Source of the DNA: a virus
Taxonomy: Duplodnaviria > Caudoviricetes
Virus record (IMG/VR): IMGVR_UViG_3300020474_000013
Coordinates: 1 to 59,986 of that record
DNA length: 59,986 bases
Reading direction: 5' to 3' (one strand)
Shown: positions 1 through 59,986 of the stretch, in pieces
Numbering within the stretch: position 1 is the first letter of the stretch
How the letters are laid out: the number at the start of each line of letters is the position of its first letter
Notes under the pieces: model-generated
What the model was told of the DNA's origin: nothing
The model's input: the letters and a program-made list of their open reading frames with translations, nothing else
Databases searched by the model: none
Position numbers and translations under genes: made by a program

Positions 1-77
1 ACGCTTCTATGATAAGCAATAGCATCTACTGGATTAGTAAATACTACTAATCCTGGAGTTTCTATTTCTGTATCTGG
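1..77. repeat. 77-bp terminal direct repeat (identical to 59910-59986); circular-assembly overlap
   Basis: acgcttctatgataagc...gtatctgg occurs at both ends, and a minus-strand reading frame continues through the join. Confidence 0.97.
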
Positions 78-3000
78 ATTATAAAAAAATTGTGAATCAT
101 CAACAGCAAAACCTTCTTTTAAAATTCTATTAGCATCTTCTTTTTTAGCAACATAATAATATTGTTCATCCCACTTTCTTTTACTATCTCTTCTACCTCT
201 ACTAAATAAAGGTAAATCTAAACCAGGAACTGCATCTATAAAACCTAATTCTTTTAAGTTTTGATATTCAGGTAAAAGATTGTCGTAATATTGTTCTCTT
301 TGATTTCTAGGTACACTTTGTATTTGTTTTATTGAAGATATAGCTGATGCTAAATTATCTGCTTTTAGTTTTGCTCTTGCTTCTAAACCATCTGGTAAAG
401 TAGCTATTGCTAAAGCATTGTCCATGTTTGCATCATCTATAATAGATGTTTCTTCTTTTATTTTTATTCTTCCAACATTTCTTCTAAATTGTGGTAATAA
501 ACTTGTAATACCTAAATCTTTTAAACTTTTAGCAGAATATATTTCTTCTTGTGTTCTTAATTTTTTTGAAGAAGGTTCAAACATAATAATAACAGGTGCA
601 TCAATAGCTCCATCTTTTTGTCCTAAAGCTAATCTGTGTCTGCCTTCATGTCCAATAATTCTACCTGAATCATCAATAGACAAATAAGGATATGCACCTA
701 CATACCTCATCATTCTTCTAGGCTGTCTATTAAATACTTCAGGTTTAAAAGAAACATTAATTTGTTGACCATCTACTACTTCTGCATCAGTATCAACTAA
801 ATCTCCTAAAGGGTCAGTTGCTAAAATACCTCTATTAGGACCTAATGTTCCAAATATATCATCACGACTTTGTAATCTAACTGCATCTTTAATGCTTTCT
901 ATATTTTCTGTACTGTCTGTAGTAGCTATTAAAAAATCTTCTATAGGCATCCTTGTAACAAAAGGTATAATTGGTTGTTCATCAGTTCTTGTTTCATTTC
1001 TTGCCCAATCTTTTGTATATTCTAAATTTTCTCTAGTTAAATCTAAATACGCAGGTGAATCTTTAATAGCTGCTCTACTAAATGTAGGTAAATCTCCAGC
1101 TCTTAACTCAGCTATTTTATTCTTTTGATTTTGTATTTCTTTTTTTAATCTATTAGCAGTAGATACTGCCATCTTTTCGCTATTTAATTGTGCTTCTTTA
1201 AACTCTATACCTGCTTCTAAATTAGATATTGTTCTTTTTCTTTTTTCATTAGCAAAGTAGGCATCATCTGATTCTCTACTAAAAGTAGGTATATCTGTAT
1301 CTTCTCCAAAATACGCTCTGTCAATAAATTCTTTTGCTTCTTTTAAAGAATTTGTACTATCTTGATAAAATCCAGTTTGCAATGTTGCATCTTTTGCAGA
1401 CATACCTTCTTCTAATTTACCAAATGACCATTCTCTATTAGGTAAACCATAATTTGTTCCTACATCTTCAATAGCAAAACCTCTATATTCATAAAGACCA
1501 GGTGCTACTTTTTTAGCTGTTTTAGATTTATATGCTCTACTAAAGGTAGGTATATCCTCTACAGCTTTTATTCTTGGGAAATAACCCCATCGTGCCCAAC
1601 CACCATTACCATCCCAGCGAACATCTGCTGCTCTTAATTTAAAAGTATGTACCTTTGATGGAGTTCTATCAAGAAAAGGTCCTCCAATATCAAAAGCTTT
1701 GTCCATTTGGTTATATAGTTTTTCTTGTTGTAAATCTACTGCACCTGTTTTATCTATTTGTTCTTGCCTTCTTCTAGCTCTATCTGCTTCTCTCATTTCT
1801 TCTCTTGTAACTTTAGAATCTTCTACAAGAGCATTAGCTTCACTTAAAAACGGAGTTATTAAATCTCCTTCTCTTAAATCTCTTTGTGGTGCAGCTTGAT
1901 ACATAGTTATTTCTGCATTTGGATTGCCTTTTATTTCCATAAGTTTATTTATAAACTCACGCTCTTCTTGTATTTCTTGTTGTGTTCTAGCTGTGCTATA
2001 TACTTCAAATTCTTTTCTAGCTTCTTGTATTTCTTTAGTAGTTGATTCTGTAGTTGGAGTTTTAGGATATCTAAAACCATAACTTTGTGGATAATAACCA
2101 TCTTTTGTTTTTTCATCACTAACTATAATATCTAGTTGATGTGCAGGTGGACCATACTGTGCAGGTACATAATCAGCTAAATGACCAGATGTTTCATCTC
2201 TCGGTCCTCTAGCAAATGTAGGTGTATCTACGGGTGTTCTTGTATCTCCTAGTCTAGTAGTTCTTACAACACCTCTTTCTCTTCTACCAATTTTGCCTGA
2301 CTCAATATCATTAAATATTTCTGTAGCACTTTTATATCCTGAGCTACGCATAGCTTGACCCATAGATTTAAAGAACTCAACAATCTTATTAAAGATACCT
2401 TCTACTTTAGGAGGATTATTAACCAGTAAATTTCTATTTCTAAATAACTCAGCTATAGCTTCTTCGGTATAAAATTCTTCTGCAAAAGTCTCAGTAACAA
2501 ATCTATCTTCTAATGTTTTTTTATTTATTCTTACAGCTCTTGTATAAAAAGTTTCATTTGTTTTAGGAAATTTAGTTTTCTTTACAACATTTGTTAAATA
2601 TTTATATTCTTTATCTGTAATTAAATCTTTTTTACGAAGAGCATGAATCATCTCATGGTCTAATACTTTATTAAGTCTTTCTTGTATTTCTACATCAGTA
2701 GCACTACCATCAGGATTTACTGCATTAAGAGATAAGAAAATAGTATCTGTATTTTTATCATATTCTCCTTCTACAGCACCTTCTGTTTCTGTTGCTCTTA
2801 CTTTACTTGGGTCAAATTTTATTTTGCCATCAACATCTACTAATGTTGTAGTAGAAAGTATGTCATCACTTATAACAATGCCAGTTTCTTTGAGACCTCT
2901 AGCATCCATTGTTTTTCTTATTTCTTGTGCAAATTTACTAGTCTTACCTTGTTCTAAACTTTCTGCATAATTAATAGTTTTAGGTATTACTTCTGCAGGT

Positions 3001-5075
3001 GGTAGTAATCTTTCTTGTTTTACTGTTTCTTGTTGTACTAATTCTGCAATAGATTCTGGAGGTAACTTACCTTCTGCAGTAAGTCTTGCACCAAACTCTT
3101 CTGGTGTTTCATTAAAACCTTCTGCTCTTCTAGCTATATCAAACTCAAAGTTATCTCTAATCTTATAGTTATTAGTACCTTCTATTTTTTCTGCTCTATT
3201 GCTATAAATTAAATCATTAAGAAATTGTTCATTTTTACCTATTTGTTTTAAAGATTGTTTATTAAAAGTCATATTATTGCTTTTCATTTCAGCAACAAAA
3301 TCTGCCATATCTTGTGCAGAATAATCTCTTGGTCTAAAGTCTGGGAAAGTTGTTCTTGAATTGAACTTAGGAAGTGAATGAATTTTAGCCAAAAATAATT
3401 CTTTTTGACCTGTATTCATTTTTTTAAACTCAGGTGTACCTGTATATTTTTCTGCTGCATATTGAACAGCAGGTGATTTAGTATCTAAGTCTATATTTTT
3501 TGATGCAGCTATTTCTTTAATATATGAAATAGTTGTATTAGGTTTTTGTTTATCAGCAACAATAGAAGGTTCGCCTTTTTTTTCAGATGCTCTAAATACT
3601 GTTTGTGCGTAATTAGATGCAAATTCATTAAACTGTTTAGGCGTTAATAATTGTTTAACATTTGTCATAGGTTTTCTAGGATAACTACGAGAAGTTTTGC
3701 CTGGATTTTGTGCAACAAAACTATTTACTAAACCTCTAAGTATTACTTCTTGTTTAGAATCTTTAGGCACACTATTTATTAACTGGTGTATTCTTACATC
3801 AGAAGCTTTACTATCAGATATACTTAAACCAATATCATAAGCAGTAGAACTATTAACCAGTCCTAGATTATAAATATCATTATCTAATTTAGATTTTAAC
3901 TTTTTAACATCAAAATCTTTTGTTATTTTTTCTCTAACAGCAATAGCTTCAGCTTCTGTATTTTTTAAATCTATTTGATTTGGAGTTTCAGGATTTGATA
4001 TATCAACAACAGCAAATTGTTCTTGTGGTGTCATAACAACTTCTATTTCTGGTTCTGCTGCTAATTCTGCTGGCGTATCTACTTCTGGAACTGTAACCAA
4101 AGGTATGTCTTGTACTTCTTCAAGAGTTCCTTGTTCTATTGCAAGTTCTGATTTTTTTTGATTTAGTATTTTATTTTTAGTTTCTTCTGCTCTTAAATCA
4201 TCTTCTTGGGCATACTTTTGTGCAACAGATTTTTTACCTGCCATACTAGATACAACTAAATCAGCAGCACCACCAATAATACCGCCAATAGTAAACTCTT
4301 CAAACATACTATCTGCTATAGGTAAGTCCTCACTATAAAGACCTCTAGCTGTTAAATCTTGTAATATACTTGCAGCTACTTCTTGTCCACCCTCAGCAGC
4401 TCCTGATTGTAATGCTGATACTAATTTTTCTTTAGTAGATAATGGTGCGTTTTTGTGAACTTTGCCTAATATATTAGCAATAGGTAATACTTCAGTTATA
4501 CCTATAAGACCACCAAATAATTCAGCAGTAGTCTCAGTTAGACCACTTACATCTTCACCCATATCTCTAGCCATCTGTAGTCTATCGCCTTGTGCTGCTA
4601 TACCTGTTGGTATTGCTAAAGCTGTTGGTGCTGTAAATGTTGGTGATAGTATGCCCTTAGCTGCTCCTGGTGCTTTAGCTAGTGCTCTACCTACCATACC
4701 TGCACCTAAGAATGGTCCGAATGAACCTATGCCTTCTCCTAGTTTTGTAGAAAACTTATCAGCATATGCAGGGTCTCCTGCTAATATAGAATCTTCTCTT
4801 AGTCTATCTTGTAGTCCTTCAAGACCTTTATATAAGTTACTGTCGTTGCCAATATCAAATAAACCAACAATACCTGTAGGCACATCTAAAGCTAATCCAG
4901 CAGCACCTCTTGGTATTGATTTTATAAATTCGCCTACTTGTCCTAATGCAGATGTTTGGTCTAAATCTTCACCATATCTTTCTTTAACAGCAGCAACAAA
5001 TTGAGCTCTTTCATTTGGGTCTGATGGAATAATAAACTTATCTCCGCTTCCATCTGGTGCTTTATATATTGCCAT
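1..5075 (-). CDS. N-terminal part of a ~2855-aa polyvalent/ejection protein (zincin metallopeptidase, ART-like and ParB-like modules); continues across the origin into 59909..56417
   Basis: ATG at 5075 (MAIYKAPDGSGDKF). 5075+3493 = 8568 nt = 2856 codons, in frame with the 56417..59803 ORF. HEMIH at 2643-2657, EEAIAE near 2450, GHEGRHR at 633-653. Frame spot-checked; absence from the ORF track fits no stop inside the window. Confidence 0.88.
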   Translation of the reverse strand, partial: MAIYKAPDGSGDKFIIPSDPNERAQFVAAVKERYGEDLDQTSALGQVGEFIKSIPRGAAGLALDVPTGIVGLFDIGNDSNLYKGLEGLQDRLREDSILAGDPAYADKFSTKLGEGIGSFGPFLGAGMVGRALAKAPGAAKGILSPTFTAPTALAIPTGIAAQGDRLQMARDMGEDVSGLTETTAELFGGLIGITEVLPIANILGKVHKNAPLSTKEKLVSALQSGAAEGGQEVAASILQDLTARGLYSEDLPIADSMFEEFTIGGIIGGAADLVVSSMAGKKSVAQKYAQEDDLRAEETKNKILNQKKSELAIEQGTLEEVQDIPLVTVPEVDTPAELAAEPEIEVVMTPQEQFAVVDISNPETPNQIDLKNTEAEAIAVREKITKDFDVKKLKSKLDNDIYNLGLVNSSTAYDIGLSISDSKASDVRIHQLINSVPKDSKQEVILRGLVNSFVAQNPGKTSRSYPRKPMTNVKQLLTPKQFNEFASNYAQTVFRASEKKGEPSIVADKQKPNTTISYIKEIAASKNIDLDTKSPAVQYAAEKYTGTPEFKKMNTGQKELFLAKIHSLPKFNSRTTFPDFRPRDYSAQDMADFVAEMKSNNMTFNKQSLKQIGKNEQFLNDLIYSNRAEKIEGTNNYKIRDNFEFDIARRAEGFNETPEEFGARLTAEGKLPPESIAELVQQETVKQERLLPPAEVIPKTINYAESLEQGKTSKFAQEIRKTMDARGLKETGIVISDDILSTTTLVDVDGKIKFDPSKVRATETEGAVEGEYDKNTDTIFLSLNAVNPDGSATDVEIQERLNKVLDHEMIHALRKKDLITDKEYKYLTNVVKKTKFPKTNETFYTRAVRINKKTLEDRFVTETFAEEFYTEEAIAELFRNRNLLVNNPPKVEGIFNKIVEFFKSMGQAMRSSGYKSATEIFNDIESGKIGRRERGVVRTTRLGDTRTPVDTPTFARGPRDETSGHLADYVPAQYGPPAHQLDIIVSDEKTKDGYYPQSYGFRYPKTPTTESTTKEIQEARKEFEVYSTARTQQEIQEEREFINKLMEIKGNPNAEITMYQAAPQRDLREGDLITPFLSEANALVEDSKVTREEMREADRARRRQEQIDKTGAVDLQQEKLYNQMDKAFDIGGPFLDRTPSKVHTFKLRAADVRWDGNGGWARWGYFPRIKAVEDIPTFSRAYKSKTAKKVAPGLYEYRGFAIEDVGTNYGLPNREWSFGKLEEGMSAKDATLQTGFYQDSTNSLKEAKEFIDRAYFGEDTDIPTFSRESDDAYFANEKRKRTISNLEAGIEFKEAQLNSEKMAVSTANRLKKEIQNQKNKIAELRAGDLPTFSRAAIKDSPAYLDLTRENLEYTKDWARNETRTDEQPIIPFVTRMPIEDFLIATTDSTENIESIKDAVRLQSRDDIFGTLGPNRGILATDPLGDLVDTDAEVVDGQQINVSFKPEVFNRQPRRMMRYVGAYPYLSIDDSGRIIGHEGRHRLALGQKDGAIDAPVIIMFEPSSKKLRTQEEIYSAKSLKDLGITSLLPQFRRNVGRIKIKEETSIIDDANMDNALAIATLPDGLEARAKLKADNLASAISSIKQIQSVPRNQREQYYDNLLPEYQNLKELGFIDAVPGLDLPLFSRGRRDSKRKWDEQYYYVAKKEDANRILKEGFAVDDSQFFYNPDTEIETPGLVVFTNPVDAIAYHRS

Positions 5076-5081
5076 AATTTA

Positions 5082-6485
5082 TTATGCAGGTATTTTAGTT
5101 TTTTTAAATATATCCATATCTTTTTGTACTAATCCAGTTTTTTCTAAATTTTGTAGTAAACTAATTTGTAAACTAATTTGTTCTAACATTTCTGAACCTT
5201 TAGTTCTATCTAAAGTACCTTCTGTAATAGCATCATTTACAAGTCCAAATGTTGTTTGTAATTCTTTTAAATCCATACCAGCTATATTAGTTTCAATATT
5301 TTTAATTTGTGCTTCTAATAGTCTACCCTGTAAACCTTTAAATTCTGAAGCTTGTTCTGCTGATTTAACTCCAAAATAAGCATCAGATATACCGCTACTT
5401 AATTCTCCTAGATTTCTAGCAGAACCTATAGCACCACCAAGACCTATTAACATATCTGCTTGACGAGATTCTTTAGCTTTTGCAAGTCTTTGATTTTCTA
5501 TTTCTTCTGCTGCTTGTTGTCTTGCTGCTATATCTGCTTCTCTTTTTGCAGCAGCTTCTGCTGCTAATCTAGCTGCTTTTTCTTCTGCTGTTTCTGTTTC
5601 TGTTGTTTTTATTTTATCAGGTAATAATTGAGGAATTATAATTCCAGCTCCAATAGCTCTTGGAGTTACATCTTTTACAACTTCTAATCCCATATCTCTA
5701 AATTTACTTGCAGGTACTGGTAGATTGCTTGTAGATTGTGGTGAAGCTATTGGATTGTTAAATCTTTTACCTTCTGTAATTCTTGATTTTAATCTTCCTA
5801 AAGAAGATAAACCTTTATCTATAGTTTGTTTAGGATTTCTTACAAGATTAAATAATCCTTTACCAGCACCAGCAATACCTCTTAAAGCACCACCTACAAC
5901 AGTTGTTGTTGGTTCTGGAGCTAATATCATTGCTAATGTTGCAGTATTAAAACCATCTAGTGCTGCTCTTCCAAAATCAATGCTTCCATCTGGTTTTGTA
6001 TATCTTTTTTTAAGAAAACCTTTTTGTTCTTCTGTTATTTGTTCTTGCATTGGATTATTAAGTGTTGATTCTATGCCGCCACCTATTCCTGCACTTTGTA
6101 GAAATTGATTTTTTAACATTTCTTGTTCAGTCATACCACCTGCTTGATAGCCTGTTAATCCACCACTAGCAGCAGTCATTAAAGGAGAGGGCGGAGCCAT
6201 GTTACCCATTTCACCCGATTGGAAAGCATTTGGTGTATCAGATGATTGAGCCATAGCTCCTAAACCAGATGGACTTCCTGCAAATTCTGCTACTAATTCA
6301 TCAGATACTGTTGTATCTGGTTTAGGCTGTTGTGCAGCATACATTTTTTCCATTTGTGTTCTTCGTTGTATTTCAGATAATACTAAATAAGAAGGATAAG
6401 TAGAGTTAGGGTCTTGCGACATTTGTATTAACTGTTCTTTTGGAACAAACTCTAATTCATTTGATAGTTCTACTAAATTTGCCAT
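5082..6485 (-). CDS. Internal virion (ejection) protein
   Basis: 467 aa, A/G/Q-rich with coiled-coil stretches; lies among the ejection genes; ASGG/QAGG motifs. Confidence 0.6.
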   Translation of the reverse strand: MANLVELSNELEFVPKEQLIQMSQDPNSTYPSYLVLSEIQRRTQMEKMYAAQQPKPDTTVSDELVAEFAGSPSGLGAMAQSSDTPNAFQSGEMGNMAPPSPLMTAASGGLTGYQAGGMTEQEMLKNQFLQSAGIGGGIESTLNNPMQEQITEEQKGFLKKRYTKPDGSIDFGRAALDGFNTATLAMILAPEPTTTVVGGALRGIAGAGKGLFNLVRNPKQTIDKGLSSLGRLKSRITEGKRFNNPIASPQSTSNLPVPASKFRDMGLEVVKDVTPRAIGAGIIIPQLLPDKIKTTETETAEEKAARLAAEAAAKREADIAARQQAAEEIENQRLAKAKESRQADMLIGLGGAIGSARNLGELSSGISDAYFGVKSAEQASEFKGLQGRLLEAQIKNIETNIAGMDLKELQTTFGLVNDAITEGTLDRTKGSEMLEQISLQISLLQNLEKTGLVQKDMDIFKKTKIPA

Positions 6486-8158
6486 TAACTCATTCCTTTA
6501 TATAAACCCAGTCCTTGTAATCCCATGCCTAAAGCTGATTGGAATAATCCTGGTTGTTGTTGAAAAGTGCTTACTTGTTGATTAGGTTGTACAGGCACAC
6601 CTCTTAATAATCCACCTAAGAATCCTAATTGTTGTTGACCAAATCCTTGTTGTCTTAAAAAGTCTTGATAGCCCATATCCATAGATGCTTGTTGCATTGC
6701 TCTTTGCTGTGAACCTATACCTTGTAATGCTGCTATTCTTTGTCTTACATCATCTTGTATATCTCCACCAACACCTCTAAGAGCATCTACAGATGCCAAA
6801 CCATATCGTTGAGACATATCATAAGCTGATTGACCAAATTTTTCTTGTGCTTGTCTAGCAGCTTCTTGGGCTTTAAATCTTTCAATATCTTGTCTACCTT
6901 GTTCTTGAAATGATTTTTCAGTCATAGCATATGCACTTTGCATATATTTTTCTTGTGCTTGTCTTGCTGCTTCATTTTGTTGTGCTGCTGTTAATCCTAA
7001 CTTAGCTGCTGCTTGTTTTGCAGCTTCACCTGCTTGGTATCTTTTTAAATCTATTTCTGCTTGTTTCTGATATGAGCCTTCTGTTAATTGGAATCCGCTT
7101 TGTGCAAACTTTTCTTGTGCTTGACGAGAAGATTCTGTTTGAGCAAATGCAGACTGTCTATATTGTTCTTGGGCTTGTCTGGCTGCTTGATTTTGTTGTC
7201 TAGCAGTCATACCCATTTCTGCTGCTCTTTGTCTAGCTTGTTCACTAACTTGAAAAGCTTGTTGTTGCATTTGTTCTTCTGCTTGTCTTGCTTGTTCACT
7301 AGCAGTAAATTGTTGCAGACCAAATCTTGAAGCATCTAATCCTGTTGCTCTTTCTGCTGCAAGTTGTGCTTGTGCTGATTGAAAACCTGCTTGACTACCT
7401 TTTGCTTGAATATCATCAAGTTGTTGACCTAAATTACGCTCTCTTTCTGCTTGTAAAATAGCTTCACGATAACCACCTAAACCACCAGACATAGCTGCTG
7501 CATCAGCAGTTTTATCGCCCATCATTTCTGATTGTCTTGTTGCTTCTCTTTTTTGTATATCAGTTACAGCTTGTTGATATGGAGACATAAATCTATTTAT
7601 GTTTTCTTCATATCCTAATGGTGTATAAGCTGGACCTACTTGTCCTGCTTGATATTGAGATGCTCTAGCAAATGGATTGTAAGTAGAAAAATTATCTTGT
7701 GCTCTATATCCAGATTGTAATCCTTGTGCTTGAAAACCTGGTTGATATGATTGTGCATCATAAGCTTCTCTTTGTTGTCCTGCTTGATAATTAGAACCTA
7801 CTAAACCAGCTTGATAACCAGAACCATATCCTTGTGCATCATATGTATTGCCTAAGTAATCAGCTTGATAACCAGAACCATATGGTCCACCTAACATAGC
7901 AGCTCTTTGTGAAGCTAATTGATATTCTGGTGGAGTTCCTGCTTGTGCATAACCTCTAGTCATGCCTTGACTAGCTAATTCATCAGGAGAAAAATACGCT
8001 ATTCTTTCTCCACCATATGGAGTGTATGGTTGATTAGATTCTGCTTCTCCTCTTTTTAGGAGTCGCTCAAAATATGGTTGTACATATTCTGGTAAATCTG
8101 TATTTACTACTTTTGTTTCTGTTGGTGCTGATGAACCGCCGCCTTTAAAATATCTCAT
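6485..8158 (-). CDS. Internal virion/DNA-pilot-like protein with Q/A-rich repeats
   Basis: 557 aa; N-terminal KGGGSS-P, repeated YQA/ARQAQE units, C-terminal amphipathic GL-rich helix. Confidence 0.65.
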   Translation of the reverse strand: MRYFKGGGSSAPTETKVVNTDLPEYVQPYFERLLKRGEAESNQPYTPYGGERIAYFSPDELASQGMTRGYAQAGTPPEYQLASQRAAMLGGPYGSGYQADYLGNTYDAQGYGSGYQAGLVGSNYQAGQQREAYDAQSYQPGFQAQGLQSGYRAQDNFSTYNPFARASQYQAGQVGPAYTPLGYEENINRFMSPYQQAVTDIQKREATRQSEMMGDKTADAAAMSGGLGGYREAILQAERERNLGQQLDDIQAKGSQAGFQSAQAQLAAERATGLDASRFGLQQFTASEQARQAEEQMQQQAFQVSEQARQRAAEMGMTARQQNQAARQAQEQYRQSAFAQTESSRQAQEKFAQSGFQLTEGSYQKQAEIDLKRYQAGEAAKQAAAKLGLTAAQQNEAARQAQEKYMQSAYAMTEKSFQEQGRQDIERFKAQEAARQAQEKFGQSAYDMSQRYGLASVDALRGVGGDIQDDVRQRIAALQGIGSQQRAMQQASMDMGYQDFLRQQGFGQQQLGFLGGLLRGVPVQPNQQVSTFQQQPGLFQSALGMGLQGLGLYKGMS

Positions 8159-8637
8159 TATTCATTGTCCTCAAATTCATATTCAAAGAATACTGCTGTT
8201 TTTTTCCAATCTTCTCTAGCTTTAATCCAGTTCCAAAATCCTTCTCTGCCAACTCCTTCTATGCCTTTACAGTCATTAGCTTTAGCCCATTTATATATAA
8301 CTTTAAGACCTCTATCAGCCCAATTATTCATTTTCTTACCAGTTACATGGTCAATGTTTAACATTCTTTTACCAGTAGGATATTGATTTATTTTTGTAAT
8401 AGCACATCCAACAATGTCTAAACTACCTTTATCAAAAATAATCCATAATGAAGCTCTGTTATTAAGGCAATCATAAAATACATCTTTAGGTGTACTTCTA
8501 CCATTAGAGCGTTTACAAGATTTTTCTAGAAATTTTTCACATTGTTCCCATACAAGAGTCATCTTATCGCTAGGCATTAACGATATTTCAAAACCTTCTT
8601 CTGCTTCTACTTCTATTTTTTCTGCTACTTGATTCAT
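8158..8637 (-). CDS. Conserved phage protein, possibly GNAT-like fold
   Basis: 159 aa; AKANDCKGIEGVGREGF motif typical of podovirus genes that precede ejection proteins. Confidence 0.45.
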   Translation of the reverse strand: MNQVAEKIEVEAEEGFEISLMPSDKMTLVWEQCEKFLEKSCKRSNGRSTPKDVFYDCLNNRASLWIIFDKGSLDIVGCAITKINQYPTGKRMLNIDHVTGKKMNNWADRGLKVIYKWAKANDCKGIEGVGREGFWNWIKAREDWKKTAVFFEYEFEDNE

Positions 8638-11039
8638 GCTGGCATTACCTTTTGTGGATTTAATGGTGGAGCTTGTGTTTTACCACCAGTTTTTGCTTGT
8701 CTTACTCTATCTAACATACCATCTAATTGTTTAGAACCTGCATCAGAACTACCATCACCTAACATAGATACAACATCTGCTGGAATAATATATTCATCTT
8801 GTGATACAGCAGCTATTGCTTTATTACCTATATTCATAGGTAAATCATCTGCCATACCGCTATTGCCATTGCCTTCTATTAATCCTTCTGTTTGTACATC
8901 TGGATTACCTGCAGCTTGTTTTAATACCATATCTCTTAACATCATAAGTTGTTCTTGACCATACTTAATAATAAACTCATTTATAATTTCATTATTATCT
9001 GTTTCACCAAGAATAAACTGTATAACTTCTTGCACTATAGGGTCTTGCATCATCATATCTGTTGATTGACCAGTAGGCATAGGAATATTTATATCTTGAC
9101 CTTCTTGATAACCCATTGCTTCTACAACTTTTTTACCTTTTTCTGTTTTAGCTAAAGCTTTTAATCCTTCATTAGGTAATTCTTTATTAGTATCTCCACC
9201 TTCTGCAAACATAGGTGCTCCAAAAATACCACCACCTGGTCCGCCTATAGACATAGGTGGTTGCTCAGGAAATTTTTGCATAGGTGTATTAGCTGGTGCT
9301 GCTGGTGTAGGTGATGTATTGTAGGGAATATTTTTACCTATAGACATTTCATCACGCATAGCATCTCTATTCTCCAAACCTCTAATCATAGGAGGAGTTA
9401 TTGGAGTTTTTATTTTACTAAAATCAGGTATTGTTACATCTGCTCCACCTTCAATAGGTATTCTTATTGTAGGAGGAGGTGTATTTATAAGTCCTCCAAT
9501 AGGTTGAGAAGGCATAAATTCACTTGGAGGTAATATAGGTTTAGGTCTATCTCTATAAAAATCTATAGGTCTAGGCATAGGCATATCTATAGGTCCAGGA
9601 GTAACGAAATTATCTGGTGGACTTATAGGTTCTATATTTCTAATTGTACCTTTACGACCTATGTCAGGTGGAACTATAGGTCCATCTGGTGGTGGTACAT
9701 CTGGTGGTGGTGGAGGTGGTGGAGGTGGTGGCGGTGGTGGTGGTGGTGGAACAGGTCGTGTAAAGTATGGTTGTATAGGCTGTTGTGTAAATCTTGCATA
9801 TGGATTAATCATGCTACTCATTTGAGGATTACTATAAAAACTTCTATAACTTGGTGCTTGCATAAAAGGATTGCCATAACCACCAAATGTTGGAGGCGGC
9901 ATGAATCTACTTGGAGGTGATAATGGTTGTAATCTTTGTGGTCTAAATCCTCTATAATTTTGAGAGGGCATAGAATAATTTTGAGAAGGTATAGAATAAC
10001 TATATGATTCCATTTGTGGATTACTACTATCTTCTATATCTCCAGCATATCTTGTTAAATAACTTTTTGGGTCATTTCCTTTAAAGTATCTGTTTTCAGG
10101 AGAAAAACCTGCCATAAATCCAGGTGTAATTCGTCTAGTTTGTCTAGTAGTAGTTGGGTAACTATTTTGCATTGGATTATAATTCATATTCATTATTGGG
10201 TCATAGTTTGAATAAATATTACGACCTCCTTGATAACCTGTTGTACCACCATCTGCAAAATTAGTGCTACCGCCTGTAGCTATTGGTATTTGCTCAGGGT
10301 ATCTTTCATACATTAATCTTTTGCGTTCTTCTTCATCTATATCCATTTGTCTTAACATTGCTTCAAATTCATCTTGTGATTGCATTACAGCTCCAGTACC
10401 TGCTGTAGTTGCTGCTAACATACCAGTAGGAGTCATTGCTGCACTTCCTAATGATTTTATACCTTCATCTAATCCAGGACTAAATATTTTTTGTAAAGAT
10501 GCTCCTGGTCCACCTACAGTTTGTCTTACTGCTTGTTCTGCAGCTTGTTGACCAGCTAAAGTTGTAGGTGGTGTTTGTGCAAAACTTGTAGGTGGTGTTA
10601 CAGGTCCAACAAAACTTGGGTCAACAGGTGTACCTATACCTGCTGTAACTTGTGCATCAGCTATAGCTGTATCTAAACCTGGATTTGCTACACCTTCTAA
10701 AGCTTTTGTACCTAATCCTGCTGTAAGACCTGATAGTAATGCTTTACTTCCAGAACCACCTGTTTGTGCATATGTAGCTAAACCTGCTCCTATACCTGCC
10801 ATAGCTCCTGCTGATAATCCACCAATGCCTAATGCAGCAAAAGCACTAGGTGCTAATAAACTACCTAACATAGGTGCTAAGAAAGGTAAGAAAGCTTCTG
10901 GCTGTCCTGTATCTGGATTTATTGTTATAGGCATAGCAGATGCTAATCCTTTAACTTCTGCAGGATTTACATGAAGTAACATAGAATCGCCAAAACGACC
11001 TTGTGCTGCTACATTTTTGGTTTGTTGTTTTATATCCAT
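8634..11039 (-). CDS. Internal virion protein with a Pro-rich low-complexity centre
   Basis: 801 aa; N-terminal GRFGDSMLLHVNPAEV...INPDTGQPEAF, a 16-Pro run, C-terminal G-GxGMADD...SQDEYIIPADVVS motif. Confidence 0.65.
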   Translation of the reverse strand: MDIKQQTKNVAAQGRFGDSMLLHVNPAEVKGLASAMPITINPDTGQPEAFLPFLAPMLGSLLAPSAFAALGIGGLSAGAMAGIGAGLATYAQTGGSGSKALLSGLTAGLGTKALEGVANPGLDTAIADAQVTAGIGTPVDPSFVGPVTPPTSFAQTPPTTLAGQQAAEQAVRQTVGGPGASLQKIFSPGLDEGIKSLGSAAMTPTGMLAATTAGTGAVMQSQDEFEAMLRQMDIDEEERKRLMYERYPEQIPIATGGSTNFADGGTTGYQGGRNIYSNYDPIMNMNYNPMQNSYPTTTRQTRRITPGFMAGFSPENRYFKGNDPKSYLTRYAGDIEDSSNPQMESYSYSIPSQNYSMPSQNYRGFRPQRLQPLSPPSRFMPPPTFGGYGNPFMQAPSYRSFYSNPQMSSMINPYARFTQQPIQPYFTRPVPPPPPPPPPPPPPPPPDVPPPDGPIVPPDIGRKGTIRNIEPISPPDNFVTPGPIDMPMPRPIDFYRDRPKPILPPSEFMPSQPIGGLINTPPPTIRIPIEGGADVTIPDFSKIKTPITPPMIRGLENRDAMRDEMSIGKNIPYNTSPTPAAPANTPMQKFPEQPPMSIGGPGGGIFGAPMFAEGGDTNKELPNEGLKALAKTEKGKKVVEAMGYQEGQDINIPMPTGQSTDMMMQDPIVQEVIQFILGETDNNEIINEFIIKYGQEQLMMLRDMVLKQAAGNPDVQTEGLIEGNGNSGMADDLPMNIGNKAIAAVSQDEYIIPADVVSMLGDGSSDAGSKQLDGMLDRVRQAKTGGKTQAPPLNPQKVMPA

Positions 11040-11041
11040 AT

Positions 11042-11383
11042 TTATCTATCTTCCTCTTTGGTTTCGCAACCAAACATATTAAAACTCATATCTACTGCAC
11101 TTGTATAAACTTTTACGACATCTGTCTGATTTAATGTTATACCTAAAACTATTGATAATGAATCATTTGCTGCTACTGATTTATCATAAAAAAGAAATTG
11201 TTTATCATCTGCACCTGCACCAGCTACATGAACACTTAATCTAAATGTTATTGCAGACCCTGTTCTATTTGCTGCAACTATAGAACTAACTGTTGTTTGT
11301 GTCATATTAGGCACAGTATAAAGTGTAGTTGTTGTTGTTGCTGCAGGGTCAACTTGACCTAATACTTTTAAATTATCAGCCAT
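11042..11383 (-). CDS. Virion structural protein (tail-associated)
   Basis: 113 aa beta-rich protein, resembling 26440..26805. Confidence 0.5.
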   Translation of the reverse strand: MADNLKVLGQVDPAATTTTTLYTVPNMTQTTVSSIVAANRTGSAITFRLSVHVAGAGADDKQFLFYDKSVAANDSLSIVLGITLNQTDVVKVYTSAVDMSFNMFGCETKEEDR

Positions 11384-11579
11384 GTTTCATTCCCATTAAT
11401 AAAAATTGATGTCTTTTTAGTCCTTTACTTACTACGACACTTTGTAATTTTTGTAGTTTGTCTAATTCTATAGCTAAATCTTGTATTGCTTGTTCCATTA
11501 TTCTTCTTGTAACTGCCTCATCTGCGGAACTATATTCTTGCTGTGCTAAAGGTAATGCTATTGATTTAGGATTTGCCAT
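11376..11579 (-). CDS. Hypothetical small virion protein
   Basis: 67 aa, translationally coupled to both neighbours. Confidence 0.5.
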   Translation of the reverse strand: MANPKSIALPLAQQEYSSADEAVTRRIMEQAIQDLAIELDKLQKLQSVVVSKGLKRHQFLLMGMKHG

Positions 11580-13429
11580 TATCTTTTACCATCTGGTCTT
11601 ATATCTAATCTTAAATCACCAAGTCTCCAACCATAATCATTTGATGAATTAGATACTCTAATAGCACATTGTCTACTTCTAGCTCTTGTATTAGTAAATG
11701 TTGAAGCTGGTGTAACTGATACAGTAGATAAAGTAGATAAATCTTCTAATGGATAATTTCTACCTTTAATTGTAATAGTTACATCATCAGATGTAGATTT
11801 TTGGTCTCTAAATTGTATATCAGGTATTATTTTATTTACTGCTATAAATTTTTCACCATCAGGGTCTAAGTCAAAATCACTTGATTCTATATATGCAGTA
11901 AAGTTACTACCATCATTACCATGTCCTACTTCATGTGAGAACAAATAGTTATTATTATTTGTACTACTATTTTTACTAGCTGCTATAGGATTATCTAATA
12001 TATAAGCTTCATCCCATGCAGTTCTAACAAAATCATCTGTTGTAGTGCCTATAGACCAAACTTGTTCTAAATAATTATACATTACATATTTATCTACTTC
12101 TAAACTATCTCCTGATGGGTAGAACCATATAATTTCATTAGCAATACTATTAACTGCACCAAACACTTTAAATGCTTGACCTTGATTTAAATCACTTAAT
12201 ACATAATCTAATACAGTACATGGTAATCTTTGAGCACTACCTGCATATGTATAGAACCCACCATTATCCATAAAATAAACTTGGTTATTAGCATTAACTG
12301 CTGCATTAGGAGATATTAAAGATGGACCATTAGCAACTTCATTAAATGAAAATACAAATGGTGCTCCTACAAATCTCATAGAAACCATGCCTACATCAGT
12401 CCATATAAGTATTTCTTGTCTTGTTCTTAAAGCTGCTATTATTGTAGAACCCATTGATAATTGTACTCCACCAGCTTGATTGGTTGCTGTTGGTGTCCAG
12501 TCAGTAATACTTTCTGTATCTGAAAATCTTACCAGTAAAGGGTTTAAAGTAGAAGAACCTATAGGATTACATCCAAATGCTATAACATGCTTGTCTACAT
12601 CTGAAAGCATAATTTGAAATGTTTTTGTTGGCACATCACTAGCACCACTCAAACTTGTAACATTTACTGCTCTGTTATCAGTTCCAGATGATTCATCCCA
12701 ATAATAAATACCATCAGACCTAGGATTTAATAAAGTATCATCACCAAAATTATCTATTGACCATAATCTTAATTGATTACTTGATTCTAAATTACTTGTA
12801 GAACCCCATGTTCCTGTATTCCATGTACCTGCACCCCAACCCGTAGATTGCACATATATATCTAATCCAGAATTAATTTGATAAACGCCATCAACACCAG
12901 AACCACCATTACCAGTATCACTAGAATTAGCTGTTGCTGTAGCTGTAAATGTATATGTATTATCAGTAGGTACTGAATCTATTTGATATTCTTTATTTAA
13001 AACTGTAGCTGTTATATTTCCACCTAAACTTACAGCTTGACTAAATGTAACAAAATCTCCTGTAACTGCTCCATGAGAAGCATCAGTTGCTGTTATAGTA
13101 GTGCTACCATTAGTAGCAGAAAAAGTAATAGCATTAGTCGCTGTTTCTCGTATGGGGGTAATATCATTATAATTTCCTCCTTCTAACACATAAAATTTTT
13201 GATGTGTTCCTAAAGTAATATAATCTGTACCTACAGAAGATTTATATGGATATATTTTTCTACAAGTTCCTATAAAACTATTTGTACTTTGTTTTTCCCA
13301 TCCACCTATTCTTTCAGGTCTACCTTTTCTAAATCTAACTTTATCTGCATCAAACCAGCCGCCTTCGTTACTATAATTAGTACCTTCTTTATTTATACCT
13401 GGTCTAAATACATATTTGGCTAATGTCAT
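11579..13429 (-). CDS. Tail nozzle / packaged-DNA stabilization protein (P22 gp10 / tail tubular B-like)
   Basis: 616 aa; RPGINKE...GGWFDADKVRFR N-terminus and WRLGDLRLDIRPDGKR C-terminus typical of the family. Confidence 0.7.
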   Translation of the reverse strand: MTLAKYVFRPGINKEGTNYSNEGGWFDADKVRFRKGRPERIGGWEKQSTNSFIGTCRKIYPYKSSVGTDYITLGTHQKFYVLEGGNYNDITPIRETATNAITFSATNGSTTITATDASHGAVTGDFVTFSQAVSLGGNITATVLNKEYQIDSVPTDNTYTFTATATANSSDTGNGGSGVDGVYQINSGLDIYVQSTGWGAGTWNTGTWGSTSNLESSNQLRLWSIDNFGDDTLLNPRSDGIYYWDESSGTDNRAVNVTSLSGASDVPTKTFQIMLSDVDKHVIAFGCNPIGSSTLNPLLVRFSDTESITDWTPTATNQAGGVQLSMGSTIIAALRTRQEILIWTDVGMVSMRFVGAPFVFSFNEVANGPSLISPNAAVNANNQVYFMDNGGFYTYAGSAQRLPCTVLDYVLSDLNQGQAFKVFGAVNSIANEIIWFYPSGDSLEVDKYVMYNYLEQVWSIGTTTDDFVRTAWDEAYILDNPIAASKNSSTNNNNYLFSHEVGHGNDGSNFTAYIESSDFDLDPDGEKFIAVNKIIPDIQFRDQKSTSDDVTITIKGRNYPLEDLSTLSTVSVTPASTFTNTRARSRQCAIRVSNSSNDYGWRLGDLRLDIRPDGKR

Positions 13430-13431
13430 AT

Positions 13432-13875
13432 TTAAACCTCATGCCATTCTTTGCCTTCAAATAATAAGGCTTCTGCTTCTCTTCTTCGTACTAAACCCTG
13501 TTTTACTTGACCACCAGCTTTATTCCATCTTTTAATTTGATTTGGCACATCATCCCAATCTTTGTTATTTAATTTTTGCAAAAGTGTACTGCTAGAAAGG
13601 TTTGATGGACCTAAATTAAATACCCATGATACAAGTGAGTCAAATTCATTTTGTTTTAAATCAGATTTTACCATGTTATTTATATAACTCTCATACTCAT
13701 CCATTTCATGTAACAATAAACTATCTGCTTCTTCTTGTGTAATAGTATCGCCTTCTTTAACACCTTTAGTTGAGCCATATCCTATTGTTAAAACATTAGC
13801 TGCACAACGATAAGCTTCAAGTTCACAACCCTCAAACTTTTTAATTAAGGATAAACCTTCTTGTGATATTTTCAT
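13432..13875 (-). CDS. Endolysin, GH24 phage lysozyme
   Basis: IKKFEGCELEAYRC...TIGYG and GLVRRREAEALLF motifs; start moved to MKISQEG. Confidence 0.93.
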   Translation of the reverse strand: MKISQEGLSLIKKFEGCELEAYRCAANVLTIGYGSTKGVKEGDTITQEEADSLLLHEMDEYESYINNMVKSDLKQNEFDSLVSWVFNLGPSNLSSSTLLQKLNNKDWDDVPNQIKRWNKAGGQVKQGLVRRREAEALLFEGKEWHEV

Positions 13876-13876
13876 A

Positions 13877-14260
13877 TTACTGCTCCTTTTTTGTTGTAGT
13901 AACTGTCCTATAATACACAACAACTTCTTTAAGTTCATTTATATACCTTTTAAGTTCTTGCATATTGTAAGCCATTACCTCGTAATCAGGTATTGTCATA
14001 GCTAAAAATACAAGTTCACCTTCTTGTTTTTCTATTCTTGCAAGTTGTTCTTCCCAGTTTTCAGAAGTAACAACAATCCACATAGGTTCCTTTAAATCTA
14101 TTTCTCTAGGCATAATAGGTTGAACTATTGTTCTATCTAGTGGTTTTGCTGTAACTTGTATTTCTTTAGTTGGAATTAGGCTGCAACTGCAAACCATCAT
14201 CAAGGTCGTCAACAACATTGCTGATTTCTTCGATTTCTTCCATAATGTGTTTTGTACCAT
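13877..14260 (-). CDS. Putative o-spanin (lipoprotein)
   Basis: Hydrophobic stretch with lipobox-like VCSC, Pro-rich region, overlaps the upstream membrane coiled-coil gene, adjacent to the endolysin. Confidence 0.6.
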   Translation of the reverse strand: MVQNTLWKKSKKSAMLLTTLMMVCSCSLIPTKEIQVTAKPLDRTIVQPIMPREIDLKEPMWIVVTSENWEEQLARIEKQEGELVFLAMTIPDYEVMAYNMQELKRYINELKEVVVYYRTVTTTKKEQ

Positions 14261-14561
14261 TATTTATTTTCCTTTCCATTTCTACTGGGTCTGCAAGTAT
14301 TTTTGCAGACAACTCATAGTCTTTTATAAACTGTGTGTATCTATTTAGTTCTCTTTGTGCTGCTTGACTTTTAATTACAAGGTCATTTAACTGTCCTGTT
14401 TGTAATTCAAAATCATTTTGTAAGTTTGTGATTGCTTCTTCTTGTGTGGCTATAGCACCTTCTAAAGCTATGTTATTAGCTTTTAAAGTTATGTTTTCGT
14501 TATATAGCCAATAACTACCAAAACCTAAAATTAAAATTATGCCTATTAATACTTGTTGCAC
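14166..14561 (-). CDS. Putative i-spanin
   Basis: One N-terminal TM helix followed by a long coiled coil. Confidence 0.6.
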   Translation of the reverse strand: MQQVLIGIILILGFGSYWLYNENITLKANNIALEGAIATQEEAITNLQNDFELQTGQLNDLVIKSQAAQRELNRYTQFIKDYELSAKILADPVEMERKINNGTKHIMEEIEEISNVVDDLDDGLQLQPNSN

Positions 14562-14785
14562 TAAATATCCTCAATAATGTAATTTAAGCCTGATGCACTT
14601 CTATATTCTATAAGTCTGTTATCGTCATCACGAAATTTAAGGTGTTTTTCTTTTTGCACTAGAATTTTTTTTGATATGTAAGTTTTATCATCTAAATCAC
14701 CATATTCTTTATTAAAAGATACAGTTATTTTATACCTTGTTACAAATAAACTAATAATCCAATTAATTATTTGTTTTAATTCCAT
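14561..14785 (-). CDS. Hypothetical protein
   Basis: 74 aa, coupled to neighbours. Confidence 0.55.
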   Translation of the reverse strand: MELKQIINWIISLFVTRYKITVSFNKEYGDLDDKTYISKKILVQKEKHLKFRDDDNRLIEYRSASGLNYIIEDI

Positions 14786-16542
14786 GTATACACCTGTAAC
14801 TTTTCTTTTTTACCTTTAGCTTCTATTGGTTCTAAAGGTATTAAATCAAATTCTAATGCATTTTGTGTGCTTTCGCCAATTAGTAAGTTTACACCAGCTT
14901 GTTTTGTACCTGACTCTAATCTAGCTGCAATATTTACTGCATCACCTATTGCTGTGTAATCAAACCTTGTTTCACTACCCATATTACCAATAACTGCATA
15001 ACCTGTATTAATACCTATGCCAATTTGAACTGCAGCAATTCCTTTGTTAATAAGAACATAGTTAAGTTCTATCATATTTTTTTGTATATCCATTGCACAT
15101 AATAATGCTTTTTCTTCATGTTTTTCTAAATCTAATGGTGCATTAAATATAGCCATCATTGCATCGCCAATATATTTATCTACCATACCGCCATGTTTTT
15201 GAACTGCATTAACTTGTGCTGTAAGTGCTTTATTCATAATATATGTAACATCTTCAGGTTCTAATGTTTCTGATAGTGCAGTAAAACCACGAACATCTGT
15301 AAATAAAAATGTGCAGTATCTTCTTTCACCACCTAATACTAATGAATCTGGATTATCTTGTAATTTTTTAACTTGCCTTGGGTCAAGATAATGTTCAAAT
15401 TGTTTTTTAATTTGTTGTCTTAATTTGTATTGTTCTCTAAATCTTAAATAAAAACCTATTGATGCTGTTATAAACTGTGAAATTAATGTCCAACTTACAT
15501 CTATTAGTATTCCACGCTGTATTAAATAGTGTCCGATAAATATTGTTAAAAAGAATAATAGACTGGTAAATGTTATTCCTAGCGTCATTCCAAAAATATT
15601 TACACATAACCAGACAAAAGTTACTGTTATCACTAAAATTAATAGTTCAACAGCTAAATGCCAATCAGGTATATAAGGACTATCTTGTATAAGTATTGAT
15701 TCTGCTAGTGCTGCTTGTATTTTATGTGGTTCTAATAAACCAACAGGAGTTGCAACTTGTGGCATTACTCCATTAGCCGTAACTCCAATAAATACAAATT
15801 TACCATTTACATCCATTTCTTTTAAATTAGTTTGTTCTGTATCTATCCAACTAATCCATTTGCGACCAAGGCTATCTGTTTTAACTGGTGGTATTCCTCT
15901 GATTGATATTTCTTCTATACCATTATCATTAGTTTTTATAATGTAAGTTTTTACACCAAACAAAGCTTTATATATTTGTGTACCAAAACTAGGAATCCAA
16001 TTATTATTAGGTGTTTTTACTAAAAGAGGTATTCTTCTTACAAGTTGGTCAACTTCGGTGGGAGCAATAGCTAAACCAGATAGCGTATTATTTGCTAAAA
16101 GAGGATGGTTTTGTTTCACTCCCAAAGATACTATACCACCATTATCTTCACCTTTCACTACAGTTCCTGTTGGCTTAGGATAATTACCTTTACCATCTTC
16201 AAACATAGCTATAACAGAAGGTGCATATCCTAAAGACCTTCCAAAATCTTCATCTCCACCCATTCTGTCTGCTTGTGGAAAAGATATAACCCAACCAACT
16301 CCTAAAGCACCTTTACCAATAATTTCCATTTGTATATCAGCTAATCTTTTTCTAGGTAATGGATAGCCACCTTCACGCTCTACATCTTCTTCTGTTATGT
16401 TTAATATAACAAAATTACCTGATGGTTCTGGTGTTTTTATAAATGAATCAAATACTTTTAGTTTTAATATTTCTGTAGGTGTTGACTGATATATTAATGG
16501 CAGTAAAAGTATTGTAAGTATCGGTAATATTAATTTTTTCAT
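14776..16542 (-). CDS. CHASE2-domain class III adenylate cyclase
   Basis: CHASE2 region, three TM helices, FTDVRGFT, VDKYIGDAMMA (Lys indicates adenine specificity), YTAIGDAVNIAARLES. Confidence 0.92.
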   Translation of the reverse strand: MKKLILPILTILLLPLIYQSTPTEILKLKVFDSFIKTPEPSGNFVILNITEEDVEREGGYPLPRKRLADIQMEIIGKGALGVGWVISFPQADRMGGDEDFGRSLGYAPSVIAMFEDGKGNYPKPTGTVVKGEDNGGIVSLGVKQNHPLLANNTLSGLAIAPTEVDQLVRRIPLLVKTPNNNWIPSFGTQIYKALFGVKTYIIKTNDNGIEEISIRGIPPVKTDSLGRKWISWIDTEQTNLKEMDVNGKFVFIGVTANGVMPQVATPVGLLEPHKIQAALAESILIQDSPYIPDWHLAVELLILVITVTFVWLCVNIFGMTLGITFTSLLFFLTIFIGHYLIQRGILIDVSWTLISQFITASIGFYLRFREQYKLRQQIKKQFEHYLDPRQVKKLQDNPDSLVLGGERRYCTFLFTDVRGFTALSETLEPEDVTYIMNKALTAQVNAVQKHGGMVDKYIGDAMMAIFNAPLDLEKHEEKALLCAMDIQKNMIELNYVLINKGIAAVQIGIGINTGYAVIGNMGSETRFDYTAIGDAVNIAARLESGTKQAGVNLLIGESTQNALEFDLIPLEPIEAKGKKEKLQVYTWN

Positions 16543-17660
16543 TAATCACTTTGAGTTATTGTTATTGTAGAATCACTACCACCATTAACTTTTATTATGT
16601 TAGAAATGCCATCTTGTATAAATATTACTGTGTAAGCATTATTTCCATCTAAATCTAACTGTACGCTTTCGCTAACACTTCTTCTTAAACTAACAACTTG
16701 TCCTGTAATTATAGTTGTTATTTGTGTATCTGGGTCTTTACCTAATAATGTTCCTGATATTTGTGTGCTTGTAGCTTGTGCTAATTGTTCTTCTTCTTCA
16801 GCTATAGCTAATCCATCTAAAACATTTAATAAATCTTCTAAGTAATTTACATCAAGATAATTTATGTCTAGTTCTGTAAATTGTAAGTTATCTTCCTTTA
16901 AATAATCCTCTGCAAGATAATCTATATCTAAATCATTAAAATCAAGTACGCTATCTGTTTGTGTGCTTGTAGTTTCTTCTTGTATTACTACCTCTTCTTT
17001 AGGAGGCGTAACAATTAACATATTGTCTATTACATCTAATGTTAAATCTAATATAACTGGTTTGCTTGGTGCTGATTCAAATACACTTACTGTAGTTGCT
17101 TCGTAAGGTTTGTTAAGTAAAACTGTTCCCATAGCAGTAACTACTTCTATTTCGCCACTAGAGAGCCCTAGAGAGTCTGGTAGCAGTATTATAAGGCTAC
17201 GACCTAATTCATCTACTGTAGCCGTAAAATCAGTACCACGAATAGCTATATTAGCTGTAGGTGTTTTAAGAGATATGTTTTGTTTATCTATACGATTTAA
17301 ATTGCCTGTAATAAATCTTGCTGTACCAATACCAAAGGTAAGAGCCATTTTTGCTTTGCTTGGGTCAGGGTCATAAATGTACTCATCTATTAATAGTTGT
17401 GAGTGTTCAGTAAGCTTTACAATAGAATCATCAAGAAATGTAATAGCCATTCTTCCATTAGTAGTAATAGCTTCATCATTACTTTGTATAGAAAATTTTA
17501 ATTCGGCATCTAATGGTTTATCTCTTACTATTTGTGCTGAACCATTTAGTTCAGATATATCTCCAATATTAACAGCTTGTGCTTGTACCTTGGTCGTTTT
17601 GGATAACGCAAACAGTAGAAGCAGCATTGCCACCGATTGATATAATTTTAAGCCAGTCAT
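16542..17660 (-). CDS. FecR-domain protein
   Basis: Signal peptide; KTPTANIAIRGTDF motif characteristic of FecR. Confidence 0.85.
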   Translation of the reverse strand: MTGLKLYQSVAMLLLLFALSKTTKVQAQAVNIGDISELNGSAQIVRDKPLDAELKFSIQSNDEAITTNGRMAITFLDDSIVKLTEHSQLLIDEYIYDPDPSKAKMALTFGIGTARFITGNLNRIDKQNISLKTPTANIAIRGTDFTATVDELGRSLIILLPDSLGLSSGEIEVVTAMGTVLLNKPYEATTVSVFESAPSKPVILDLTLDVIDNMLIVTPPKEEVVIQEETTSTQTDSVLDFNDLDIDYLAEDYLKEDNLQFTELDINYLDVNYLEDLLNVLDGLAIAEEEEQLAQATSTQISGTLLGKDPDTQITTIITGQVVSLRRSVSESVQLDLDGNNAYTVIFIQDGISNIIKVNGGSDSTITITQSD

Positions 17661-18300
17661 TATCTTGGGTACTCAGTTGTTGTATGTTAAAAGTTCTTTG
17701 ACCGCCTGTATGGTCTAGCCAAAAATATCCACCTGCTGAAGCATTAACACCAGTACCTGTATAATTTACTGTATTATCAGAACCATCTATATCCATATAG
17801 TTTGTAGCACCATCAATATTTATATTTGATGTTACTGTGTTGCTAGAACCTTGAATAATCCAATCTAAATTTAAATTTGCTGCTATTGCTGTAGTACCTT
17901 GATTTAAGGTAAATGTATTACTACTACCTGTAACTGCTATATTTTGGTCAGAACCTGCAGAACTATATGTATTAGTTGGGTCTACTTGTATCGTAAAAGT
18001 ATTTGTATCTCCAGTAAAATTATATAGCCCTGTAAAAGTAGTAGCGTTTATATCACCTAAAAATTTATTGGTATTACCAATCATATTAATATCAAGTGTC
18101 ATAGTAGCACCATCTAAATCAAAAGCATTTAAAGACCCCGCAGTAGAATTTAAACCACCAATAATATTAGATATACCTAGTTGTTCTAGGTCTATATTTG
18201 CACCAGTACCTGACTGGTCTACATAAATTTCGTTATCAGCCGCGTAAATTGTTGATGCACTCAGCATCACAATCAGGCTCATTAATTTCAATTTCTTCAT
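17569..18300 (-). CDS. Curlin-like secreted repeat protein
   Basis: Signal peptide; NEIYVDQSG and recurring G-S/D-S/T-N-T-F/V...Q beta-solenoid repeats; follows csgG. Confidence 0.65.
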   Translation of the reverse strand: MKKLKLMSLIVMLSASTIYAADNEIYVDQSGTGANIDLEQLGISNIIGGLNSTAGSLNAFDLDGATMTLDINMIGNTNKFLGDINATTFTGLYNFTGDTNTFTIQVDPTNTYSSAGSDQNIAVTGSSNTFTLNQGTTAIAANLNLDWIIQGSSNTVTSNINIDGATNYMDIDGSDNTVNYTGTGVNASAGGYFWLDHTGGQRTFNIQQLSTQDNDWLKIISIGGNAASTVCVIQNDQGTSTSC

Positions 18301-19108
18301 ATTTCCAAAAACTCCTGTCATAACCGACATTAATTATTTCTAATACAGCACTTTCAATAGCTTTTGTTAATGCTATTGTTGTTGATTCATTCCTGGAATT
18401 ACCCATTTCTATCTCAACAAGTTCTGTTCCTGCTTCTATAAAACGAAATACATCTTCTGATTTACCATAACTAAATATAGTTTTTTCAGTCATTACTTCT
18501 ATTAGTATCTCACCTGTGGCTACTGATACCATTCTTAAAGTTGTTGTTACACTATCTTCTCTATACTGAGCACTAGAACCAATACCTAAATATCTAGCTC
18601 CTATACCACCTGTATTTAGATTAGTTTCATAAGCTATAACAGCACCTTCAATTAAAACTCCTGCAAATAATAAAGGTCTAAGTGCTTTCTTTTTTTCTTC
18701 ATCTGATAAAGTTTGTTCTCTAGCAGACCTTATTAATTGTCTTTCTTTTGTTAAATTATCTAAACCTACTCTTTCAACTACTGTAAAGAAATCACCATTA
18801 CCTGCGTGTTTAAGAGCTCTTATAAGTAAAGCATTAGGCTGTTGTGTTATTGCTGTACTAAATAAAGCAAACTCGCTGTTACTTTTACGCTGACCTGTTT
18901 GGTCAGTAAAAGCTGTAGGATATACAGCAACTACAGGTTTAATTATTGGTTTTTTTACATTAGCTAATTCTTTAGATTGTAGCTCAGATATTTTTACAAT
19001 ATTATTTTTTTTTAATCTTTGTTCGTATGTATCTTCTAGCTGATGTGTAATAGAGCAACTAGAACAAAAAAGTACCAATAGGTATAGAAATTTCAGTAAT
19101 TGTTCCAT
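18236..19108 (-). CDS. csgG: Curli secretion channel CsgG-like lipoprotein
   Basis: Lipobox; F-DQTGQRK, FTVVERVGLDNLTKERQLIR and GGIGARYLGIG motifs. Confidence 0.9.
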   Translation of the reverse strand: MEQLLKFLYLLVLFCSSCSITHQLEDTYEQRLKKNNIVKISELQSKELANVKKPIIKPVVAVYPTAFTDQTGQRKSNSEFALFSTAITQQPNALLIRALKHAGNGDFFTVVERVGLDNLTKERQLIRSAREQTLSDEEKKKALRPLLFAGVLIEGAVIAYETNLNTGGIGARYLGIGSSAQYREDSVTTTLRMVSVATGEILIEVMTEKTIFSYGKSEDVFRFIEAGTELVEIEMGNSRNESTTIALTKAIESAVLEIINVGYDRSFWKYEEIEINEPDCDAECINNLRG

Positions 19109-19571
19109 CGGCTTCCGTTATTTTAAGTGTTAATGTTACACCATCACTTGTATATTCAATGGTGTTTCCTTCTAAAGTTATTGTTCCTGAATCAGATGGT
19201 GTTTCTCCAAAAAGATTATTTACTAATTGCCTTGATAACTCTGCATAGACTCTTGATTCTAAGTTACGCATAAACCTTGCAAGTGTAGAGTTTTCTTTTT
19301 CTCTTTCTATTTCTTCTTGTAAAGCTTTTATTTCTTCTTTAATTGTTAGCTTACGACTAAACTCTTGATTTTCTATAGTTAAATAATGAGAAGATGTACC
19401 TACACCATTAAAGCTAGGGGATTTAAATTTAAAAGTTATAGTATCTGCTTTTACATTAGTACCAATAATACCTAAAAATAATACAAAACCTATAAAAACT
19501 AAAATTACTATAAGTCTATATTTTTCTAGTTCTAGTGCTTCTATTTGTTTTTTTGTTATTTTTCTGTTCAT
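19059..19571 (-). CDS. csgF: Curli assembly factor CsgF-like
   Basis: FKFKSPSFNG N-terminal motif, F..NLESR....LSRQL, immediately upstream of csgG. Confidence 0.8.
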   Translation of the reverse strand: MNRKITKKQIEALELEKYRLIVILVFIGFVLFLGIIGTNVKADTITFKFKSPSFNGVGTSSHYLTIENQEFSRKLTIKEEIKALQEEIEREKENSTLARFMRNLESRVYAELSRQLVNNLFGETPSDSGTITLEGNTIEYTSDGVTLTLKITEADGTITEISIPIGTFLF

Positions 19572-19809
19572 CTAATGCCTCTTGTTCTTTAAGTTCTAAA
19601 ACAGTATTTACTTTTTCTTGTAAACGAATCATATCTTGGTCTAATAAACGAAGTTGGTCTGTTAGTCTTATAATTGTTTTTTTCATTTCTGATACAGCAG
19701 GGTCTATAATATTTGTAATTGTTTGCCATACAAAATAAACAAAATATCCTAGTCCTACTACCATAATTGTTGTAAAACCAAACTTTTCTACTAAAACAAC
19801 TATATCCAT
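19516..19809 (-). CDS. Single-TM coiled-coil membrane protein (holin-like candidate)
   Basis: EKFGF followed by a TM helix and heptad repeats. Confidence 0.5.
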   Translation of the reverse strand: MDIVVLVEKFGFTTIMVVGLGYFVYFVWQTITNIIDPAVSEMKKTIIRLTDQLRLLDQDMIRLQEKVNTVLELKEQEALDEQKNNKKTNRSTRTRKI

Positions 19810-20102
19810 TAATCTCTTCTAGCGTCTATTTTTCCATCTTCTACAAAATTTTCTGCTCTTGCTATTCTATCTAAATCTGGTTTTAAATTAAGAGCACTTG
19901 ATACTGATGTATCTATTCTAATTATATCGTTATTCATTATTGATGCTCTTGTAATAAGCATTTTAGTAATGCCTTGTATTCCTTTTATATCGCTTACAAG
20001 ATTACCCATAAGTTGTTTCATAATAAGAAATATAAAATAACCCATAACTAAACCACCAGCTATAGGTAAGCCGACCTTTTCTATAAGGTCAAATGCTTCC
20101 AT
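19809..20102 (-). CDS. Single-TM membrane protein (holin-like candidate)
   Basis: EKVGLPI followed by a TM helix; paralog-like to its neighbour. Confidence 0.5.
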   Translation of the reverse strand: MEAFDLIEKVGLPIAGGLVMGYFIFLIMKQLMGNLVSDIKGIQGITKMLITRASIMNNDIIRIDTSVSSALNLKPDLDRIARAENFVEDGKIDARRD

Positions 20103-20494
20103 TAATCTTTACTAGCTTCGCCTTTAAATGATTTGCTTGAACCTGATGTTCCTGCGTATAAACCAAACCAAGCAGCACCTGCACCTACAACAATAGATAT
20201 AAGACCTGATTGTTCAAAACTTGGTGATTCTAATGCCATAAACCAAAATGTCGTGTAGTAAAGTAAATACATATAAACACTTAAAAACATTCTTGGAAAT
20301 ATTCTCCAAGAGTCTACAGCTTGTGCTAGATGTATAACTTTTTGCCATGGATTAACATTAGTTGTATCTTCTAAATCTCTTATCTTATCTTTTAATTCTG
20401 ATATTTCTTGAATCATAGCCATGAACTTATTTAAGTCCATTTCTACTTCATTTCTATCCATATCTCCACCAAATCTACCTTGTCCGTCATTCAT
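20102..20494 (-). CDS. Two-TM membrane protein (holin candidate)
   Basis: DSWRIFPR followed by two TM helices. Confidence 0.5.
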   Translation of the reverse strand: MNDGQGRFGGDMDRNEVEMDLNKFMAMIQEISELKDKIRDLEDTTNVNPWQKVIHLAQAVDSWRIFPRMFLSVYMYLLYYTTFWFMALESPSFEQSGLISIVVGAGAAWFGLYAGTSGSSKSFKGEASKD

Positions 20495-20874
20495 TAGTAA
20501 TCACCCCATATTTTAGTTTTTTTACCACCTTCATAAGTAACAGCATGACCCTCATCAATAAGCATTTGACAAATATCTTGACCATCTTGTGTATAAGGTA
20601 TTCCTAATATACGACCATATTTACCTTTACCTAAAGACTTAACTTTTAGATTACCTACACAAAGTTCTTTTAATCTTTCTTTAGCAGCAAGACCTAGTTT
20701 TTTTTCAGCTAAGTCTCTAGTACGACTTTCAGGAGTATCAATACCAGCAAGTCTTACACGCTGTTTATGTAGTTTTACATCAAATCCTAAATCAAGACAA
20801 CAATCAAATGTATCTCCATCTACTATTCTTTCTAGTGTAGCGTTATATACAAACGCATCTGGTGCATTAGACAT
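20494..20874 (-). CDS. Thermonuclease (SNase-like)
   Basis: IVDGDT, VRLAGIDTPES and GKYGRILG motifs. Confidence 0.9.
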   Translation of the reverse strand: MSNAPDAFVYNATLERIVDGDTFDCCLDLGFDVKLHKQRVRLAGIDTPESRTRDLAEKKLGLAAKERLKELCVGNLKVKSLGKGKYGRILGIPYTQDGQDICQMLIDEGHAVTYEGGKKTKIWGDY

Positions 20875-21110
20875 TATCTATAACTCCTTGTTTTTTTAGC
20901 TATTTTTTTTGGTTGTTTAACAAATTGTTTACCAGCTCTATTACCTTTAGCTTTTGCTCTATTAGTTGCAGCTTTTTCACTTTTTGTTAAAGATTTCCAT
21001 GCTTTATCAGGTAAATATCTTCTTTTGCCTTTACTTGGTTTACCGCTTGAAGTACGCCACTTTTGTTTACCCCAATCTTTTAATGACCTTTGAGATTTTT
21101 TTAATGGCAT
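20874..21110 (-). CDS. Small basic protein, DUF5872-like C-terminal half
   Basis: QRSLKDWGKQKWRT...RYLPDKAW...GKQFVKQP. Confidence 0.6.
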   Translation of the reverse strand: MPLKKSQRSLKDWGKQKWRTSSGKPSKGKRRYLPDKAWKSLTKSEKAATNRAKAKGNRAGKQFVKQPKKIAKKTRSYR

Positions 21111-21796
21111 TATTCTTCCTCTATTTTTTCATTGTATAAATTATCAAATACTTGGTTTACATCTAAAGTGTAATCTAAATCAGATTTACTATAGTGAATA
21201 TGTTGAGAAGGTTTAAAGTCTGGAGCACCTTCTCCTAATTCAAATTGTGCAGGTCTTGTAACTCTTACTCTATTATTAGGTAAAGCAACTATATTGCCTG
21301 TCCATTTACCTGCATCTAATAATTCAAGAACATGATTTTGTTTATGTTGAGCAGGGTCATCTGCTGTATCAGATTCTGTATAATCTACAGTAAAGTAATA
21401 CTTTGCAGGATAAAATTTACCATCAATTTTTGCCATCCAAGGACAAGGAGAACAATTTTCTAATACATATATACTATGTGTACGAGATGCACAATCCCAA
21501 GGTTGTGCTTCCCAAACTTCCATAGGTTCAGCCCATTCTTCAAAAGGGGTATCTCCAACAAGAGCTGTAATAGGCATCCTTGCCCACATAGCTCCACCAT
21601 GAACATTTGGTTCATCTGTATCGTAAGTTTCTGCACCTGTAAAAATTACTTGGAATGATAGACAGCGTTTTTGAATTGTTGTAACTCCAATAACCATAGC
21701 GTGTAAAAATTCACCATGATATTTTTCGTGATTGTGTGTGTATTCTTTTCTAACCCAACACTTAAAATAAGGTATGCTGCTTTGCAAATAAGCCAT
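21110..21796 (-). CDS. Conserved hypothetical protein
   Basis: 228 aa, coupled; GGAMWARMPITAL, QPWDC and LPNNRVR motifs. Confidence 0.6.
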   Translation of the reverse strand: MAYLQSSIPYFKCWVRKEYTHNHEKYHGEFLHAMVIGVTTIQKRCLSFQVIFTGAETYDTDEPNVHGGAMWARMPITALVGDTPFEEWAEPMEVWEAQPWDCASRTHSIYVLENCSPCPWMAKIDGKFYPAKYYFTVDYTESDTADDPAQHKQNHVLELLDAGKWTGNIVALPNNRVRVTRPAQFELGEGAPDFKPSQHIHYSKSDLDYTLDVNQVFDNLYNEKIEEE

Positions 21797-21985
21797 TTAC
21801 TTATATCCACCACCAGCTTTTTTATAAGCTTTAGCCATCATCTGTGCTTTACGAGCTGACCATTGTCCAGGTCTACCACCTTTACTACCAGATTTTATTC
21901 TACTAAATATTCTTTTTCTTAAACCAGGTTTAGTATAATTACCAGCTTCATTAACTCTTGATTTAGATTTTTTAGCTCTACTCAT
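21797..21985 (-). CDS. Small basic protein, DUF5872-like N-terminal half
   Basis: YTKPGLR...KGGRPGQWSARKAQMMAKAYKKAGGGYK; start moved to MSRAKK. Confidence 0.6.
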   Translation of the reverse strand: MSRAKKSKSRVNEAGNYTKPGLRKRIFSRIKSGSKGGRPGQWSARKAQMMAKAYKKAGGGYK

Positions 21986-22167
21986 GCTATAAATCCTGCT
22001 GTTATTACAGTAGCTACTATAAATGGATAGACTGCCCATATCATCATTTCAATTTTATCAAAACGCTGTGAGCCATCTTCTAATCTTTTGTCAATGCTTT
22101 TGTATAATGCTTTACATTCTCTTTCGTGTGCTTCTATAGCATTTAAAGCATCTTTAATAGTTGCCAT
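21982..22167 (-). CDS. Small coiled-coil protein with C-terminal TM helix
   Basis: 61 aa; HERECKALY...C-terminal TM. Confidence 0.55.
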   Translation of the reverse strand: MATIKDALNAIEAHERECKALYKSIDKRLEDGSQRFDKIEMMIWAVYPFIVATVITAGFIA

Positions 22168-22337
22168 TACTTTTTTGGTGCTACTTCTTTAGCTTTACCT
22201 ATATTTAAAGCTAACATATCAATAAATTTATAAAGTTTACCAATCCACATATCGTCTTTAGGTGTTGGCGTACTTGCTGCTATTATTGAAGCAACTGTTA
22301 CTATTGTTGTTATCCACATAATAATTTCTATTATCAT
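22167..22337 (-). CDS. Small membrane protein (56 aa, not in ORF track)
   Basis: AGGAGA RBS; MIIEIIMWITTIVTVASIIAASTPTPKDD...LALNIGKAKEVAPKK; stop overlaps the next start. Confidence 0.65.
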   Translation of the reverse strand: MIIEIIMWITTIVTVASIIAASTPTPKDDMWIGKLYKFIDMLALNIGKAKEVAPKK

Positions 22338-22414
22338 AGTTTCTCCTTTGTTTTAATCTGCGTTTGCAGACTTAATGTTATTATAGTGCAAAAACATTTA
22401 TCCGCAATCTGCAC

Positions 22415-22957
22415 CTATAAAAAATTAAACCACCCTGTAATAATATATTTTTCTTGATTTTTAGATATTTGTCCTCTATGAGCGTGTGTCCAACCCGCAG
22501 GAAAAATAATTGTTGAACCTTTTTTAGCTTTAGTAACACAATCTTGATATAAGAATTCTGTTCCTCCATTTTTAACATTGTTTAAATATGTGCTAAAAAC
22601 CAAGTGTCTGTTTATAACACTAGGATTACCATCGTTTTCTATATGCCATTTATAAAAACCCCATCCTTTATCATAATATTGTATTTTAGGACGGTGATTA
22701 ATACCATAAAACTCTACATCATCTGCAAATTTATATTTTGAAGTGTATTGTTTTAAACATTTTAATAATTCATTTTTATATAAAAGGTTTGTTAAATCTT
22801 CTGGAGCTATCATTATCTCTAATGATTTTTTTACTTTCTCATCTAACTTACCATTACCAACTCTACCATCTTCTGCGTTAGCTTTATTAACGTTCCAATA
22901 ATTAATTAGTTCATCAACAGCTTCTTCACTTATTTGATATTCGCCTATAAAGTTCAT
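22415..22957 (-). CDS. 2OG-Fe(II) oxygenase
   Basis: WHIE, YLNNVKNGGTEF, FPAGWTHAHRG, KYIITGW. Confidence 0.88.
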   Translation of the reverse strand: MNFIGEYQISEEAVDELINYWNVNKANAEDGRVGNGKLDEKVKKSLEIMIAPEDLTNLLYKNELLKCLKQYTSKYKFADDVEFYGINHRPKIQYYDKGWGFYKWHIENDGNPSVINRHLVFSTYLNNVKNGGTEFLYQDCVTKAKKGSTIIFPAGWTHAHRGQISKNQEKYIITGWFNFL

Positions 22958-23550
22958 TGTTTAAAATAAGCAGGTAAACCAATCATAGGTCTACCATCAA
23001 ATTTATTTTGTTTAGCATCTTTACTACTTGCATCGTTGTAGTGTAAAAATACCTGCCCACAATCTTTACCTTCAAAAGGTTTTCTCCAATGTTCTACATC
23101 ACAACCACGATACATTAACATATCCCCTTGGTTTAAATTTATTTCAATATCAGGTTCTAAATATATTGACCAATTATCACCACCTAAATTCAAAGTAGTA
23201 GATATTTCACAAGAGTATCTATCTTTATGTCTTTTTAACTCATCACCATTTTTATAAATTCTTGCATAAGAATAAGTTTCAATTAGCTTTACACCTGATT
23301 CTTTTTCCATTATTGGCTTAACTTTTTGTAATAAAGTTTCCATAACTATATCAGCGTAATGTGAATAAGTTTCAGGTATTTGATTGTCATTCCAAACTCC
23401 AAAGTATTCAGTAAACTGTGATATATATTTTTCATCAAACAAATATCTTGCTACATCTCTTTTATTTAAAAAATATTGATAACAAAAATCTGCTAGTTCT
23501 TTTGATATAGCACCTTTAATTACTTGGTATTTATTTTTTTTAAAACTCAT
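22954..23550 (-). CDS. 2OG-Fe(II) oxygenase-like protein
   Basis: YARIY...LKRHKDR..CEIS, GDMLMYRGCDVEHWR, QVFLHY. Confidence 0.8.
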   Translation of the reverse strand: MSFKKNKYQVIKGAISKELADFCYQYFLNKRDVARYLFDEKYISQFTEYFGVWNDNQIPETYSHYADIVMETLLQKVKPIMEKESGVKLIETYSYARIYKNGDELKRHKDRYSCEISTTLNLGGDNWSIYLEPDIEINLNQGDMLMYRGCDVEHWRKPFEGKDCGQVFLHYNDASSKDAKQNKFDGRPMIGLPAYFKQ

Positions 23551-24167
23551 TTAAATGGGTATCCTAAATTCCAACACACTAAAGAGTGTCTTATACCTTT
23601 TGTTACAGGTTTAACTCTGTGCCAAACAAAAGAAGGAAAAACTATTACACTTCCTTTTTGTCTTATTTCCTCACATATTCTTGGTTGTGAGCCTTCATCT
23701 GTATTTCTAAAATCAAACTCTAAATCTCCACCTTTATATTCTTCAGGGTCAGTAAGTGATACAGTCATACTAAGTTTTCTTAGCTTACCATGTCTATTTG
23801 GGTTTTTTGGTTCGTCATAGGGTTCTCCAAATGAATCACAATGCCAATCATAAAACTGACCTTTTTTATACTCAGTAAATTGACAAGGCTCTGACCAATC
23901 CCATTCAAAATTCCAACCCGCATTTTCATTTGCTTGATGTATGTAAGGTTGTATTTCGTTATATATCCATCTATCAGACATCCATACCACATCTGACTTT
24001 CTTTTCTTTTGAATGTTTTTAAGTTGTGCTTCTGTAAGTTTGTTTTTATTATTGTTTCCTGTAGTAGCCATTTGTTTATCTTGTTCTTTACCATAGCGTA
24101 CTATATCATCGCATATTCTTTCAGGTATAGCAGATTTAAAATACCAATAATACCATTTAAGATTCAT
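23547..24167 (-). CDS. 2OG-Fe(II) oxygenase (PKHD/prolyl-hydroxylase type)
   Basis: YDWHCD, RKLSMTV, FPSFVWHRVKPVTKGIRHSLVCW. Confidence 0.9.
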   Translation of the reverse strand: MNLKWYYWYFKSAIPERICDDIVRYGKEQDKQMATTGNNNKNKLTEAQLKNIQKKRKSDVVWMSDRWIYNEIQPYIHQANENAGWNFEWDWSEPCQFTEYKKGQFYDWHCDSFGEPYDEPKNPNRHGKLRKLSMTVSLTDPEEYKGGDLEFDFRNTDEGSQPRICEEIRQKGSVIVFPSFVWHRVKPVTKGIRHSLVCWNLGYPFK

Positions 24168-24930
24168 ACTCTTTTCCTGTATTTTTATATTTTTCTATAA
24201 CAGAAGGAAGTAAAAAATCTTCTATTGCATATGGTTTTTTTTCTATTTTATCCGTTCTTATTGTATGTAAATCTACATCACCAAAAATAGAATCATCATA
24301 TTTTATACCTTGTATTTCAAATTGTTTTAAGTTTTTAAAGTTATGTTCAAACTTAGGTATATTAAAAAAATTATAAACACTATTAACTGTACTTTGTGGG
24401 TTAGCAATTAACTGGTCGTATGTAATAAATAAATGCTCATAGTTTTTCTGTATTAAAGGAATTTGTTTAATGGCATTTCCTAAAACACCTGTTTCTGGGT
24501 GCATAAAATAGTCTGCATCTGTTTCAATATTTTCTTTTTTGACTTTAAATGCTTTTAATAACGAAGCTAAACATTCTAGTGGGTTTCTATACAAAATTAA
24601 AAATTTAATTTTTTTATCAAAATACTTTTCTAATAATTCAAGGTTTCCGTCTGAACCCCAATTACACCTATTAATAACATATTTTGTTTTAAATGTTTCA
24701 GAATAAGTATAAAAAGTTTTTCTAATAACATTGTCTAAAGACTCATTATGAGGAAAGTTTTGGTGTTGAGATAATGTTAAATCTTTTTGATTTTTAATTA
24801 AATCAAGCTGGTAAATAATTTCAGTAAGAGGACTATTAGCTGTAAAAGTTATATCTGTATTTTGATTTAAAATACTACCAAGTAAAGTATTACCTGCACG
24901 TTGTAAACTTATACAAAAATATAATTCCAT
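24157..24930 (-). CDS. Sulfotransferase family protein
   Basis: PAPS-binding SLQRAGNTLL and RNPLECLAS motifs. Confidence 0.8.
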   Translation of the reverse strand: MELYFCISLQRAGNTLLGSILNQNTDITFTANSPLTEIIYQLDLIKNQKDLTLSQHQNFPHNESLDNVIRKTFYTYSETFKTKYVINRCNWGSDGNLELLEKYFDKKIKFLILYRNPLECLASLLKAFKVKKENIETDADYFMHPETGVLGNAIKQIPLIQKNYEHLFITYDQLIANPQSTVNSVYNFFNIPKFEHNFKNLKQFEIQGIKYDDSIFGDVDLHTIRTDKIEKKPYAIEDFLLPSVIEKYKNTGKEYES

Positions 24931-24942
24931 TAATAGGTTAAG

Positions 24943-25962
24943 TTAAATCCAATCGCCTTCTTTTTTTAATTCAAATACTCTTCTTAAATTCCAAACACTT
25001 GATGCAGCAAAATCACCGTTTGGGTCATTAACAGCAACAAATCCTGAACCACCATTGCCACCCATTCTTGACGAAGATGCAGGACCATAAGCACCACCAC
25101 CACCTCCGCCACCTTTATTAGTAGCACCAGCAGTTGATGCCAAATCAGATGCAGAGCCGCTTCCATATCCTGTTCCGCCAGTTCCTCCTGGTCCAGGAGC
25201 TCCTCCTTTGTCATTAGGAGCTGAAAGATTGCTATCACCTGCTGCTCCTCCACCACCGTCTGCTCTAGCTACTGGAGAACCTGTAATAGAAGATGCTACA
25301 CCTTGTCCGCCTCTACCTCCGATAACATTATCAGGGTTTCCTTTTTGACCAGCTTCACCTGCTCCACCGCCACCTACAGCACAACCATAGTTTGAGTCTG
25401 GACTTCTAGCACCTCCACCTGGATAACCTTGATTAGCTGTTCCTGCACCCGCAGCACTTCCGTCAGGTTTATTACCAACACCATACCAAATACCAGAACC
25501 TCCGCCTGAGCCTCCATCTTGTCCAAGCTGACTACCACCAGCATTACCACTTGGATTAGTATAAGCAAACCTACTTCCGCCTGAGCCTCCGCCAGCAGAA
25601 GTTATGGGTCCAAAACTAGAATCTGCTCCAGGTCGCCATTCTCCATGTGCTCCTACAGCAACTCCCCCTGCTCCAACTACAACAGGTACTGTTGAGCCTG
25701 CGGTAACAGTTAAAGCTGATTCTGCGGAAGCTCCACCACCAGATGCTTCGCCTGGTGTAGATGACCTGTAACCACCAGCTCCTCCACCTCCGCCAAAAAA
25801 ACCTCCTGCTCCACCACCAGCAACTACTAAATAAGTTACTGAGGTTGTTTTAGAAGGTACTGCATAGTTTGTACTACTGTTAAAAGATGTTACTTTTGCT
25901 GAAAAAACTGGTTCATGGTCTGCTCCAATTAATTGACTTCTTTGATTTCTTGTAATAGGCAT
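24943..25962 (-). CDS. Glycine-rich tail fibre/receptor-binding protein
   Basis: YLVVAGGG...GGGGAGGY and GGNGGSGFV glycine-rich domain. Confidence 0.75.
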   Translation of the reverse strand: MPITRNQRSQLIGADHEPVFSAKVTSFNSSTNYAVPSKTTSVTYLVVAGGGAGGFFGGGGGAGGYRSSTPGEASGGGASAESALTVTAGSTVPVVVGAGGVAVGAHGEWRPGADSSFGPITSAGGGSGGSRFAYTNPSGNAGGSQLGQDGGSGGGSGIWYGVGNKPDGSAAGAGTANQGYPGGGARSPDSNYGCAVGGGGAGEAGQKGNPDNVIGGRGGQGVASSITGSPVARADGGGGAAGDSNLSAPNDKGGAPGPGGTGGTGYGSGSASDLASTAGATNKGGGGGGGAYGPASSSRMGGNGGSGFVAVNDPNGDFAASSVWNLRRVFELKKEGDWI

Positions 25963-25966
25963 AATA

Positions 25967-26428
25967 TTAAATCTCCGTCCATTGTAAATTAGTAGCATCC
26001 CAAACATAATCAGTTTCTGTTACTGGATTAGTACTTTCGTCAAATGTTTTACCTATCCATCTTAAGTTAGCTTCATCCCATCCTGCATTAGCTCTAAGAC
26101 CACTTATATCTGTTTTATTTGGAAAAGTTACTGGAGCCTGCCAATCGTCATTTGAATCTAAAGACCAAGATGAAAATTGTTGAGGTTGTAAAAATTTATC
26201 TTTAGAGCTATCATAAATATAATCAATACCACAGTATTGTTTTCTAAAATTATTGTTATAAGAAGTTTGTTTCCAAGCAACGCCATTTTCTGAATATGGA
26301 ACAATAGACGCTACAAATGTTTCTGCGTCTGCGTGTAAATCGCCACCATTAGCATCTACATCCTCGTTGGATATTACTACTACTCGTATTACTTTATTAT
26401 CGCTATCAAGTTCTGCAAAGTGAGCCAT
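25967..26428 (-). CDS. Conserved tail-associated protein (MAHFAE family)
   Basis: MAHFAELD...WKQTSYNNNFRK...W.AP motif. Confidence 0.6.
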   Translation of the reverse strand: MAHFAELDSDNKVIRVVVISNEDVDANGGDLHADAETFVASIVPYSENGVAWKQTSYNNNFRKQYCGIDYIYDSSKDKFLQPQQFSSWSLDSNDDWQAPVTFPNKTDISGLRANAGWDEANLRWIGKTFDESTNPVTETDYVWDATNLQWTEI

Positions 26429-26439
26429 CTTCTAACTCC

Positions 26440-26805
26440 TTAAGCATCGTCTAAGATTTCACCAGATACTGTGTATTCTAAATCATTATTAGCACTACCC
26501 TGTATTTTCAATATATCTGTTTCATCTAAGTAAAATGAAGAGTTTTTATCTGTAACTATTAGAGTTGAATCTGCTGGTACTGCAACTGTTGATGCAATTG
26601 CATGAGAAGTTGAGCCATTATCATTTGAAATTGAAATAGTTACAGTAGCTGAATTAGTACCATCTATATTTGCAATTATTATTGTGTTTACTTTATGTAG
26701 TTTATCGGCAGCTACATCTATAATGTCTTGATTTGAAGTTGTAACTGCACCATTAATTGTGAATGGTAAAATGGATGTTACGTTTACTATATTTACTGAT
26801 GCCAT
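26440..26805 (-). CDS. Tail-associated structural protein
   Basis: ANIDGTNSA...VPADSTL...YLDETD motif. Confidence 0.55.
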   Translation of the reverse strand: MASVNIVNVTSILPFTINGAVTTSNQDIIDVAADKLHKVNTIIIANIDGTNSATVTISISNDNGSTSHAIASTVAVPADSTLIVTDKNSSFYLDETDILKIQGSANNDLEYTVSGEILDDA

Positions 26806-26819
26806 TGTTGTCTCCTATG

Positions 26820-27806
26820 TTATCCGAATACAATAGCCATGGCAATGGCTTTACCTGTTGAGGTTTTTGTATCAAGTTGGGTTTGTATGTTGGAAGTTAC
26901 TCCATCACTAAAATTAAGTTCTGCTGCTGTTGAAGTAATAGTGGTACTCGCAATAGATAAAGCGTCTGTTTCTAATGTACCATCTATATCTACATCTCCT
27001 GATATATCTAAACTAGCTGCTGTTATTTCACCACCAACTGTAAGTGTAGTAGCCATATCAACCGCACCATCTATATCTACTACATCTAAATTAGTAGTTC
27101 CATCTACATCTATATCTCCTGAAATATCTAAAGCTGTGCCAATTAAAGTTTGTGTTAATGTTATTTGACCATTAGCAGCAATAGTCATAGCATCTACATC
27201 TGAAGCAGAGCCTATAGTTTTACCATCGCCAATAATAATATCATCACTAAAAGTAGCTGTTTGTGCAAAAGTAACACCTCCACCATCAGCTATGGTCATG
27301 GCATCATCTCCATCAGTATATTCTATTAAGGGGGTTTGAATTGAAGAGCTGGTTTCAATAATACCACTTGTTTGTAAATTTAAAGTAGCAAAAGCATCTA
27401 CCATAGCTCCGCCAGAACCAGCACCATCAGAATAAATAACTTTAGTCTTACCTGAAGGTATAGTAACTGTGGCTCCACTACCTTGTTTAATTATTATAGA
27501 TTGAGAACCACTTGTTCCATTTTCTATAATCCATAGTTTAGATACTGTATTTGGTCCTATAGTAATAGTACAGGTAGAATCTAATGTACCTGTATATTTT
27601 AAGAATATAGACCTACCTGGGTCTGTTGCTCCATCTGCTATTGTAGTTGTGTGGGTATCAGCATTAGTTGTAATACCTTCTGTGCCATAACTAAAAGCTT
27701 CTGCTATTAATTCAAGATTTGTATTTGTAGTATCACCCCATGTTCCACTAGCATCGCCAGTAGCCATTTCGTTTAATCTTAAATCATTTACATATGAACT
27801 TGCCAT
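26820..27806 (-). CDS. Tail fibre-like protein
   Basis: SGTWGDTTNTNL N-terminus, LDISGDIDVDGT repeats, C-terminal GVTSNIQTQLD...GKAIAMAIVFG. Confidence 0.65.
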   Translation of the reverse strand: MASSYVNDLRLNEMATGDASGTWGDTTNTNLELIAEAFSYGTEGITTNADTHTTTIADGATDPGRSIFLKYTGTLDSTCTITIGPNTVSKLWIIENGTSGSQSIIIKQGSGATVTIPSGKTKVIYSDGAGSGGAMVDAFATLNLQTSGIIETSSSIQTPLIEYTDGDDAMTIADGGGVTFAQTATFSDDIIIGDGKTIGSASDVDAMTIAANGQITLTQTLIGTALDISGDIDVDGTTNLDVVDIDGAVDMATTLTVGGEITAASLDISGDVDIDGTLETDALSIASTTITSTAAELNFSDGVTSNIQTQLDTKTSTGKAIAMAIVFG

Positions 27807-27825
27807 AATTTTTTCCTTTTATTAA

Positions 27826-28356
27826 TTAAGCTACTTCACTCCAATTTGGAGTTTGTGAAGTAGAAACTTCTGTGTAATTTGGTGTTTGAGAAGTGTCAAC
27901 TAAACCCCAAACATTTACTCCTGTAATTCCTGATAATAATTCATCTAATGTAGTAATTGTTATATCTGCATTAGCTTTAACTGTTTCACTACCTAAAGCT
28001 GTTGTTCCTGATAAACCAGTAACTGATAATATATTAACACTAATTGTACTAACTGTTCCTAAAGAACTTGTAATAGAAATACCAGTAACAGAAACATTAG
28101 CTGCTGCAGAAACTGATTCATCACCAAGAGTTCCTGCTGAAGCAGAACCAGATACACCTGTTACTGCTGCACCTGATGTTATAGCATTACCTAGTGCTGA
28201 TGTTCCTACATTACCTGAAGGTGATATATTAGCTGTACCAGTAACTGTTTCGCTACCTAACGCAGATGTACCTACATTACCTGTAACTGAAACATCTACA
28301 GAAGTAGCACCCCAGTAGTCAGAACCCCAAGTACCTCTACCCCAACCAGTTGCCAC
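27826..28356 (-). CDS. Virion structural protein with VTG/SALG repeats
   Basis: GWGRGTWG N-terminus; repeated VTGxxGTSALG units. Confidence 0.55.
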   Translation of the reverse strand: MATGWGRGTWGSDYWGATSVDVSVTGNVGTSALGSETVTGTANISPSGNVGTSALGNAITSGAAVTGVSGSASAGTLGDESVSAAANVSVTGISITSSLGTVSTISVNILSVTGLSGTTALGSETVKANADITITTLDELLSGITGVNVWGLVDTSQTPNYTEVSTSQTPNWSEVA

Positions 28357-28364
28357 TTAAAATC

Positions 28365-28796
28365 CTATGCTATTCTTATAATAGCATTTGAAGCATCTGC
28401 TGTTGGAAATTGAATAGTAAAATCTCCTGCTGTTGATGTTTTATCTCCACCAAAAGCAAGAACACAGACAGCAGGGTCTCCTGATGCACTATCATTAAAT
28501 ATTAAAGCTCCATTAGCAGTTATAGTGGCTGTACTAAATGTTAAATCAGCAAAATCTGTTAATGCTGTTGTACCTGATGTTGAAGGGTCAACTCTTGTTA
28601 ATGTTCCACCTTTAGCAGTATAGTTAGTACCACTAACTTCATTAGAAGTTGTATATGCAGTTGTACCTGCACCTAATGATGCAGAACTTGTATATAGTGC
28701 TAATTGAAAAGTATTACCACCACTATTTTTAAAATTATGCACTCCTTCTAATAATTCTTGTTTAAATGAAGTACACATTGCTTGTGAAATTGCCAT
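28365..28796 (-). CDS. Virion structural protein
   Basis: MCTSFKQELL...LALYT...FTIQFP motif. Confidence 0.6.
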   Translation of the reverse strand: MAISQAMCTSFKQELLEGVHNFKNSGGNTFQLALYTSSASLGAGTTAYTTSNEVSGTNYTAKGGTLTRVDPSTSGTTALTDFADLTFSTATITANGALIFNDSASGDPAVCVLAFGGDKTSTAGDFTIQFPTADASNAIIRIA

Positions 28797-29086
28797 TAAA
28801 GTCTCCTTATAATATCAGCCATATCTTTATGACCTTGTTTTTGTAATAATCCTGCTACAGTAGCTCTATCACTAGCTATAGCTTGTTTTAAATATAGAAG
28901 TACAACTTGTGTCATACTATCTTTAAATGCTTGTGCTTGTGCTTTAACCATAGGGTCAGCATTATCACTAATAGATATTAATCTATCTATAATTCTTTCA
29001 GTCCAATATTCAGGACTTAAACCTTTGTTGTTAGTAGTTTTAACTGATATATCACCAACATTACTTGTTACATCTACACTAAACAT
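28796..29086 (-). CDS. Hypothetical protein
   Basis: 96 aa, coupled. Confidence 0.55.
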   Translation of the reverse strand: MFSVDVTSNVGDISVKTTNNKGLSPEYWTERIIDRLISISDNADPMVKAQAQAFKDSMTQVVLLYLKQAIASDRATVAGLLQKQGHKDMADIIRRL

Positions 29087-29727
29087 TATGTTACCTGTTG
29101 CCTTACAGGACCAGTCCTATAGTTATCTTTAGTATTTTTACCTTCAGAAAATACTTTTAATCTTTGTATTGCTTCTTGAAATCTTTTTTCATAATTAACC
29201 ATAATATCTGGTTCACCTTTCATAAAAGTATATGCTTCTACTAATGAACCATATAATAAACAATCTGATGCATTTGTACCTAAATAACTTGTTCCATCAC
29301 TACTTGTTGTAATAGATGTTGGTGTATATTCATAATGTAATTCTGCAGTAAAATTTGCATTAGGTGTAGGTGCTACAATAAAAGTATCTTCATCAAATCT
29401 AGCATAATATTTAGGTATTCCTGTTGTAGAACTACTAGGATATGCTTCTCTAATAAAAGCTACATCTTTAAATAATAAATATTCATAGCCACTATTATCT
29501 ACAGATAATGAATGTGCTGATAAAAAGTCTGTAGGTGTTGATAGATATTGATTGCCAGATGTTAAAGTACCTGTAACATTTTTTCTAAATACTGGAAGAG
29601 ATACTAATTTTTGTATTCTATCTTCAGTATTAACAATAAATTCATCTAAGTTATTTACAAAAGTTGTTTCTGTATTATTAGTATAATCTTGTATTGCTGT
29701 TTTTAATGTTGTAAATGTCCATGCCAT
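29086..29727 (-). CDS. Head-tail adaptor-like protein
   Basis: LKTAIQDY, GIPKYYA, APTP and LLYGSLVEAY motifs. Confidence 0.6.
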   Translation of the reverse strand: MAWTFTTLKTAIQDYTNNTETTFVNNLDEFIVNTEDRIQKLVSLPVFRKNVTGTLTSGNQYLSTPTDFLSAHSLSVDNSGYEYLLFKDVAFIREAYPSSSTTGIPKYYARFDEDTFIVAPTPNANFTAELHYEYTPTSITTSSDGTSYLGTNASDCLLYGSLVEAYTFMKGEPDIMVNYEKRFQEAIQRLKVFSEGKNTKDNYRTGPVRQQVT

Positions 29728-30041
29728 TATTCTGTACTCACTTTAACTGTTCCTGTTTTTGTTCTTAAAACTAAACCTGTGCTTGATACAGGATTAAATC
29801 CATAATATTCGGTTGATATTTTTTCACCTCTATCAGGTCTTGGATTATAAAGTGATTGATTGTCTGATGTATCTACCTCACCAATTTTTAATTGAGGATG
29901 GTCTATATCTAAACAATCATCACAAACTCTTAATCCATTACGAATACCATCTTCTATTTCGTATTTTAAATCGTTTAACTTATAAGTAAAACCGCATCTA
30001 TCACAGTCTCCTAAAGCTTTTTTACCTAGAGCATAACTCAT
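29727..30041 (-). CDS. Zn-binding phage protein
   Basis: CDRC...CDDC..DHPQ. Confidence 0.55.
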   Translation of the reverse strand: MSYALGKKALGDCDRCGFTYKLNDLKYEIEDGIRNGLRVCDDCLDIDHPQLKIGEVDTSDNQSLYNPRPDRGEKISTEYYGFNPVSSTGLVLRTKTGTVKVSTE

Positions 30042-30733
30042 CTGTAAACATTCATATCAGGTACAAATTTAACTGGAGCTCTTTCTCTATCTGAATCGCT
30101 TACATCATTCCAAAGTTCATCGTATCTTTGTTTTATCATTGGAACTCTATTTACTGCTTCTGGTATTTTACAAGCTAAATTATATGCAAGTGCATATGTA
30201 AGACAAGGTAAGTATCTATTAGGAACATCTGCATTATTACTTGCAACATTACCTGCATCTTCTATTCTTTTAATATAGTCATAGACTAAAGTATATGTTT
30301 CTGAAGAATCAGGAGTTGCCCACAATACTATATTGTTAGAGCTAGTTCCTTTATCTACAAAAAACTGTGTTGGTTTTGATTGTAATAATTTAACAGCTTG
30401 ATGATTGTATTCTGTTCTTGATATTCTATTTAGTCTTTGGTCAAACTGATTAGAAGTATCTCCTGCATCAGTTCTAATAAAAGCATCTACAACTTCAAGA
30501 GCACTAGATTCTATTGCGTAACTACTTGTACCAGCAGTAAGTGTTTGAGTAGCTTGTTCTATTTTCCAAAGGTTTAATCCTTTGTTTTGCCATTCTAAGA
30601 ATATAAGATTTAAAGCTCTTTTAGCTCCTTTATAGTCATAACCAGAACGCAACTCACTACCGCACAAATCATAGGCTTCTTCCATGATGTCGGCTAAATC
30701 TAATGTAAATGCTGTTGTTCCACTTGTTGCCAT
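30038..30733 (-). CDS. Head-tail adaptor / tail tubular A-like protein
   Basis: MATSGTTAF...EWQNKGLNLW...PCLTYALAY. Confidence 0.6.
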   Translation of the reverse strand: MATSGTTAFTLDLADIMEEAYDLCGSELRSGYDYKGAKRALNLIFLEWQNKGLNLWKIEQATQTLTAGTSSYAIESSALEVVDAFIRTDAGDTSNQFDQRLNRISRTEYNHQAVKLLQSKPTQFFVDKGTSSNNIVLWATPDSSETYTLVYDYIKRIEDAGNVASNNADVPNRYLPCLTYALAYNLACKIPEAVNRVPMIKQRYDELWNDVSDSDRERAPVKFVPDMNVYR

Positions 30734-30993
30734 TATTTTTCTTCTTTATAGTCAGTAGAATACCTTTTAAAAGCTCTGTCTCCTTTAAGTTTATACATAA
30801 ATTCTTTATTTGGTCCTAGTTTTTTTCTAGCTTTTTTAAAAGCAGCATCAAAGTTTGATTCGTTAGTAGCTCCTTTAGGTACTCCAGGAATAATAGTATT
30901 TGCAAAAGAAACTGCTTTTTGTTTAGCCGTTCCGCTACGCTCTGAGCTATTATCATTTGTATCTTTACCTTCAGAAAATCTATTTCTTTTCAT
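30733..30993 (-). CDS. Hypothetical protein
   Basis: 86 aa; F.AAF..AR...F.Y...YSTD motif. Confidence 0.5.
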   Translation of the reverse strand: MKRNRFSEGKDTNDNSSERSGTAKQKAVSFANTIIPGVPKGATNESNFDAAFKKARKKLGPNKEFMYKLKGDRAFKRYSTDYKEEK

Positions 30994-31006
30994 AATTTAT
31001 TCCTCA

Positions 31007-31297
31007 TCAACACTTCCACCTTCTACGAGCCTGTCTAATTCTTGAATTAGGGTCGTTTCTAGTTTTAGCTGAACTTCTTTTAAGTTGTCCTAAAGACCTT
31101 GCACAGTAAGATTTTCTGCGTTTTGCAGCCTTACTACCTTTTTTTACTTTACCTGTTACTGCTGTTTTTAATTTAGAACCAGGATTTAAACGCCTATAAG
31201 CTTTAACACCAGCTTTAGTCATACCAGCACCAGATTTAGTAGAACGAAAGTTCTTCTTATTCCTAGATGGCATTTTAGCCTGTTTTCTTATAGGCAT
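31007..31297 (-). CDS. Small basic protein (DUF6321-like)
   Basis: GMTKAGVKAYRR.NPGSKLKTAV...RRKSYCARS...RRWKC. Confidence 0.65.
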   Translation of the reverse strand: MPIRKQAKMPSRNKKNFRSTKSGAGMTKAGVKAYRRLNPGSKLKTAVTGKVKKGSKAAKRRKSYCARSLGQLKRSSAKTRNDPNSRIRQARRRWKC

Positions 31298-31306
31298 AAG
31301 TATTAG

Positions 31307-31618
31307 TTAAGACTTACCGCCTTTAGCGTAGCTTTTGGTTTTCATCATGCGTTTTGTGTTTTTACCACCACGCATACCACCTTTGGTTTTCATCATGCGT
31401 TTTGTGTTTTTACCACCAGCCATACCGCCTTTGGCTTTCATCATAATTTTTTTACCTGCAGCATATCCTTTATTTTCCATAGGAGTATCGCTAGTCATTT
31501 TAGTATTCATACCCATACTAAACATTCTTTTAACATACTGTTTATTAGATTCAGCTCCCATTTCAGTTGCTTTTAGTCGTCTGCCACCAGACATACCACC
31601 TTTAGGTTTCATTTTCAT
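31307..31618 (-). CDS. K/M/G-rich small basic protein with 16-aa repeats
   Basis: K[AT]KGGM[AR]GGKNTKRMM twice. Confidence 0.6.
   Translation of the reverse strand: MKMKPKGGMSGGRRLKATEMGAESNKQYVKRMFSMGMNTKMTSDTPMENKGYAAGKKIMMKAKGGMAGGKNTKRMMKTKGGMRGGKNTKRMMKTKSYAKGGKS
31334..31444. repeat. 48-bp-period tandem repeat (~2.3 copies) inside a CDS
   Basis: tttggttttcatcatgcgttttgtgtttttaccacca at 31334 and 31382. Confidence 0.85.
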
Positions 31619-31629
31619 AATTAGTTCCT

Positions 31630-31935
31630 TTATTTTTTAGCTACAGTTTTTTTCTTAGCTGTAGTTTTTTTAGTTGTTTTTTTCTTAGTTGGTTTTTTAC
31701 CACCAACATAAGCTTCGTTTATATCTGGAGTAGATGGGTCATCGCCGATAAGTTGTCCTTTATCGTTTCTTGCTCTTTCACCATTCATTTCAGCACATTT
31801 GCGTTCTGCATCTTCTAAGTCTGGGTCTGGACCAAATATTGGTCTATAGATACCATCTTCGTCAAGATGTAACACTTTATATTGTGGTGGAAATTCACCA
31901 GTTTCTGAAATTACATAATTTTTACTTTTTGCCAT
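31630..31935 (-). CDS. Hypothetical protein with a histone-H1-like K/T tail
   Basis: RARNDKGQLIGDDPSTPDINEAY followed by KKTTKKTTAKKK. Confidence 0.6.
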   Translation of the reverse strand: MAKSKNYVISETGEFPPQYKVLHLDEDGIYRPIFGPDPDLEDAERKCAEMNGERARNDKGQLIGDDPSTPDINEAYVGGKKPTKKKTTKKTTAKKKTVAKK

Positions 31936-31947
31936 AATTAATTCCTA

Positions 31948-32355
31948 TTAATCAGAGTACACTTTTACCATTTCTAAAGTAATAGAATAAGTGTCTCCTG
32001 AAGAGTGTCCTTTAGTAGTAAATAGAATATCTCCATTTTTACCACTACCTGCGTTATTTGGAAGTCCGCCAAAATCTTTAAAGTCCATATGTCCATTACT
32101 ACTTTCAGCAAGTTCTACTAATAAAACATTAGAAGAAGCATTTAAAAATAATTGAACAGACATACCAACAATAGCATGGCTAATACGCAATACTCTAACT
32201 TCTGAACAGGCTATACCTGCTGCATTAGAAGCCAAAGCAGATACATCTACCTTAGCTACTGCTGATTCTCCTGTGCCATCGCTGACATTAGTAAACTTCA
32301 TAACACAATTTCTTTCACCATCAATAATAGTTTGTGATGTTACTGCGTCTGCCAT
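31948..32355 (-). CDS. Virion structural protein
   Basis: 135 aa, downstream of the MCP. Confidence 0.55.
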   Translation of the reverse strand: MADAVTSQTIIDGERNCVMKFTNVSDGTGESAVAKVDVSALASNAAGIACSEVRVLRISHAIVGMSVQLFLNASSNVLLVELAESSNGHMDFKDFGGLPNNAGSGKNGDILFTTKGHSSGDTYSITLEMVKVYSD

Positions 32356-32365
32356 AATTTACTCC

Positions 32366-32914
32366 CTACGCTATTTGAGTGTATTCAATAATAAACGTGA
32401 AAGAACCTGCAGTTGTAGCATCTACTGTGTTAGTGATATTACAATAAATAGTTCTTTCTGTGTCTGTGTATTGAACAGAAGCTGGAGCTGTTGTGCCATC
32501 TTGGGTTTGTAAAACTAAACTGGTTACAGTTACATTGTGAGCAACAACAGTTGTTCCACCATCAAGTATCTCATCAGTCTGAGCTGCAACAATTTGTGCA
32601 CCAGAAGATGATGTACCTACTTCGTAACCAATATCGCCTGTTCCAATAACGGGAGAAACATCACAGAATATTTTTATATCAGTAATGATTGTGTTTGCTG
32701 GTTGTGTAAATTCACCTATAGATGGAGAATCTCCTGCTGTAGTATTTACTGTTACGCCAGTTGCAAAGCCAACGTGCTTTACATATTTATCTGTAACAAT
32801 ACCTGTAGATGCAATAGTTGCTACATCTGAAACTGCACCTGTACTTGAATTTTTTGAAATGACCTTGAATCCGCCTTCGGCTCTTACTGGTCCATTAAAA
32901 GTTGTGTTAGCCAT
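32366..32914 (-). CDS. Virion structural (capsid fibre/decoration) protein
   Basis: MANTTFNGPVR N-terminus; strong AGGAGA RBS. Confidence 0.55.
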   Translation of the reverse strand: MANTTFNGPVRAEGGFKVISKNSSTGAVSDVATIASTGIVTDKYVKHVGFATGVTVNTTAGDSPSIGEFTQPANTIITDIKIFCDVSPVIGTGDIGYEVGTSSSGAQIVAAQTDEILDGGTTVVAHNVTVTSLVLQTQDGTTAPASVQYTDTERTIYCNITNTVDATTAGSFTFIIEYTQIA

Positions 32915-33012
32915 AATTTTCTCCTAAAAGAAATAATCTATCATCTCGGCAAGTGTCTGCTAGGTCAGTTGATAGACAAGTTAATAAAATACCTAGATTT
33001 ATAATATACCAT

Positions 33013-33040
33013 AAAAAAAAGGGGAGCGTGTGCTCCCCTT
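33013..33040 (-). terminator. Intrinsic terminator after the major capsid gene
   Basis: GGGGAGC-ACAC-GCTCCCC followed by T8 on the minus strand. Confidence 0.9.
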
Positions 33041-33048
33041 AACAGTTC

Positions 33049-33963
33049 TTACGAACTACCTGGTGAACCAAAGATACCTAGTGGGTCAGATACACCGAAA
33101 GAATATCTTTCTCTCGCTTTATATCTAACATTACCAGTATCGAAGTCTCCATCCATAGTAGTAGTCATAGGAGCTCTAACAAAATGCTTCATTCCGTCAG
33201 GAACATCAGTAGTGATAAAGAAAGCATTAGTATCAGTTAAATAATGATTAACTGAATAGCCTTCTGGAATCACTCCATTAGTTTTGACTGCATTTATGTC
33301 ATTGTCAGCAGTTCCTACTCTGTAGTCAGATTGTAACAATCTAGTTGCTACAAACTGCAAGTCAGAAGGAATAATAAGCTTCCTAGCTTTTGCTGCAATT
33401 TTTAGACCTCTTTCATCTGTCCACTTGCCTATTTGAATGATTGCATCTTCTAAAGATGTTTCATTTAAATCTGCTGCTACAGATGGTCTATTACTATTAG
33501 TACCGCCGTTTACAAGTGGGTGAGCTGTGCTAAACAAAGCAACGCCATCCCCTGAAGAAAAAGTAGTTGAGAATCCATTGTTTAATGGAAACGCTGCTTT
33601 TACTTGTTTTGTATAAGACATAGCTCTTGCTAATGCTTTAGTATATCTAGCTGATACAGAAACATAGAGGTTATCCTCCATAGCTTCTTCTGTAATGCTG
33701 AATCCTAAACCAATAGTTTCATGCGTATATCTAGCGACAAAAGATTCTTGTGCAGTATCATAATTGATAGCTGAACCTTCATCTTTTACTGGAGCTGCTC
33801 CAAAACCAGATAACTTCAATTCTTCTTCGAAACTTCTTTCAGAATTTTCAGTTACATAGATTTCTTCGTGCTCGTTCTCATAACGATTATATTCTTCGCC
33901 GAATAATGCGTTAAGACCAGGTAAGAGTTGTTTTAACTCGTTAGCTCTTGAAATAGCTGCCAT
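33049..33963 (-). CDS. Major capsid protein
   Basis: 304 aa; ISRA..LKQLLPGLNALFG N-terminus, KARERYSFGVSDPLGIFGSPG C-terminus; followed by a terminator. Confidence 0.9.
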   Translation of the reverse strand: MAAISRANELKQLLPGLNALFGEEYNRYENEHEEIYVTENSERSFEEELKLSGFGAAPVKDEGSAINYDTAQESFVARYTHETIGLGFSITEEAMEDNLYVSVSARYTKALARAMSYTKQVKAAFPLNNGFSTTFSSGDGVALFSTAHPLVNGGTNSNRPSVAADLNETSLEDAIIQIGKWTDERGLKIAAKARKLIIPSDLQFVATRLLQSDYRVGTADNDINAVKTNGVIPEGYSVNHYLTDTNAFFITTDVPDGMKHFVRAPMTTTMDGDFDTGNVRYKARERYSFGVSDPLGIFGSPGSS

Positions 33964-33973
33964 AATTTACTCC

Positions 33974-34561
33974 TTAACCTATACCTGTTGTATTTAACAA
34001 CTGGTGTCCGACATTAAACATTACTAGCACATCAGTATAAGTATCACCAACTGCACTATCTGGTCCATCAACAAAGTCAACGACTTTTAATGGTAGTGTG
34101 TTGGTAGTAGCTGCTGTACTCCCATCGACTGCGTTTTTACTTGTACCTATTGTTGTACTTCCTGCAGTTTGCACAACAGCACAGTTCTTGCCAAGGTCAT
34201 CTTGTCCAAGAGTTTCGTCTGATTGCATTTGCATAAGTATAAAAGGGTCAGTAGCAACATACGCAACAATATCATCTGCAGCAGTTGATGCTGGATAATA
34301 TTGATTTGGTGTGAATTGACCTGTTGTTGGGTCTGTATAAGCACAACCAAGGAATACACCTATAGGTGTACAAGCTGTAGTACCAGTATCTTTTTGGATA
34401 GTGGTATTAGGATTGTCATCACCCCATTTTACAAAATCACCATAAAATATGGATGTGCCAAAAGCATTTTTAATTTTGTAATGTGTAACTTTTCCTTGAT
34501 ATGGACTTCCAACTACAGTACCAACTGGTCTAGCTCCGTGAGGAGTTGCACTTGTTGACAT
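33974..34561 (-). CDS. Capsid decoration/cement protein
   Basis: 195 aa immediately upstream of the MCP; PHGARPV, IFYGDFVK, GVFLGC motifs. Confidence 0.6.
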   Translation of the reverse strand: MSTSATPHGARPVGTVVGSPYQGKVTHYKIKNAFGTSIFYGDFVKWGDDNPNTTIQKDTGTTACTPIGVFLGCAYTDPTTGQFTPNQYYPASTAADDIVAYVATDPFILMQMQSDETLGQDDLGKNCAVVQTAGSTTIGTSKNAVDGSTAATTNTLPLKVVDFVDGPDSAVGDTYTDVLVMFNVGHQLLNTTGIG

Positions 34562-34598
34562 AATTGTCTCCTTATCAAATAATTAATAAAATAAGAAA

Positions 34599-35108
34599 CT
34601 AAGAATCTTTACCAAATGTTGTTCGTGATTTTCTTTCAAAAACTTGTTTGGTAGCCATCCTAGAATCTTGGTCTTTAAAATATGTGTTATCTACTGATTC
34701 CAGTTGAGACTCTGCTAAATTATCAAAGTATTCATCTCTAGCTTTCGCTTTTTCTTCTGGCATCTTACATAACAGTTGTCCACCAATTTCAACATTACCT
34801 TTAACCGACCATTCAGAATTGTGGTCCATCATATGAATTTGAAGTTCTGGATGGTCCTCTAATCTACAGGGTTGCCATCCTTCTCTTAATTTTCTTGATA
34901 CATTAGGATTATCAGCTTGACCTAAAAGGCTAGTTCTAATATACCTAAATACCCACCCTTCTTGTGGTGTTGGATTTGGTAAATTTGATGGATTTTCCCA
35001 ACTTTGTATACGCTGAGAAGCCTCTCGGCTTTCTATTTCCCTAGGGGTACGCTCTTGTGATTGCTCTTCGCTATCACTTTTTATTTCTTTATTATTTTCT
35101 TCGGACAT
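34599..35108 (-). CDS. Conserved head-module protein
   Basis: FRYIRTS..GQAD..NVS..LREGW...IGGQLLCKMP. Confidence 0.55.
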   Translation of the reverse strand: MSEENNKEIKSDSEEQSQERTPREIESREASQRIQSWENPSNLPNPTPQEGWVFRYIRTSLLGQADNPNVSRKLREGWQPCRLEDHPELQIHMMDHNSEWSVKGNVEIGGQLLCKMPEEKAKARDEYFDNLAESQLESVDNTYFKDQDSRMATKQVFERKSRTTFGKDS

Positions 35109-35109
35109 T

Positions 35110-36132
35110 TTAAGTCTCCTTTAATAATTGATTTGCATACTGCTCTGGAGTTATATTAAGACGCTTTGCGAGAGCAACTTGACTCTGAGTCAGATGTATT
35201 TTGCGAGGGCTTTTACCGCTATTCCTCGTTGCGGGTGCTACAGGATTGGTTACCTGTCTTTTAGGTGTAATTTCAACTTCTTCTGTTTCCAGAGGTTGTT
35301 GTTGTGTTACACCAAAAAAATTTGGAAATTGTTCTTTCATTTTTGTATCAATCTCAGAATAATATTTCTGAGAGTCTTTTGCAGGGTCAATTCCATTGGC
35401 TTGTAATGATTGGTCTATATACATAGCAAATGATGTCATTTCTTTATGTGCTGGGTCAGTACCCATAAACCAAGGATTATTTTTAGACCATGCATCCATA
35501 TCTGGGTCAGAAGGTTTTTCAATTTGTTGTTGTGGTTCTACATATTTAGAAGCAACATCTGTTTGTAGTTGTTCTGCATAATTACCAGCTTGTTGCTCTG
35601 CTAAAGTAGCTTGTGCTAGTTCTGTTTGTGCAAGAGCCATGTTTTCTGCATTACCTTCTTCGTATGCTTTCTTAAATTTTTCTTGTGCGTTGTATTTTGC
35701 CCATTGAGCATTATTAAGTGCCTGTTGGTTTAATACATCTCCGCCTTGTGAAACTACACTTTGCAACTTTTGATTTTCTGACATCAAAGTTTTTAATGCT
35801 TTTGTAGCTTCTTGTGATTCCCTTAAAGCTTGTTCTTTTGCTCTACGTTCTTCATGGAATTCATATTTAATTTTATTAATTCTTTCACCAGCTTTTTTAC
35901 TATAGTCTGCAATCTCTTGGTCTAAAGTATCATCATCTACAGATTCTTCTGCAGTCTCTACTTTTGGAGGTCGCCTATCTTCTTCTGGTCTTTCATCAAT
36001 AACTTCTACTTCAATGTCTTTTGTAGGGGAAGTATTAATTTCATTTGCAACACCAAAGAATTTATCTTCTGATGTTTGTTCAGGTACTGGTTCTGCTTTA
36101 GTATCTATTACTTGTTCTATACTTTCACTCAT
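35110..36132 (-). CDS. Scaffolding protein
   Basis: Acidic coiled coil, W..NNPWF, C-terminal LTQSQVALAKRL..EQYA. Confidence 0.7.
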   Translation of the reverse strand: MSESIEQVIDTKAEPVPEQTSEDKFFGVANEINTSPTKDIEVEVIDERPEEDRRPPKVETAEESVDDDTLDQEIADYSKKAGERINKIKYEFHEERRAKEQALRESQEATKALKTLMSENQKLQSVVSQGGDVLNQQALNNAQWAKYNAQEKFKKAYEEGNAENMALAQTELAQATLAEQQAGNYAEQLQTDVASKYVEPQQQIEKPSDPDMDAWSKNNPWFMGTDPAHKEMTSFAMYIDQSLQANGIDPAKDSQKYYSEIDTKMKEQFPNFFGVTQQQPLETEEVEITPKRQVTNPVAPATRNSGKSPRKIHLTQSQVALAKRLNITPEQYANQLLKET

Positions 36133-36533
36133 GCTCTCACTACTCCTGTTGGGTCATCAACTACTGCTTCCACAGTATCATCGTTAATTAAACGAAACTC
36201 TTTACCATACATTTTCATACGAGTACCTGAATAAGCTCTAAATATCACCCAATCACCTTCTTTACACCAAGGTCCTGTTGGAAACCTTTTTTCATCACAA
36301 TAAGCTTCTGCACCTAGTTTTAAAACAAAACCACAAATATTTGAGGTTTCTTCGTCTGTTCTAGTTTGACTAGCTTTTATGATTCCGCCATCAGTTGTTT
36401 CTTTAGCTTCAGGCATAGCTATAAGTATTTTCCAACCTTTAGGAACTGGAAGTTGACTTTTAACATCTTCACTAGGTTCTGGTTTTTTAACACTTTCTGG
36501 TTTTGGGATATTTACTTTTTTATCTTTATCCAT
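36129..36533 (-). CDS. groES: Co-chaperonin GroES-like protein
   Basis: PKGWKILI...TDGGII...GFVLKLG..AY...WCKEGDWVIF..YSG...RLINDD. Confidence 0.85.
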   Translation of the reverse strand: MDKDKKVNIPKPESVKKPEPSEDVKSQLPVPKGWKILIAMPEAKETTDGGIIKASQTRTDEETSNICGFVLKLGAEAYCDEKRFPTGPWCKEGDWVIFRAYSGTRMKMYGKEFRLINDDTVEAVVDDPTGVVRA

Positions 36534-36562
36534 ATTTTGCACGACTGTTAGGTGCCGAGTTC

Positions 36563-36766
36563 CTATTGTTTTAAGTGTTGTTCTTTCCAATCAAGAACTT
36601 CACGCTCCGCAAGAGCTAATCCTTCTATAACTCCTGTCATTTTTTTGTAATCAGAAAAGTCTTTACAACTTCCTGTTGAGATATGGTCTGAACATTCATT
36701 CATCATTTCTCTTAATTTCTTAACTAAGAAAGCAGATAGTGATTGCTCATTTATATCATTACTCAT
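36563..36766 (-). CDS. Hypothetical protein
   Basis: 67 aa; DYKKMTGVIEGL, between portal and groES. Confidence 0.6.
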   Translation of the reverse strand: MSNDINEQSLSAFLVKKLREMMNECSDHISTGSCKDFSDYKKMTGVIEGLALAEREVLDWKEQHLKQ

Positions 36767-39230
36767 TCAATTTGCTATCATTAACTAAATCTTTAGCAAT
36801 GTCAATACCTGTTTTATAATCATCTAAAACTTTATTTTCTGCTTTTTCTTGTCTATCTAGCAAATCACTAGCAATTTGCTGTCCCATTTTTAAACCAGAT
36901 GACTCTTGTTGAGCTTTAATTCTTTGTTCTTCTAGTTCTTTATTAGATACAGCTTTAGCTGCATCTACAGCTAATCTACTTTCATCAATTCTTAATTTAC
37001 CTTCAACTTGTTTTTCTTTAATTTCAAGTTCTTTTTGTTTAGCTAATATTAATGGGTCTTGTGCTTGTTCTTGTATTCTTTGTTGTTCTGCTTGTGCAGC
37101 ATTTGTAGTTGCTACTCTTTGTGCAGCCTCAGCTACTAATGTAGATATTCTTTTCTCTACATCTGCTGGTAAAGGTTCTCCTACTGGAGGTAACTCTACA
37201 CCCATTTCTCTTTCAACTTGGTCTCTAAACTGTAATGCAAGATGTTGCATAATATAATCAGAACCAGCACTTTGTATAACTTGTGCATTTGGACTTTGTT
37301 GTACTTTAGCTTGAACATTAGGGTCTTGTTGTGCAGAAGCAAGTGTTTGTATATGAGCTTCATGGTCTTGGAACTCATATGCTTGTACTGGTTTACCATT
37401 TAATATATTTTGTACTGCTGTTACTGGGTCAACAGGTGGCACTTCTCCTTGTGGAGGTATTATTGTTTCTGCATCTTTAATGCCTAATACTTCAAGCATT
37501 TGTCTATGTAATTGACCTAAGTCATATAACTGCGGTGCTTGTTGTGCTAATTGCATAGCAGCTTGATACTGCATAATTCTTTGAGCCATAGTTGCAGCAT
37601 TTGGGTCTGATACAGGTAATACATCTACCCTTGCATCAAAATCTTGTACTTTAATTTGTTGTCCTTCTTCTACTTCATATGGATAAGCTGGTTCTGTAAA
37701 GTCTTTAATAACACCAACTAATATCTCAAACTCTCTTTTCATGGAAGCATGAAGTCTAGCTTGTACTGCTGACATAACTTTCATGTTTCTTTCTAGTAAA
37801 GCTAGTGTTGTTCCTACTGGTGCTTGACTATTCATGTCAGATGTTTTCATATCTGCAATACTTGCAAACCTTTTACCTTCTTCAACTATGTTCTGTAGTA
37901 AAGAAAATAATGTACCTGAAGGTTCTTTATAAGGTAAGAATGTAATATTGTCTCTAATAGCACCACCTGGTACATCTACATCTCTAAACTCACCAGGCAT
38001 AATGGGACTATCGTCTCCTTTTATACGCAGTCCTCTAGCTTTTAAACCACCTGGTAGGTTACTTAAAGTACCTGCATCTACTAATTGTCTTAGTATTGAT
38101 GTAGCTGATTTAGCTAATCCACCAATCATATGTATCAAACCAAAGCCATAGAAACCTAATCCTGGTAGATACTGATAGTGAACAAAGTGCATCCTTCTTA
38201 GTTTTGCTTGGTCATCTTCATAGTAGTTTCTTCTAATGCTAAGAATAATGCCTGAAGGACTATCCATTGTTACAACATAAGGTAAGGCTATACCTGTATC
38301 TTGACCATTAGCATCTTTATCTTCAAAACCTTTAATATCTAAATCTACCTGCATTTCTAAGATAGTATGTCTTGTATCATAGTCGTAGCTTTCTGATTCA
38401 CCAGTCATCTCGTTATACTTCTTAGTAATATCAGATGATGTTGGTGTAGCATCAGGTAGCTCTATATCTCTGTAAAATCCATTGACTTGCATCTTTCTTA
38501 CATCATTAGATGACTTCTTCATTACATGAGTAGCTCTTTCGCAAGTTTCTAAATCACTTGCACCATAATTAACTACTACATCTTCTGCTGGTACAAAGAT
38601 ACCGCTTGGTCTATTTAGTGTCGGGTCAAAATATATTTTTCTAAATGCTGAACCTGCAAGTGGTAAAGAGAACAACATCTTTTCTGTTTCACTTCTGTAT
38701 TCAGACATTTCATAAGTAAGCAAGTAATTAAGATAATCTTGTACTCTTTGACTTTGTTTTTCTTTACTAGAATCTATAGTGCCTACTATTTTAGTTCTTA
38801 CAGGACCTGAAGCAGGGAATATTTCTGATATAGCTTGTGATTGAAATTTAATAACAGCTTCACTTAACATAGGATGAAATACACCACAGGCTCCAGACCA
38901 AGGTGTAGTTCTTTCTTCTATTTTTAATCCTAGCTGGTCTAAGCCTTTAACATAGGTTTCTTCCCAGTCTGACCTTGAATCTTTATCTGATTGATATGCA
39001 CTTAATAACTCATTACCTATAGAGCTTAATTCATCTTCATCAATAAAATCTACTAAGTTAGAATCAAAACTAGCATCTGTTATTTGTGATGCATTAGGGT
39101 CAAAATCAATAATCATTCCACCATCATCGGTTTCTGTTGTTTCTACCTCTATGTCTAATTCTGGTTCAGGGTCCATTTCTACTAGACCATCTATTGGTGT
39201 AGCAGGAACGAATTGTTTTTCTATAGCCAA
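36759..39230 (-). CDS. Portal protein
   Basis: 823 aa directly after terL; HPMLSEA, GFYGFGLIH and APVGTTLALLE motifs. Confidence 0.85.
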   Translation of the reverse strand: MAIEKQFVPATPIDGLVEMDPEPELDIEVETTETDDGGMIIDFDPNASQITDASFDSNLVDFIDEDELSSIGNELLSAYQSDKDSRSDWEETYVKGLDQLGLKIEERTTPWSGACGVFHPMLSEAVIKFQSQAISEIFPASGPVRTKIVGTIDSSKEKQSQRVQDYLNYLLTYEMSEYRSETEKMLFSLPLAGSAFRKIYFDPTLNRPSGIFVPAEDVVVNYGASDLETCERATHVMKKSSNDVRKMQVNGFYRDIELPDATPTSSDITKKYNEMTGESESYDYDTRHTILEMQVDLDIKGFEDKDANGQDTGIALPYVVTMDSPSGIILSIRRNYYEDDQAKLRRMHFVHYQYLPGLGFYGFGLIHMIGGLAKSATSILRQLVDAGTLSNLPGGLKARGLRIKGDDSPIMPGEFRDVDVPGGAIRDNITFLPYKEPSGTLFSLLQNIVEEGKRFASIADMKTSDMNSQAPVGTTLALLERNMKVMSAVQARLHASMKREFEILVGVIKDFTEPAYPYEVEEGQQIKVQDFDARVDVLPVSDPNAATMAQRIMQYQAAMQLAQQAPQLYDLGQLHRQMLEVLGIKDAETIIPPQGEVPPVDPVTAVQNILNGKPVQAYEFQDHEAHIQTLASAQQDPNVQAKVQQSPNAQVIQSAGSDYIMQHLALQFRDQVEREMGVELPPVGEPLPADVEKRISTLVAEAAQRVATTNAAQAEQQRIQEQAQDPLILAKQKELEIKEKQVEGKLRIDESRLAVDAAKAVSNKELEEQRIKAQQESSGLKMGQQIASDLLDRQEKAENKVLDDYKTGIDIAKDLVNDSKLNE

Positions 39231-39239
39231 TATAATCTC

Positions 39240-40736
39240 CTAGTAATAATCTGCTGTTCTGTTATGTTCTATTGGTTCATCTTCTTCATCTGAATCAAGA
39301 GGAACAAAACCACCTTGCCTAAATCTTAATAATGCTTGCGTACTGCTATCAACCAAATCATCATGTTCCATATTAGGAAAACCAGCAAACTCTTCTATAA
39401 CTTCTTCTGCCCATCTTGTTTCAGGTGCCCAAACAACTCCTGAAGCAAACAAATCTGACACAGCATTTACTCTTGATATTTTATCATTACCACGACTAGG
39501 TGTATATTCTTGTACTGGTATGCCTGTTTGTCTAAGTTCAAATATTAAAGGTAGCCCTGCAGCCTTAGCTTCTACAATAAAAGCATCAGGTTTATAGGCA
39601 TTGTACTTCTCTAAAGCCATTTTCTTTAAATCTGGGAACTCTAAACGCTCTTTGTAGGCATCTAGTAGTATTAGTTGTGGAGCAACAAGACCATCATCGT
39701 TTTCTTTATAAAAAACACCCCAACTGGTACAGGCTGAATAGTCAGCTCTTTGTGTTTTTAAGAAAGCCGTGTCCCATGATTGGATAATAAACTCACAATC
39801 AGGAGGATTTCTACCTTCCCATGTTCTCCACCATTCTCTTTTAACAAGAGCACCTTCTTCAGAAGTAGGGTCTTGTTGATATTGAGCCATCCACTTAGAA
39901 CTAGGCAATTCAGCCTTCAAAGCTTCTAACTCTTCCAATTTCCAGAAAGCATCCCACAAAGGTTTACCAGAAGGTAAGATTGCAGGTAGTTCAATTACTT
40001 CCCATTGGTCGGCTCCGCCACGCTTTATACTAGCATCTACCACTTGACCCGTTAAATCCTTGTTATGCCATCTTGTCATCACTACAACGATTGCACCATT
40101 AGGCTGTAAACGCTGTCTAGGACCAGATGTGTACCATTCATAGGTACGATTAAAGACATTTATGTCTGCTGAAGCTCCTTCTTGCTCAGAGTGCGGGTCA
40201 TCTATGATGAGTAGGTCAGCACCTTTACCAGTAACTGCTCCTCCTACACCAATAGCGAAATATTCACCGCCTTTATTCGTATTCCAACGACCCGCAGCTT
40301 TGGAATCCGACTGCAAACTAACATTGGGGAATATTTTCTTAAAATCTTTGCTTCCTACAAGGTTTCTAACCTTCCTACCAAAGCCTACAGCTAGTTCTGC
40401 GGTGTGTGCGGTCTGAATAATCTTTTTTTCTGGCTTACTTCCCAGGAACCATGCAGGTAATAGGAAAGATGCAAACTCGGATTTGGTATGTCTAGGTGGC
40501 ATATTGATAATTAGACGCTTTAAATCGCCATTAGCTACCCTTTCAAAGGCATCCGCCATAATTTTATGATGGGGACCCTCTATAAATGCAGTCCACATCT
40601 CCTTAACAAAGGACATATACTCTTCTGCACACTTCTCTCGGGCTTTAGCATCTTCTAATTCATCTAATAAACCTAGTAACTCTCTCTTCTCATCCAAAGA
40701 AAGGTTTTGTACTTGACTTAATATTTGGTTACTCAT
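39240..40736 (-). CDS. terL: Terminase large subunit
   Basis: Walker A MPPRHTKS, Walker B LLIIDDP, nuclease motifs SWDTA and HDDLVDS. Confidence 0.95.
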   Translation of the reverse strand: MSNQILSQVQNLSLDEKRELLGLLDELEDAKAREKCAEEYMSFVKEMWTAFIEGPHHKIMADAFERVANGDLKRLIINMPPRHTKSEFASFLLPAWFLGSKPEKKIIQTAHTAELAVGFGRKVRNLVGSKDFKKIFPNVSLQSDSKAAGRWNTNKGGEYFAIGVGGAVTGKGADLLIIDDPHSEQEGASADINVFNRTYEWYTSGPRQRLQPNGAIVVVMTRWHNKDLTGQVVDASIKRGGADQWEVIELPAILPSGKPLWDAFWKLEELEALKAELPSSKWMAQYQQDPTSEEGALVKREWWRTWEGRNPPDCEFIIQSWDTAFLKTQRADYSACTSWGVFYKENDDGLVAPQLILLDAYKERLEFPDLKKMALEKYNAYKPDAFIVEAKAAGLPLIFELRQTGIPVQEYTPSRGNDKISRVNAVSDLFASGVVWAPETRWAEEVIEEFAGFPNMEHDDLVDSSTQALLRFRQGGFVPLDSDEEDEPIEHNRTADYY

Positions 40737-41094
40737 ACATCTCCTATACTAGATAGTAAGTAGACACTTCCTAAAACTAAAAACTTACTAAGTTACTACC
40801 AGTTAGTGGCACTTAGCAAGTAAATACCTTACAAGTAGGTACCTACTGGATGTAAATCACGCTAGATTTTAACATAATTGCACATCTTCACAGGAAAAAC
40901 AACTATTTTTTAAAAATAATATGGGGGGTCTAGGGTCCCTTAGCCGTTTCCTACAGAAATTATATATTAAACTTACAAAAAACGCTATCAAAATGCAATA
41001 CATAGGGGGGGTCTATGAAAACAACTAATATCCTGTGCATATCACTATGTATATATGATAGTCAGGTAGCCGACTGTGTAAAAGGGGGGAGGGG

Positions 41095-41188
41095 GGTCTA
41101 TTTATAGTGGGAAATCTAAACACAATATGTTGTGGTCAAAGATGATACCTGGAACACAAGATGTTGTGTCTGACCCTATATATAGTGC
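41095..41188. promoter_or_regulatory. Cluster of four NrdR-box-like palindromes
   Basis: GGTCTATTTATAGTGG (41095), ACACAATATGTTGTGG (41120), ACACAAGATGTTGTGT (41154), ACCCTATATATAGTGC (41173), compared with consensus acaCwAtATaTwGtgt. Confidence 0.6.
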
Positions 41189-41262
41189 ATCCCAAAATCA
41201 GACCACATACAGCACACACACAGACCGCGTAATGCTCTATTAGATAGTTGGTTGATGATTGA

Positions 41263-41742
41263 CTATTGTTTGTTAAGTAATGCTTCTATTCGCTCTTCAA
41301 TATCCGCTTCAACTTCATCGCTTGTTCTTGCTTCTTTGGTTTCAACAACATCACTAAACAGCGATACACTTTTACCTAGCAATTCCAATGCTCGAATCCT
41401 AGCTGAATCTGAATCTGATTCTTTGGACTCACGATACAGTTGGTCTATGACATAGTTTCTTGTTCTGAGACTACTAGCAACTGCTGACTGCTCTTTACGT
41501 TCAATAGCCCTTTGTATGCTTATTGCTATCTTAGGGTTTGCAACTAAACGACTTGCTTCTACTTCTACCCACTTGGGAATCTTCCCTTGCTTAGTTAGAG
41601 CGACATCATAAACCTTTGCATATGCTTCTTTATAACTACCCAACTTGCCCTTGATAATTTCATCCACGAACTGCCTTTGCTTTATCGTTAATTCAATTTC
41701 TTTTTTGACTACTTTCAGATTTGGTTTTTCATCTTCGCTCAT
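41263..41742 (-). CDS. terS: Terminase small subunit
   Basis: LTIKQRQFVDE HTH, ASRLVANPKI, RIRALELLGK. Confidence 0.85.
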   Translation of the reverse strand: MSEDEKPNLKVVKKEIELTIKQRQFVDEIIKGKLGSYKEAYAKVYDVALTKQGKIPKWVEVEASRLVANPKIAISIQRAIERKEQSAVASSLRTRNYVIDQLYRESKESDSDSARIRALELLGKSVSLFSDVVETKEARTSDEVEADIEERIEALLNKQ

Positions 41743-41830
41743 ACTGAAATCTTATCTCAGATATGAAGAAAATATAATGCTCACAAAACGATAGCAAAAA
41801 TGGTGGACTGGTAAATAATTAATATAATGT

Positions 41831-41858
41831 TTGAAATGATGTTCAATCTATGCATAAT
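41831..41858 (+). promoter_or_regulatory. Candidate sigma70 promoter for the early operon
   Basis: TTGAAA-16 nt-CATAAT. Confidence 0.4.
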
Positions 41859-41906
41859 GTTCTTAACAAAGACAAAAAAGGAGAAACATTTATTAGACAA
41901 ATTTAA

Positions 41907-42086
41907 GCAACTACCAAGAAGCAGTATCACATTATTAATATACGAACTTGGTTGAGGGTCTCAAGAATTGCCCTCGTAGATAGAGAGAAGCTACATAACA
42001 AATATGCGTACCATTAGAAGTACTGAAAGACCTCGATATAGGTTGAAACAAAAGTACAGATGCGGAGACGATAATTTCCAGTTGCG
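41907..42086 (+). ncRNA. Candidate multi-stem structured RNA in the early leader
   Basis: Closing helix GCAACT/AGTTGC encloses ACCAAG/CTTGGT, GAGGGT/GCCCTC, GTAG/CTAC and ACCT/AGGT stems; no ORF. Confidence 0.45.
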
Positions 42087-42096
42087 ACTACTCCAA

Positions 42097-42151
42097 TAGT
42101 CTCTGAATTAACAGACTGATGAGCATCCTAATTATGGGGTGCAAGAAACTA
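42097..42151 (+). ncRNA. Type III hammerhead ribozyme 1 (variant with an AA insertion before GAAA)
   Basis: TAGT-C | TCTG-AATTAA-CAGA | CTGATGA | GCATCCTA-ATTA-TGGGGTGC | AA GAA-ACTA; predicted cut after GUC at 42101. Confidence 0.7.
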
Positions 42152-42174
42152 ATATATTCTTGGAGGAATTAATT

Positions 42175-43239
42175 ATGTTTAAACCAAGTGAAGCAAAAAC
42201 TTCATGCCTACATATTTTGAAAGGGAGTAATATTCCTTTTTTAATTGGTGGTACTGGAGTTGGAAAATCCGCAATAGTTAAAGAGATTGCGGAAGAACTA
42301 GCAAACGATAGAACTCTTACTGATTCAGTAAGTCCTAAAGATGATGAATTTGGATTCATATCTTTTAGACTTGGGTTAGTAGAATCTATTGATTTGGGAG
42401 GGTTGCCTTATATTGAAGAGGGAACTCAAAAGAAAGCATTTTTAGGCAACTTGCCTAGAAGTGGAAAGGGTCTATTTTTTCTTGATGAATTTGCACAAGC
42501 ACATTCAAGCGTTCAAGCAACGATAGGACAATTACTCGACCCAAAAGGAAAAAACGAAGAGCGAAGAATTGGCGATTATGTTTTTCCTAGTGGGTGGAAA
42601 ATTGTCTTAGCGGGAAATAGACATACTGATAGAAGCGGAGCAAATAAAATACTTAGGCATTGTCAAGATAGGACTACTGCTATTCAGTTTACTCACGATG
42701 TTGAGGACTGGTTAGCGTGGGCTGATAACAACGACATTGACTTGAATGTTCAAGGTCTAATTAGATTTATGCCACAGCTACTATGGGACTTTGACCCTAA
42801 ATGCAACGACCCACAGCCAAGCCCAAGAAGTTGGGTAAGGTTAAGCGATACTTTGAAAACTGACCCGCCAAAACGATTGATGCAAAAATTGTTTGAGGGC
42901 GATGTTGGACAAGAATCCGCTATTGAATTGATGAACTTTATCTCACTTCAAAATGATGTTCCAAACATATCTGATATATGTAAAGGAAAAGATGTTGAAG
43001 TTGTAGATGATGCGGGTCTTTGCTATGCGACAACGATTGCATTAACAACTGCAATTAACGGAGCGAATGATAACGATGTTTATGATTTCTTTGAAAATGC
43101 TTTGAACTATTTGAAGCAACTTTCAACTGTAGAATTTTCTATATTCTTTGTTAGAAAAATTACTGGACTTAGAAACGAACTCAAAGAGTGCGATGTATAT
43201 TCTAAGTTTAAAATTGATAACCAAGATTTAGAAATCTAA
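42175..43239 (+). CDS. MoxR-like AAA+ ATPase
   Basis: Walker A GGTGVGKS, Walker B FFLDEF, LAGNR, PSPRSW; start moved to the ATG after GGAGG. Confidence 0.88.
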   Translation: MFKPSEAKTSCLHILKGSNIPFLIGGTGVGKSAIVKEIAEELANDRTLTDSVSPKDDEFGFISFRLGLVESIDLGGLPYIEEGTQKKAFLGNLPRSGKGLFFLDEFAQAHSSVQATIGQLLDPKGKNEERRIGDYVFPSGWKIVLAGNRHTDRSGANKILRHCQDRTTAIQFTHDVEDWLAWADNNDIDLNVQGLIRFMPQLLWDFDPKCNDPQPSPRSWVRLSDTLKTDPPKRLMQKLFEGDVGQESAIELMNFISLQNDVPNISDICKGKDVEVVDDAGLCYATTIALTTAINGANDNDVYDFFENALNYLKQLSTVEFSIFFVRKITGLRNELKECDVYSKFKIDNQDLEI

Positions 43240-43297
43240 ACTCACGAAGCGACAAGGGAATATTTATTATTGACTGGTAAATATTCCTTTTCCGCTC

Positions 43298-43354
43298 ATT
43301 CTGATATTGGGATGTGTATCCCAACTGATGATTCAAAAATGATGAAATCAGAAT
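43298..43354 (+). ncRNA. Type III hammerhead ribozyme 2
   Basis: ATTCTGAT-A | TTGGGAT-GTGT-ATCCCAA | CTGATGA | T-TCA-AAAA-TGA-T | GAA-ATCAGAAT; predicted cut after AUA at 43306. Confidence 0.9.
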
Positions 43355-43384
43355 TTTATAAATAAATTCTTGGAGGAATTAATT

Positions 43385-44362
43385 ATGAAAAAAGATAATG
43401 CAAATACTTTATCTGAAAATGCAACTTTGGTGCGACTTACAACGAAGCATCCAAGCGGTATTAAATCAGATAAGGATTTAAAAGAGGGTCTAGCAATAGA
43501 CCAAAAAGCAAACAACGATTCACTTCACGTTGCGAAGTATATCTTTGGTAGGGAAGCAAATAGATATTTCAGAAGAATTATCAATCAGTTTAGGAATAAT
43601 TATTTTTATCCCTTAACTGTCCCTTGGGATGATAATACTAGCGACTTTGAGGGTAAAGTTTTAAGTGGGTGGCGATTATGTCCAAACCAAGAACTTGATA
43701 GGCTCATGGATAAAGTGAACGATGCTAAGGTTGACTTCCAAAAGGAAGTAAATTCATTTCTTGATAATTACGATAATTTAATTGAATGGAATAAACACAG
43801 ACTTGGCGATGCTTTTAAGTTGTCTGATTATCCTAAAAAAGAAGTGATAGAAACTAAGTTTAGATTTGATTTTGAACTTGGTACTGTCCCACAATTTAAC
43901 AGTAAGGATATTCGTTTAAATGTATCTGAGAAACTTCGCAAGAAGATTGAAAGCGATGCATTAAAAAGAGCAACTAAAAATATTGAAGCAATAACACGAA
44001 CTACTGTTGAAACTCTTTTGGAATCTGTAGAACATTTAGCTGACAAGCTAGAGTCTTATGACCCAAAAACAAAAGGTGGTGGATTCTTTAAGAATTCTAC
44101 TTTTGATAAGTTAAGACAAACTTTAGATACGCTTCCAAGTATCAATTCTGACATTCTAGGGAATGACAAAAAGATAGCGGAAGCACATCAAAATTTAGTT
44201 AGTGTCTTTGCAAAAATAAATGATGTTAATTCACTTCGTGATGATGATGATTATACGGACAAGAAGCGAAAGCAACTTGCGGATGATTTGAAAGATAGCG
44301 TTAGTGATTTGGCGGATGATATGAAAGGCGGATTTTTAGATTCAATGTATTCTAAAAAGTAA
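43385..44362 (+). CDS. Helical protein (DUF3150-like) associated with the AAA/vWA pair
   Basis: 325 aa between the MoxR ATPase and the vWA gene; T.PW...GWRL.P...LGDAF..SDYP motif. Confidence 0.5.
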   Translation: MKKDNANTLSENATLVRLTTKHPSGIKSDKDLKEGLAIDQKANNDSLHVAKYIFGREANRYFRRIINQFRNNYFYPLTVPWDDNTSDFEGKVLSGWRLCPNQELDRLMDKVNDAKVDFQKEVNSFLDNYDNLIEWNKHRLGDAFKLSDYPKKEVIETKFRFDFELGTVPQFNSKDIRLNVSEKLRKKIESDALKRATKNIEAITRTTVETLLESVEHLADKLESYDPKTKGGGFFKNSTFDKLRQTLDTLPSINSDILGNDKKIAEAHQNLVSVFAKINDVNSLRDDDDYTDKKRKQLADDLKDSVSDLADDMKGGFLDSMYSKK

Positions 44363-44420
44363 GCAAATGACTGGGCGGGGAAAAACTATTTACCAGTAAA
44401 TATTTTTCTTCGCTCCTTTT

Positions 44421-44475
44421 TTTCTGTATTGCAATGTGTATTGCAACTGATGATTAGGAAACTATGAAACAGAAA
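44421..44475 (+). ncRNA. Type III hammerhead ribozyme 3
   Basis: TTTCTGT-A | TTGCAAT-GTGT-ATTGCAA | CTGATGA | T-TAG-GAAA-CTA-T | GAA-ACAGAAA; predicted cut after GUA at 44428. Confidence 0.92.
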
Positions 44476-44506
44476 CTCATAAATAAAATTCTTGGAGGAA
44501 TTAATT

Positions 44507-45865
44507 ATGTTAAATAGTGAAGAGCGAATAATTAAAGCTAGAGCGAAACTTATGAAAGGTAATATTGGTATGGCTACCATGCTACTAAAACTTACTTTGA
44601 TTGAGGATAATGAGCGATGCCAAACTATGGCTACAGACGGAATTAATATTTATTGGAATGATGAATTTGTTAAATCAATATCAGATGAAGAAATCCAAAC
44701 AGTATTAATTCACGAAGCAAGTCATGTCATATGGGAACATCCAATTAGAAAAGGTAAACGAATTCACGAACTTTGGAACATAGCTACTGACTATGTAATT
44801 AACTCTTGGATAGCATACGATTTAGGTATGCAACTTCCCGAGGGTGGACTACTTGATAGGCAGTATCATAGACAAAGTGCAGAACAAGTTTATAGAACTT
44901 TATCTAATGATGATGAAGCCCTAGATGATGCCCTTGAACAATTAGAATCTAATTCAGATGATGATGATGATTCTGATTCTCAAAATGGCGGTGGCGATTC
45001 TGATTCAGATTCTGATGCAGATGCAGATGATTCTGATTCTCAAAGTGGCGATTCAGATGCTACTGGAAATGGACAAGGTAAATCTCTTGAAGAGAAACTT
45101 GCTGATGTCAAATTACCAAGTGGCGAAGTTTGGATGCCAACTAATGAAAATGGACAAGAACTATCGCCTACTGAAATGGCTGAACTACAAGAGGAACTTC
45201 AAAGAACAATATCAATGGCTGATAAGCTAGATACTATTGGAGAAAACCCTACTGGTGGTTTTGGTAAAGCTATGGAACAACTAAACGAAAGTTATGTTGA
45301 CTGGGTAGATGTAATGCGAGATTTATTGCAAAGCGTTTACTCTGATAATCCTACTTGGACAAGATTAAATAAAAGACATTCTTGGAGGGGGGTTAATTTA
45401 CCTAGCAGAGACAAAGAGCCACAAGGCGGAGAACTCGTAGTTGCTATTGATACAAGCGGAAGTGTTTCACAAGAAGAACTAAATGTTTTTGCAACTGAAA
45501 TCAATTCCCTAGCGGAAGAGTGTGGTATCAATAAAATTAGAGTTTGTTATTGTGATACTACTGTCCACAAAAACTCAAAAGGCGAATGGTGGGATGAATA
45601 CGACTTGGATTGTGAAGAGTTGGAACTTGTCTCTCGTGGCGGTGGCGGAACTTATTTTGACCCGCCTTTCAACTTGTACAACGACTACACAGAAGATACA
45701 GATGAAGTAGTAGCATTTATCTACTTTACAGATGGGTATGGCGAGTGTAGTGCAGAAGTTGAGCCCGATGTTCCAGTAATATGGGCATTGAGTGGTGGCG
45801 AAAATAGGTGGAGCAATGAACTTCCTTTTGGGGAAAAAGTTGCTATAGATTTCTCTAGTCTTTAA
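44507..45865 (+). CDS. DUF2201-type metallopeptidase with vWA domain
   Basis: TMATDG, HEASH, WNIATDYVIN, acidic D/S linker, MIDAS DTSGS, GGGGTYF, YFTDGY. Confidence 0.88.
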   Translation: MLNSEERIIKARAKLMKGNIGMATMLLKLTLIEDNERCQTMATDGINIYWNDEFVKSISDEEIQTVLIHEASHVIWEHPIRKGKRIHELWNIATDYVINSWIAYDLGMQLPEGGLLDRQYHRQSAEQVYRTLSNDDEALDDALEQLESNSDDDDDSDSQNGGGDSDSDSDADADDSDSQSGDSDATGNGQGKSLEEKLADVKLPSGEVWMPTNENGQELSPTEMAELQEELQRTISMADKLDTIGENPTGGFGKAMEQLNESYVDWVDVMRDLLQSVYSDNPTWTRLNKRHSWRGVNLPSRDKEPQGGELVVAIDTSGSVSQEELNVFATEINSLAEECGINKIRVCYCDTTVHKNSKGEWWDEYDLDCEELELVSRGGGGTYFDPPFNLYNDYTEDTDEVVAFIYFTDGYGECSAEVEPDVPVIWALSGGENRWSNELPFGEKVAIDFSSL

Positions 45866-45926
45866 TCGCAAATTGGTGTGGAGGAAAAAGTATTTACCAG
45901 TAAATATTTTTTCTTCCCGCATCAAA

Positions 45927-45983
45927 TTTCTAATATCAAGATGTGTATCTTGGCTGATGATTCTGAAAAGATGAAATTAGAAA
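45927..45983 (+). ncRNA. Type III hammerhead ribozyme 4
   Basis: TTTCTAAT-A | TCAAGAT-GTGT-ATCTTGG | CTGATGA | T-TCT-GAAA-AGA-T | GAA-ATTAGAAA; predicted cut after AUA at 45935. Confidence 0.9.
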
Positions 45984-46015
45984 CTTAAAAACTGTCCTTG
46001 GAGGGACATATAATT

Positions 46016-46849
46016 ATGCAAAATAATAATTATAAAAACGAGTGTTCTCCAGTTAGTACCCATGTTTCAGATGAAACTAAAACATGGTTAGATAACATGA
46101 AGAATAAATATAGTATTGATATTTCAACACAACTTTTTTATGTTGTTTCAAAGATGATTAAATCTGAAAAGCAATTAGAGAAAGTTGTAGTTGCCAGTCT
46201 ACTAGATGACCATGAGAGCAAGGGTAATACTTTGCGAGAAATGGCTAGTGAATTGGGTATTAAAGTCAATGTTAATGTAGCTGATAAAATTGCATCAAGA
46301 ATGGTGCCAGTTGTAAATGCTAATGTTGTTGATGTTTTTTCTAAACACAAAAAAACTGGTGTTGAAACAGCTAACATGATTAACGAATGTTTGGACAAAA
46401 ATTCAGATGTTAATACTGTAATGAAATCTAAGTTAGAGGAAGTTGTTTCTCAATCTAATGTGCAAGTTAAAACAGTTGATGAAATTGACTGGCAGAGATT
46501 AGCAAATTGGAAGTACAAAGACTTAGATATTCTTGGTGTATCCTTTGAAAATTATTCTATTCTTAAAGAAGATAATATCAAAAAAGGATTCAAGAATGGA
46601 TTGTATGCAACTTTGCATAGTCAAGCGTTAGGATTGTGGCGTGATGAAGAAAAGGAATTATCCATAAGGGATATTGCGAAACTTCAGCCCTATCAAACTC
46701 CAACTGGAGATTTTAGGATTCTTACAATTCAAACGATTGTTAAGAGACTTATCAAAGCTATTGTGCATTTTGGAACGGGAGAAGAGAAGCAATTACTCTT
46801 TGGAACTTTCCAAGTTTATCCGCATAAGGCTAAGAAAAAGTCTGTCTAA
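46016..46849 (+). CDS. Hypothetical early protein (possible N-terminal RHH and C-terminal HTH)
   Basis: 277 aa; VSTHVSDETKTWLDNM and LSIRDIAK stretches. Confidence 0.55.
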   Translation: MQNNNYKNECSPVSTHVSDETKTWLDNMKNKYSIDISTQLFYVVSKMIKSEKQLEKVVVASLLDDHESKGNTLREMASELGIKVNVNVADKIASRMVPVVNANVVDVFSKHKKTGVETANMINECLDKNSDVNTVMKSKLEEVVSQSNVQVKTVDEIDWQRLANWKYKDLDILGVSFENYSILKEDNIKKGFKNGLYATLHSQALGLWRDEEKELSIRDIAKLQPYQTPTGDFRILTIQTIVKRLIKAIVHFGTGEEKQLLFGTFQVYPHKAKKKSV

Positions 46850-47024
46850 GAAATTAGTGCAACAAAAACAATAGACCAGTAAATATTTTTTGATTCGCTG
46901 GGAAGGTTGTGGTTGCCGTATTTTTTTCTGATGCAATATGAGAGTGGGTTTTTTGGGGTATCTTAGACCCTTAACCTACTCTCAATTTTGCAATAGGCGA
47001 AGTCTCACGAAGTCAATTTTGCCA

Positions 47025-47083
47025 AAACTGTATAGAAAATGCGTATTTTCTACTGATGATTGCCTAAAGGCATGAAACAGTTT
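47025..47083 (+). ncRNA. Type III hammerhead ribozyme 5
   Basis: AAACTGT-A | TAGAAAAT-GCGT-ATTTTCTA | CTGATGA | T-TGCC-TAAA-GGCA-T | GAA-ACAGTTT; predicted cut after GUA at 47032. Confidence 0.92.
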
Positions 47084-47117
47084 ATTAAACTTAACTGCCC
47101 TTGGAGGGGTAATTATT

Positions 47118-47369
47118 ATGAAAAACGAAAAAGAATATACAATATGTTTAACGACAAATTGTTCATATGAATATAAAGTAAAAGCTAAAGATAGGAACGA
47201 AGCTATAATTAAAGCTAAAGAAGATTTAATATCTGATTTACAAAATAAAACCAATGACATTGTAAAATCTCAATGGTATGTATGCGATGTTGATACTAAT
47301 TTAGATGATGATGAGTTTGTTCTTACCCATAGTTTTGGAACATTAAAAGGTATGGGGGGTTTAGAATGA
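47118..47369 (+). CDS. Hypothetical early protein
   Basis: 83 aa; GGAGG RBS; VKAKDRNEAIIKAKE. Confidence 0.65.
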   Translation: MKNEKEYTICLTTNCSYEYKVKAKDRNEAIIKAKEDLISDLQNKTNDIVKSQWYVCDVDTNLDDDEFVLTHSFGTLKGMGGLE

Positions 47370-47632
47370 CTAATCGAGAACTATTAGAATTTACTTTGAA
47401 AGTAAACATAGGAACTTGCAACGAAATCTATACAAAGATTAATAGGGAACTAGAACAAAAATCAGATATTGATATGGCTCTAGTTAAATATTTTAATACT
47501 TTGGTTTCAATCAATCATAAAGTGCAAGATGTTTTATATAAGGAAAGGGAAAACTTAAACATCCCTAACCCAAAACATTTTGGATTTACAACTAATGATG
47601 AGATTGTAGAAGTTGAAGTGCAAGAACTGTAA
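47366..47632 (+). CDS. Hypothetical early protein
   Basis: 88 aa, ATGA overlap, followed by a terminator. Confidence 0.65.
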   Translation: MTNRELLEFTLKVNIGTCNEIYTKINRELEQKSDIDMALVKYFNTLVSINHKVQDVLYKERENLNIPNPKHFGFTTNDEIVEVEVQEL

Positions 47633-47640
47633 ACAAATTA

Positions 47641-47684
47641 AGGCGGTATGCTACTGTAAAAGGTAGTGTACCGCCTTTTTTTTT
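47641..47684 (+). terminator. Intrinsic terminator of the early operon
   Basis: AGGCGGTATGCTAC/GTAGTGTACCGCCT stem followed by a T-run. Confidence 0.9.
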
Positions 47685-47829
47685 GGTCTAAAAAAAGTGG
47701 ATATACGCAGGATAACTGGGATGGTAATAAAAAATATTTACTGGTATATTGTTTTTTCTGGTGTTGTTTGGGGTGGGGTAATGTTAGATGAGATGACAAA
47801 AAATAAAATATATTTACTGGTTTTCAAGC

Positions 47830-47861
47830 TGTGGATAACTTTGTGGAAAACCTGTAGATAA
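47830..47861. promoter_or_regulatory. Three tandem DnaA boxes
   Basis: TGTGGATAA (perfect TTATCCACA), TGTGGAAAA and TGTAGATAA at 12- and 11-bp spacing, same orientation. Confidence 0.75.
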
Positions 47862-47864
47862 CCC

Positions 47865-47893
47865 TTGCAATTTGCTATCAATTACATTATATT
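47865..47893 (+). promoter_or_regulatory. Sigma70 promoter for the small RNA
   Basis: TTGCAA-17 nt-TATATT. Confidence 0.65.
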
Positions 47894-47896
47894 AAT

Positions 47897-48015
47897 GGAA
47901 CTAATATTTGATTGCATAAGATTTTTAGTTTTCCTAAATGCAACTTTCATATATTAACCTCCAAGCTTATTATTAAGTTTAAAAGGGATAGTCGTAAGAT
48001 TGTCCCTTTTTTTTT
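47897..48015 (+). ncRNA. Candidate trans-acting antisense small RNA
   Basis: Own promoter and terminator; 5' stem; central TTTCATATATTAACCTCCAAG is complementary to the CTTGGAGG...ATG leaders of the five ribozyme-preceded genes. Confidence 0.65.
47981..48015 (+). terminator. Intrinsic terminator
   Basis: AAAAGGGATAGTC-GTAA-GATTGTCCCTTTT followed by a T-run. Confidence 0.9.
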
Positions 48016-48242
48016 GGTAGTCGGTTGATAGTCTATGATAGGCGACACACCACCAAGTCTCCAACAGAAAAATCCCAGACTGGTAAATATTTTTTATCCT
48101 GAAATCACAGAGATGATAGAAACCTGTAGTGTTTAATAATACAGCAGTAGGGGTGATGAGGCGTTGTAAAACAATAGACTGGTAAATATTTTATTTTTGT
48201 CAGGAAAAACTACTGGTCTAGGAAACACAGCAGTAGGGTAAA

Positions 48243-48258
48243 TGTTCCACGTGGAACA
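48243..48258. promoter_or_regulatory. parS-like palindrome
   Basis: TGTTCCACGTGGAACA is a perfect 16-bp palindrome matching chromosomal parS (tGTTtCACGTGAAACa). Confidence 0.75.
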
Positions 48259-48297
48259 ATATGTATTTCACTTTGATAGCATTTTGCAGTATAATAA

Positions 48298-48618
48298 TTG
48301 CTTATGTATGCGGTAATAAGACACACATATCATTTAGATATACCCGAGCCAAGCAATGTTTATTCAACTAAATCTAGTGCTAAATGGAAACATTTTGTAT
48401 GGATATTTGAAACTGAACTAGATGCTCTTGCCTTTGCCATATCACTTTTAGATGACCCTTTGATTATGTCTAATAAATGGTTGATTGAAAGTGCCATAAA
48501 GCAATTAGAAGAAGATAGGTATTATCAAGTTGGTAGAGAGTCTGTAGCTATTGCAGAAGTGCAAGATAGTCCGCAAGTTATTTATGAGGATGATAAAAAT
48601 GAAAAGTCTATTCATTAG
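48298..48618 (+). CDS. Hypothetical protein
   Basis: ~105 aa directly after a TTCACT-17-TATAAT promoter (48267-48295); probably leaderless from the ATG at 48304. Confidence 0.6.
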   Translation: MLMYAVIRHTYHLDIPEPSNVYSTKSSAKWKHFVWIFETELDALAFAISLLDDPLIMSNKWLIESAIKQLEEDRYYQVGRESVAIAEVQDSPQVIYEDDKNEKSIH

Positions 48619-48856
48619 ATGTTCAGAAGAAACCTACGAATTGGCACATTCCTTAGCTAAGAAAGAAAGTCGTTCACTAAACAAGCAAATTATTCATATG
48701 ATTCATAGTGAAGCTGACAAGAAAGATATTGAGGTAGAAGATAAACCTAGCGTTGCACAAAATGGTACAACATTACATCAATCTGAAACTACTTTTGAAT
48801 CTAAACTTGGCTTACAAGGGATTGTTGAAACAAGGAAACAGGATTCTTCTGACTAA
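48599..48856 (+). CDS. Arc-like ribbon-helix-helix DNA-binding protein
   Basis: MKSLFIRCSEETYELAHSLAKKESRSLNKQIIHMI; GAGG RBS. Confidence 0.85.
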   Translation: MKSLFIRCSEETYELAHSLAKKESRSLNKQIIHMIHSEADKKDIEVEDKPSVAQNGTTLHQSETTFESKLGLQGIVETRKQDSSD

Positions 48857-49340
48857 TATACCAAAAAGTTAGTAGTGCATTAGAACATTGTTGCATTACT
48901 AACTCCTTTGTTTCGCATATCTCTTTAGGATTATCTATCATAATCTTCCAAAAAACCTTTTCTTTATTGTGTCCACAATCATTCACTAACTTTTTCTGTA
49001 TTCTTGAAAGCATGACTGCCTTTGGTGGAGGCTGATTAAATCTATGACTGGTAAATATTTCTTTTCCCATCCCAGAAGCTCTCCCCAAAGCTCCACTTTT
49101 TGCTATTAATTCAAGGTATTTATTACAGACATTGTGTTGCTCTGCTGTAATTTTTTGCTGTAAGAAAGATTTATCTATGATGTGTTGGTCAAACACGATT
49201 GCCCTACCAACCTTGCTTTTACCTATTTTGGTTATTGCAACTTGGTTTCTGAAATGTAGATAAGGACTTCCTATATCATTAACTTGTAATGTTTCAGAAC
49301 TCCCAGTCAAAGTTATCTTCAACTTCTTCAATTTCTGCAT
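48801..49340 (-). CDS. Hypothetical protein downstream of the primase-helicase
   Basis: Up to 179 aa; start uncertain. Confidence 0.55.
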   Translation of the reverse strand: MQKLKKLKITLTGSSETLQVNDIGSPYLHFRNQVAITKIGKSKVGRAIVFDQHIIDKSFLQQKITAEQHNVCNKYLELIAKSGALGRASGMGKEIFTSHRFNQPPPKAVMLSRIQKKLVNDCGHNKEKVFWKIMIDNPKEICETKELVMQQCSNALLTFWYISQKNPVSLFQQSLVSQV

Positions 49341-51063
49341 ATCTCCCGTTGACTGGATTAAAGGTCATATTAACACTTCCTAACTTGCCTTGCCAACCCC
49401 ACCTAGCTTTCCAGTTATGTATTTCAACTCCCTCTTCTCCTCTGTAAACTGTTAATCCTGTATCAGCCTTACTAAACCAAGCATATGATTTAGCTACATC
49501 AACTCCTGTACATACATTCTTTTTGCCATCCCTAATAAATGGTTTAGTTGGATGTGCAACAAAGAACACTAATACATCGTGTTGCTTTGCGAACAGTTGC
49601 ACTTTCGTTAGCATTTCACTAACCATATCAGTTTCTAATCCTGTATGGTCTGTATGTATAAAGTTAAATGGGTCTATGACTAAAATCCTAACACCATATC
49701 TCATAACTGCACTTGCTCCTTTTTCAAGGATAGCTTCTATTGTTGGCAACCCGCCATCTTGATAGTCTTGAAATAGTATGTGTTCTCTTATCCAAGTTTC
49801 CGCAAAGTCTTTCTCCTCTTGTGTCATTCTTGCGTTAAACCCCTCAAAGAATGGCTTACCTACAAGGATTTGAGACAACTGTACTGCATGAAGTTGTACT
49901 GGTTTCTCAAACGAACAGAAACAAGTTTTCCAACCATTGTTCCTTGCAACATTGACTATTAGTTGGTCTATAAATGCTGACTTGCCATCCCCTGCATGAC
50001 CAGTACAAACAACTAAATTGCCTGTAGATAAAGTAAAGATTTCATCTACACTTGGATAGCCTGTAGATACACCACTAGGCATACCCTTATCATACAAACT
50101 TTGGAATTCATCTGCGTAATGCTCTAGGTTATTTAATCCATGTAAAGGAATAGGCTCTGCGTTAATGATTGAATCTCTTAGCTTTTCCGCTCCATATTTA
50201 ATTAATACATCGTTTGCATCCTTACAATCAAAGTTATTTACTCTATAACACCTAGCTTTGTTTAATCTTCTAGCTAATTCATCTGCTAGTATGTTTCCGT
50301 TTTCATCTGCATCTGTACATAAAATAACCCTTTCAACACCCTCAAACTTATCTCTATCGTTCCATACATACTTAAATCTTCCATCCTCACTTGGGTCTAT
50401 CTTGTTATCAGTAATCTTGTTTGGTGCACCATTTGGAACTGAATAACAATCTACATTCATTACATTCTCAAAGGCTGTCTTGATAGCCAATGTGTCCATT
50501 TCTCCCTCTGTTATGATGATTGTGCTTTCTAATGTTGGCAATTTGCTGTCATAAACCTGTTGTCCCCAAAGCTTTTGTGCGTTCCCATCCCACCAAAAAC
50601 TCTTTGTTCCGTTTGCACTCCTATACTTAACTGCTTCTACCTCCCCATCGCTGACGAAGGAAAAACCAATGACTGGTTTATTATTTTTTTCGGTCTGGAT
50701 GACTCCTGTGGTTTCCGAGGCTGTAATACTTATACCTCTTTCCTGCAACCAATCACTAGCTTTGCCATTAGGTATATTTTTTGGTGCTTCTACTGGTTTT
50801 TTTACTTCTTGTTTTACTACTTTCATTTTAAATTCCTCTCTCCTTGATACTAAGCCATTGATACCGCAATGATGACAATGATATATAACCTTATCAGACT
50901 CAATATTTACTGATAAAGGTTTGTCGTGTTTGTTTTTACTCCTCTCATTTTGGCATGAGGGACATGATATTTTGTGTTGACCAAGCTTCATTCCGCTTGT
51001 TCTTGATTGATTATTTATATGACTTAAAAAGTCTCTTTTATCCATTTCACTATTGACATACAT
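49294..51063 (-). CDS. DNA primase-helicase (T7 gp4/Twinkle-like)
   Basis: Zn finger CPSC...CHHC; TOPRIM TEGEMD, D.D..G, KDAND; helicase GHAGDGKS, LVIDPFN, VAHP. Confidence 0.93.
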   Translation of the reverse strand: MYVNSEMDKRDFLSHINNQSRTSGMKLGQHKISCPSCQNERSKNKHDKPLSVNIESDKVIYHCHHCGINGLVSRREEFKMKVVKQEVKKPVEAPKNIPNGKASDWLQERGISITASETTGVIQTEKNNKPVIGFSFVSDGEVEAVKYRSANGTKSFWWDGNAQKLWGQQVYDSKLPTLESTIIITEGEMDTLAIKTAFENVMNVDCYSVPNGAPNKITDNKIDPSEDGRFKYVWNDRDKFEGVERVILCTDADENGNILADELARRLNKARCYRVNNFDCKDANDVLIKYGAEKLRDSIINAEPIPLHGLNNLEHYADEFQSLYDKGMPSGVSTGYPSVDEIFTLSTGNLVVCTGHAGDGKSAFIDQLIVNVARNNGWKTCFCSFEKPVQLHAVQLSQILVGKPFFEGFNARMTQEEKDFAETWIREHILFQDYQDGGLPTIEAILEKGASAVMRYGVRILVIDPFNFIHTDHTGLETDMVSEMLTKVQLFAKQHDVLVFFVAHPTKPFIRDGKKNVCTGVDVAKSYAWFSKADTGLTVYRGEEGVEIHNWKARWGWQGKLGSVNMTFNPVNGRYAEIEEVEDNFDWEF

Positions 51064-51144
51064 TTAAACCTCCTTAAACTGTATATACTTGTATATACTT
51101 ACTATGTAGTAAATACTACTTAAAAATAAAAATACAGTAAGTAT

Positions 51145-51438
51145 CTACTTACTATATATACCAAAATACTTATCAACAATATCGCAGACATCTTCTGCAA
51201 GTCTCTTCTTAGATAATACTGGATAGGTATTTAATTCCTTAATTGCTTCCACAATGCCATCTGATTTGATGTCATTACGATTACACAAACTAGAAAAATC
51301 ATCAGACATAAAGTATAATAAAGCTTCGTTAGATAACTTAGGATGCTTACTAGCAACATCTCTAACAGCTTGTTTAACCACAAGACCATCTAAAGTTTTT
51401 TGGTCTGTATCTAAATTAATGTGGTCTGTCTGAAGCAT
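51145..51438 (-). CDS. Hypothetical protein, probably leaderless
   Basis: VVKQAVRD motif; a minus-strand TTGATA-17-TAATAT promoter ends 6 nt before the ATG. Confidence 0.6.
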   Translation of the reverse strand: MLQTDHINLDTDQKTLDGLVVKQAVRDVASKHPKLSNEALLYFMSDDFSSLCNRNDIKSDGIVEAIKELNTYPVLSKKRLAEDVCDIVDKYFGIYSK

Positions 51439-51444
51439 TAAAAT

Positions 51445-51488
51445 ATATTACACTAACCTATTGACATTATCAACACATCATCTACACT
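51445..51488. promoter_or_regulatory. Overlapping divergent sigma70 promoters
   Basis: Plus strand TTGACA-16-TACACT (51461-51488); minus strand TTGATA-17-TAATAT. Confidence 0.6.
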
Positions 51489-51495
51489 TACATAA

Positions 51496-51731
51496 GACAT
51501 CAAAGGATTGGACTACCTAAGAGTTTAAATTTGGTGTCGTAGGGTTAGCGGAAAATGTGGATAGCTATTAAAGTATAAATCCAGTTTGCTTGAAACAAAG
51601 CATATGAACAACGCCTTACTAGACTGATTTTTCCTCATGTGCGAGGGTGTTTCAATGTCGATAAATAACAAAACACAGCAATGCTAGAGTCGATTTTGCT
51701 AGTTTTAGAGACCTAAACCAGAAAACTAGCA
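51496..51731 (+). ncRNA. Candidate structured 5' leader RNA of the recombination operon
   Basis: Consecutive helices GACATCAAA/TTTGGTGTC, GTAGGGT/GCCTTAC, TGGAT/ATCCA, CCTC/GAGG, GTGTTT/AAACAC, TGCTAGTTTT/AAAACTAGCA. Confidence 0.45.
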
Positions 51732-51748
51732 TTTAGGAGGGAAAGCGT

Positions 51749-51907
51749 ATGACAACACTAGATGAAAAAGAGATTCTGCTACTGCAAATCTTGTTAGACA
51801 AAATCACACCACAACAAATGGCTCACATAAGAAATATGTTAAATGTGGACTTAAACTATGTAAAAGGTTTATCAACCAAATTAAACTTTTTACCAAAAGG
51901 AGGATAA
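51749..51907 (+). CDS. Hypothetical protein (52 aa, not in ORF track)
   Basis: AGGAGG RBS; stop abuts the next ATG. Confidence 0.6.
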   Translation: MTTLDEKEILLLQILLDKITPQQMAHIRNMLNVDLNYVKGLSTKLNFLPKGG

Positions 51908-52150
51908 ATGGAATTTGAAATTAAAGATGGCATCCCTATACCAAGACCAGTAGGAAAGCCTTTAAAGTATGACTTACCTTTAAAAGACATGGGTAAGGGT
52001 CAAAGTATAGAAATACTTCTAGCGAAGTCTAAGATAGCTTCTGAGGTAAAAATAATAAGAAACTACTGTTTAAGGTTTACACACAAAAATCCTAACTATA
52101 AGTTTACTGTAAGGCAGTTAGATGATGGAGTAGGCATATGGAGACTGTAA
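51908..52150 (+). CDS. Small putative DNA-binding protein
   Basis: IKDGIPIP...KY..PLKDM..GQS...FTVR....GVGIWR. Confidence 0.55.
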   Translation: MEFEIKDGIPIPRPVGKPLKYDLPLKDMGKGQSIEILLAKSKIASEVKIIRNYCLRFTHKNPNYKFTVRQLDDGVGIWRL

Positions 52151-52326
52151 GAGATTTAGAAGTTATAGAAGAACAACTAATCAAAGCAAAAAAAGTGCTT
52201 GATGAAAGTCAAGCAATGGTAAAGAAAATGCAGGACATAGTTTTCTGCATGGAAGTAGAAGCACAAGAGTTAAAAGAAGAAATAGAGTTTCGCCAAAATA
52301 TACTGGAAAGTGAAATACACCAATAG
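52138..52326 (+). CDS. Small coiled-coil hypothetical protein
   Basis: 62 aa. Confidence 0.5.
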   Translation: METVRDLEVIEEQLIKAKKVLDESQAMVKKMQDIVFCMEVEAQELKEEIEFRQNILESEIHQ

Positions 52327-53197
52327 ACATAACATACCGCAAGAGATAATTAATGCGGTACACAATGACAACTATAGCAGGGGAAAATCAACCATATCTG
52401 CTACTGGTTTGTTGCAACCACCAAGGATTAGATTGTTGGCACAAGAACATTACGACAAGCTTACGATAGATGTATCAGATGAAATATGGAAACTACTAGG
52501 ACAATCAGTCCATACCATATTAGAAAGAGCCAATGAAGATAACGAGGACACCATTACAGAACAAAGAATGTTTGCAACAGTAAAGGACTGGACTGTTAGT
52601 GGTCAGACAGACAGCATAGATGTTAAAAGTAAAACACTAAAGGATTACAAGGTAACTTCTGTTTGGTCTATTGTGTCTGCTTTGAAAGAGGGTAAAGCAG
52701 AATGGGAACAGCAACTTAATATCTATGCGTATCTCTACACCAAAAACACAGGAAAAACTATAGACCAGTTAAATATTATTGCGATAGCTCGGGACTGGAA
52801 CAAAAATCAGTATCTTCGTAGCGGTGGAGATTATCCGCCATCCCCAATTACAGTTTTAAATATAGATTTATGGAGTGATGAAGAGCAAGAAGCTTTCATC
52901 AATCAAAGAGTTTCGATTCATCAAGAAGCAGAAGTGGATTACCTTATCAATGATAAGCTTCCATTATGTACTGATGCAGAAAGGTGGAGAAGAAAAGATA
53001 CTTATCGTGTGGAAAAGAAAGGTAGAAAGAGTGCTGTTAGAGTGCTTGATACCCAAGAAGAAGCTGATAAGTATATAGGTGGTCATAAAGATAGTAAGTT
53101 GCTGAAAGTTGTAGAAGCTAAAGGCGAGTGCATTAGATGTGCTAACTATTGTGATGTGGCTGAATTTTGTAATCAATATAACGAGGAAAGCAAATGA
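52310..53197 (+). CDS. PD-(D/E)XK exonuclease
   Basis: SATGL, GQSVH, E...SGQTD...DYK, QLNIY, C-terminal RCANYCDVAEFC. Confidence 0.85.
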   Translation: MKYTNRHNIPQEIINAVHNDNYSRGKSTISATGLLQPPRIRLLAQEHYDKLTIDVSDEIWKLLGQSVHTILERANEDNEDTITEQRMFATVKDWTVSGQTDSIDVKSKTLKDYKVTSVWSIVSALKEGKAEWEQQLNIYAYLYTKNTGKTIDQLNIIAIARDWNKNQYLRSGGDYPPSPITVLNIDLWSDEEQEAFINQRVSIHQEAEVDYLINDKLPLCTDAERWRRKDTYRVEKKGRKSAVRVLDTQEEADKYIGGHKDSKLLKVVEAKGECIRCANYCDVAEFCNQYNEESK

Positions 53198-53472
53198 GTA
53201 TTGAAGTAAAAGAAAAAGTAAAACCTGCGTACATCGAGGCTAGATATAATGCGTATCTTAGTTGGGATTTAGAATCAGAAGGAATTGATTTAGATGATGT
53301 GAAATATTGGGATGTTCAAAGGGGACAACTTTATGTTCAATTTAAAAATGGCGAGCATAAATATATAGATAATTGGTCTGATGATAATGTTGACTATAAA
53401 CATGGTCTTGAAGATGTAAATCTCCTTGATGAAGATTGGAACATAATTAAAGGAGAAGAAGATGTCGAATAA
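53194..53472 (+). CDS. Hypothetical protein
   Basis: 92 aa, coupled. Confidence 0.55.
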   Translation: MSIEVKEKVKPAYIEARYNAYLSWDLESEGIDLDDVKYWDVQRGQLYVQFKNGEHKYIDNWSDDNVDYKHGLEDVNLLDEDWNIIKGEEDVE

Positions 53473-54166
53473 AGAACTTACTTATAAAGAAGTATGGGAC
53501 AAGCTATCTAAGATAGATTGTTCAGAAAAGATAGAAAAGAAAGGAAAATTAACTTATCTATCTTGGGCGTGGGCGTGGGGTATTCTACAAGAACACTATC
53601 CACAAGCACAATACTTATTCTATCAAGGCGAGGATGATGTGCCTTATGTCAGATATCCCGATGGAACTGGAGAGGTTAGATGTAGAATATCTATAGATAA
53701 CTTAACTAGAGAAATGACACTATGTGTTATGGACTTTAAAAACAATGCTGTTAAGAATCCTAATTCTTCACAAGTAAACAATTCTAAAATGCGTTGCTTA
53801 ACTAAGTGTTTGGCAATGTTTGGTTTAGGACATTATATCTATGCGGGAGAGGATTTGCCCGAAGATGTTGAAGATGAAATAGAAAACTTAGATGATGAAA
53901 CAGAATCTAAGGAAGAGCCAACACCAGTAGAAACTCCAACAGAAGATGTTGAAGTAGATAAAGGTTATGGAACAGAAGCTTGGGCGGAGTTATTTGTCAA
54001 AAGCTTTTTAGAGTTGGCAAAACTTAGCAAAACTAAAGATGCTATGACATCTTATTATAAAAATAACACTAAAGACTTAGCTACATTGAGGGATAACTTT
54101 CCTAAGATGAAAGCTGATTTGGATAGTGAACTTAAAACAATCGTAAGCAATCTAAAGGAGGATTAA
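53462..54166 (+). CDS. Single-strand annealing protein (Sak/DUF1071, Rad52-like)
   Basis: LTYLSWAWAW and RCLTKCLAMFGLGHYIYAGEDLP. Confidence 0.85.
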   Translation: MSNKELTYKEVWDKLSKIDCSEKIEKKGKLTYLSWAWAWGILQEHYPQAQYLFYQGEDDVPYVRYPDGTGEVRCRISIDNLTREMTLCVMDFKNNAVKNPNSSQVNNSKMRCLTKCLAMFGLGHYIYAGEDLPEDVEDEIENLDDETESKEEPTPVETPTEDVEVDKGYGTEAWAELFVKSFLELAKLSKTKDAMTSYYKNNTKDLATLRDNFPKMKADLDSELKTIVSNLKED

Positions 54167-54167
54167 T

Positions 54168-54479
54168 ATGTACGATAATAAAAACCAAAGTGATGGAGCA
54201 ATCTACACTAATAACTATAAACAGAATGATAAACAGCCCGATTGGACTGGTAAGGTAGAGATTAGTAGGGATATGCTTAAAGAGTTAGTAACCATCGTAA
54301 AAGAGGGTGGAAGCGGAGAACTAAGAGTGGCTTTATGGAATAGAACTTCTAAGAGTGGCAACGAATACAAGTATGCTAGGTTAGACATTCCGCAGAAGAA
54401 AGAAGAGCCTAAAGAAGAGCCAGTAAAAGATTCAAGCGATGATATTGAAAGCTTTACAGATGATGATATACCATTTTAA
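54168..54479 (+). CDS. Single-stranded DNA-binding protein
   Basis: KQPDWTG...ALW motif; acidic C-terminal DDDIPF. Confidence 0.75.
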   Translation: MYDNKNQSDGAIYTNNYKQNDKQPDWTGKVEISRDMLKELVTIVKEGGSGELRVALWNRTSKSGNEYKYARLDIPQKKEEPKEEPVKDSSDDIESFTDDDIPF

Positions 54480-54490
54480 AGGAGGGAGTA

Positions 54491-54646
54491 ATGAGTAAAT
54501 CAAAAACATTTAAGAAAGCGTTGGAAGATGCTTTGAAGAAAGAGGGAGTAAAAAATGAGTGGATGGAAAAACATCTGCTCATTGATTCACTAGATTTAGA
54601 TAAACCAAAGAAAAAAAAGAGGAGAGATAATCATGCCAAGATGTGA
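54491..54646 (+). CDS. Small hypothetical protein (51 aa, not in ORF track)
   Basis: GGAGG RBS; fills the gap between SSB and the next gene. Confidence 0.5.
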   Translation: MSKSKTFKKALEDALKKEGVKNEWMEKHLLIDSLDLDKPKKKKRRDNHAKM

Positions 54647-54866
54647 TAAATATACTTACGGCAAAGACTTGATGGTGAAGGTAGAAGAAAATATAGACGA
54701 GTATATATTTTTTGAATTCATGTCTGCGTACAAAACTTTGATGGAACAAGTTAAAAATGTCAAAGATGGTATGGGAACTACATCCCATGAACACCTTATG
54801 GACTATCTGTTTATGAAGATAGAAGATGAAAGACATGAACACTTTAAAAACAAGATGGGGGTTTAA
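54633..54866 (+). CDS. Hypothetical protein
   Basis: 77 aa, AGGAG RBS. Confidence 0.55.
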   Translation: MPRCDKYTYGKDLMVKVEENIDEYIFFEFMSAYKTLMEQVKNVKDGMGTTSHEHLMDYLFMKIEDERHEHFKNKMGV

Positions 54867-54952
54867 ATGGATAGAAGAAACATACCACCACACCTAAGAC
54901 ATCTATCTGATAAAAATCTAAGAGGATTGTTTTACTTATTTAGAGCAAGATA

Positions 54953-55291
54953 ATGGATGAACAGATAGAGAATTGGCAAGTACAAATAAGAAATGTCGCT
55001 CCTATGATGCAGAAAGCTGAATACGAATTGTTGAAGTCAGAAGCAGATGTTAAGAGAGTAATAGCTTTATGGAAAGCTGTTGCTCTTTCAGAGGGCATTA
55101 AAACTGCAAGTGGTCAAGATAACTTTGCAGAAAACAAAGAAGAAGTGTATCAATCTAGGTTAGCTGTAGCGGTTGCTAAAGGTCAACTAAGTGCAGTCAA
55201 GGTTGAGTTAAGAGCCTTAGAAGTAGGGTTTGAGGAATGGAGAACTAAGATGGTTAATGCTAGAGAAGAAAGAAAGAGATATGGAGCATGA
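54953..55291 (+). CDS. Coiled-coil hypothetical protein
   Basis: 112 aa; ...WRTKMVNAR C-terminal motif. Confidence 0.55.
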   Translation: MDEQIENWQVQIRNVAPMMQKAEYELLKSEADVKRVIALWKAVALSEGIKTASGQDNFAENKEEVYQSRLAVAVAKGQLSAVKVELRALEVGFEEWRTKMVNAREERKRYGA

Positions 55292-55372
55292 CAAAGGGTA
55301 GCAAACAAAGACCCTACGACAAAGATAAGTTTAACGAGAACTTTGAAAAGATATTTGGAGACAAGAGAAAGA

Positions 55373-55681
55373 ATGTCAATAAAGGGAAGAAAGCCAACAA
55401 AGAAAGAAGTTGAACACATGGACAAAGTAAGTCAGTTAGGTTGCATTGTTTGTAGGAATATGGGTTTGGGTATAACACCTGCTGAAATACACCACATAGA
55501 GGGTAAGACAAAGGCTGATTCACATTTTAAAGTATTACCCTTATGTTTTGGGCATCATAGAGAGGGCGGAAGATTTAGACCCTTTATTAGTAGACATCCA
55601 TACAAGAGAAGATTTGAAGATGCTTACGGAAGAGAAGCAGAGTTGTTAGAACAAGTTAATAAGTTGTTAGATGAAGATTGA
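55373..55681 (+). CDS. Ref-family (recombination enhancement) HNH-like nuclease
   Basis: GCIVC...AEIHH...VLPLC..HHR...FE.AYG.E.ELL. Confidence 0.75.
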   Translation: MSIKGRKPTKKEVEHMDKVSQLGCIVCRNMGLGITPAEIHHIEGKTKADSHFKVLPLCFGHHREGGRFRPFISRHPYKRRFEDAYGREAELLEQVNKLLDED

Positions 55682-56081
55682 TTTACCCTTAGAGGTTTAC
55701 TACACAAAGAATAAGAAGTTTATCCTTAACTTAAACAACTATCGTAATGCCCATTACAGAATACTATCTAATGCCAAGAAGATTTATGCAGACAATTTAG
55801 TTGATAGGATTAGTTATCCTACATATAAAGAGCCTGTTGTATTAATTTACACCTACTACGCAAAAAGCAGGAGAAGATTAGATGTGAGTAATCCTTGTTC
55901 TATTATTGACAAGTTTACTTGCGATGCTTTGGTAAAAGCGGGAGTCTTAGAGGATGATAGTAGTAAACAAATTAAACAAGTTATTTACAAATATGGGGGG
56001 ATTGATAAAAACAATCCTAGATGTGAGCTTGAAATCGCAGCGTCCCAGCAGCAAAAGAAATATTTACCAGTCAATGGTTAA
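55671..56081 (+). CDS. rusA: RusA-like Holliday junction resolvase
   Basis: RRRLDVSN...DALVKAGVLEDDS...NPRCEL. Confidence 0.8.
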   Translation: MKIDLPLEVYYTKNKKFILNLNNYRNAHYRILSNAKKIYADNLVDRISYPTYKEPVVLIYTYYAKSRRRLDVSNPCSIIDKFTCDALVKAGVLEDDSSKQIKQVIYKYGGIDKNNPRCELEIAASQQQKKYLPVNG

Positions 56082-56098
56082 TTCCAGGAATAGAGCAA

Positions 56099-56479
56099 AT
56101 GCTAAAAGATATACTACAAGAAAAATTAGATAAACGAAAAAGGAAATGGTGGGAGTGGCACAAAAAGAATCCACAAGTTTGGGATAAGTTTGAATCTTAT
56201 ACCTTAGAAGCTATCAATAGTGGTAGGAAAAAGTATTCGCATTGGGCGATAATCAATCGTATTCGTTGGCACAATGAGATAGAAACTAGAGGTGGGGACT
56301 TTAAGATAAGCAATGATTACATCTGTTTCTATGCCCGTTTATTCCATGCTAGACATCCACAATACAAAGACTTCTTTACATTGAAACCATTGAAAGAAGA
56401 AAAGGATATGGCTATGTTAGAGGTTAAGACTGAAAATAGGAATGTTAGCTTTCTTCCTCAGTTGAGGAACCATAGCTAG
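56099..56479 (+). CDS. Conserved phage hypothetical protein
   Basis: HKKNPQVW..F...IINRIRW...FKISNDY..FYARLF. Confidence 0.6.
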   Translation: MLKDILQEKLDKRKRKWWEWHKKNPQVWDKFESYTLEAINSGRKKYSHWAIINRIRWHNEIETRGGDFKISNDYICFYARLFHARHPQYKDFFTLKPLKEEKDMAMLEVKTENRNVSFLPQLRNHS

Positions 56480-59400
56480 TCGCATATCTCTTTCTAGTTC
56501 TAAGTCTCTTATCATATCTGACTTGACTGTTATAGATAGATTTTCATCTTGATAGATTCTATCTCTACGCTTTCTCCAGTTATCTAAGTATCTTTCTATT
56601 GACCTTACTTGTCCTTTGACATTCAACACACCCTGCATATTGCTTCTGTAAGCTGATAGTTCATCAAATCTTCTTTGTTTTTGTAGAGAGTTGATAGTTG
56701 CTACTGCCCTGTCAACCTCTCCTCTTAACTCATAAAACTGTTGCTGATAACCACCCGACTTATCTAAATCAAGTAATAGTCTATTAAAGACTGGCATTTT
56801 ACTTAGTTGATAGTTGGAAGGTATTAGAGGACTTCCTGTAGCTCCTCTAGTGATAGTATCTACAGCACTTAATACATATCCACCAAGTGTTCCTGTATAA
56901 CCTCTCATAACGTGCTCTATCTTTGCAGGAGATATATTAAGAGCTTCACCCATTACTCTTGCAAACTCATTGGTAGTTGGTCTTGATTGTAATCCAGGTT
57001 CTTTCTTTTGTTGATAGTAGGGTACTATTTCTGTATCAGTAAAAGTATTTCTATTATTTATTACTTCTGATATTGGTTTTAATAATTGTATTCCACCACC
57101 AGGTTGAAAGAATGGTATGTTAAAAGAAGTTTGAGCCTGTCTACCAATAGATGTCATAGCTTCATCAACAGACTTTCTTGTAAAAGCATCATCTCCCATA
57201 GTCATATCAAATACTCTTTCTGGTATAGCTTTAAATAACATACCTACTTCAAATGGAATAGGTATCTTAACTGCATTGCCATTGCCTATAGGCATGACCC
57301 AGTTATCATCTCTTACTTCTCGTTTAAGATTTTTGTATTCATCTGTATCACTTACCATCATGTAGTAAAGTGCCGTTAGACCTACAAGTAATCCTGCATT
57401 AAAGAATGTTCTTCTAAATATTCTTGATTGCACATCTTTTAGTGATTCTCCAATCTGTTGTTTTTCTACAGCAGAATATTGACCAGTTAATCCTCTATGT
57501 AATACATCAAGACCTTGTATTCTTGCATTTAAAAATGGTATTGCAGCAGTAATAATTCTAAATAATGAATCAGAACCACGCCTTCCAAAGTTAATTATTT
57601 CTTGTGCTTGATAAGCCGCTTCTGATTGTGCAACTGCTTCTGATAAGCCTTGTTCTTTTAACATTTTATAAACACCATCATAGACTGCTTTACGAGTTGC
57701 ACCATCTGATTTAGTGGTAAGTGCTCCAAGACCATCCCATAGCTTAAAGAAAGCACCTGTAGGAGACATACCATTATTTGGTGTGAGTCCTTGTTGTCGC
57801 ATAGTTCTAGTAATAAATTGTTTTACACTACCCTCATCAACAGAATAATCATAGCCACCAAGAACACCAAACTGTTCTAGTTCTTCCATGCTACCAAACA
57901 TATTTTTAACTGAATCAATGATAGGCGTATATGGTGCACCGCTTGTTACAGCAGAAGATAAGGTATCTCTTAAAATATTTATAACAACAAAGCCTGGGTC
58001 TCTTGTAACTGTATCTCTAAGCAGCCCTGCTGGTACTGCTAAAAATTTTCCTATGGCACCTGGAGCTACTCCTCCAACATTTTGTAAACTATAGACCAGT
58101 CTAGGGTCATCTACCTGATAGTGTTGCTTGTTACCATCTTCAAAGAAGAATAAGCTATCAGCTTTACCTGCGTCTTTTGCAGATATTTTTTGAGCTAATC
58201 CCATTGTTTCTAAATCTCTAACTATTTTACTCATAGAATCATTTTTTAATGCTGCTGTAAGAATAGATAATGAGTTTCTTGATATAGCTTCTATTGGGTC
58301 TGCATCAATAATTTCTTCTGAACCTTTTATTTGTATATCTAATGGATTTCCTGGTAGTGAACCACCTGCAATTTTAGGTCCTTTAATCCCACTATCATCA
58401 ACCATTTGCCTATAGAAAGGATAATAAACAGAATGTTCTCTCCATAATGCAGATTGTTCTGCACTTAAAATACCTTTACTTTCTGCAAGTTTAATTAAAG
58501 CATTATTCCAATTTTGATAATTATTATAGACTTCTAATATTTCAGGGTGCTGTTGTTCTATTTGTTGTATAAGAACATAATCTTTAGGTTTAACTGGTGT
58601 ATCTATTTCTCTACCACTTTCATCAAGATTTTTTGCTCTTTTTAACATAGCATAACTTTTAAAAGCAGCTTCTAAATTTAAGTTAGGATTAGAAAATAAT
58701 GGTGCAAGTATTTGTATAAGACCACCTGTTTTACCTGTAAGATTACCATTAGCATCAACAAGTTCTAAAGGTATTGTTTTTACTAAAGAACTAACTCCAT
58801 CTATTACATCAGTTGGTATTCCTCTTGTAAGCATACCTTGATATACACCTCTTGATTTATCAGACATTCTTAATGATTGTTCTGCACCTGAATCTGCAAA
58901 CATATTAACAAGTGTTACTTGTTCTGCTGCTGCTATAGCTTCTTCTTCTGTAAATTCTTTTTTAGTTTTAGGATTTATTCTGCCTATATAAAATTCTTTA
59001 GTTTTACCAGCTAATAATGTTTTAGTAAGGGTATCGTATTGGTCAATATATCTTTGTCTAAACTCTTTAAAGAAATTTTTAATAGATGTAATGGGGTCTT
59101 TAACAACTTCAATAAATCTAGCACCCATAGATTGGTCAGGCAATACTTCTCCACCTGTTCTAGTAATAAACTCTTTTAAGTTATCTTGTAGTCCATCAAG
59201 AGTAGGTCTTGAAAAATTAGGTATATCATCAGGTGCCTTAGCAGATAAGTCTTTATTAAAGTCTATAGCAATCTTTAAGGCTGTATCTGAGGCATTTAAA
59301 TTATAATAAGGTATTGAACCTCTAGGTGTTTGTTTAACTGTTTCTTCGGCTTCTTCTACTGCTTGTTTTAATTGTATATTTTTTTGTGTATTTGGTGGTG

Positions 59401-59909
59401 GATTTAATATATTAGCAATATCATTCATATATTTAGTAACAATATTTGCAAGTTCTTCTTTTGATGAAGCTAAACCTCTTGTTTCATTACCTATTGGTTT
59501 CATAGGCAATCCTTTACCCTCCATAACAGATTTAACTTGTTCTGGAGGTAATGGGTCTCCTATATCAGTCATCTCAGGACTAAAAAATCTTTGTGGAACT
59601 TCACCAGTTCTATCTATTGCTCTACCAAAATATGGATTAATTTTTGTTTGAGTAAGTTCTTCTAATGTAGCACTACCTAATATGTTATTAACATTTTTAA
59701 AATAATTTAAATTATTATCTACATCTAAATATACAGATTGTGTTACATCATTACTAAGCAATCCTTTTGTTTCTCTGCCAAACCCTGGTCTTAAAGAACC
59801 CAATCCAAAAGCATTTGGATTAGGTTGCCAATTTAAACCACCAATATCTCTATCAGTACCTTTTTTAACAGCTATTAAAACTAAATCAGATAGTTCTTCT
59901 CTCCAATCT
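56417..59909 (-). CDS. C-terminal part of the giant polyvalent protein, with an LPD38-like C-terminal domain
   Basis: The frame stays open upstream of the listed TTG to the window end; EYKNLKREVRDDNWVMPIG...KIPIPFEVGMLFKAIPER resembles LPD38. Confidence 0.85.
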
Positions 59910-59986
59910 ACGCTTCTATGATAAGCAATAGCATCTACTGGATTAGTAAATACTACTAATCCTGGAGTTTCTATTTCTGTATCTGG
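59910..59986. repeat. 77-bp terminal direct repeat (copy of 1-77)
   Basis: Exact match to bases 1-77. Confidence 0.97.

Follow-up and report, generated by a model that had tools for sequence, protein, structure and literature searches.

Trans-encoded bacterial sRNAs use seeds of 6-9 nt to block the SD of their target messages, and P1 c4, together with P22 sar, lambda OOP and P4 CI, offers a comparison among phage antisense RNAs. That hammerhead ribozymes lie between phage genes has been recognized since 2011, and what purpose they serve is not settled. Perreault et al. 2011 describe hammerhead arrays flanking prophage genes, proposed to yield single-gene mRNAs (PMC3088659). The synthetic insulator RiboJ consists of the sTRSV hammerhead followed by a 23-nt hairpin before the RBS (PMC6206723). 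Our literature search returned published prophage hammerhead arrays and no paper describing a link between hammerheads and an sRNA.

The locus analyzed here shares with RF00008 and the prophage arrays a three-way junction with a CUGANGA and GAAA core, in which A15.1 pairs with U16.1 and the cleavage nucleotide is not G. Like the arrays of PMC3088659, it places several ribozymes between the genes of what is presumably one phage transcript; unlike in those arrays, each ribozyme is tied to a fixed RBS hairpin and an upstream long hairpin. It departs from RF00008 in having U.U (A.A in some distant loci) for G10.1-C11.1 in most copies, a stem II of only three pairs capped by a tetraloop, an AA insertion in the first ribozyme (HH1), and scores below gathering. 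The U.U variant may already be among the core variants of Perreault et al. 2011 (PMC3088659). Set beside RiboJ, the likenesses are a ribozyme that would strip the upstream context, a hairpin between ribozyme and RBS, and the same 5' end for each gene. The phage arrangement differs from RiboJ in being natural, in occurring five times in one operon, in holding the SD inside the hairpin loop, and in an upstream hairpin that would cap the preceding message. Resembling P1 c4, a short phage RNA here is complementary to the RBS region of phage messages, with no protein repressor. It has its own promoter and terminator, whereas c4 is processed from its target transcript, and its putative targets are dispersed and number at least five instead of one. 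It also has no sequence relation to P1 c4, and the Rfam C4 family gave no match in scans of the window. With the trans-encoded sRNAs it shares a promoter, a conserved single-stranded seed, a variable body, a U-tailed intrinsic terminator and several motif-sharing targets, but its target motif is displayed by a hairpin loop that follows a ribozyme, and its seed overlaps the 16S-like anti-SD core.

The window, that is, the whole stretch of 59,986 bp that we analyzed, is a complete marine phage genome. Its terminase is closest to that of Pelagibacter phage HTVC027P, relating these phages to those of very abundant ocean bacteria. Table 1 lists the features of the locus, in which hammerhead-headed genes start at 42175, 43385, 44507, 46016 and 47118. 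Everything that an earlier sequence-only reading had described was found where it had been placed, including the promoter and terminator of a separate unit after the gene block.

Table 1. Predicted features of the hammerhead gene block and the adjacent small RNA unit (positions in the window).
Feature	Position	Strand	Remarks
P0 hairpin	42086..42101	+	5-bp stem, loop CUCCAA (42091-42096)
HH1, hammerhead-like type III variant	42097..42152	+	predicted cut 3' of C42101
RBS hairpin, gene 1 (ATG 42175)	42155..42170	+	CTTGGAGG at 42159-42166
Gene block	42175-47632	+	MoxR-like ATPase, DUF3150, DUF2201/VWA protein, three unknowns
Long AU-rich hairpin, 5' of HH2	43254..43290	+	carries ACYRGTAAATATTT motif
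HH2, type III hammerhead	43298..43354	+	predicted cut 3' of A43306; model R1, RF00008
RBS hairpin, gene 2 (ATG 43385)	43365..43380	+	fold, motif position
Long hairpin, 5' of HH3	44373..44415	+	ACYRGTAAATATTT motif at apex, then U-run
HH3, type III hammerhead	44420..44476	+	predicted cut 3' of A44428; MFE fold is the three-way junction
RBS hairpin, gene 3 (ATG 44507)	44487..44502	+	fold, motif position
Long hairpin, 5' of HH4	45873..45925	+	ACYRGTAAATATTT motif at apex
HH4, type III hammerhead	45927..45983	+	predicted cut 3' of A45935; model R1
RBS hairpin, gene 4 (ATG 46016)	45993..46008	+	fold, motif position
HH5, type III hammerhead, longer stems I and II	47024..47084	+	predicted cut 3' of A47032
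RBS hairpin, gene 5 (ATG 47118)	47096..47111	+	motif position
Gene 6	47366-47632	+	overlaps stop of gene 5; without own leader
Intrinsic terminator closing gene block	47640..47687	+	16-pair stem and T-run; conservation 0.88
Three DnaA-box-like 9-mers	47830..47861	+	same strand, 11-12 bp apart; adjoin sRNA -35
Sigma-70-type sRNA promoter	47865..47893	+	TTGCAA-17-TATATT
Predicted small RNA, ~116 nt	47900..48015	+	start inferred from -10
sRNA terminator	47981-48015	+	intrinsic, conserved

By covariation and core rules, the ribozymes of the HH2-HH5 type are real hammerheads, with cleavage predicted. A covariance model built in this analysis for this type (R1) gave 112 matches across 36 sources, namely the window and 35 related contigs, every one on the gene strand; within the window it matched HH2-HH5 only, with HH5 at 39 bits (E 2.6e-5) and its junction present in the MFE fold. 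The topology is that of type III, a three-helix junction with stems I and II closed by loops and stem III open. Over 18 pairs in three helices, 95.3% of cells could pair, a figure favored by an alignment that was itself fitted to R1; shuffles reached 67.1% and slid controls 28-50%. Both sides had changed in 17/18 pairs. When 72 distinct copies were compared, C3, U4, G5, A6, G8, G12, A13, A14, A15.1 and U16.1 were invariant, A9 was kept in 71, and the A15.1-U16.1 pair was U-A in every copy. Position N7 was free (U 57, C 7, A 5, G 3), and the cleavage nucleotide H17 was A in 54 copies, C in 17, U in one and G in none. The G10.1-C11.1 pair closing stem II is usual in hammerheads, although not absolute; here, these positions were T/T in about 56/72 copies and G/C in 9-14. 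No hammerhead reached the Rfam gathering score and none was returned by a 7-kb scan at E<=10. On short stretches, Hammerhead_3 (RF00008) was the top family for HH2, with 28.2 bits, and for HH1, with 21.7 bits (E 0.0068, 86-nt stretch), both below the 48.5-bit gathering cut-off.

The claim of five hammerhead-headed cistrons holds in full for HH2-HH5, which have R1 matches, covariation and an exact core, while HH1 is a conserved variant missed by R1. HH1 has the CUGAUGA core with stems I, II and III of 4, 6 and 3-4 bp, and carries an invariant extra AA ahead of G12, before GAAA; seven covarying stem I variants and a variable N7 are seen. P0, newly described here and located in the leader before HH1, displays a loop exactly complementary to UUGGAG, the RBS loop. 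The 3' arm of P0 doubles as the 5' side of stem III in HH1 and takes in the cleavage-site nucleotide, and the MFE fold prefers P0 to this stem. In 24 distinct sequences of P0 (46 instances) the stem covaries and the loop is invariant.

The leaders downstream of the ribozymes are equally uniform. The RBS hairpin has the loop UUGGAG in 33/34 distinct leaders and a stem of at least 4 pairs in 33/34, for which 13 different 4-bp stems are used. UUGGAGG stands at only five of the 57 listed gene starts, those of the five leader genes. The longer CTTGGAGG has nine copies in the window where 0.87 would be expected, a count reached in 0/100 shuffles. Five of them precede the ATGs by 8-11 nt, three fall in coding DNA, and the remaining one, at 47958-47965, is on the minus strand.

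The minus-strand copy belongs to the segment 47945-47965, and we verified that this segment, as had been read from the sequence, matches RBS, spacer and ATGAAA in reverse complement. It lies within a predicted plus-strand transcription unit, which is supported in silico by conservation and strand-specific signals. The RNA is predicted to fold into a 5' hairpin, a single-stranded ACCUCCAAG (47957-47965), a small hairpin and the terminator. Its conserved islands are the promoter, ACCUCCAA and the terminator, whereas the body is variable; conservation is 0.98 for the -35, 0.80 for the -10, 0.34 for the body, 0.96 for ACCTCCAA, 0.43 for the next 16 nt and 0.85 for the terminator. The 17-nt promoter spacing is retained in 21/21 sources. 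The terminator hairpin is stabler on the plus than on the minus strand in 12/12 distinct forms, the mean difference being 5.3 kcal/mol, with G.U pairs in 11/12 forms and a T-run of 8-9 on the plus strand only. In 17/17 distinct sRNAs, the seed was less paired than the remainder (0.47-0.99 vs 0.29-0.41). Leaders kept without the anti-RBS unit, the case the sequence-only reading had set against itself, were not found: 47865-48015 was present in 24/24 contigs that reach the block terminator.

The single-stranded ACCUCCAA of the sRNA is complementary to the leader loops. By seed duplex energy, the five leaders take ranks 1-5 of 57 TIRs, with a margin of at most 1.5 kcal/mol, in agreement with the expectation that they would be the top targets; under full cofolding, however, they fall to ranks 3, 4, 5, 8 and 12, and the TIR of the primase/helicase gene comes first with a gain of -10.5 kcal/mol. 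The whole-genome duplex scan for sRNA targets was noisy. Among 20 genomes, pairing with a genome's own leaders had no advantage over pairing with those of others (-17.7 vs -17.2 kcal/mol), and no genome-specific co-adaptation of sRNA and leaders was found. Duplex energies are weak discriminators, setting the five leaders hardly apart from the other TIRs. The 8-bp complement to the RBS stands, but the proposed extension through the start codon is weak, and the corresponding part of the sRNA sits in the 5' hairpin. The spacing also differs from lineage to lineage.

Comparison of distant lineages suggests that seed and leader loop change together in some of them, and that this co-variation is partial. 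Seven new distant sRNA units were found, all on the hammerhead strand. The compensatory changes expected between relatives are seen in L100 and L177, where leaders with AUGGAGG(U) accompany the seed CCUCCAU, and in L146, where UUUAGGAGG occurs in 2/5 leaders and the seed is CCUCCUAAA, a complement of 10 nt; in L102, CUUGGAGG is paired with CCUCCAAG. They are not seen in L017-type sRNAs, which have an A opposite the C of the leaders, in L016 and L019, whose seeds fully match at most one of their own leaders, or in L123 and L159, where only GGAGGUG/CACCUCC is in common, equally ordinary SD-16S complementarity. A CAT 6-11 nt from the seed is retained in most close relatives, as would also be expected of a start site on the minus strand.

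That a nearby sRNA gene matches these loops exactly in antisense points to RNA-only switching of the gene block. In the mechanism that we propose, the block would be transcribed as one long RNA in which each cistron has its own 5' module, running from a long hairpin through a type III hammerhead and an AU-rich spacer to the RBS in a 6-nt loop (UUGGAG). Self-cleavage would cut this RNA into single-gene messages, leaving the upstream message with a stable hairpin at its end and the downstream one with a 5'-OH, a folded ribozyme and a uniform translation start. The plus-strand sRNA (about 47900-48015), made from its own promoter and ending at its own terminator, would display the unpaired ACCUCCAAG between hairpins and pair with the five RBS loops (8 bp, CUUGGAGG), lowering translation. 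We judge it marginally probable that hammerhead-cut messages with shared RBS loops have their translation lowered by one sRNA. Of the cleavage and silencing interpretation put forward earlier, the folds, the conservation, the plus-strand unit and the loop complementarity with its partial co-variation hold, pairing through the start codon is weak, and the early timing and the on/off or immunity role are conjectural. Such a mechanism would be a natural counterpart of the RiboJ insulator. Each ribozyme comes coupled to a defined translation start that a dedicated sRNA matches across phage lineages; this offers a testable role, insulated single-gene messages sharing one 'address' readable by one RNA. 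If confirmed, it would give synthetic biologists a natural precedent for their ribozyme insulators, and would be a case of a phage sRNA governing a whole set of its own phage's genes. Three marine metatranscriptome runs yielded low-depth contigs covering coding parts only, and these carry no strand or end information, so transcription, cleavage and the sRNA are not demonstrable from them.

The anti-RBS segment might instead be a sixth translation start, on the minus strand, heading a tiny ORF that has 22 aa in the window; a shared RBS type would then account for the segment's resemblance to the leaders. The segment indeed reads as RBS, 7-nt spacer and ATG AAA, an ATG or TTG lies 6-11 nt past GGAGG in 21/21 close sources, and a motif changing in step with the leaders is also expected from one RBS type. 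Nevertheless, we consider this highly unlikely, given that the ORFs, of 6-102 aa, are unrelated in sequence and not conserved, and that among seven distant loci two have no start codon, three have ORFs of 2, 3 and 5 codons, and two have ORFs of 29 and 32 codons. The leader hairpin is absent from this site (one pair in 13/15 contexts, three in 2/15), and it is the plus strand that is served by the conserved promoter and by the terminator with its G.U pairs and T-run. The genes to the right of the unit are on the plus strand, and the sole minus-strand promoter-like site on that side (48063-48035) scores 9/12. A real sRNA with its main job elsewhere is rather unlikely: it could be an origin transcript (priming or activation) or a mimic of the 16S 3' end competing for SDs, the five leaders then being merely some among many host and phage partners, the primase/helicase gene included. 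The surroundings of the unit do include DnaA boxes, repeats and a parS-like palindrome, ACCUCC is invariant, the single-stranded part of the L123 sRNA resembles the usual 16S 3' end, and the cofold rank of the primase/helicase TIR and the missing own-genome advantage in pairing energy fit this reading as well. Against it, beyond ACCUCC the seed tracks the non-canonical flank of the leaders and not the 16S tail, with AA, AU or UAAA in the seed opposite UU, AU or UUUA in the leaders. Moreover, the AGGAG-type sites of the structural genes complement just 4-5 nt of the seed, and a second conserved CUCCAA loop is found in the block's own leader.

As for the ribozymes, the folds could be conserved structures that do not cleave, serving as 5' stabilizers or protein-binding sites with no RNA processing. 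The frequent U.U at 10.1/11.1 and the AA insertion of HH1 mean that cleavage activity could be low or absent; the 3-4 bp stem III of HH1 is outcompeted by P0 in the MFE fold, and the Rfam scores are under threshold. We regard this as very unlikely, because the invariant core, variable N7 and H17 that is never G are the pattern expected of selection for cleavage, and many marine phage contigs that are unrelated carry the same variant immediately ahead of start codons. Tandem hammerheads of prophage transcripts cleave in vitro (PMC3088659).

Returning to cut messages under sRNA control, P0 would provide a second anti-RBS element, competing with HH1 stem III. Since P0 must yield its 3' arm for HH1 to fold, HH1 cleavage would be coupled to freeing of the RBS. 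In addition, the sRNA promoter abuts the DnaA boxes of the origin region, so translation of the module would follow the replication state. That several lineages of abundant marine phages share a replication-linked, RNA-only circuit, with the RBS loop addressed in cis by P0 and in trans by the sRNA, is a speculative and rather improbable extension. The DnaA-box-like 9-mers have a conservation of 0.81 and also occur in the distant L100 and L123, and hairpins resembling P0 are found in the distant loci L146 and L177.

The 59,986-bp window is a whole virus record and carries direct terminal repeats. A long structural module on the minus strand reaches as far as the small terminase gene, and it is followed by the plus-strand block of hammerhead-headed genes, about 650 bp of intergenic DNA, and the replication genes, including the primase/helicase gene. 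The large terminase showed 58–60% identity to those of phage 023Pt_psg01, Pelagibacter phage HTVC027P, and phage DSL-LC04; relatives of the block ATPase in deposited phages reached only about 27%, and a blastn search of the deposited phages with positions 42000–48100 gave no match. The block products are a MoxR-like AAA ATPase (phrog_1297), a DUF3150 protein, a DUF2201 metallopeptidase/VWA protein, and three proteins without family.

Each of the hammerheads heading genes 2–5 (HH2–HH5) begins with the stem III 5' strand, U, and A; the stem I hairpin and CUGAUGA come next, then a short stem II capped by a tetraloop, and last GAAA and the stem III 3' strand. MAFFT misaligned the structures of the five hammerheads and was discarded for an ungapped alignment, and the covariance model R1 was generated from the three ungapped sequences HH2–HH4. 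R1 gave 112 matches in the window and 35 related IMG/VR contigs, on the gene strand every time, and within the window it matched only at the four expected places, HH2–HH5. The features described in the sequence-only reading were confirmed, with one correction to its five shared hammerheads: four are alike, and the first one, HH1, proved to be a different, conserved variant. In 72 distinct copies, 95.3% of the cells were paired, versus 67.1% in shuffles and 28–50% with slid partners, and changes on both sides were observed in 17 of the 18 hammerhead pairs, in an alignment that was fitted to the model and thus flatters the pairing value. The core is the stronger argument for hammerheads: all the catalytic positions were invariant in the 72 copies, position 7 was freely variable, and the cleavage nucleotide was A, C, or U, never G. 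Most copies had U.U in place of the usual G10.1-C11.1 pair. Rfam at the gathering score, and a 7-kb scan at E ≤ 10, returned no hammerhead; RF00008 was seen only when short stretches were scanned, with 28.2 bits for HH2, below the threshold, and both this score and the filtering out in larger scans are probably due to the U.U closing position and the short stem II. Among the matches listed, numerous further contigs of marine phages (loci L075–L190) had the U.U type III hammerhead directly 5' of start codons; some of these contigs had no SD whatever, and the closing position was A.A in some distant loci of this set.

After each hammerhead, 11–25 AU-rich bases precede a hairpin with the SD in its loop. 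In 33 of the 34 distinct leaders behind R1 matches, a 6-nt loop was closed by 4–7 pairs, with 13 different 4-bp stems, and the loop was UUGGAG in 33 of the 34. Among the 57 listed gene starts of the phage, UUGGAGG was found in the five leaders only, and the structural genes have AGGAG-type sites. A long hairpin lies before HH2, HH3, and HH4; since some relatives use it as stem III in a type I hammerhead, it is an RNA-level partner of the ribozyme, and cleavage would leave it as a cap at the 3' end of the preceding message. The apex of these hairpins carries the directional motif ACYRGTAAATATTT, with 13 copies in the window versus 0.32 expected; solitary copies, in either orientation, are also seen in the origin-like region. 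As a phage promoter, this motif showed no spaced −35/−10 fit, and it forms RNA hairpins; it may act as an RNA hairpin, a protein site, or a promoter. Relatives also have type I hammerheads with the canonical G-C closing pair immediately after stop codons (L017:5913, L021:5913, L026:3154, L001:1204, and others), several with the long motif-bearing hairpin as stem III. The spacer between gene 4 and HH5 is unusually long, about 175 nt, and contains further hairpins and one copy of ACYRGTAAATATTT.

Positions of the features discussed, in coordinates of the window
Feature	Position	Strand
801-aa ORF	8634–11039	
CTTGGAGG copies	9523, 9910	opposite the 801-aa ORF
Small terminase gene	41263–41742	
ACYRGTAAATATTT copies	41807, 43273, 44392, 45896, 46875, 48079, 48178, 49047	+
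ACYRGTAAATATTT copies	47732, 47808, 56058	−
Hairpin P0	42086–42101	
Gene block	42175–47632	+
Starts of block genes 1–5	42175, 43385, 44507, 46016, 47118	+
CTTGGAGG in gene 3	45381–45388	
Gene 4–HH5 spacer	46850–47023	
Small unit	47865–48015	+
GATAGT-type repeats	47985–48040	
Palindrome	48243–48258	
Promoter-like site	48267–48295	
Primase/helicase gene	49294–51063	−

The small unit after the block, composed of a promoter and a predicted RNA (sRNA) of about 116 nt that ends in a terminator, was found in 24 of the 24 contigs that reach the block terminator. Conservation was 0.98 in the −35 and 0.80 in the −10, 0.34 in the body, 0.96 in ACCTCCAA, 0.43 in the next 16 nt, and 0.85 in the terminator, a patchy pattern of the kind a small RNA gene would show. 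The promoter spacing of 17 nt was maintained even with differing hexamers; six extra matches of the promoter regular expression, inside coding DNA and with no CCTCCA nearby, were left out. The terminator hairpin contained G.U pairs in 11 of the 12 distinct forms; its plus-strand version was more stable by a mean of 5.3 kcal/mol, and the T-run was on the plus strand only. The 17 distinct RNAs were all predicted to fold into a 5' hairpin, the unpaired ACCUCCAA, a small hairpin in some lineages, and the terminator. Three metatranscriptome RNA runs contained 5–6% of the sampled sequence words, and their contigs, which bear no strand, ends, or expression level, covered coding parts at depth 1–9 and nothing in 47748–47971.

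The anti-RBS segment of the unit (the seed) could also be read on the minus strand as an RBS driving a tiny ORF, and what speaks for this is a CAT maintained 6–11 nt from the seed in close relatives; it falls within the 5' hairpin of the predicted sRNA folds. However, the length of this ORF varied between 6 and 102 aa, and the sequences were unrelated; of seven more distant loci, two had no start codon for it, three gave 2–5 codons, and the other two gave 29 and 32 codons, and the antisense copy is without the RBS hairpin typical of the leaders. The minus-strand ORF thus fares worse, and the comparative data favour a small RNA on the plus strand. The minus-strand peptide was neither hydrophobic nor conserved, and a type I toxin was rejected on this basis.

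As the sequence-only reading had stated, the predicted sRNA has a perfect 8-nt complement to all five leaders, and this includes UU, which is unneeded for 16S pairing. In a duplex test with the seed only, the five leaders took ranks 1–5 of 57 translation start regions, with margins of ≤1.5 kcal/mol. Upon full cofolding, the primase/helicase start was in the first rank; this site carries GGAGGUUUAA, gained most from cofolding with the sRNA, and may be an extra target. The matrix of own- versus other-genome duplexes showed no co-adaptation and no own-genome advantage, and a whole-genome duplex scan in 40-nt windows was swamped by long spurious duplexes. A scan for the U.U hammerhead core gave more than 119 stretches, and the model then gave at least 68 and at least 45 matches at E ≤ 0.001; among the matches listed, distant lineages shared the gene block and carried a unit in matching orientation. 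Complement lengths in these lineages were read by eye from the outputs: L100 and L177 have AUGGAGG(U) in the leaders and CCUCCAU in the seed, L146 has UUUAGGAGG in two of five leaders and CCUCCUAAA in the seed, a 10-nt complement, and L102 pairs CUUGGAGG with CCUCCAAG. Compensation was incomplete in L017-type loci, L016/L019, and L123/L159, the match in the last two being only the ordinary extended SD complement. The sequence-only interpretation, a ribozyme-processed block that one sRNA would silence, was partly supported: the strand of the unit, its conservation, and the 8-nt complement speak for it, but there was no own-genome advantage, and compensation was incomplete. L120 was discarded as a further unit, a false match with opposite strand and different motif, and a pattern search of five fragmentary records gave 1-mismatch matches only, regarded as chance. 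The sRNA would also find a complementary site in the CTTGGAGG inside gene 3, which relatives conserve as coding sequence; two more copies, in similar contexts, are probably a repeat within the gene of the 801-aa ORF.

The HH1 variant was represented by 24 distinct sequences, with covarying stems I and II, AA invariably inserted before G12, and a stem III of just 3–4 pairs. A strict regular expression found HH1-type elements 5' of 46 of the 68 ATPase starts; the 22 unmatched ones include re-fetched contigs and may be misses of the expression (L002 has a related 3' end). Lying 5' of HH1, the conserved hairpin P0 displays CUCCAA in its loop, which is exactly complementary to the RBS loop; the 3' arm of P0 consists of the 5' strand of HH1 stem III plus the cleavage nucleotide, and the minimum-energy fold preferred P0 over this stem. 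L146 and L177 also have P0-like hairpins 5' of the first hammerhead, their loops displaced by one base. Because P0 is a second, independent conserved element complementary to the RBS loop, it strengthens the case that RNA–RNA pairing at this loop is under selection; how P0 works is a matter of speculation.

Hammerheads that flank genes in prophage transcripts were described in 2011, together with the idea that they cut long RNAs down to the length of single genes (PMC3088659), and the hammerhead half is therefore a new form of a known arrangement; U.U core forms may already be among the variants of that paper. The leader layout resembles the synthetic insulator RiboJ, a hammerhead and then a hairpin before the RBS (PMC6206723). 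Our literature search found no paper on the combination of a hammerhead array with an anti-RBS sRNA; in the papers found, a dedicated anti-RBS sRNA conserved with the array across lineages, plus a cis anti-RBS hairpin, was undescribed.

The region around the small unit looks like an origin. Three DnaA-box-like 9-mers, 11–12 bp apart and with a conservation of 0.81, adjoin the −35 of the small-unit promoter, and such 9-mers are present too in L100 and L123; genome-wide, the 9-mer occurred 30 times versus 21 expected, not above chance, so only the three-box cluster is notable. Repeats follow 3' of the boxes, and then a perfect 16-bp palindrome, kept in all aligned relatives, lies just 5' of a promoter-like site, with a conserved plus-strand gene next. 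GATAGT-type repeats lie within the terminator stem, with two further copies right behind it; they are conserved in relatives and may be binding sites.

Follow-up and report, generated by a model that had tools for sequence, protein, structure and literature searches.

The early genes of phage T7 are transcribed into a polycistronic RNA that is cut at intercistronic RNase III sites to give stable single-gene mRNAs with structured ends. The nuclease is a protein supplied by the host; its substrates are imperfect hairpins of about two helical turns, and its cuts leave a 5′-phosphate and a 3′-OH. Hammerhead ribozymes, by comparison, cleave through internal transesterification. Synthetic hammerheads have reportedly been placed in 5′ UTRs as RiboJ insulators and as ribozyme switches that free a sequestered RBS by cleavage, work said to come from Lou et al. 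in 2012 and from Wieland and Hartig in 2008. For natural phage sequences, the available text of Perreault 2011 (PMC3088659) describes clustered hammerheads flanking prophage genes that cut ∼2-kb transcripts in vitro, the cases being Clostridium scindens, Azorhizobium caulinodans and the ardA locus of Agrobacterium tumefaciens, and reports that the Agrobacterium hammerheads cut in vivo too. It also describes HHphage (haloviruses HF1/HF2), in which a mapped 5′ end falls at the cut site. According to a 2019 review (PMC6765202), what hammerheads do biologically in bacteria and phages is still an open question.

We analysed the viral sequence IMGVR_UViG_3300020474_000013, whose whole stretch of 59,986 bp is referred to as the window. 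The assembly is a complete 60-kb phage genome, and one segment of it carries the following genes and terminator.

42175..43239, + strand: gene 1, AAA+ ATPase (MoxR/AAA_5-like; Pfam AAA_5 4.8e-5, phrog_1297 5.6e-61)
43385..44362, + strand: gene 2, DUF3150 protein (Pfam PF11348 4.9e-8)
44507..45865, + strand: gene 3, DUF2201 metallopeptidase-like and VWA-like protein (Pfam PF13203 1.1e-29, PF09967 2e-17)
46016..46849, + strand: gene 4, without a match in family searches
47118-47369 and 47366-47632, + strand: genes 5 and 6 from the ORF list, with a 4-nt overlap
47640..47677, + strand: intrinsic terminator at the operon's end (16 pairs, of which 7 are G-C, followed by a T run)

Because genes 5 and 6 share 4 nt, they form one translational unit. 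No consensus terminator was found between the genes, the strong one lying only 3′ of gene 6, and the + strand genes from 42175 to 47632 (AAA+ ATPase, DUF3150, VWA protein and three small ORFs) are probably one six-gene operon. A single polycistronic precursor is its likely transcript. An initial sequence-only reading had placed one ribozyme before each early gene; there is indeed one per translational unit of this terminator-closed operon, but the term 'early' is not supported, since the assembly is closed into a circle, with a giant ORF across its ends, and position therefore says nothing about timing.

The five elements are listed below, where R1 denotes a covariance model built from copies 2–4.

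42097..42151, + strand: copy 1, hammerhead-like element ('AA class'), predicted cut after C42101
43299..43353, + strand: copy 2, type III hammerhead, predicted cut after A43306 (R1 84.4 bits as a training sequence; descriptor match)
44421..44475, + strand: copy 3, type III hammerhead, predicted cut after A44428 (R1 training sequence; descriptor match)
45927..45983, + strand: copy 4, type III hammerhead, predicted cut after A45935 (R1 training sequence; descriptor match; RF00008 17.7 bits)
47025..47083, + strand: copy 5, type III hammerhead with an 8-bp stem I and a 4-bp stem II, predicted cut after A47032

The motifs on which the first reading relied are all in place: CTGATGA at 42116, 43325, 44447, 45954 and 47053, GAAA at 42145, 43344, 44466, 45973 and 47074, and the triplets GTC, ATA, GTA, ATA and GTA ending at 42101, 43306, 44428, 45935 and 47032. 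The four stem I pairings that it quoted are correct, its predicted cuts do lie 74, 79, 79, 81 and 86 nt before the ATGs at 42175, 43385, 44507, 46016 and 47118, and the covariation within a single genome that it described was borne out for copies 2–5. In these copies, every hammerhead core position is present, H17 is A and GAAA (G12 A13 A14) directly follows position 11.1. Three helices meet at one junction, with loops capping stems I and II and stem III open, so that judged by sequence and structure copies 2–5 are type III hammerheads. Loop 1 is GTGT in three of them and GCGT in one, as had been read, and loop 2 is AAAA, GAAA, GAAA and TAAA. The core-adjacent pair of stem II (10.1/11.1) is a U-U mismatch rather than a Watson-Crick pair, and stem II is weak, with only 3–4 further pairs beyond it. 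The mismatch is a known tolerated deviation, because natural hammerheads with U10.1-U11.1 appear in the available text of Perreault 2011 (PMC3088659), where it was the most active mismatch. When folded in isolation, copies 3 and 5 adopt the hammerhead as MFE structure, copies 2 and 4 have a competing fold as MFE, and the energy z-scores are modest (−1.3 to −2.6).

CTGATGA-N6-30-GAAA was matched six times in the window compared with 1.24 expected, and 0/100 shuffles reached six. A complete descriptor that demanded all three stems, U16.1 and anything but G at H17, run on both strands of the 59,986-bp genome, returned exactly copies 2–5, with zero matches on the minus strand and one match in total across 20 shuffled genomes. 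Copy 1 was missed by this consensus descriptor and by R1, and a genome-wide search gave no hammerheads beyond the five copies. The search with hammerhead models that had been proposed gave a divided result. R1, trained on copies 2–4, recovered copy 5 (41.2 bits), which lies outside its training set, whereas all copies fall below the RF00008 gathering score of 48.5 bits (17.7–31.6 bits where reported). At that score, Rfam gave no matches in the entire window, and no hammerhead was reported over 6.1 kb at E up to 10. In small-region searches, copy 5 matched the full model (1-54) with 31.6 bits and E 1.1e-5, copy 1 reached 21.7 bits (E 0.042), and RF00008 gave no match to copies 2 and 3.

Conservation was examined in 35 related viral contigs, chosen by homology to the VWA protein independently of the RNA. 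R1 gave 115 matches in the window and these contigs, at the same gene junctions and all on the gene strand; the array is conserved in at least 35 related contigs. Across 65 distinct rows of the R1 alignment, standard pairs filled 97.9% of pair cells (69.6% when shuffled), both sides had changed at 16/17 pairs, and the covariation score was 0.760, compared with at most 0.145 when partners were slid by 1–3 columns. As an independent check, RNAalifold was applied to an ungapped MAFFT alignment of 61 of the 110 distinct matches (the 55-nt ones) and returned the same three-way junction, with compensatory changes in 14/16 predicted pairs. Covariation was present in all three helices and was far stronger across the relatives than within the window's genome. 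C3 U4 G5 A6 is invariant (65/65 rows), as are G8 (65/65) and G12 A13 A14 (65/65); A9 is kept in 64/65 rows and A15.1-U16.1 in 64/64. N7 is free (U50 C7 A5 G3) and position 17 is A46 C17 U1, never G. An invariant core with a free N7 and no G at 17 is, at the level of sequence, the constraint pattern specific to hammerheads. Position 10.1/11.1 alternates between U-U, G-C and G-U. Sequence conservation is seen in both loops, as GTGT plus the two closing pairs in loop 1 and as RAAA in loop 2, and only suggests a loop 1–loop 2 tertiary contact; no covariation between the loops was seen in the relatives' alignments.

The elements are confined to the operon and to its strand. In five of five near-complete relatives, all 19 R1 matches lay on one strand within a segment of ∼2.6–4.5 kb. 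The junction upstream of the ATPase gene is occupied in relatives by type I hammerheads, one of which matches RF03152 (27.1 bits), and in one clade type I hammerheads replace type III at the DUF3150/VWA junction. Since the types exchange at a fixed position, selection seems to act on the cut there. RNA-library contigs of relatives bridge predicted cuts (X2 record 12, spanning 45746-46008, and X2 record 13, spanning 46997-47094), so either uncleaved RNA or carried-over DNA is present, the two being indistinguishable.

Copy 1 shares the overall three-helix, type III topology of copies 2–5. Its stem III is TAGT/ACTA, with a contiguous part of 4 bp only, and stem I (42102-42105/42112-42115) has 4 bp and an AATTAA loop. 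The core (42116-42122) is followed by stem II (42123-42142), an inserted AA (42143-42144) and GAAA (42145-42148). AA therefore separates C11.1 from G12, which does not directly follow stem II, and on a strict core definition copy 1 is not a consensus hammerhead. Thus, of the five type III hammerheads first claimed, copies 2–5 stand and copy 1 does not stand as a consensus member. Neither the U-U at 10.1/11.1 nor copy 1's AA and 4-bp stem III had been mentioned in that reading.

The insertion itself is constant: at least 119 viral stretches carry this subclass with AA, and none without. The 72 distinct cores have stems that are all paired and covary, U16.1 is present in 72/72 and H17 is C71 U1; with loop 1 and stem II as the sole anchors, CTGANGA was found in 21/21. 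Stem II is conserved in sequence and includes a U-G pair. By these sequence criteria, copy 1 is a member of a widespread, covarying hammerhead subclass with a constant AA insertion. A literature search for a hammerhead variant with this insertion found no description. The class adjoins a Shine-Dalgarno (SD) site on its 5′ side, with GGAG within 44 nt 3′ in 89/90 contexts, and CTCC (anti-SD) occurs ≤20 nt 5′ of the cut in 66 of the 90 distinct contexts. In the window, the corresponding segment is as follows.

42086..42101, + strand: 5′ hairpin-forming segment in the sequence, GACTA/TAGTC, with loop CTCCAA (anti-SD, 42091-42096)

Its 3′ arm comprises the 5′ strand of copy 1 stem III plus C17, and the arms covary in relatives (GACTG/CAGTC, GACTT/AAGTC, GACTC/GAGTC). 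In the MFE structure of 42040-42180, CTCCAA pairs with TTGGAG of the gene 1 SD. Predicted SD accessibility for the class was 0.46 in the precursor, 0.75 in the product and 0.58 with the upstream part shuffled, with a p-value of 0.007 that is overstated because the sequences are related. In a possible switch, the anti-SD would lie on the fragment 5′ of the scissile bond, where a local hairpin would hide the cleavage site; in the alternative state it would pair with the SD and lengthen stem III, and self-cleavage would then free the SD irreversibly. We propose only tentatively that copy 1 is an undescribed hammerhead core variant and a natural cleavage-coupled translation switch heading phage operons, which would form a natural ribozyme-insulator set with the downstream modules.

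Junctions 2–4 align end to end and consist of a repeated ∼145-nt module of a 16–24 bp hairpin, a type III hammerhead and an SD hairpin. In junction 5 (268 nt), the hairpin motif, hammerhead and SD hairpin have ∼130 nt of extra structured sequence between them. The predicted hairpins are listed here.

43248..43296, + strand: long hairpin of junction 2, including ACTGGTAAATATT (fold of 43240-43387, MFE −37.8 kcal/mol, z −3.84)
44373..44415, + strand: long hairpin of junction 3 (fold of 44363-44509), then a 7-T run overlapping copy 3 stem III
45873..45925, + strand: long hairpin of junction 4, 24 pairs (fold of 45866-46015, MFE −41.6 kcal/mol, z −4.68)
43365..43380, + strand: SD hairpin, AATTCT / loop TGGA / GGAATT (fold)
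42155-42170, 44487-44502, 45993-46008 and 47096-47111, + strand: equivalent SD hairpins (folds)

The arms of the SD hairpins vary in sequence by junction while pairing is kept. Hairpins 5′ of the hammerheads are general, since 49/75 distinct upstream segments have z < −2.

From these features, we consider it likely that hammerheads cut one operon transcript co-transcriptionally into per-cistron mRNAs. Copies 2–5 would fold during transcription and self-cut after their predicted cleavage positions. Each upstream piece would end a few nt past its long hairpin with a 2′,3′-cyclic phosphate, and each downstream piece would begin with a 5′-OH right at the stem I hairpin, the remaining ribozyme serving as a 5′ leader 79–86 nt before the ATG. 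The outcome would be a single mRNA per translational unit with structured ends, independent of where the transcript originated. Copy 1 heads the operon and, if active, would remove the leader with the anti-SD complementary to the gene 1 SD. Self-cleavage in vivo, like an effect on mRNA stability or translation, is an inference from the sequences and their conservation.

The ACYRGTAAATATT motif of the junction hairpins bears on whether such a precursor is needed. It has 24 matches (up to two mismatches) compared with 5.13 expected, lies 25–35 nt 5′ of the cut in junctions 2–4, recurs at 48079 and 48178 upstream of the following + strand genes, and is present in 57/75 distinct upstream segments, conserved in sequence beyond pairing alone. 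If it were a promoter or protein site, a polycistronic precursor would not be required: each junction would have its own promoter or protein-recognised site, the genes would be transcribed separately, and the hammerhead would do no more than trim a short leader, giving transcripts begun locally and those reading through from upstream an identical 5′ end. Synthetic RiboJ is the comparison for such an insulator. This is unlikely. The ACYRGTAAATATT sites have no sigma-70-like −35/−10 elements, the number of promoter-like sites (28) does not exceed expectation (30.4), and the motif also turns up within ORFs and on either strand (47733-, 47809-, 49047+, 50902-, 56059-). A PHROGs scan of 19 proteins turned up no phage RNA polymerase. 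Moreover, in one clade ACYRGTAAATATT makes up stem III of a type I hammerhead, and the motif must be transcribed in that clade.

A view of the hairpin-hammerhead-RBS modules as recombination cassettes, selfish or neutral, that spread between junctions is very unlikely; on that view, cleavage may be real yet bring the phage no gain beyond being tolerated. The full-length alignment of junctions 2–4 and the type I/type III exchange at orthologous junctions would fit such spread, as would the occurrence of the class in unrelated viral contigs (24/49 model-positive loci had no operon protein in the stretch examined) and in 22 bacterial MAG stretches. Neutral elements would, however, be expected to decay, and here the core is intact at every junction across proteins 61–91% identical, copies lie on the gene strand (154 versus 3) and the spacing to the SD is fixed. 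That the junctions fold but cleave too slowly in the cell (U-U, short stem II, copy 1 AA), serving as structural mRNA elements, protein-binding sites or conditional switches, is highly improbable: sub-threshold Rfam scores, the competing folds of copies 2 and 4, the bridging RNA-library contigs and the slow phage variants and possible regulated cleavage in the available text of Perreault 2011 (PMC3088659) are in its favour, but the same text reports U10.1-U11.1 as active, and invariance at exactly the catalytic positions, with N7 free and G17 excluded, is hard to explain without catalysis.

The operon is an unusually clean study case, with a ribozyme at each translational unit set in a fixed module of a hairpin that may protect the 3′ end, the ribozyme and an SD hairpin. 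It lets one ask whether neighbouring cistrons owe their stoichiometry, stability or translation to such ribozymes, and the many natural variants together with the type I/type III replacement provide a ready comparative data set and simple constructs. If active, the AA-insertion subclass would widen the accepted hammerhead core and give the engineered RBS switches based on ribozymes a counterpart in nature.

Compared with RF00008, the elements share the three-way junction with stem III open, CUGANGA and GAAA, A15.1-U16.1, an NUH triplet and conserved loops 1 and 2. They differ in that copies 2–5 have U10.1-U11.1 in place of G-C with 3–4 further stem II pairs, and copy 1 carries two extra A before G12. 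Like engineered RiboJ and RBS switches, they place a hammerhead in the 5′ UTR, which would standardise the mRNA 5′ end, and the copy 1 class has an anti-SD on the cut-off fragment as RBS switches do; those devices are synthetic, whereas the counterpart here would be natural. The T7 RNase III sites are an analogy of function: the array may work like them, but a hammerhead acts without protein and its ends would be a 5′-OH and a 2′,3′-cyclic phosphate. The hairpins preceding copies 2–4 have 16–24 pairs in predicted folds, and the hairpin adjoining each hammerhead could itself be a nuclease site. As described in the available text of Perreault 2011 (PMC3088659), HHphage resembles copy 1 in being a variant-core hammerhead found just 5′ of the opening ORF in a polycistronic phage transcript; the insertions of HHphage are near C3/stem I, whereas copy 1 has AA between stem II and G12 and an anti-SD 5′ of the cut. 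The clustered phage hammerheads in the same text come closest. In both, several coding-strand hammerheads flank single genes or short blocks of a phage transcription unit, and the proposed role is the processing of a long transcript into gene-length mRNAs. Relative to the cases given there, the window has five elements in 5 kb, one per translational unit of a defined operon, in repeated hairpin-ribozyme-SD modules beside ATPase, DUF3150 and VWA genes, and the array, with its type I/type III replacement, is kept across related viruses. Since clustered phage hammerheads were described in 2011 (PMC3088659), the window's array is a further case of a known kind.

The record is a complete virus record with terminal repeats (completeness rated 100%). 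Packaging and structural genes occupy its minus strand over 1-41742, and a plus-strand operon follows.

36759-39230, minus strand, portal
39240-40736, minus strand, large terminase
41263-41742, minus strand, small terminase
42175-43239, plus strand, AAA+ ATPase
43385-44362, plus strand, DUF3150 protein
44507-45865, plus strand, DUF2201 metallopeptidase-like/VWA protein
46016-46849, plus strand, ORF without a family match
47118-47369 and 47366-47632, plus strand, two small overlapping ORFs
47640-47677, plus strand, strong intrinsic terminator after the last small ORF

The consensus terminator scan listed no terminator at the gene junctions of the operon, and no deposited phage gave a blastn match to 42000-47200. 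Within the VWA gene, a repetitive Asp/Ser-rich stretch (44950-45080; GAT/TCT repeats) carries 3- and 12-nt indels in RNA-library contigs of relatives. Two open-ended minus-strand ORFs (3-5075 and 56417-59986) join across the record ends, and therefore the genome is probably circular or permuted, with the terminal repeat arising as an assembly overlap. Combined, they would encode one protein of ~2,880 aa, the C-terminal part of which matches only PHROG families of unknown function (profiles of 1,600-3,400 positions).

The sequence-only reading had proposed five type III hammerhead ribozymes in this operon, and every motif that it quoted was found at its position. The pattern CTGATGA-N6-30-GAAA occurs six times in the window (1.24 expected; 0 of 100 shuffles reach six); five of the six are plus-strand matches within 42116-47077. 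The match at 11757-11790 (minus strand), without stems and without an Rfam match, was dismissed as chance. Our own motif descriptor demanded CTGANGA, GAAA, stem II (basal mismatch permitted), a stem I hairpin, U16.1, a base other than G at H17 (the base 5′ of the predicted cut) and stem III. Across the whole genome it found exactly four elements, copies 2 to 5 of the array (43298-43354, 44421-44475, 45927-45983 and 47025-47083), with none on the minus strand and a total of one match over 20 shuffled genomes. Copy 1 (42097-42151) was missed because two A residues (42143-42144) separate its stem II from GAAA. In copies 2-5 the basal pair of stem II (10.1/11.1) is U-U; natural hammerheads may open stem II with U10.1-U11.1, with activity above that of every other mismatch, according to Perreault 2011 (PMC3088659).

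For comparative evidence, 35 related viral loci were retrieved by their VWA protein (61-91% identity). A covariance model of copies 2-4, searched against the window and these loci at E up to 1, gave 115 matches, all on the gene strand. Copy 5, absent from the training set, was recovered at 41.2 bits, and the three lowest-scoring matches, at 18.7 bits, each cover part of a type I hammerhead. Among 65 distinct rows, standard pairs fill 97.9% of pair cells compared with 69.6% after shuffling, both-side changes occur at 16 of 17 pairs, and covariation is scored at 0.760, versus no more than 0.145 once partners are slid. This alignment was fitted to the model, and therefore a separate MAFFT alignment was made from the 55-nt matches only (61 of all 110 distinct matches). 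It is gap-free, and RNAalifold gives the same three-way junction, with compensatory changes at 14 of its 16 pairs in sequences that are still model-selected, which favours pairing.

The core column counts of the same 65 rows carry the most weight. C3 U4 G5 A6 and G12 A13 A14 are invariant, N7 is free (U50, C7, A5, G3), G8 is present in 65/65 rows and A9 in 64/65, A15.1-U16.1 in 64/64, and H17 is A46, C17 or U1 and never G. An active hammerhead should show this pattern, and we know of nothing else that should. Across relatives, 10.1/11.1 alternates between U-U, G-C and G-U, and some have an extra U after A9. The array is real, and copies 2-5 are, with high confidence, hammerheads.

Rfam at gathering thresholds gave no match in the window, and at E up to 10 over 41500-47600 (6.1 kb) it reported no hammerhead. 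The latter miss is a filter loss, because RF00008 reaches 31.6 bits for copy 5 once the search is confined to 91 nt: on 47010-47100 alone, copy 5 (47025-47083) was aligned end to end with model positions 1-54 (E 1.1e-5), its U-U pair being flagged as non-standard. When six short stretches were searched together, RF00008 reported copy 1 (21.7 bits) and copy 4 (17.7 bits), whereas copies 2, 3, 5 and a minus-strand control went unreported. The hammerhead-model search envisaged in the sequence-only reading thus yields scores for copies 5, 1 and 4, all below the RF00008 cut-off of 48.5 bits, and therefore Rfam's own criterion does not make them family members.

The proposal of five hammerheads holds for copies 2-5 and has to be modified for copy 1, which fails the descriptor through its AA before GAAA and, on its sequence features, is a member of a distinct hammerhead-like subclass (the AA class). 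It consists of GTC, a 4-bp stem I, loop AATTAA, CTGATGA, a stem II of 6-8 bp, AA, GAAA and a short stem III. Anchored on loop 1 and stem II only, a search of the window and the 35 homology-retrieved loci (36 sources) found one element in each of 21 sources, and all 21 have the core CTGANGA (N7 = U10, A8, C3), the tail AAGAAACT and the triplet GTC. In IMG/VR, the pattern with AA occurs in at least 119 stretches, and its counterpart lacking AA, with two non-A bases ahead of CGAAAC, in none. Among 72 distinct cores, stem I is fully paired in all, with 2-4 pair types at three positions, and stem II has at least six pairs in all; position 16.2 is G facing C throughout, 70 cores pair 15.3/16.3, with A-U/U-A exchange, and H17 is C71 or U1. 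The AA insertion is therefore under selection and does not reflect decay, and the element is a putative ribozyme. Pairing between loop 1 and loop 2 (AATTAA with TAATTAT) was considered and is unsupported, since by eye loop 2 varies and loop 1 shows no matching change.

The AA class may also be linked to translation. In 89 of 90 distinct contexts GGAG occurs no more than 44 nt after GAAA, usually at a distance of 7-10 nt, and in 66 of the 90 CTCC is found in the 20 nt 5′ of the predicted cut. In the window, CTCCAA (42091-42096) is a possible loop of a GACTA/TAGTC hairpin that would hide the cleavage site and whose arms covary in relatives; the alternative pairing of CTCCAA with TTGGAG of the Shine-Dalgarno (SD) sequence is the minimum free energy (MFE) fold of 42040-42180. 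Predicted SD accessibility rises from 0.46 in the precursor to 0.75 in the 3′ product; shuffling the upstream 40 nt gives 0.58 (p 0.007, from sequences that are not independent). Cleavage-coupled SD release in the AA class is a lead at this stage. For the class of copies 2-5 (the GTGT class, named after its loop 1), no accessibility effect was seen (0.56 with the real upstream sequence vs 0.53 shuffled), and SD sequestration by the 5′ fragment was rejected. The AA class with its anti-SD is the part likeliest to hold something new.

The GTGT class extends well beyond this operon. The pattern ATGTGTAT-N5-CTGATGAT occurs in at least 118 IMG/VR stretches; of 69 new loci searched (114 fetched), 49 had model matches (78 at E up to 0.01), and the remaining 20 look like chance pattern matches. 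In 24 of the 49, the operon proteins are absent from the fetched stretch. A 24-base hammerhead pattern was also found in 22 stretches of bacterial metagenome-assembled genomes (L160-L181): 14 Saccharibacteria/Patescibacteria/Paceibacterota, 3 Gammaproteobacteria, 1 Chloroflexota and 4 unclassified. Stems I and III are paired in 22/22, with loop GTGT, U-U at 10.1/11.1, a 3-bp stem II and an RAAA loop. None of these 22 stretches encodes operon proteins, so no host can be named and host assignment from them was dropped. The occurrences in both collections thus make the loop-GTGT/U-U hammerhead a common class of phages and bacteria.

Other ribozyme forms occupy the junctions of relatives. Before the ATPase gene, most have type I hammerheads of three kinds instead of copy 1, one of which scores 27.1 bits against RF03152 (RAGATH-1 hammerhead; cut-off 56.3). 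At the DUF3150/VWA junction, one clade (L027:4908-4981, L031, L032, L036, L038) carries a type I hammerhead in which the ATATTTACCAGTTAAATATT (ACCAGT-containing) hairpin serves as stem III, and therefore hairpin and ribozyme are fused there. Ribozyme topology can therefore be exchanged at operon junctions. The descriptor found 154 gene-strand and 3 opposite-strand matches in the 35 loci, some long gene-strand matches being spurious or nested. In all five near-complete relatives, the model matches (19) share one strand and cluster in a single ~2.6-4.5 kb segment, and therefore the ribozymes are a property of the operon, kept at its junctions. Locus L037 (1473-2618) has three consecutive type I hammerheads before the ATPase gene; the arrays of some relatives are thus longer and come with extra small genes.

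Junctions 2-4 can be aligned over their full length, and each folds into a 16-24 bp hairpin, then the hammerhead, then a small SD hairpin.

43248-43296, 44373-44415 and 45873-45925, plus strand, long hairpins (folds, junctions 2-4)
42155-42170, 43365-43380, 44487-44502, 45993-46008 and 47096-47111, plus strand, SD hairpins (folds)
43273, 44392, 45896, 46875, 48079, 48178 and 49047, plus strand, ACYRGTAAATATT sites
47733, 47809, 50902 and 56059, minus strand, ACYRGTAAATATT sites

The SD hairpin has a TGGA loop and a 3′ arm that begins with GG and holds the rest of the SD; its arms vary by junction yet remain paired (AATTCT/GGAATT, TGTCCT/GGGACA, TGCCCT/GGGGTA), with more variants in relatives. 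The junctions fold with z between -2.8 and -4.7, and in relatives z is below -2 in 49 of 75 distinct 75-nt segments 5′ of the hammerhead, with ACYRGTWAAT present in 57 of the 75. As isolated ribozymes, copies 3 and 5 have the hammerhead as their MFE fold; copies 2 and 4 have a competing fold of lower energy. The ACYRGTAAATATT(TTT) motif has 24 matches with up to two mismatches (5.13 expected). In junctions 2-4 this motif makes up the 3′ arm of each long hairpin. It turns up away from hammerheads too, and on both strands, and it may be a promoter, a protein site or an RNA hairpin. Sigma-70-type promoters are not enriched in 41200-49400 (28 vs 30.4 expected), and ACYRGTAAATATT lies outside that consensus. 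In junction 5, an extra strongly structured hairpin of ~60 nt (46932-46992) lies between the motif hairpin and copy 5 (z -4.65 for the fold of 46850-46999); relative L012 has an additional hammerhead and gene in the matching interval.

Type III hammerheads cut near their 5′ end. The upstream mRNA would end shortly after the long hairpin, and the downstream mRNA would start with a 5′-OH at the stem I hairpin. Both ends belong to types that slow RNA decay in bacteria, and decay of the operon mRNAs might be slowed through such ends. The sequence-only reading had also called the genes early and the processing free of a host nuclease, two points that are tentative.

Eight RNA-library runs contain 5-7% of the sampled words, and four marine or seawater runs from separate studies were compared as assembled contigs. 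Pieces of ~150 nt have no differences in the contigs of X1, X4 and X7, so near-identical sequence is present in those libraries. Two X2 contigs of a relative span the cut sites predicted for copies 4 and 5; contigs carry no end information, may include DNA carry-over and give patchy cover, and bear neither for nor against cleavage or expression.

The literature searched on arrayed phage hammerheads, natural hammerheads linked to an SD, RAGATH and G12-proximal insertions (mostly non-subscription main texts) held no description of the operon or the AA variant. Perreault 2011 (PMC3088659) reported that prophages often carry several hammerheads around a single gene or a short block of genes and that three such arrangements cut ~2-kb transcripts in vitro and one in vivo, and proposed processing of long phage transcripts to operon- or gene-length mRNAs. 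A 2019 review (PMC6765202) still treats this role as suggested and unproven. The present array is of the same kind as the clustered prophage hammerheads described in 2011, a new example and an unusually regular one.
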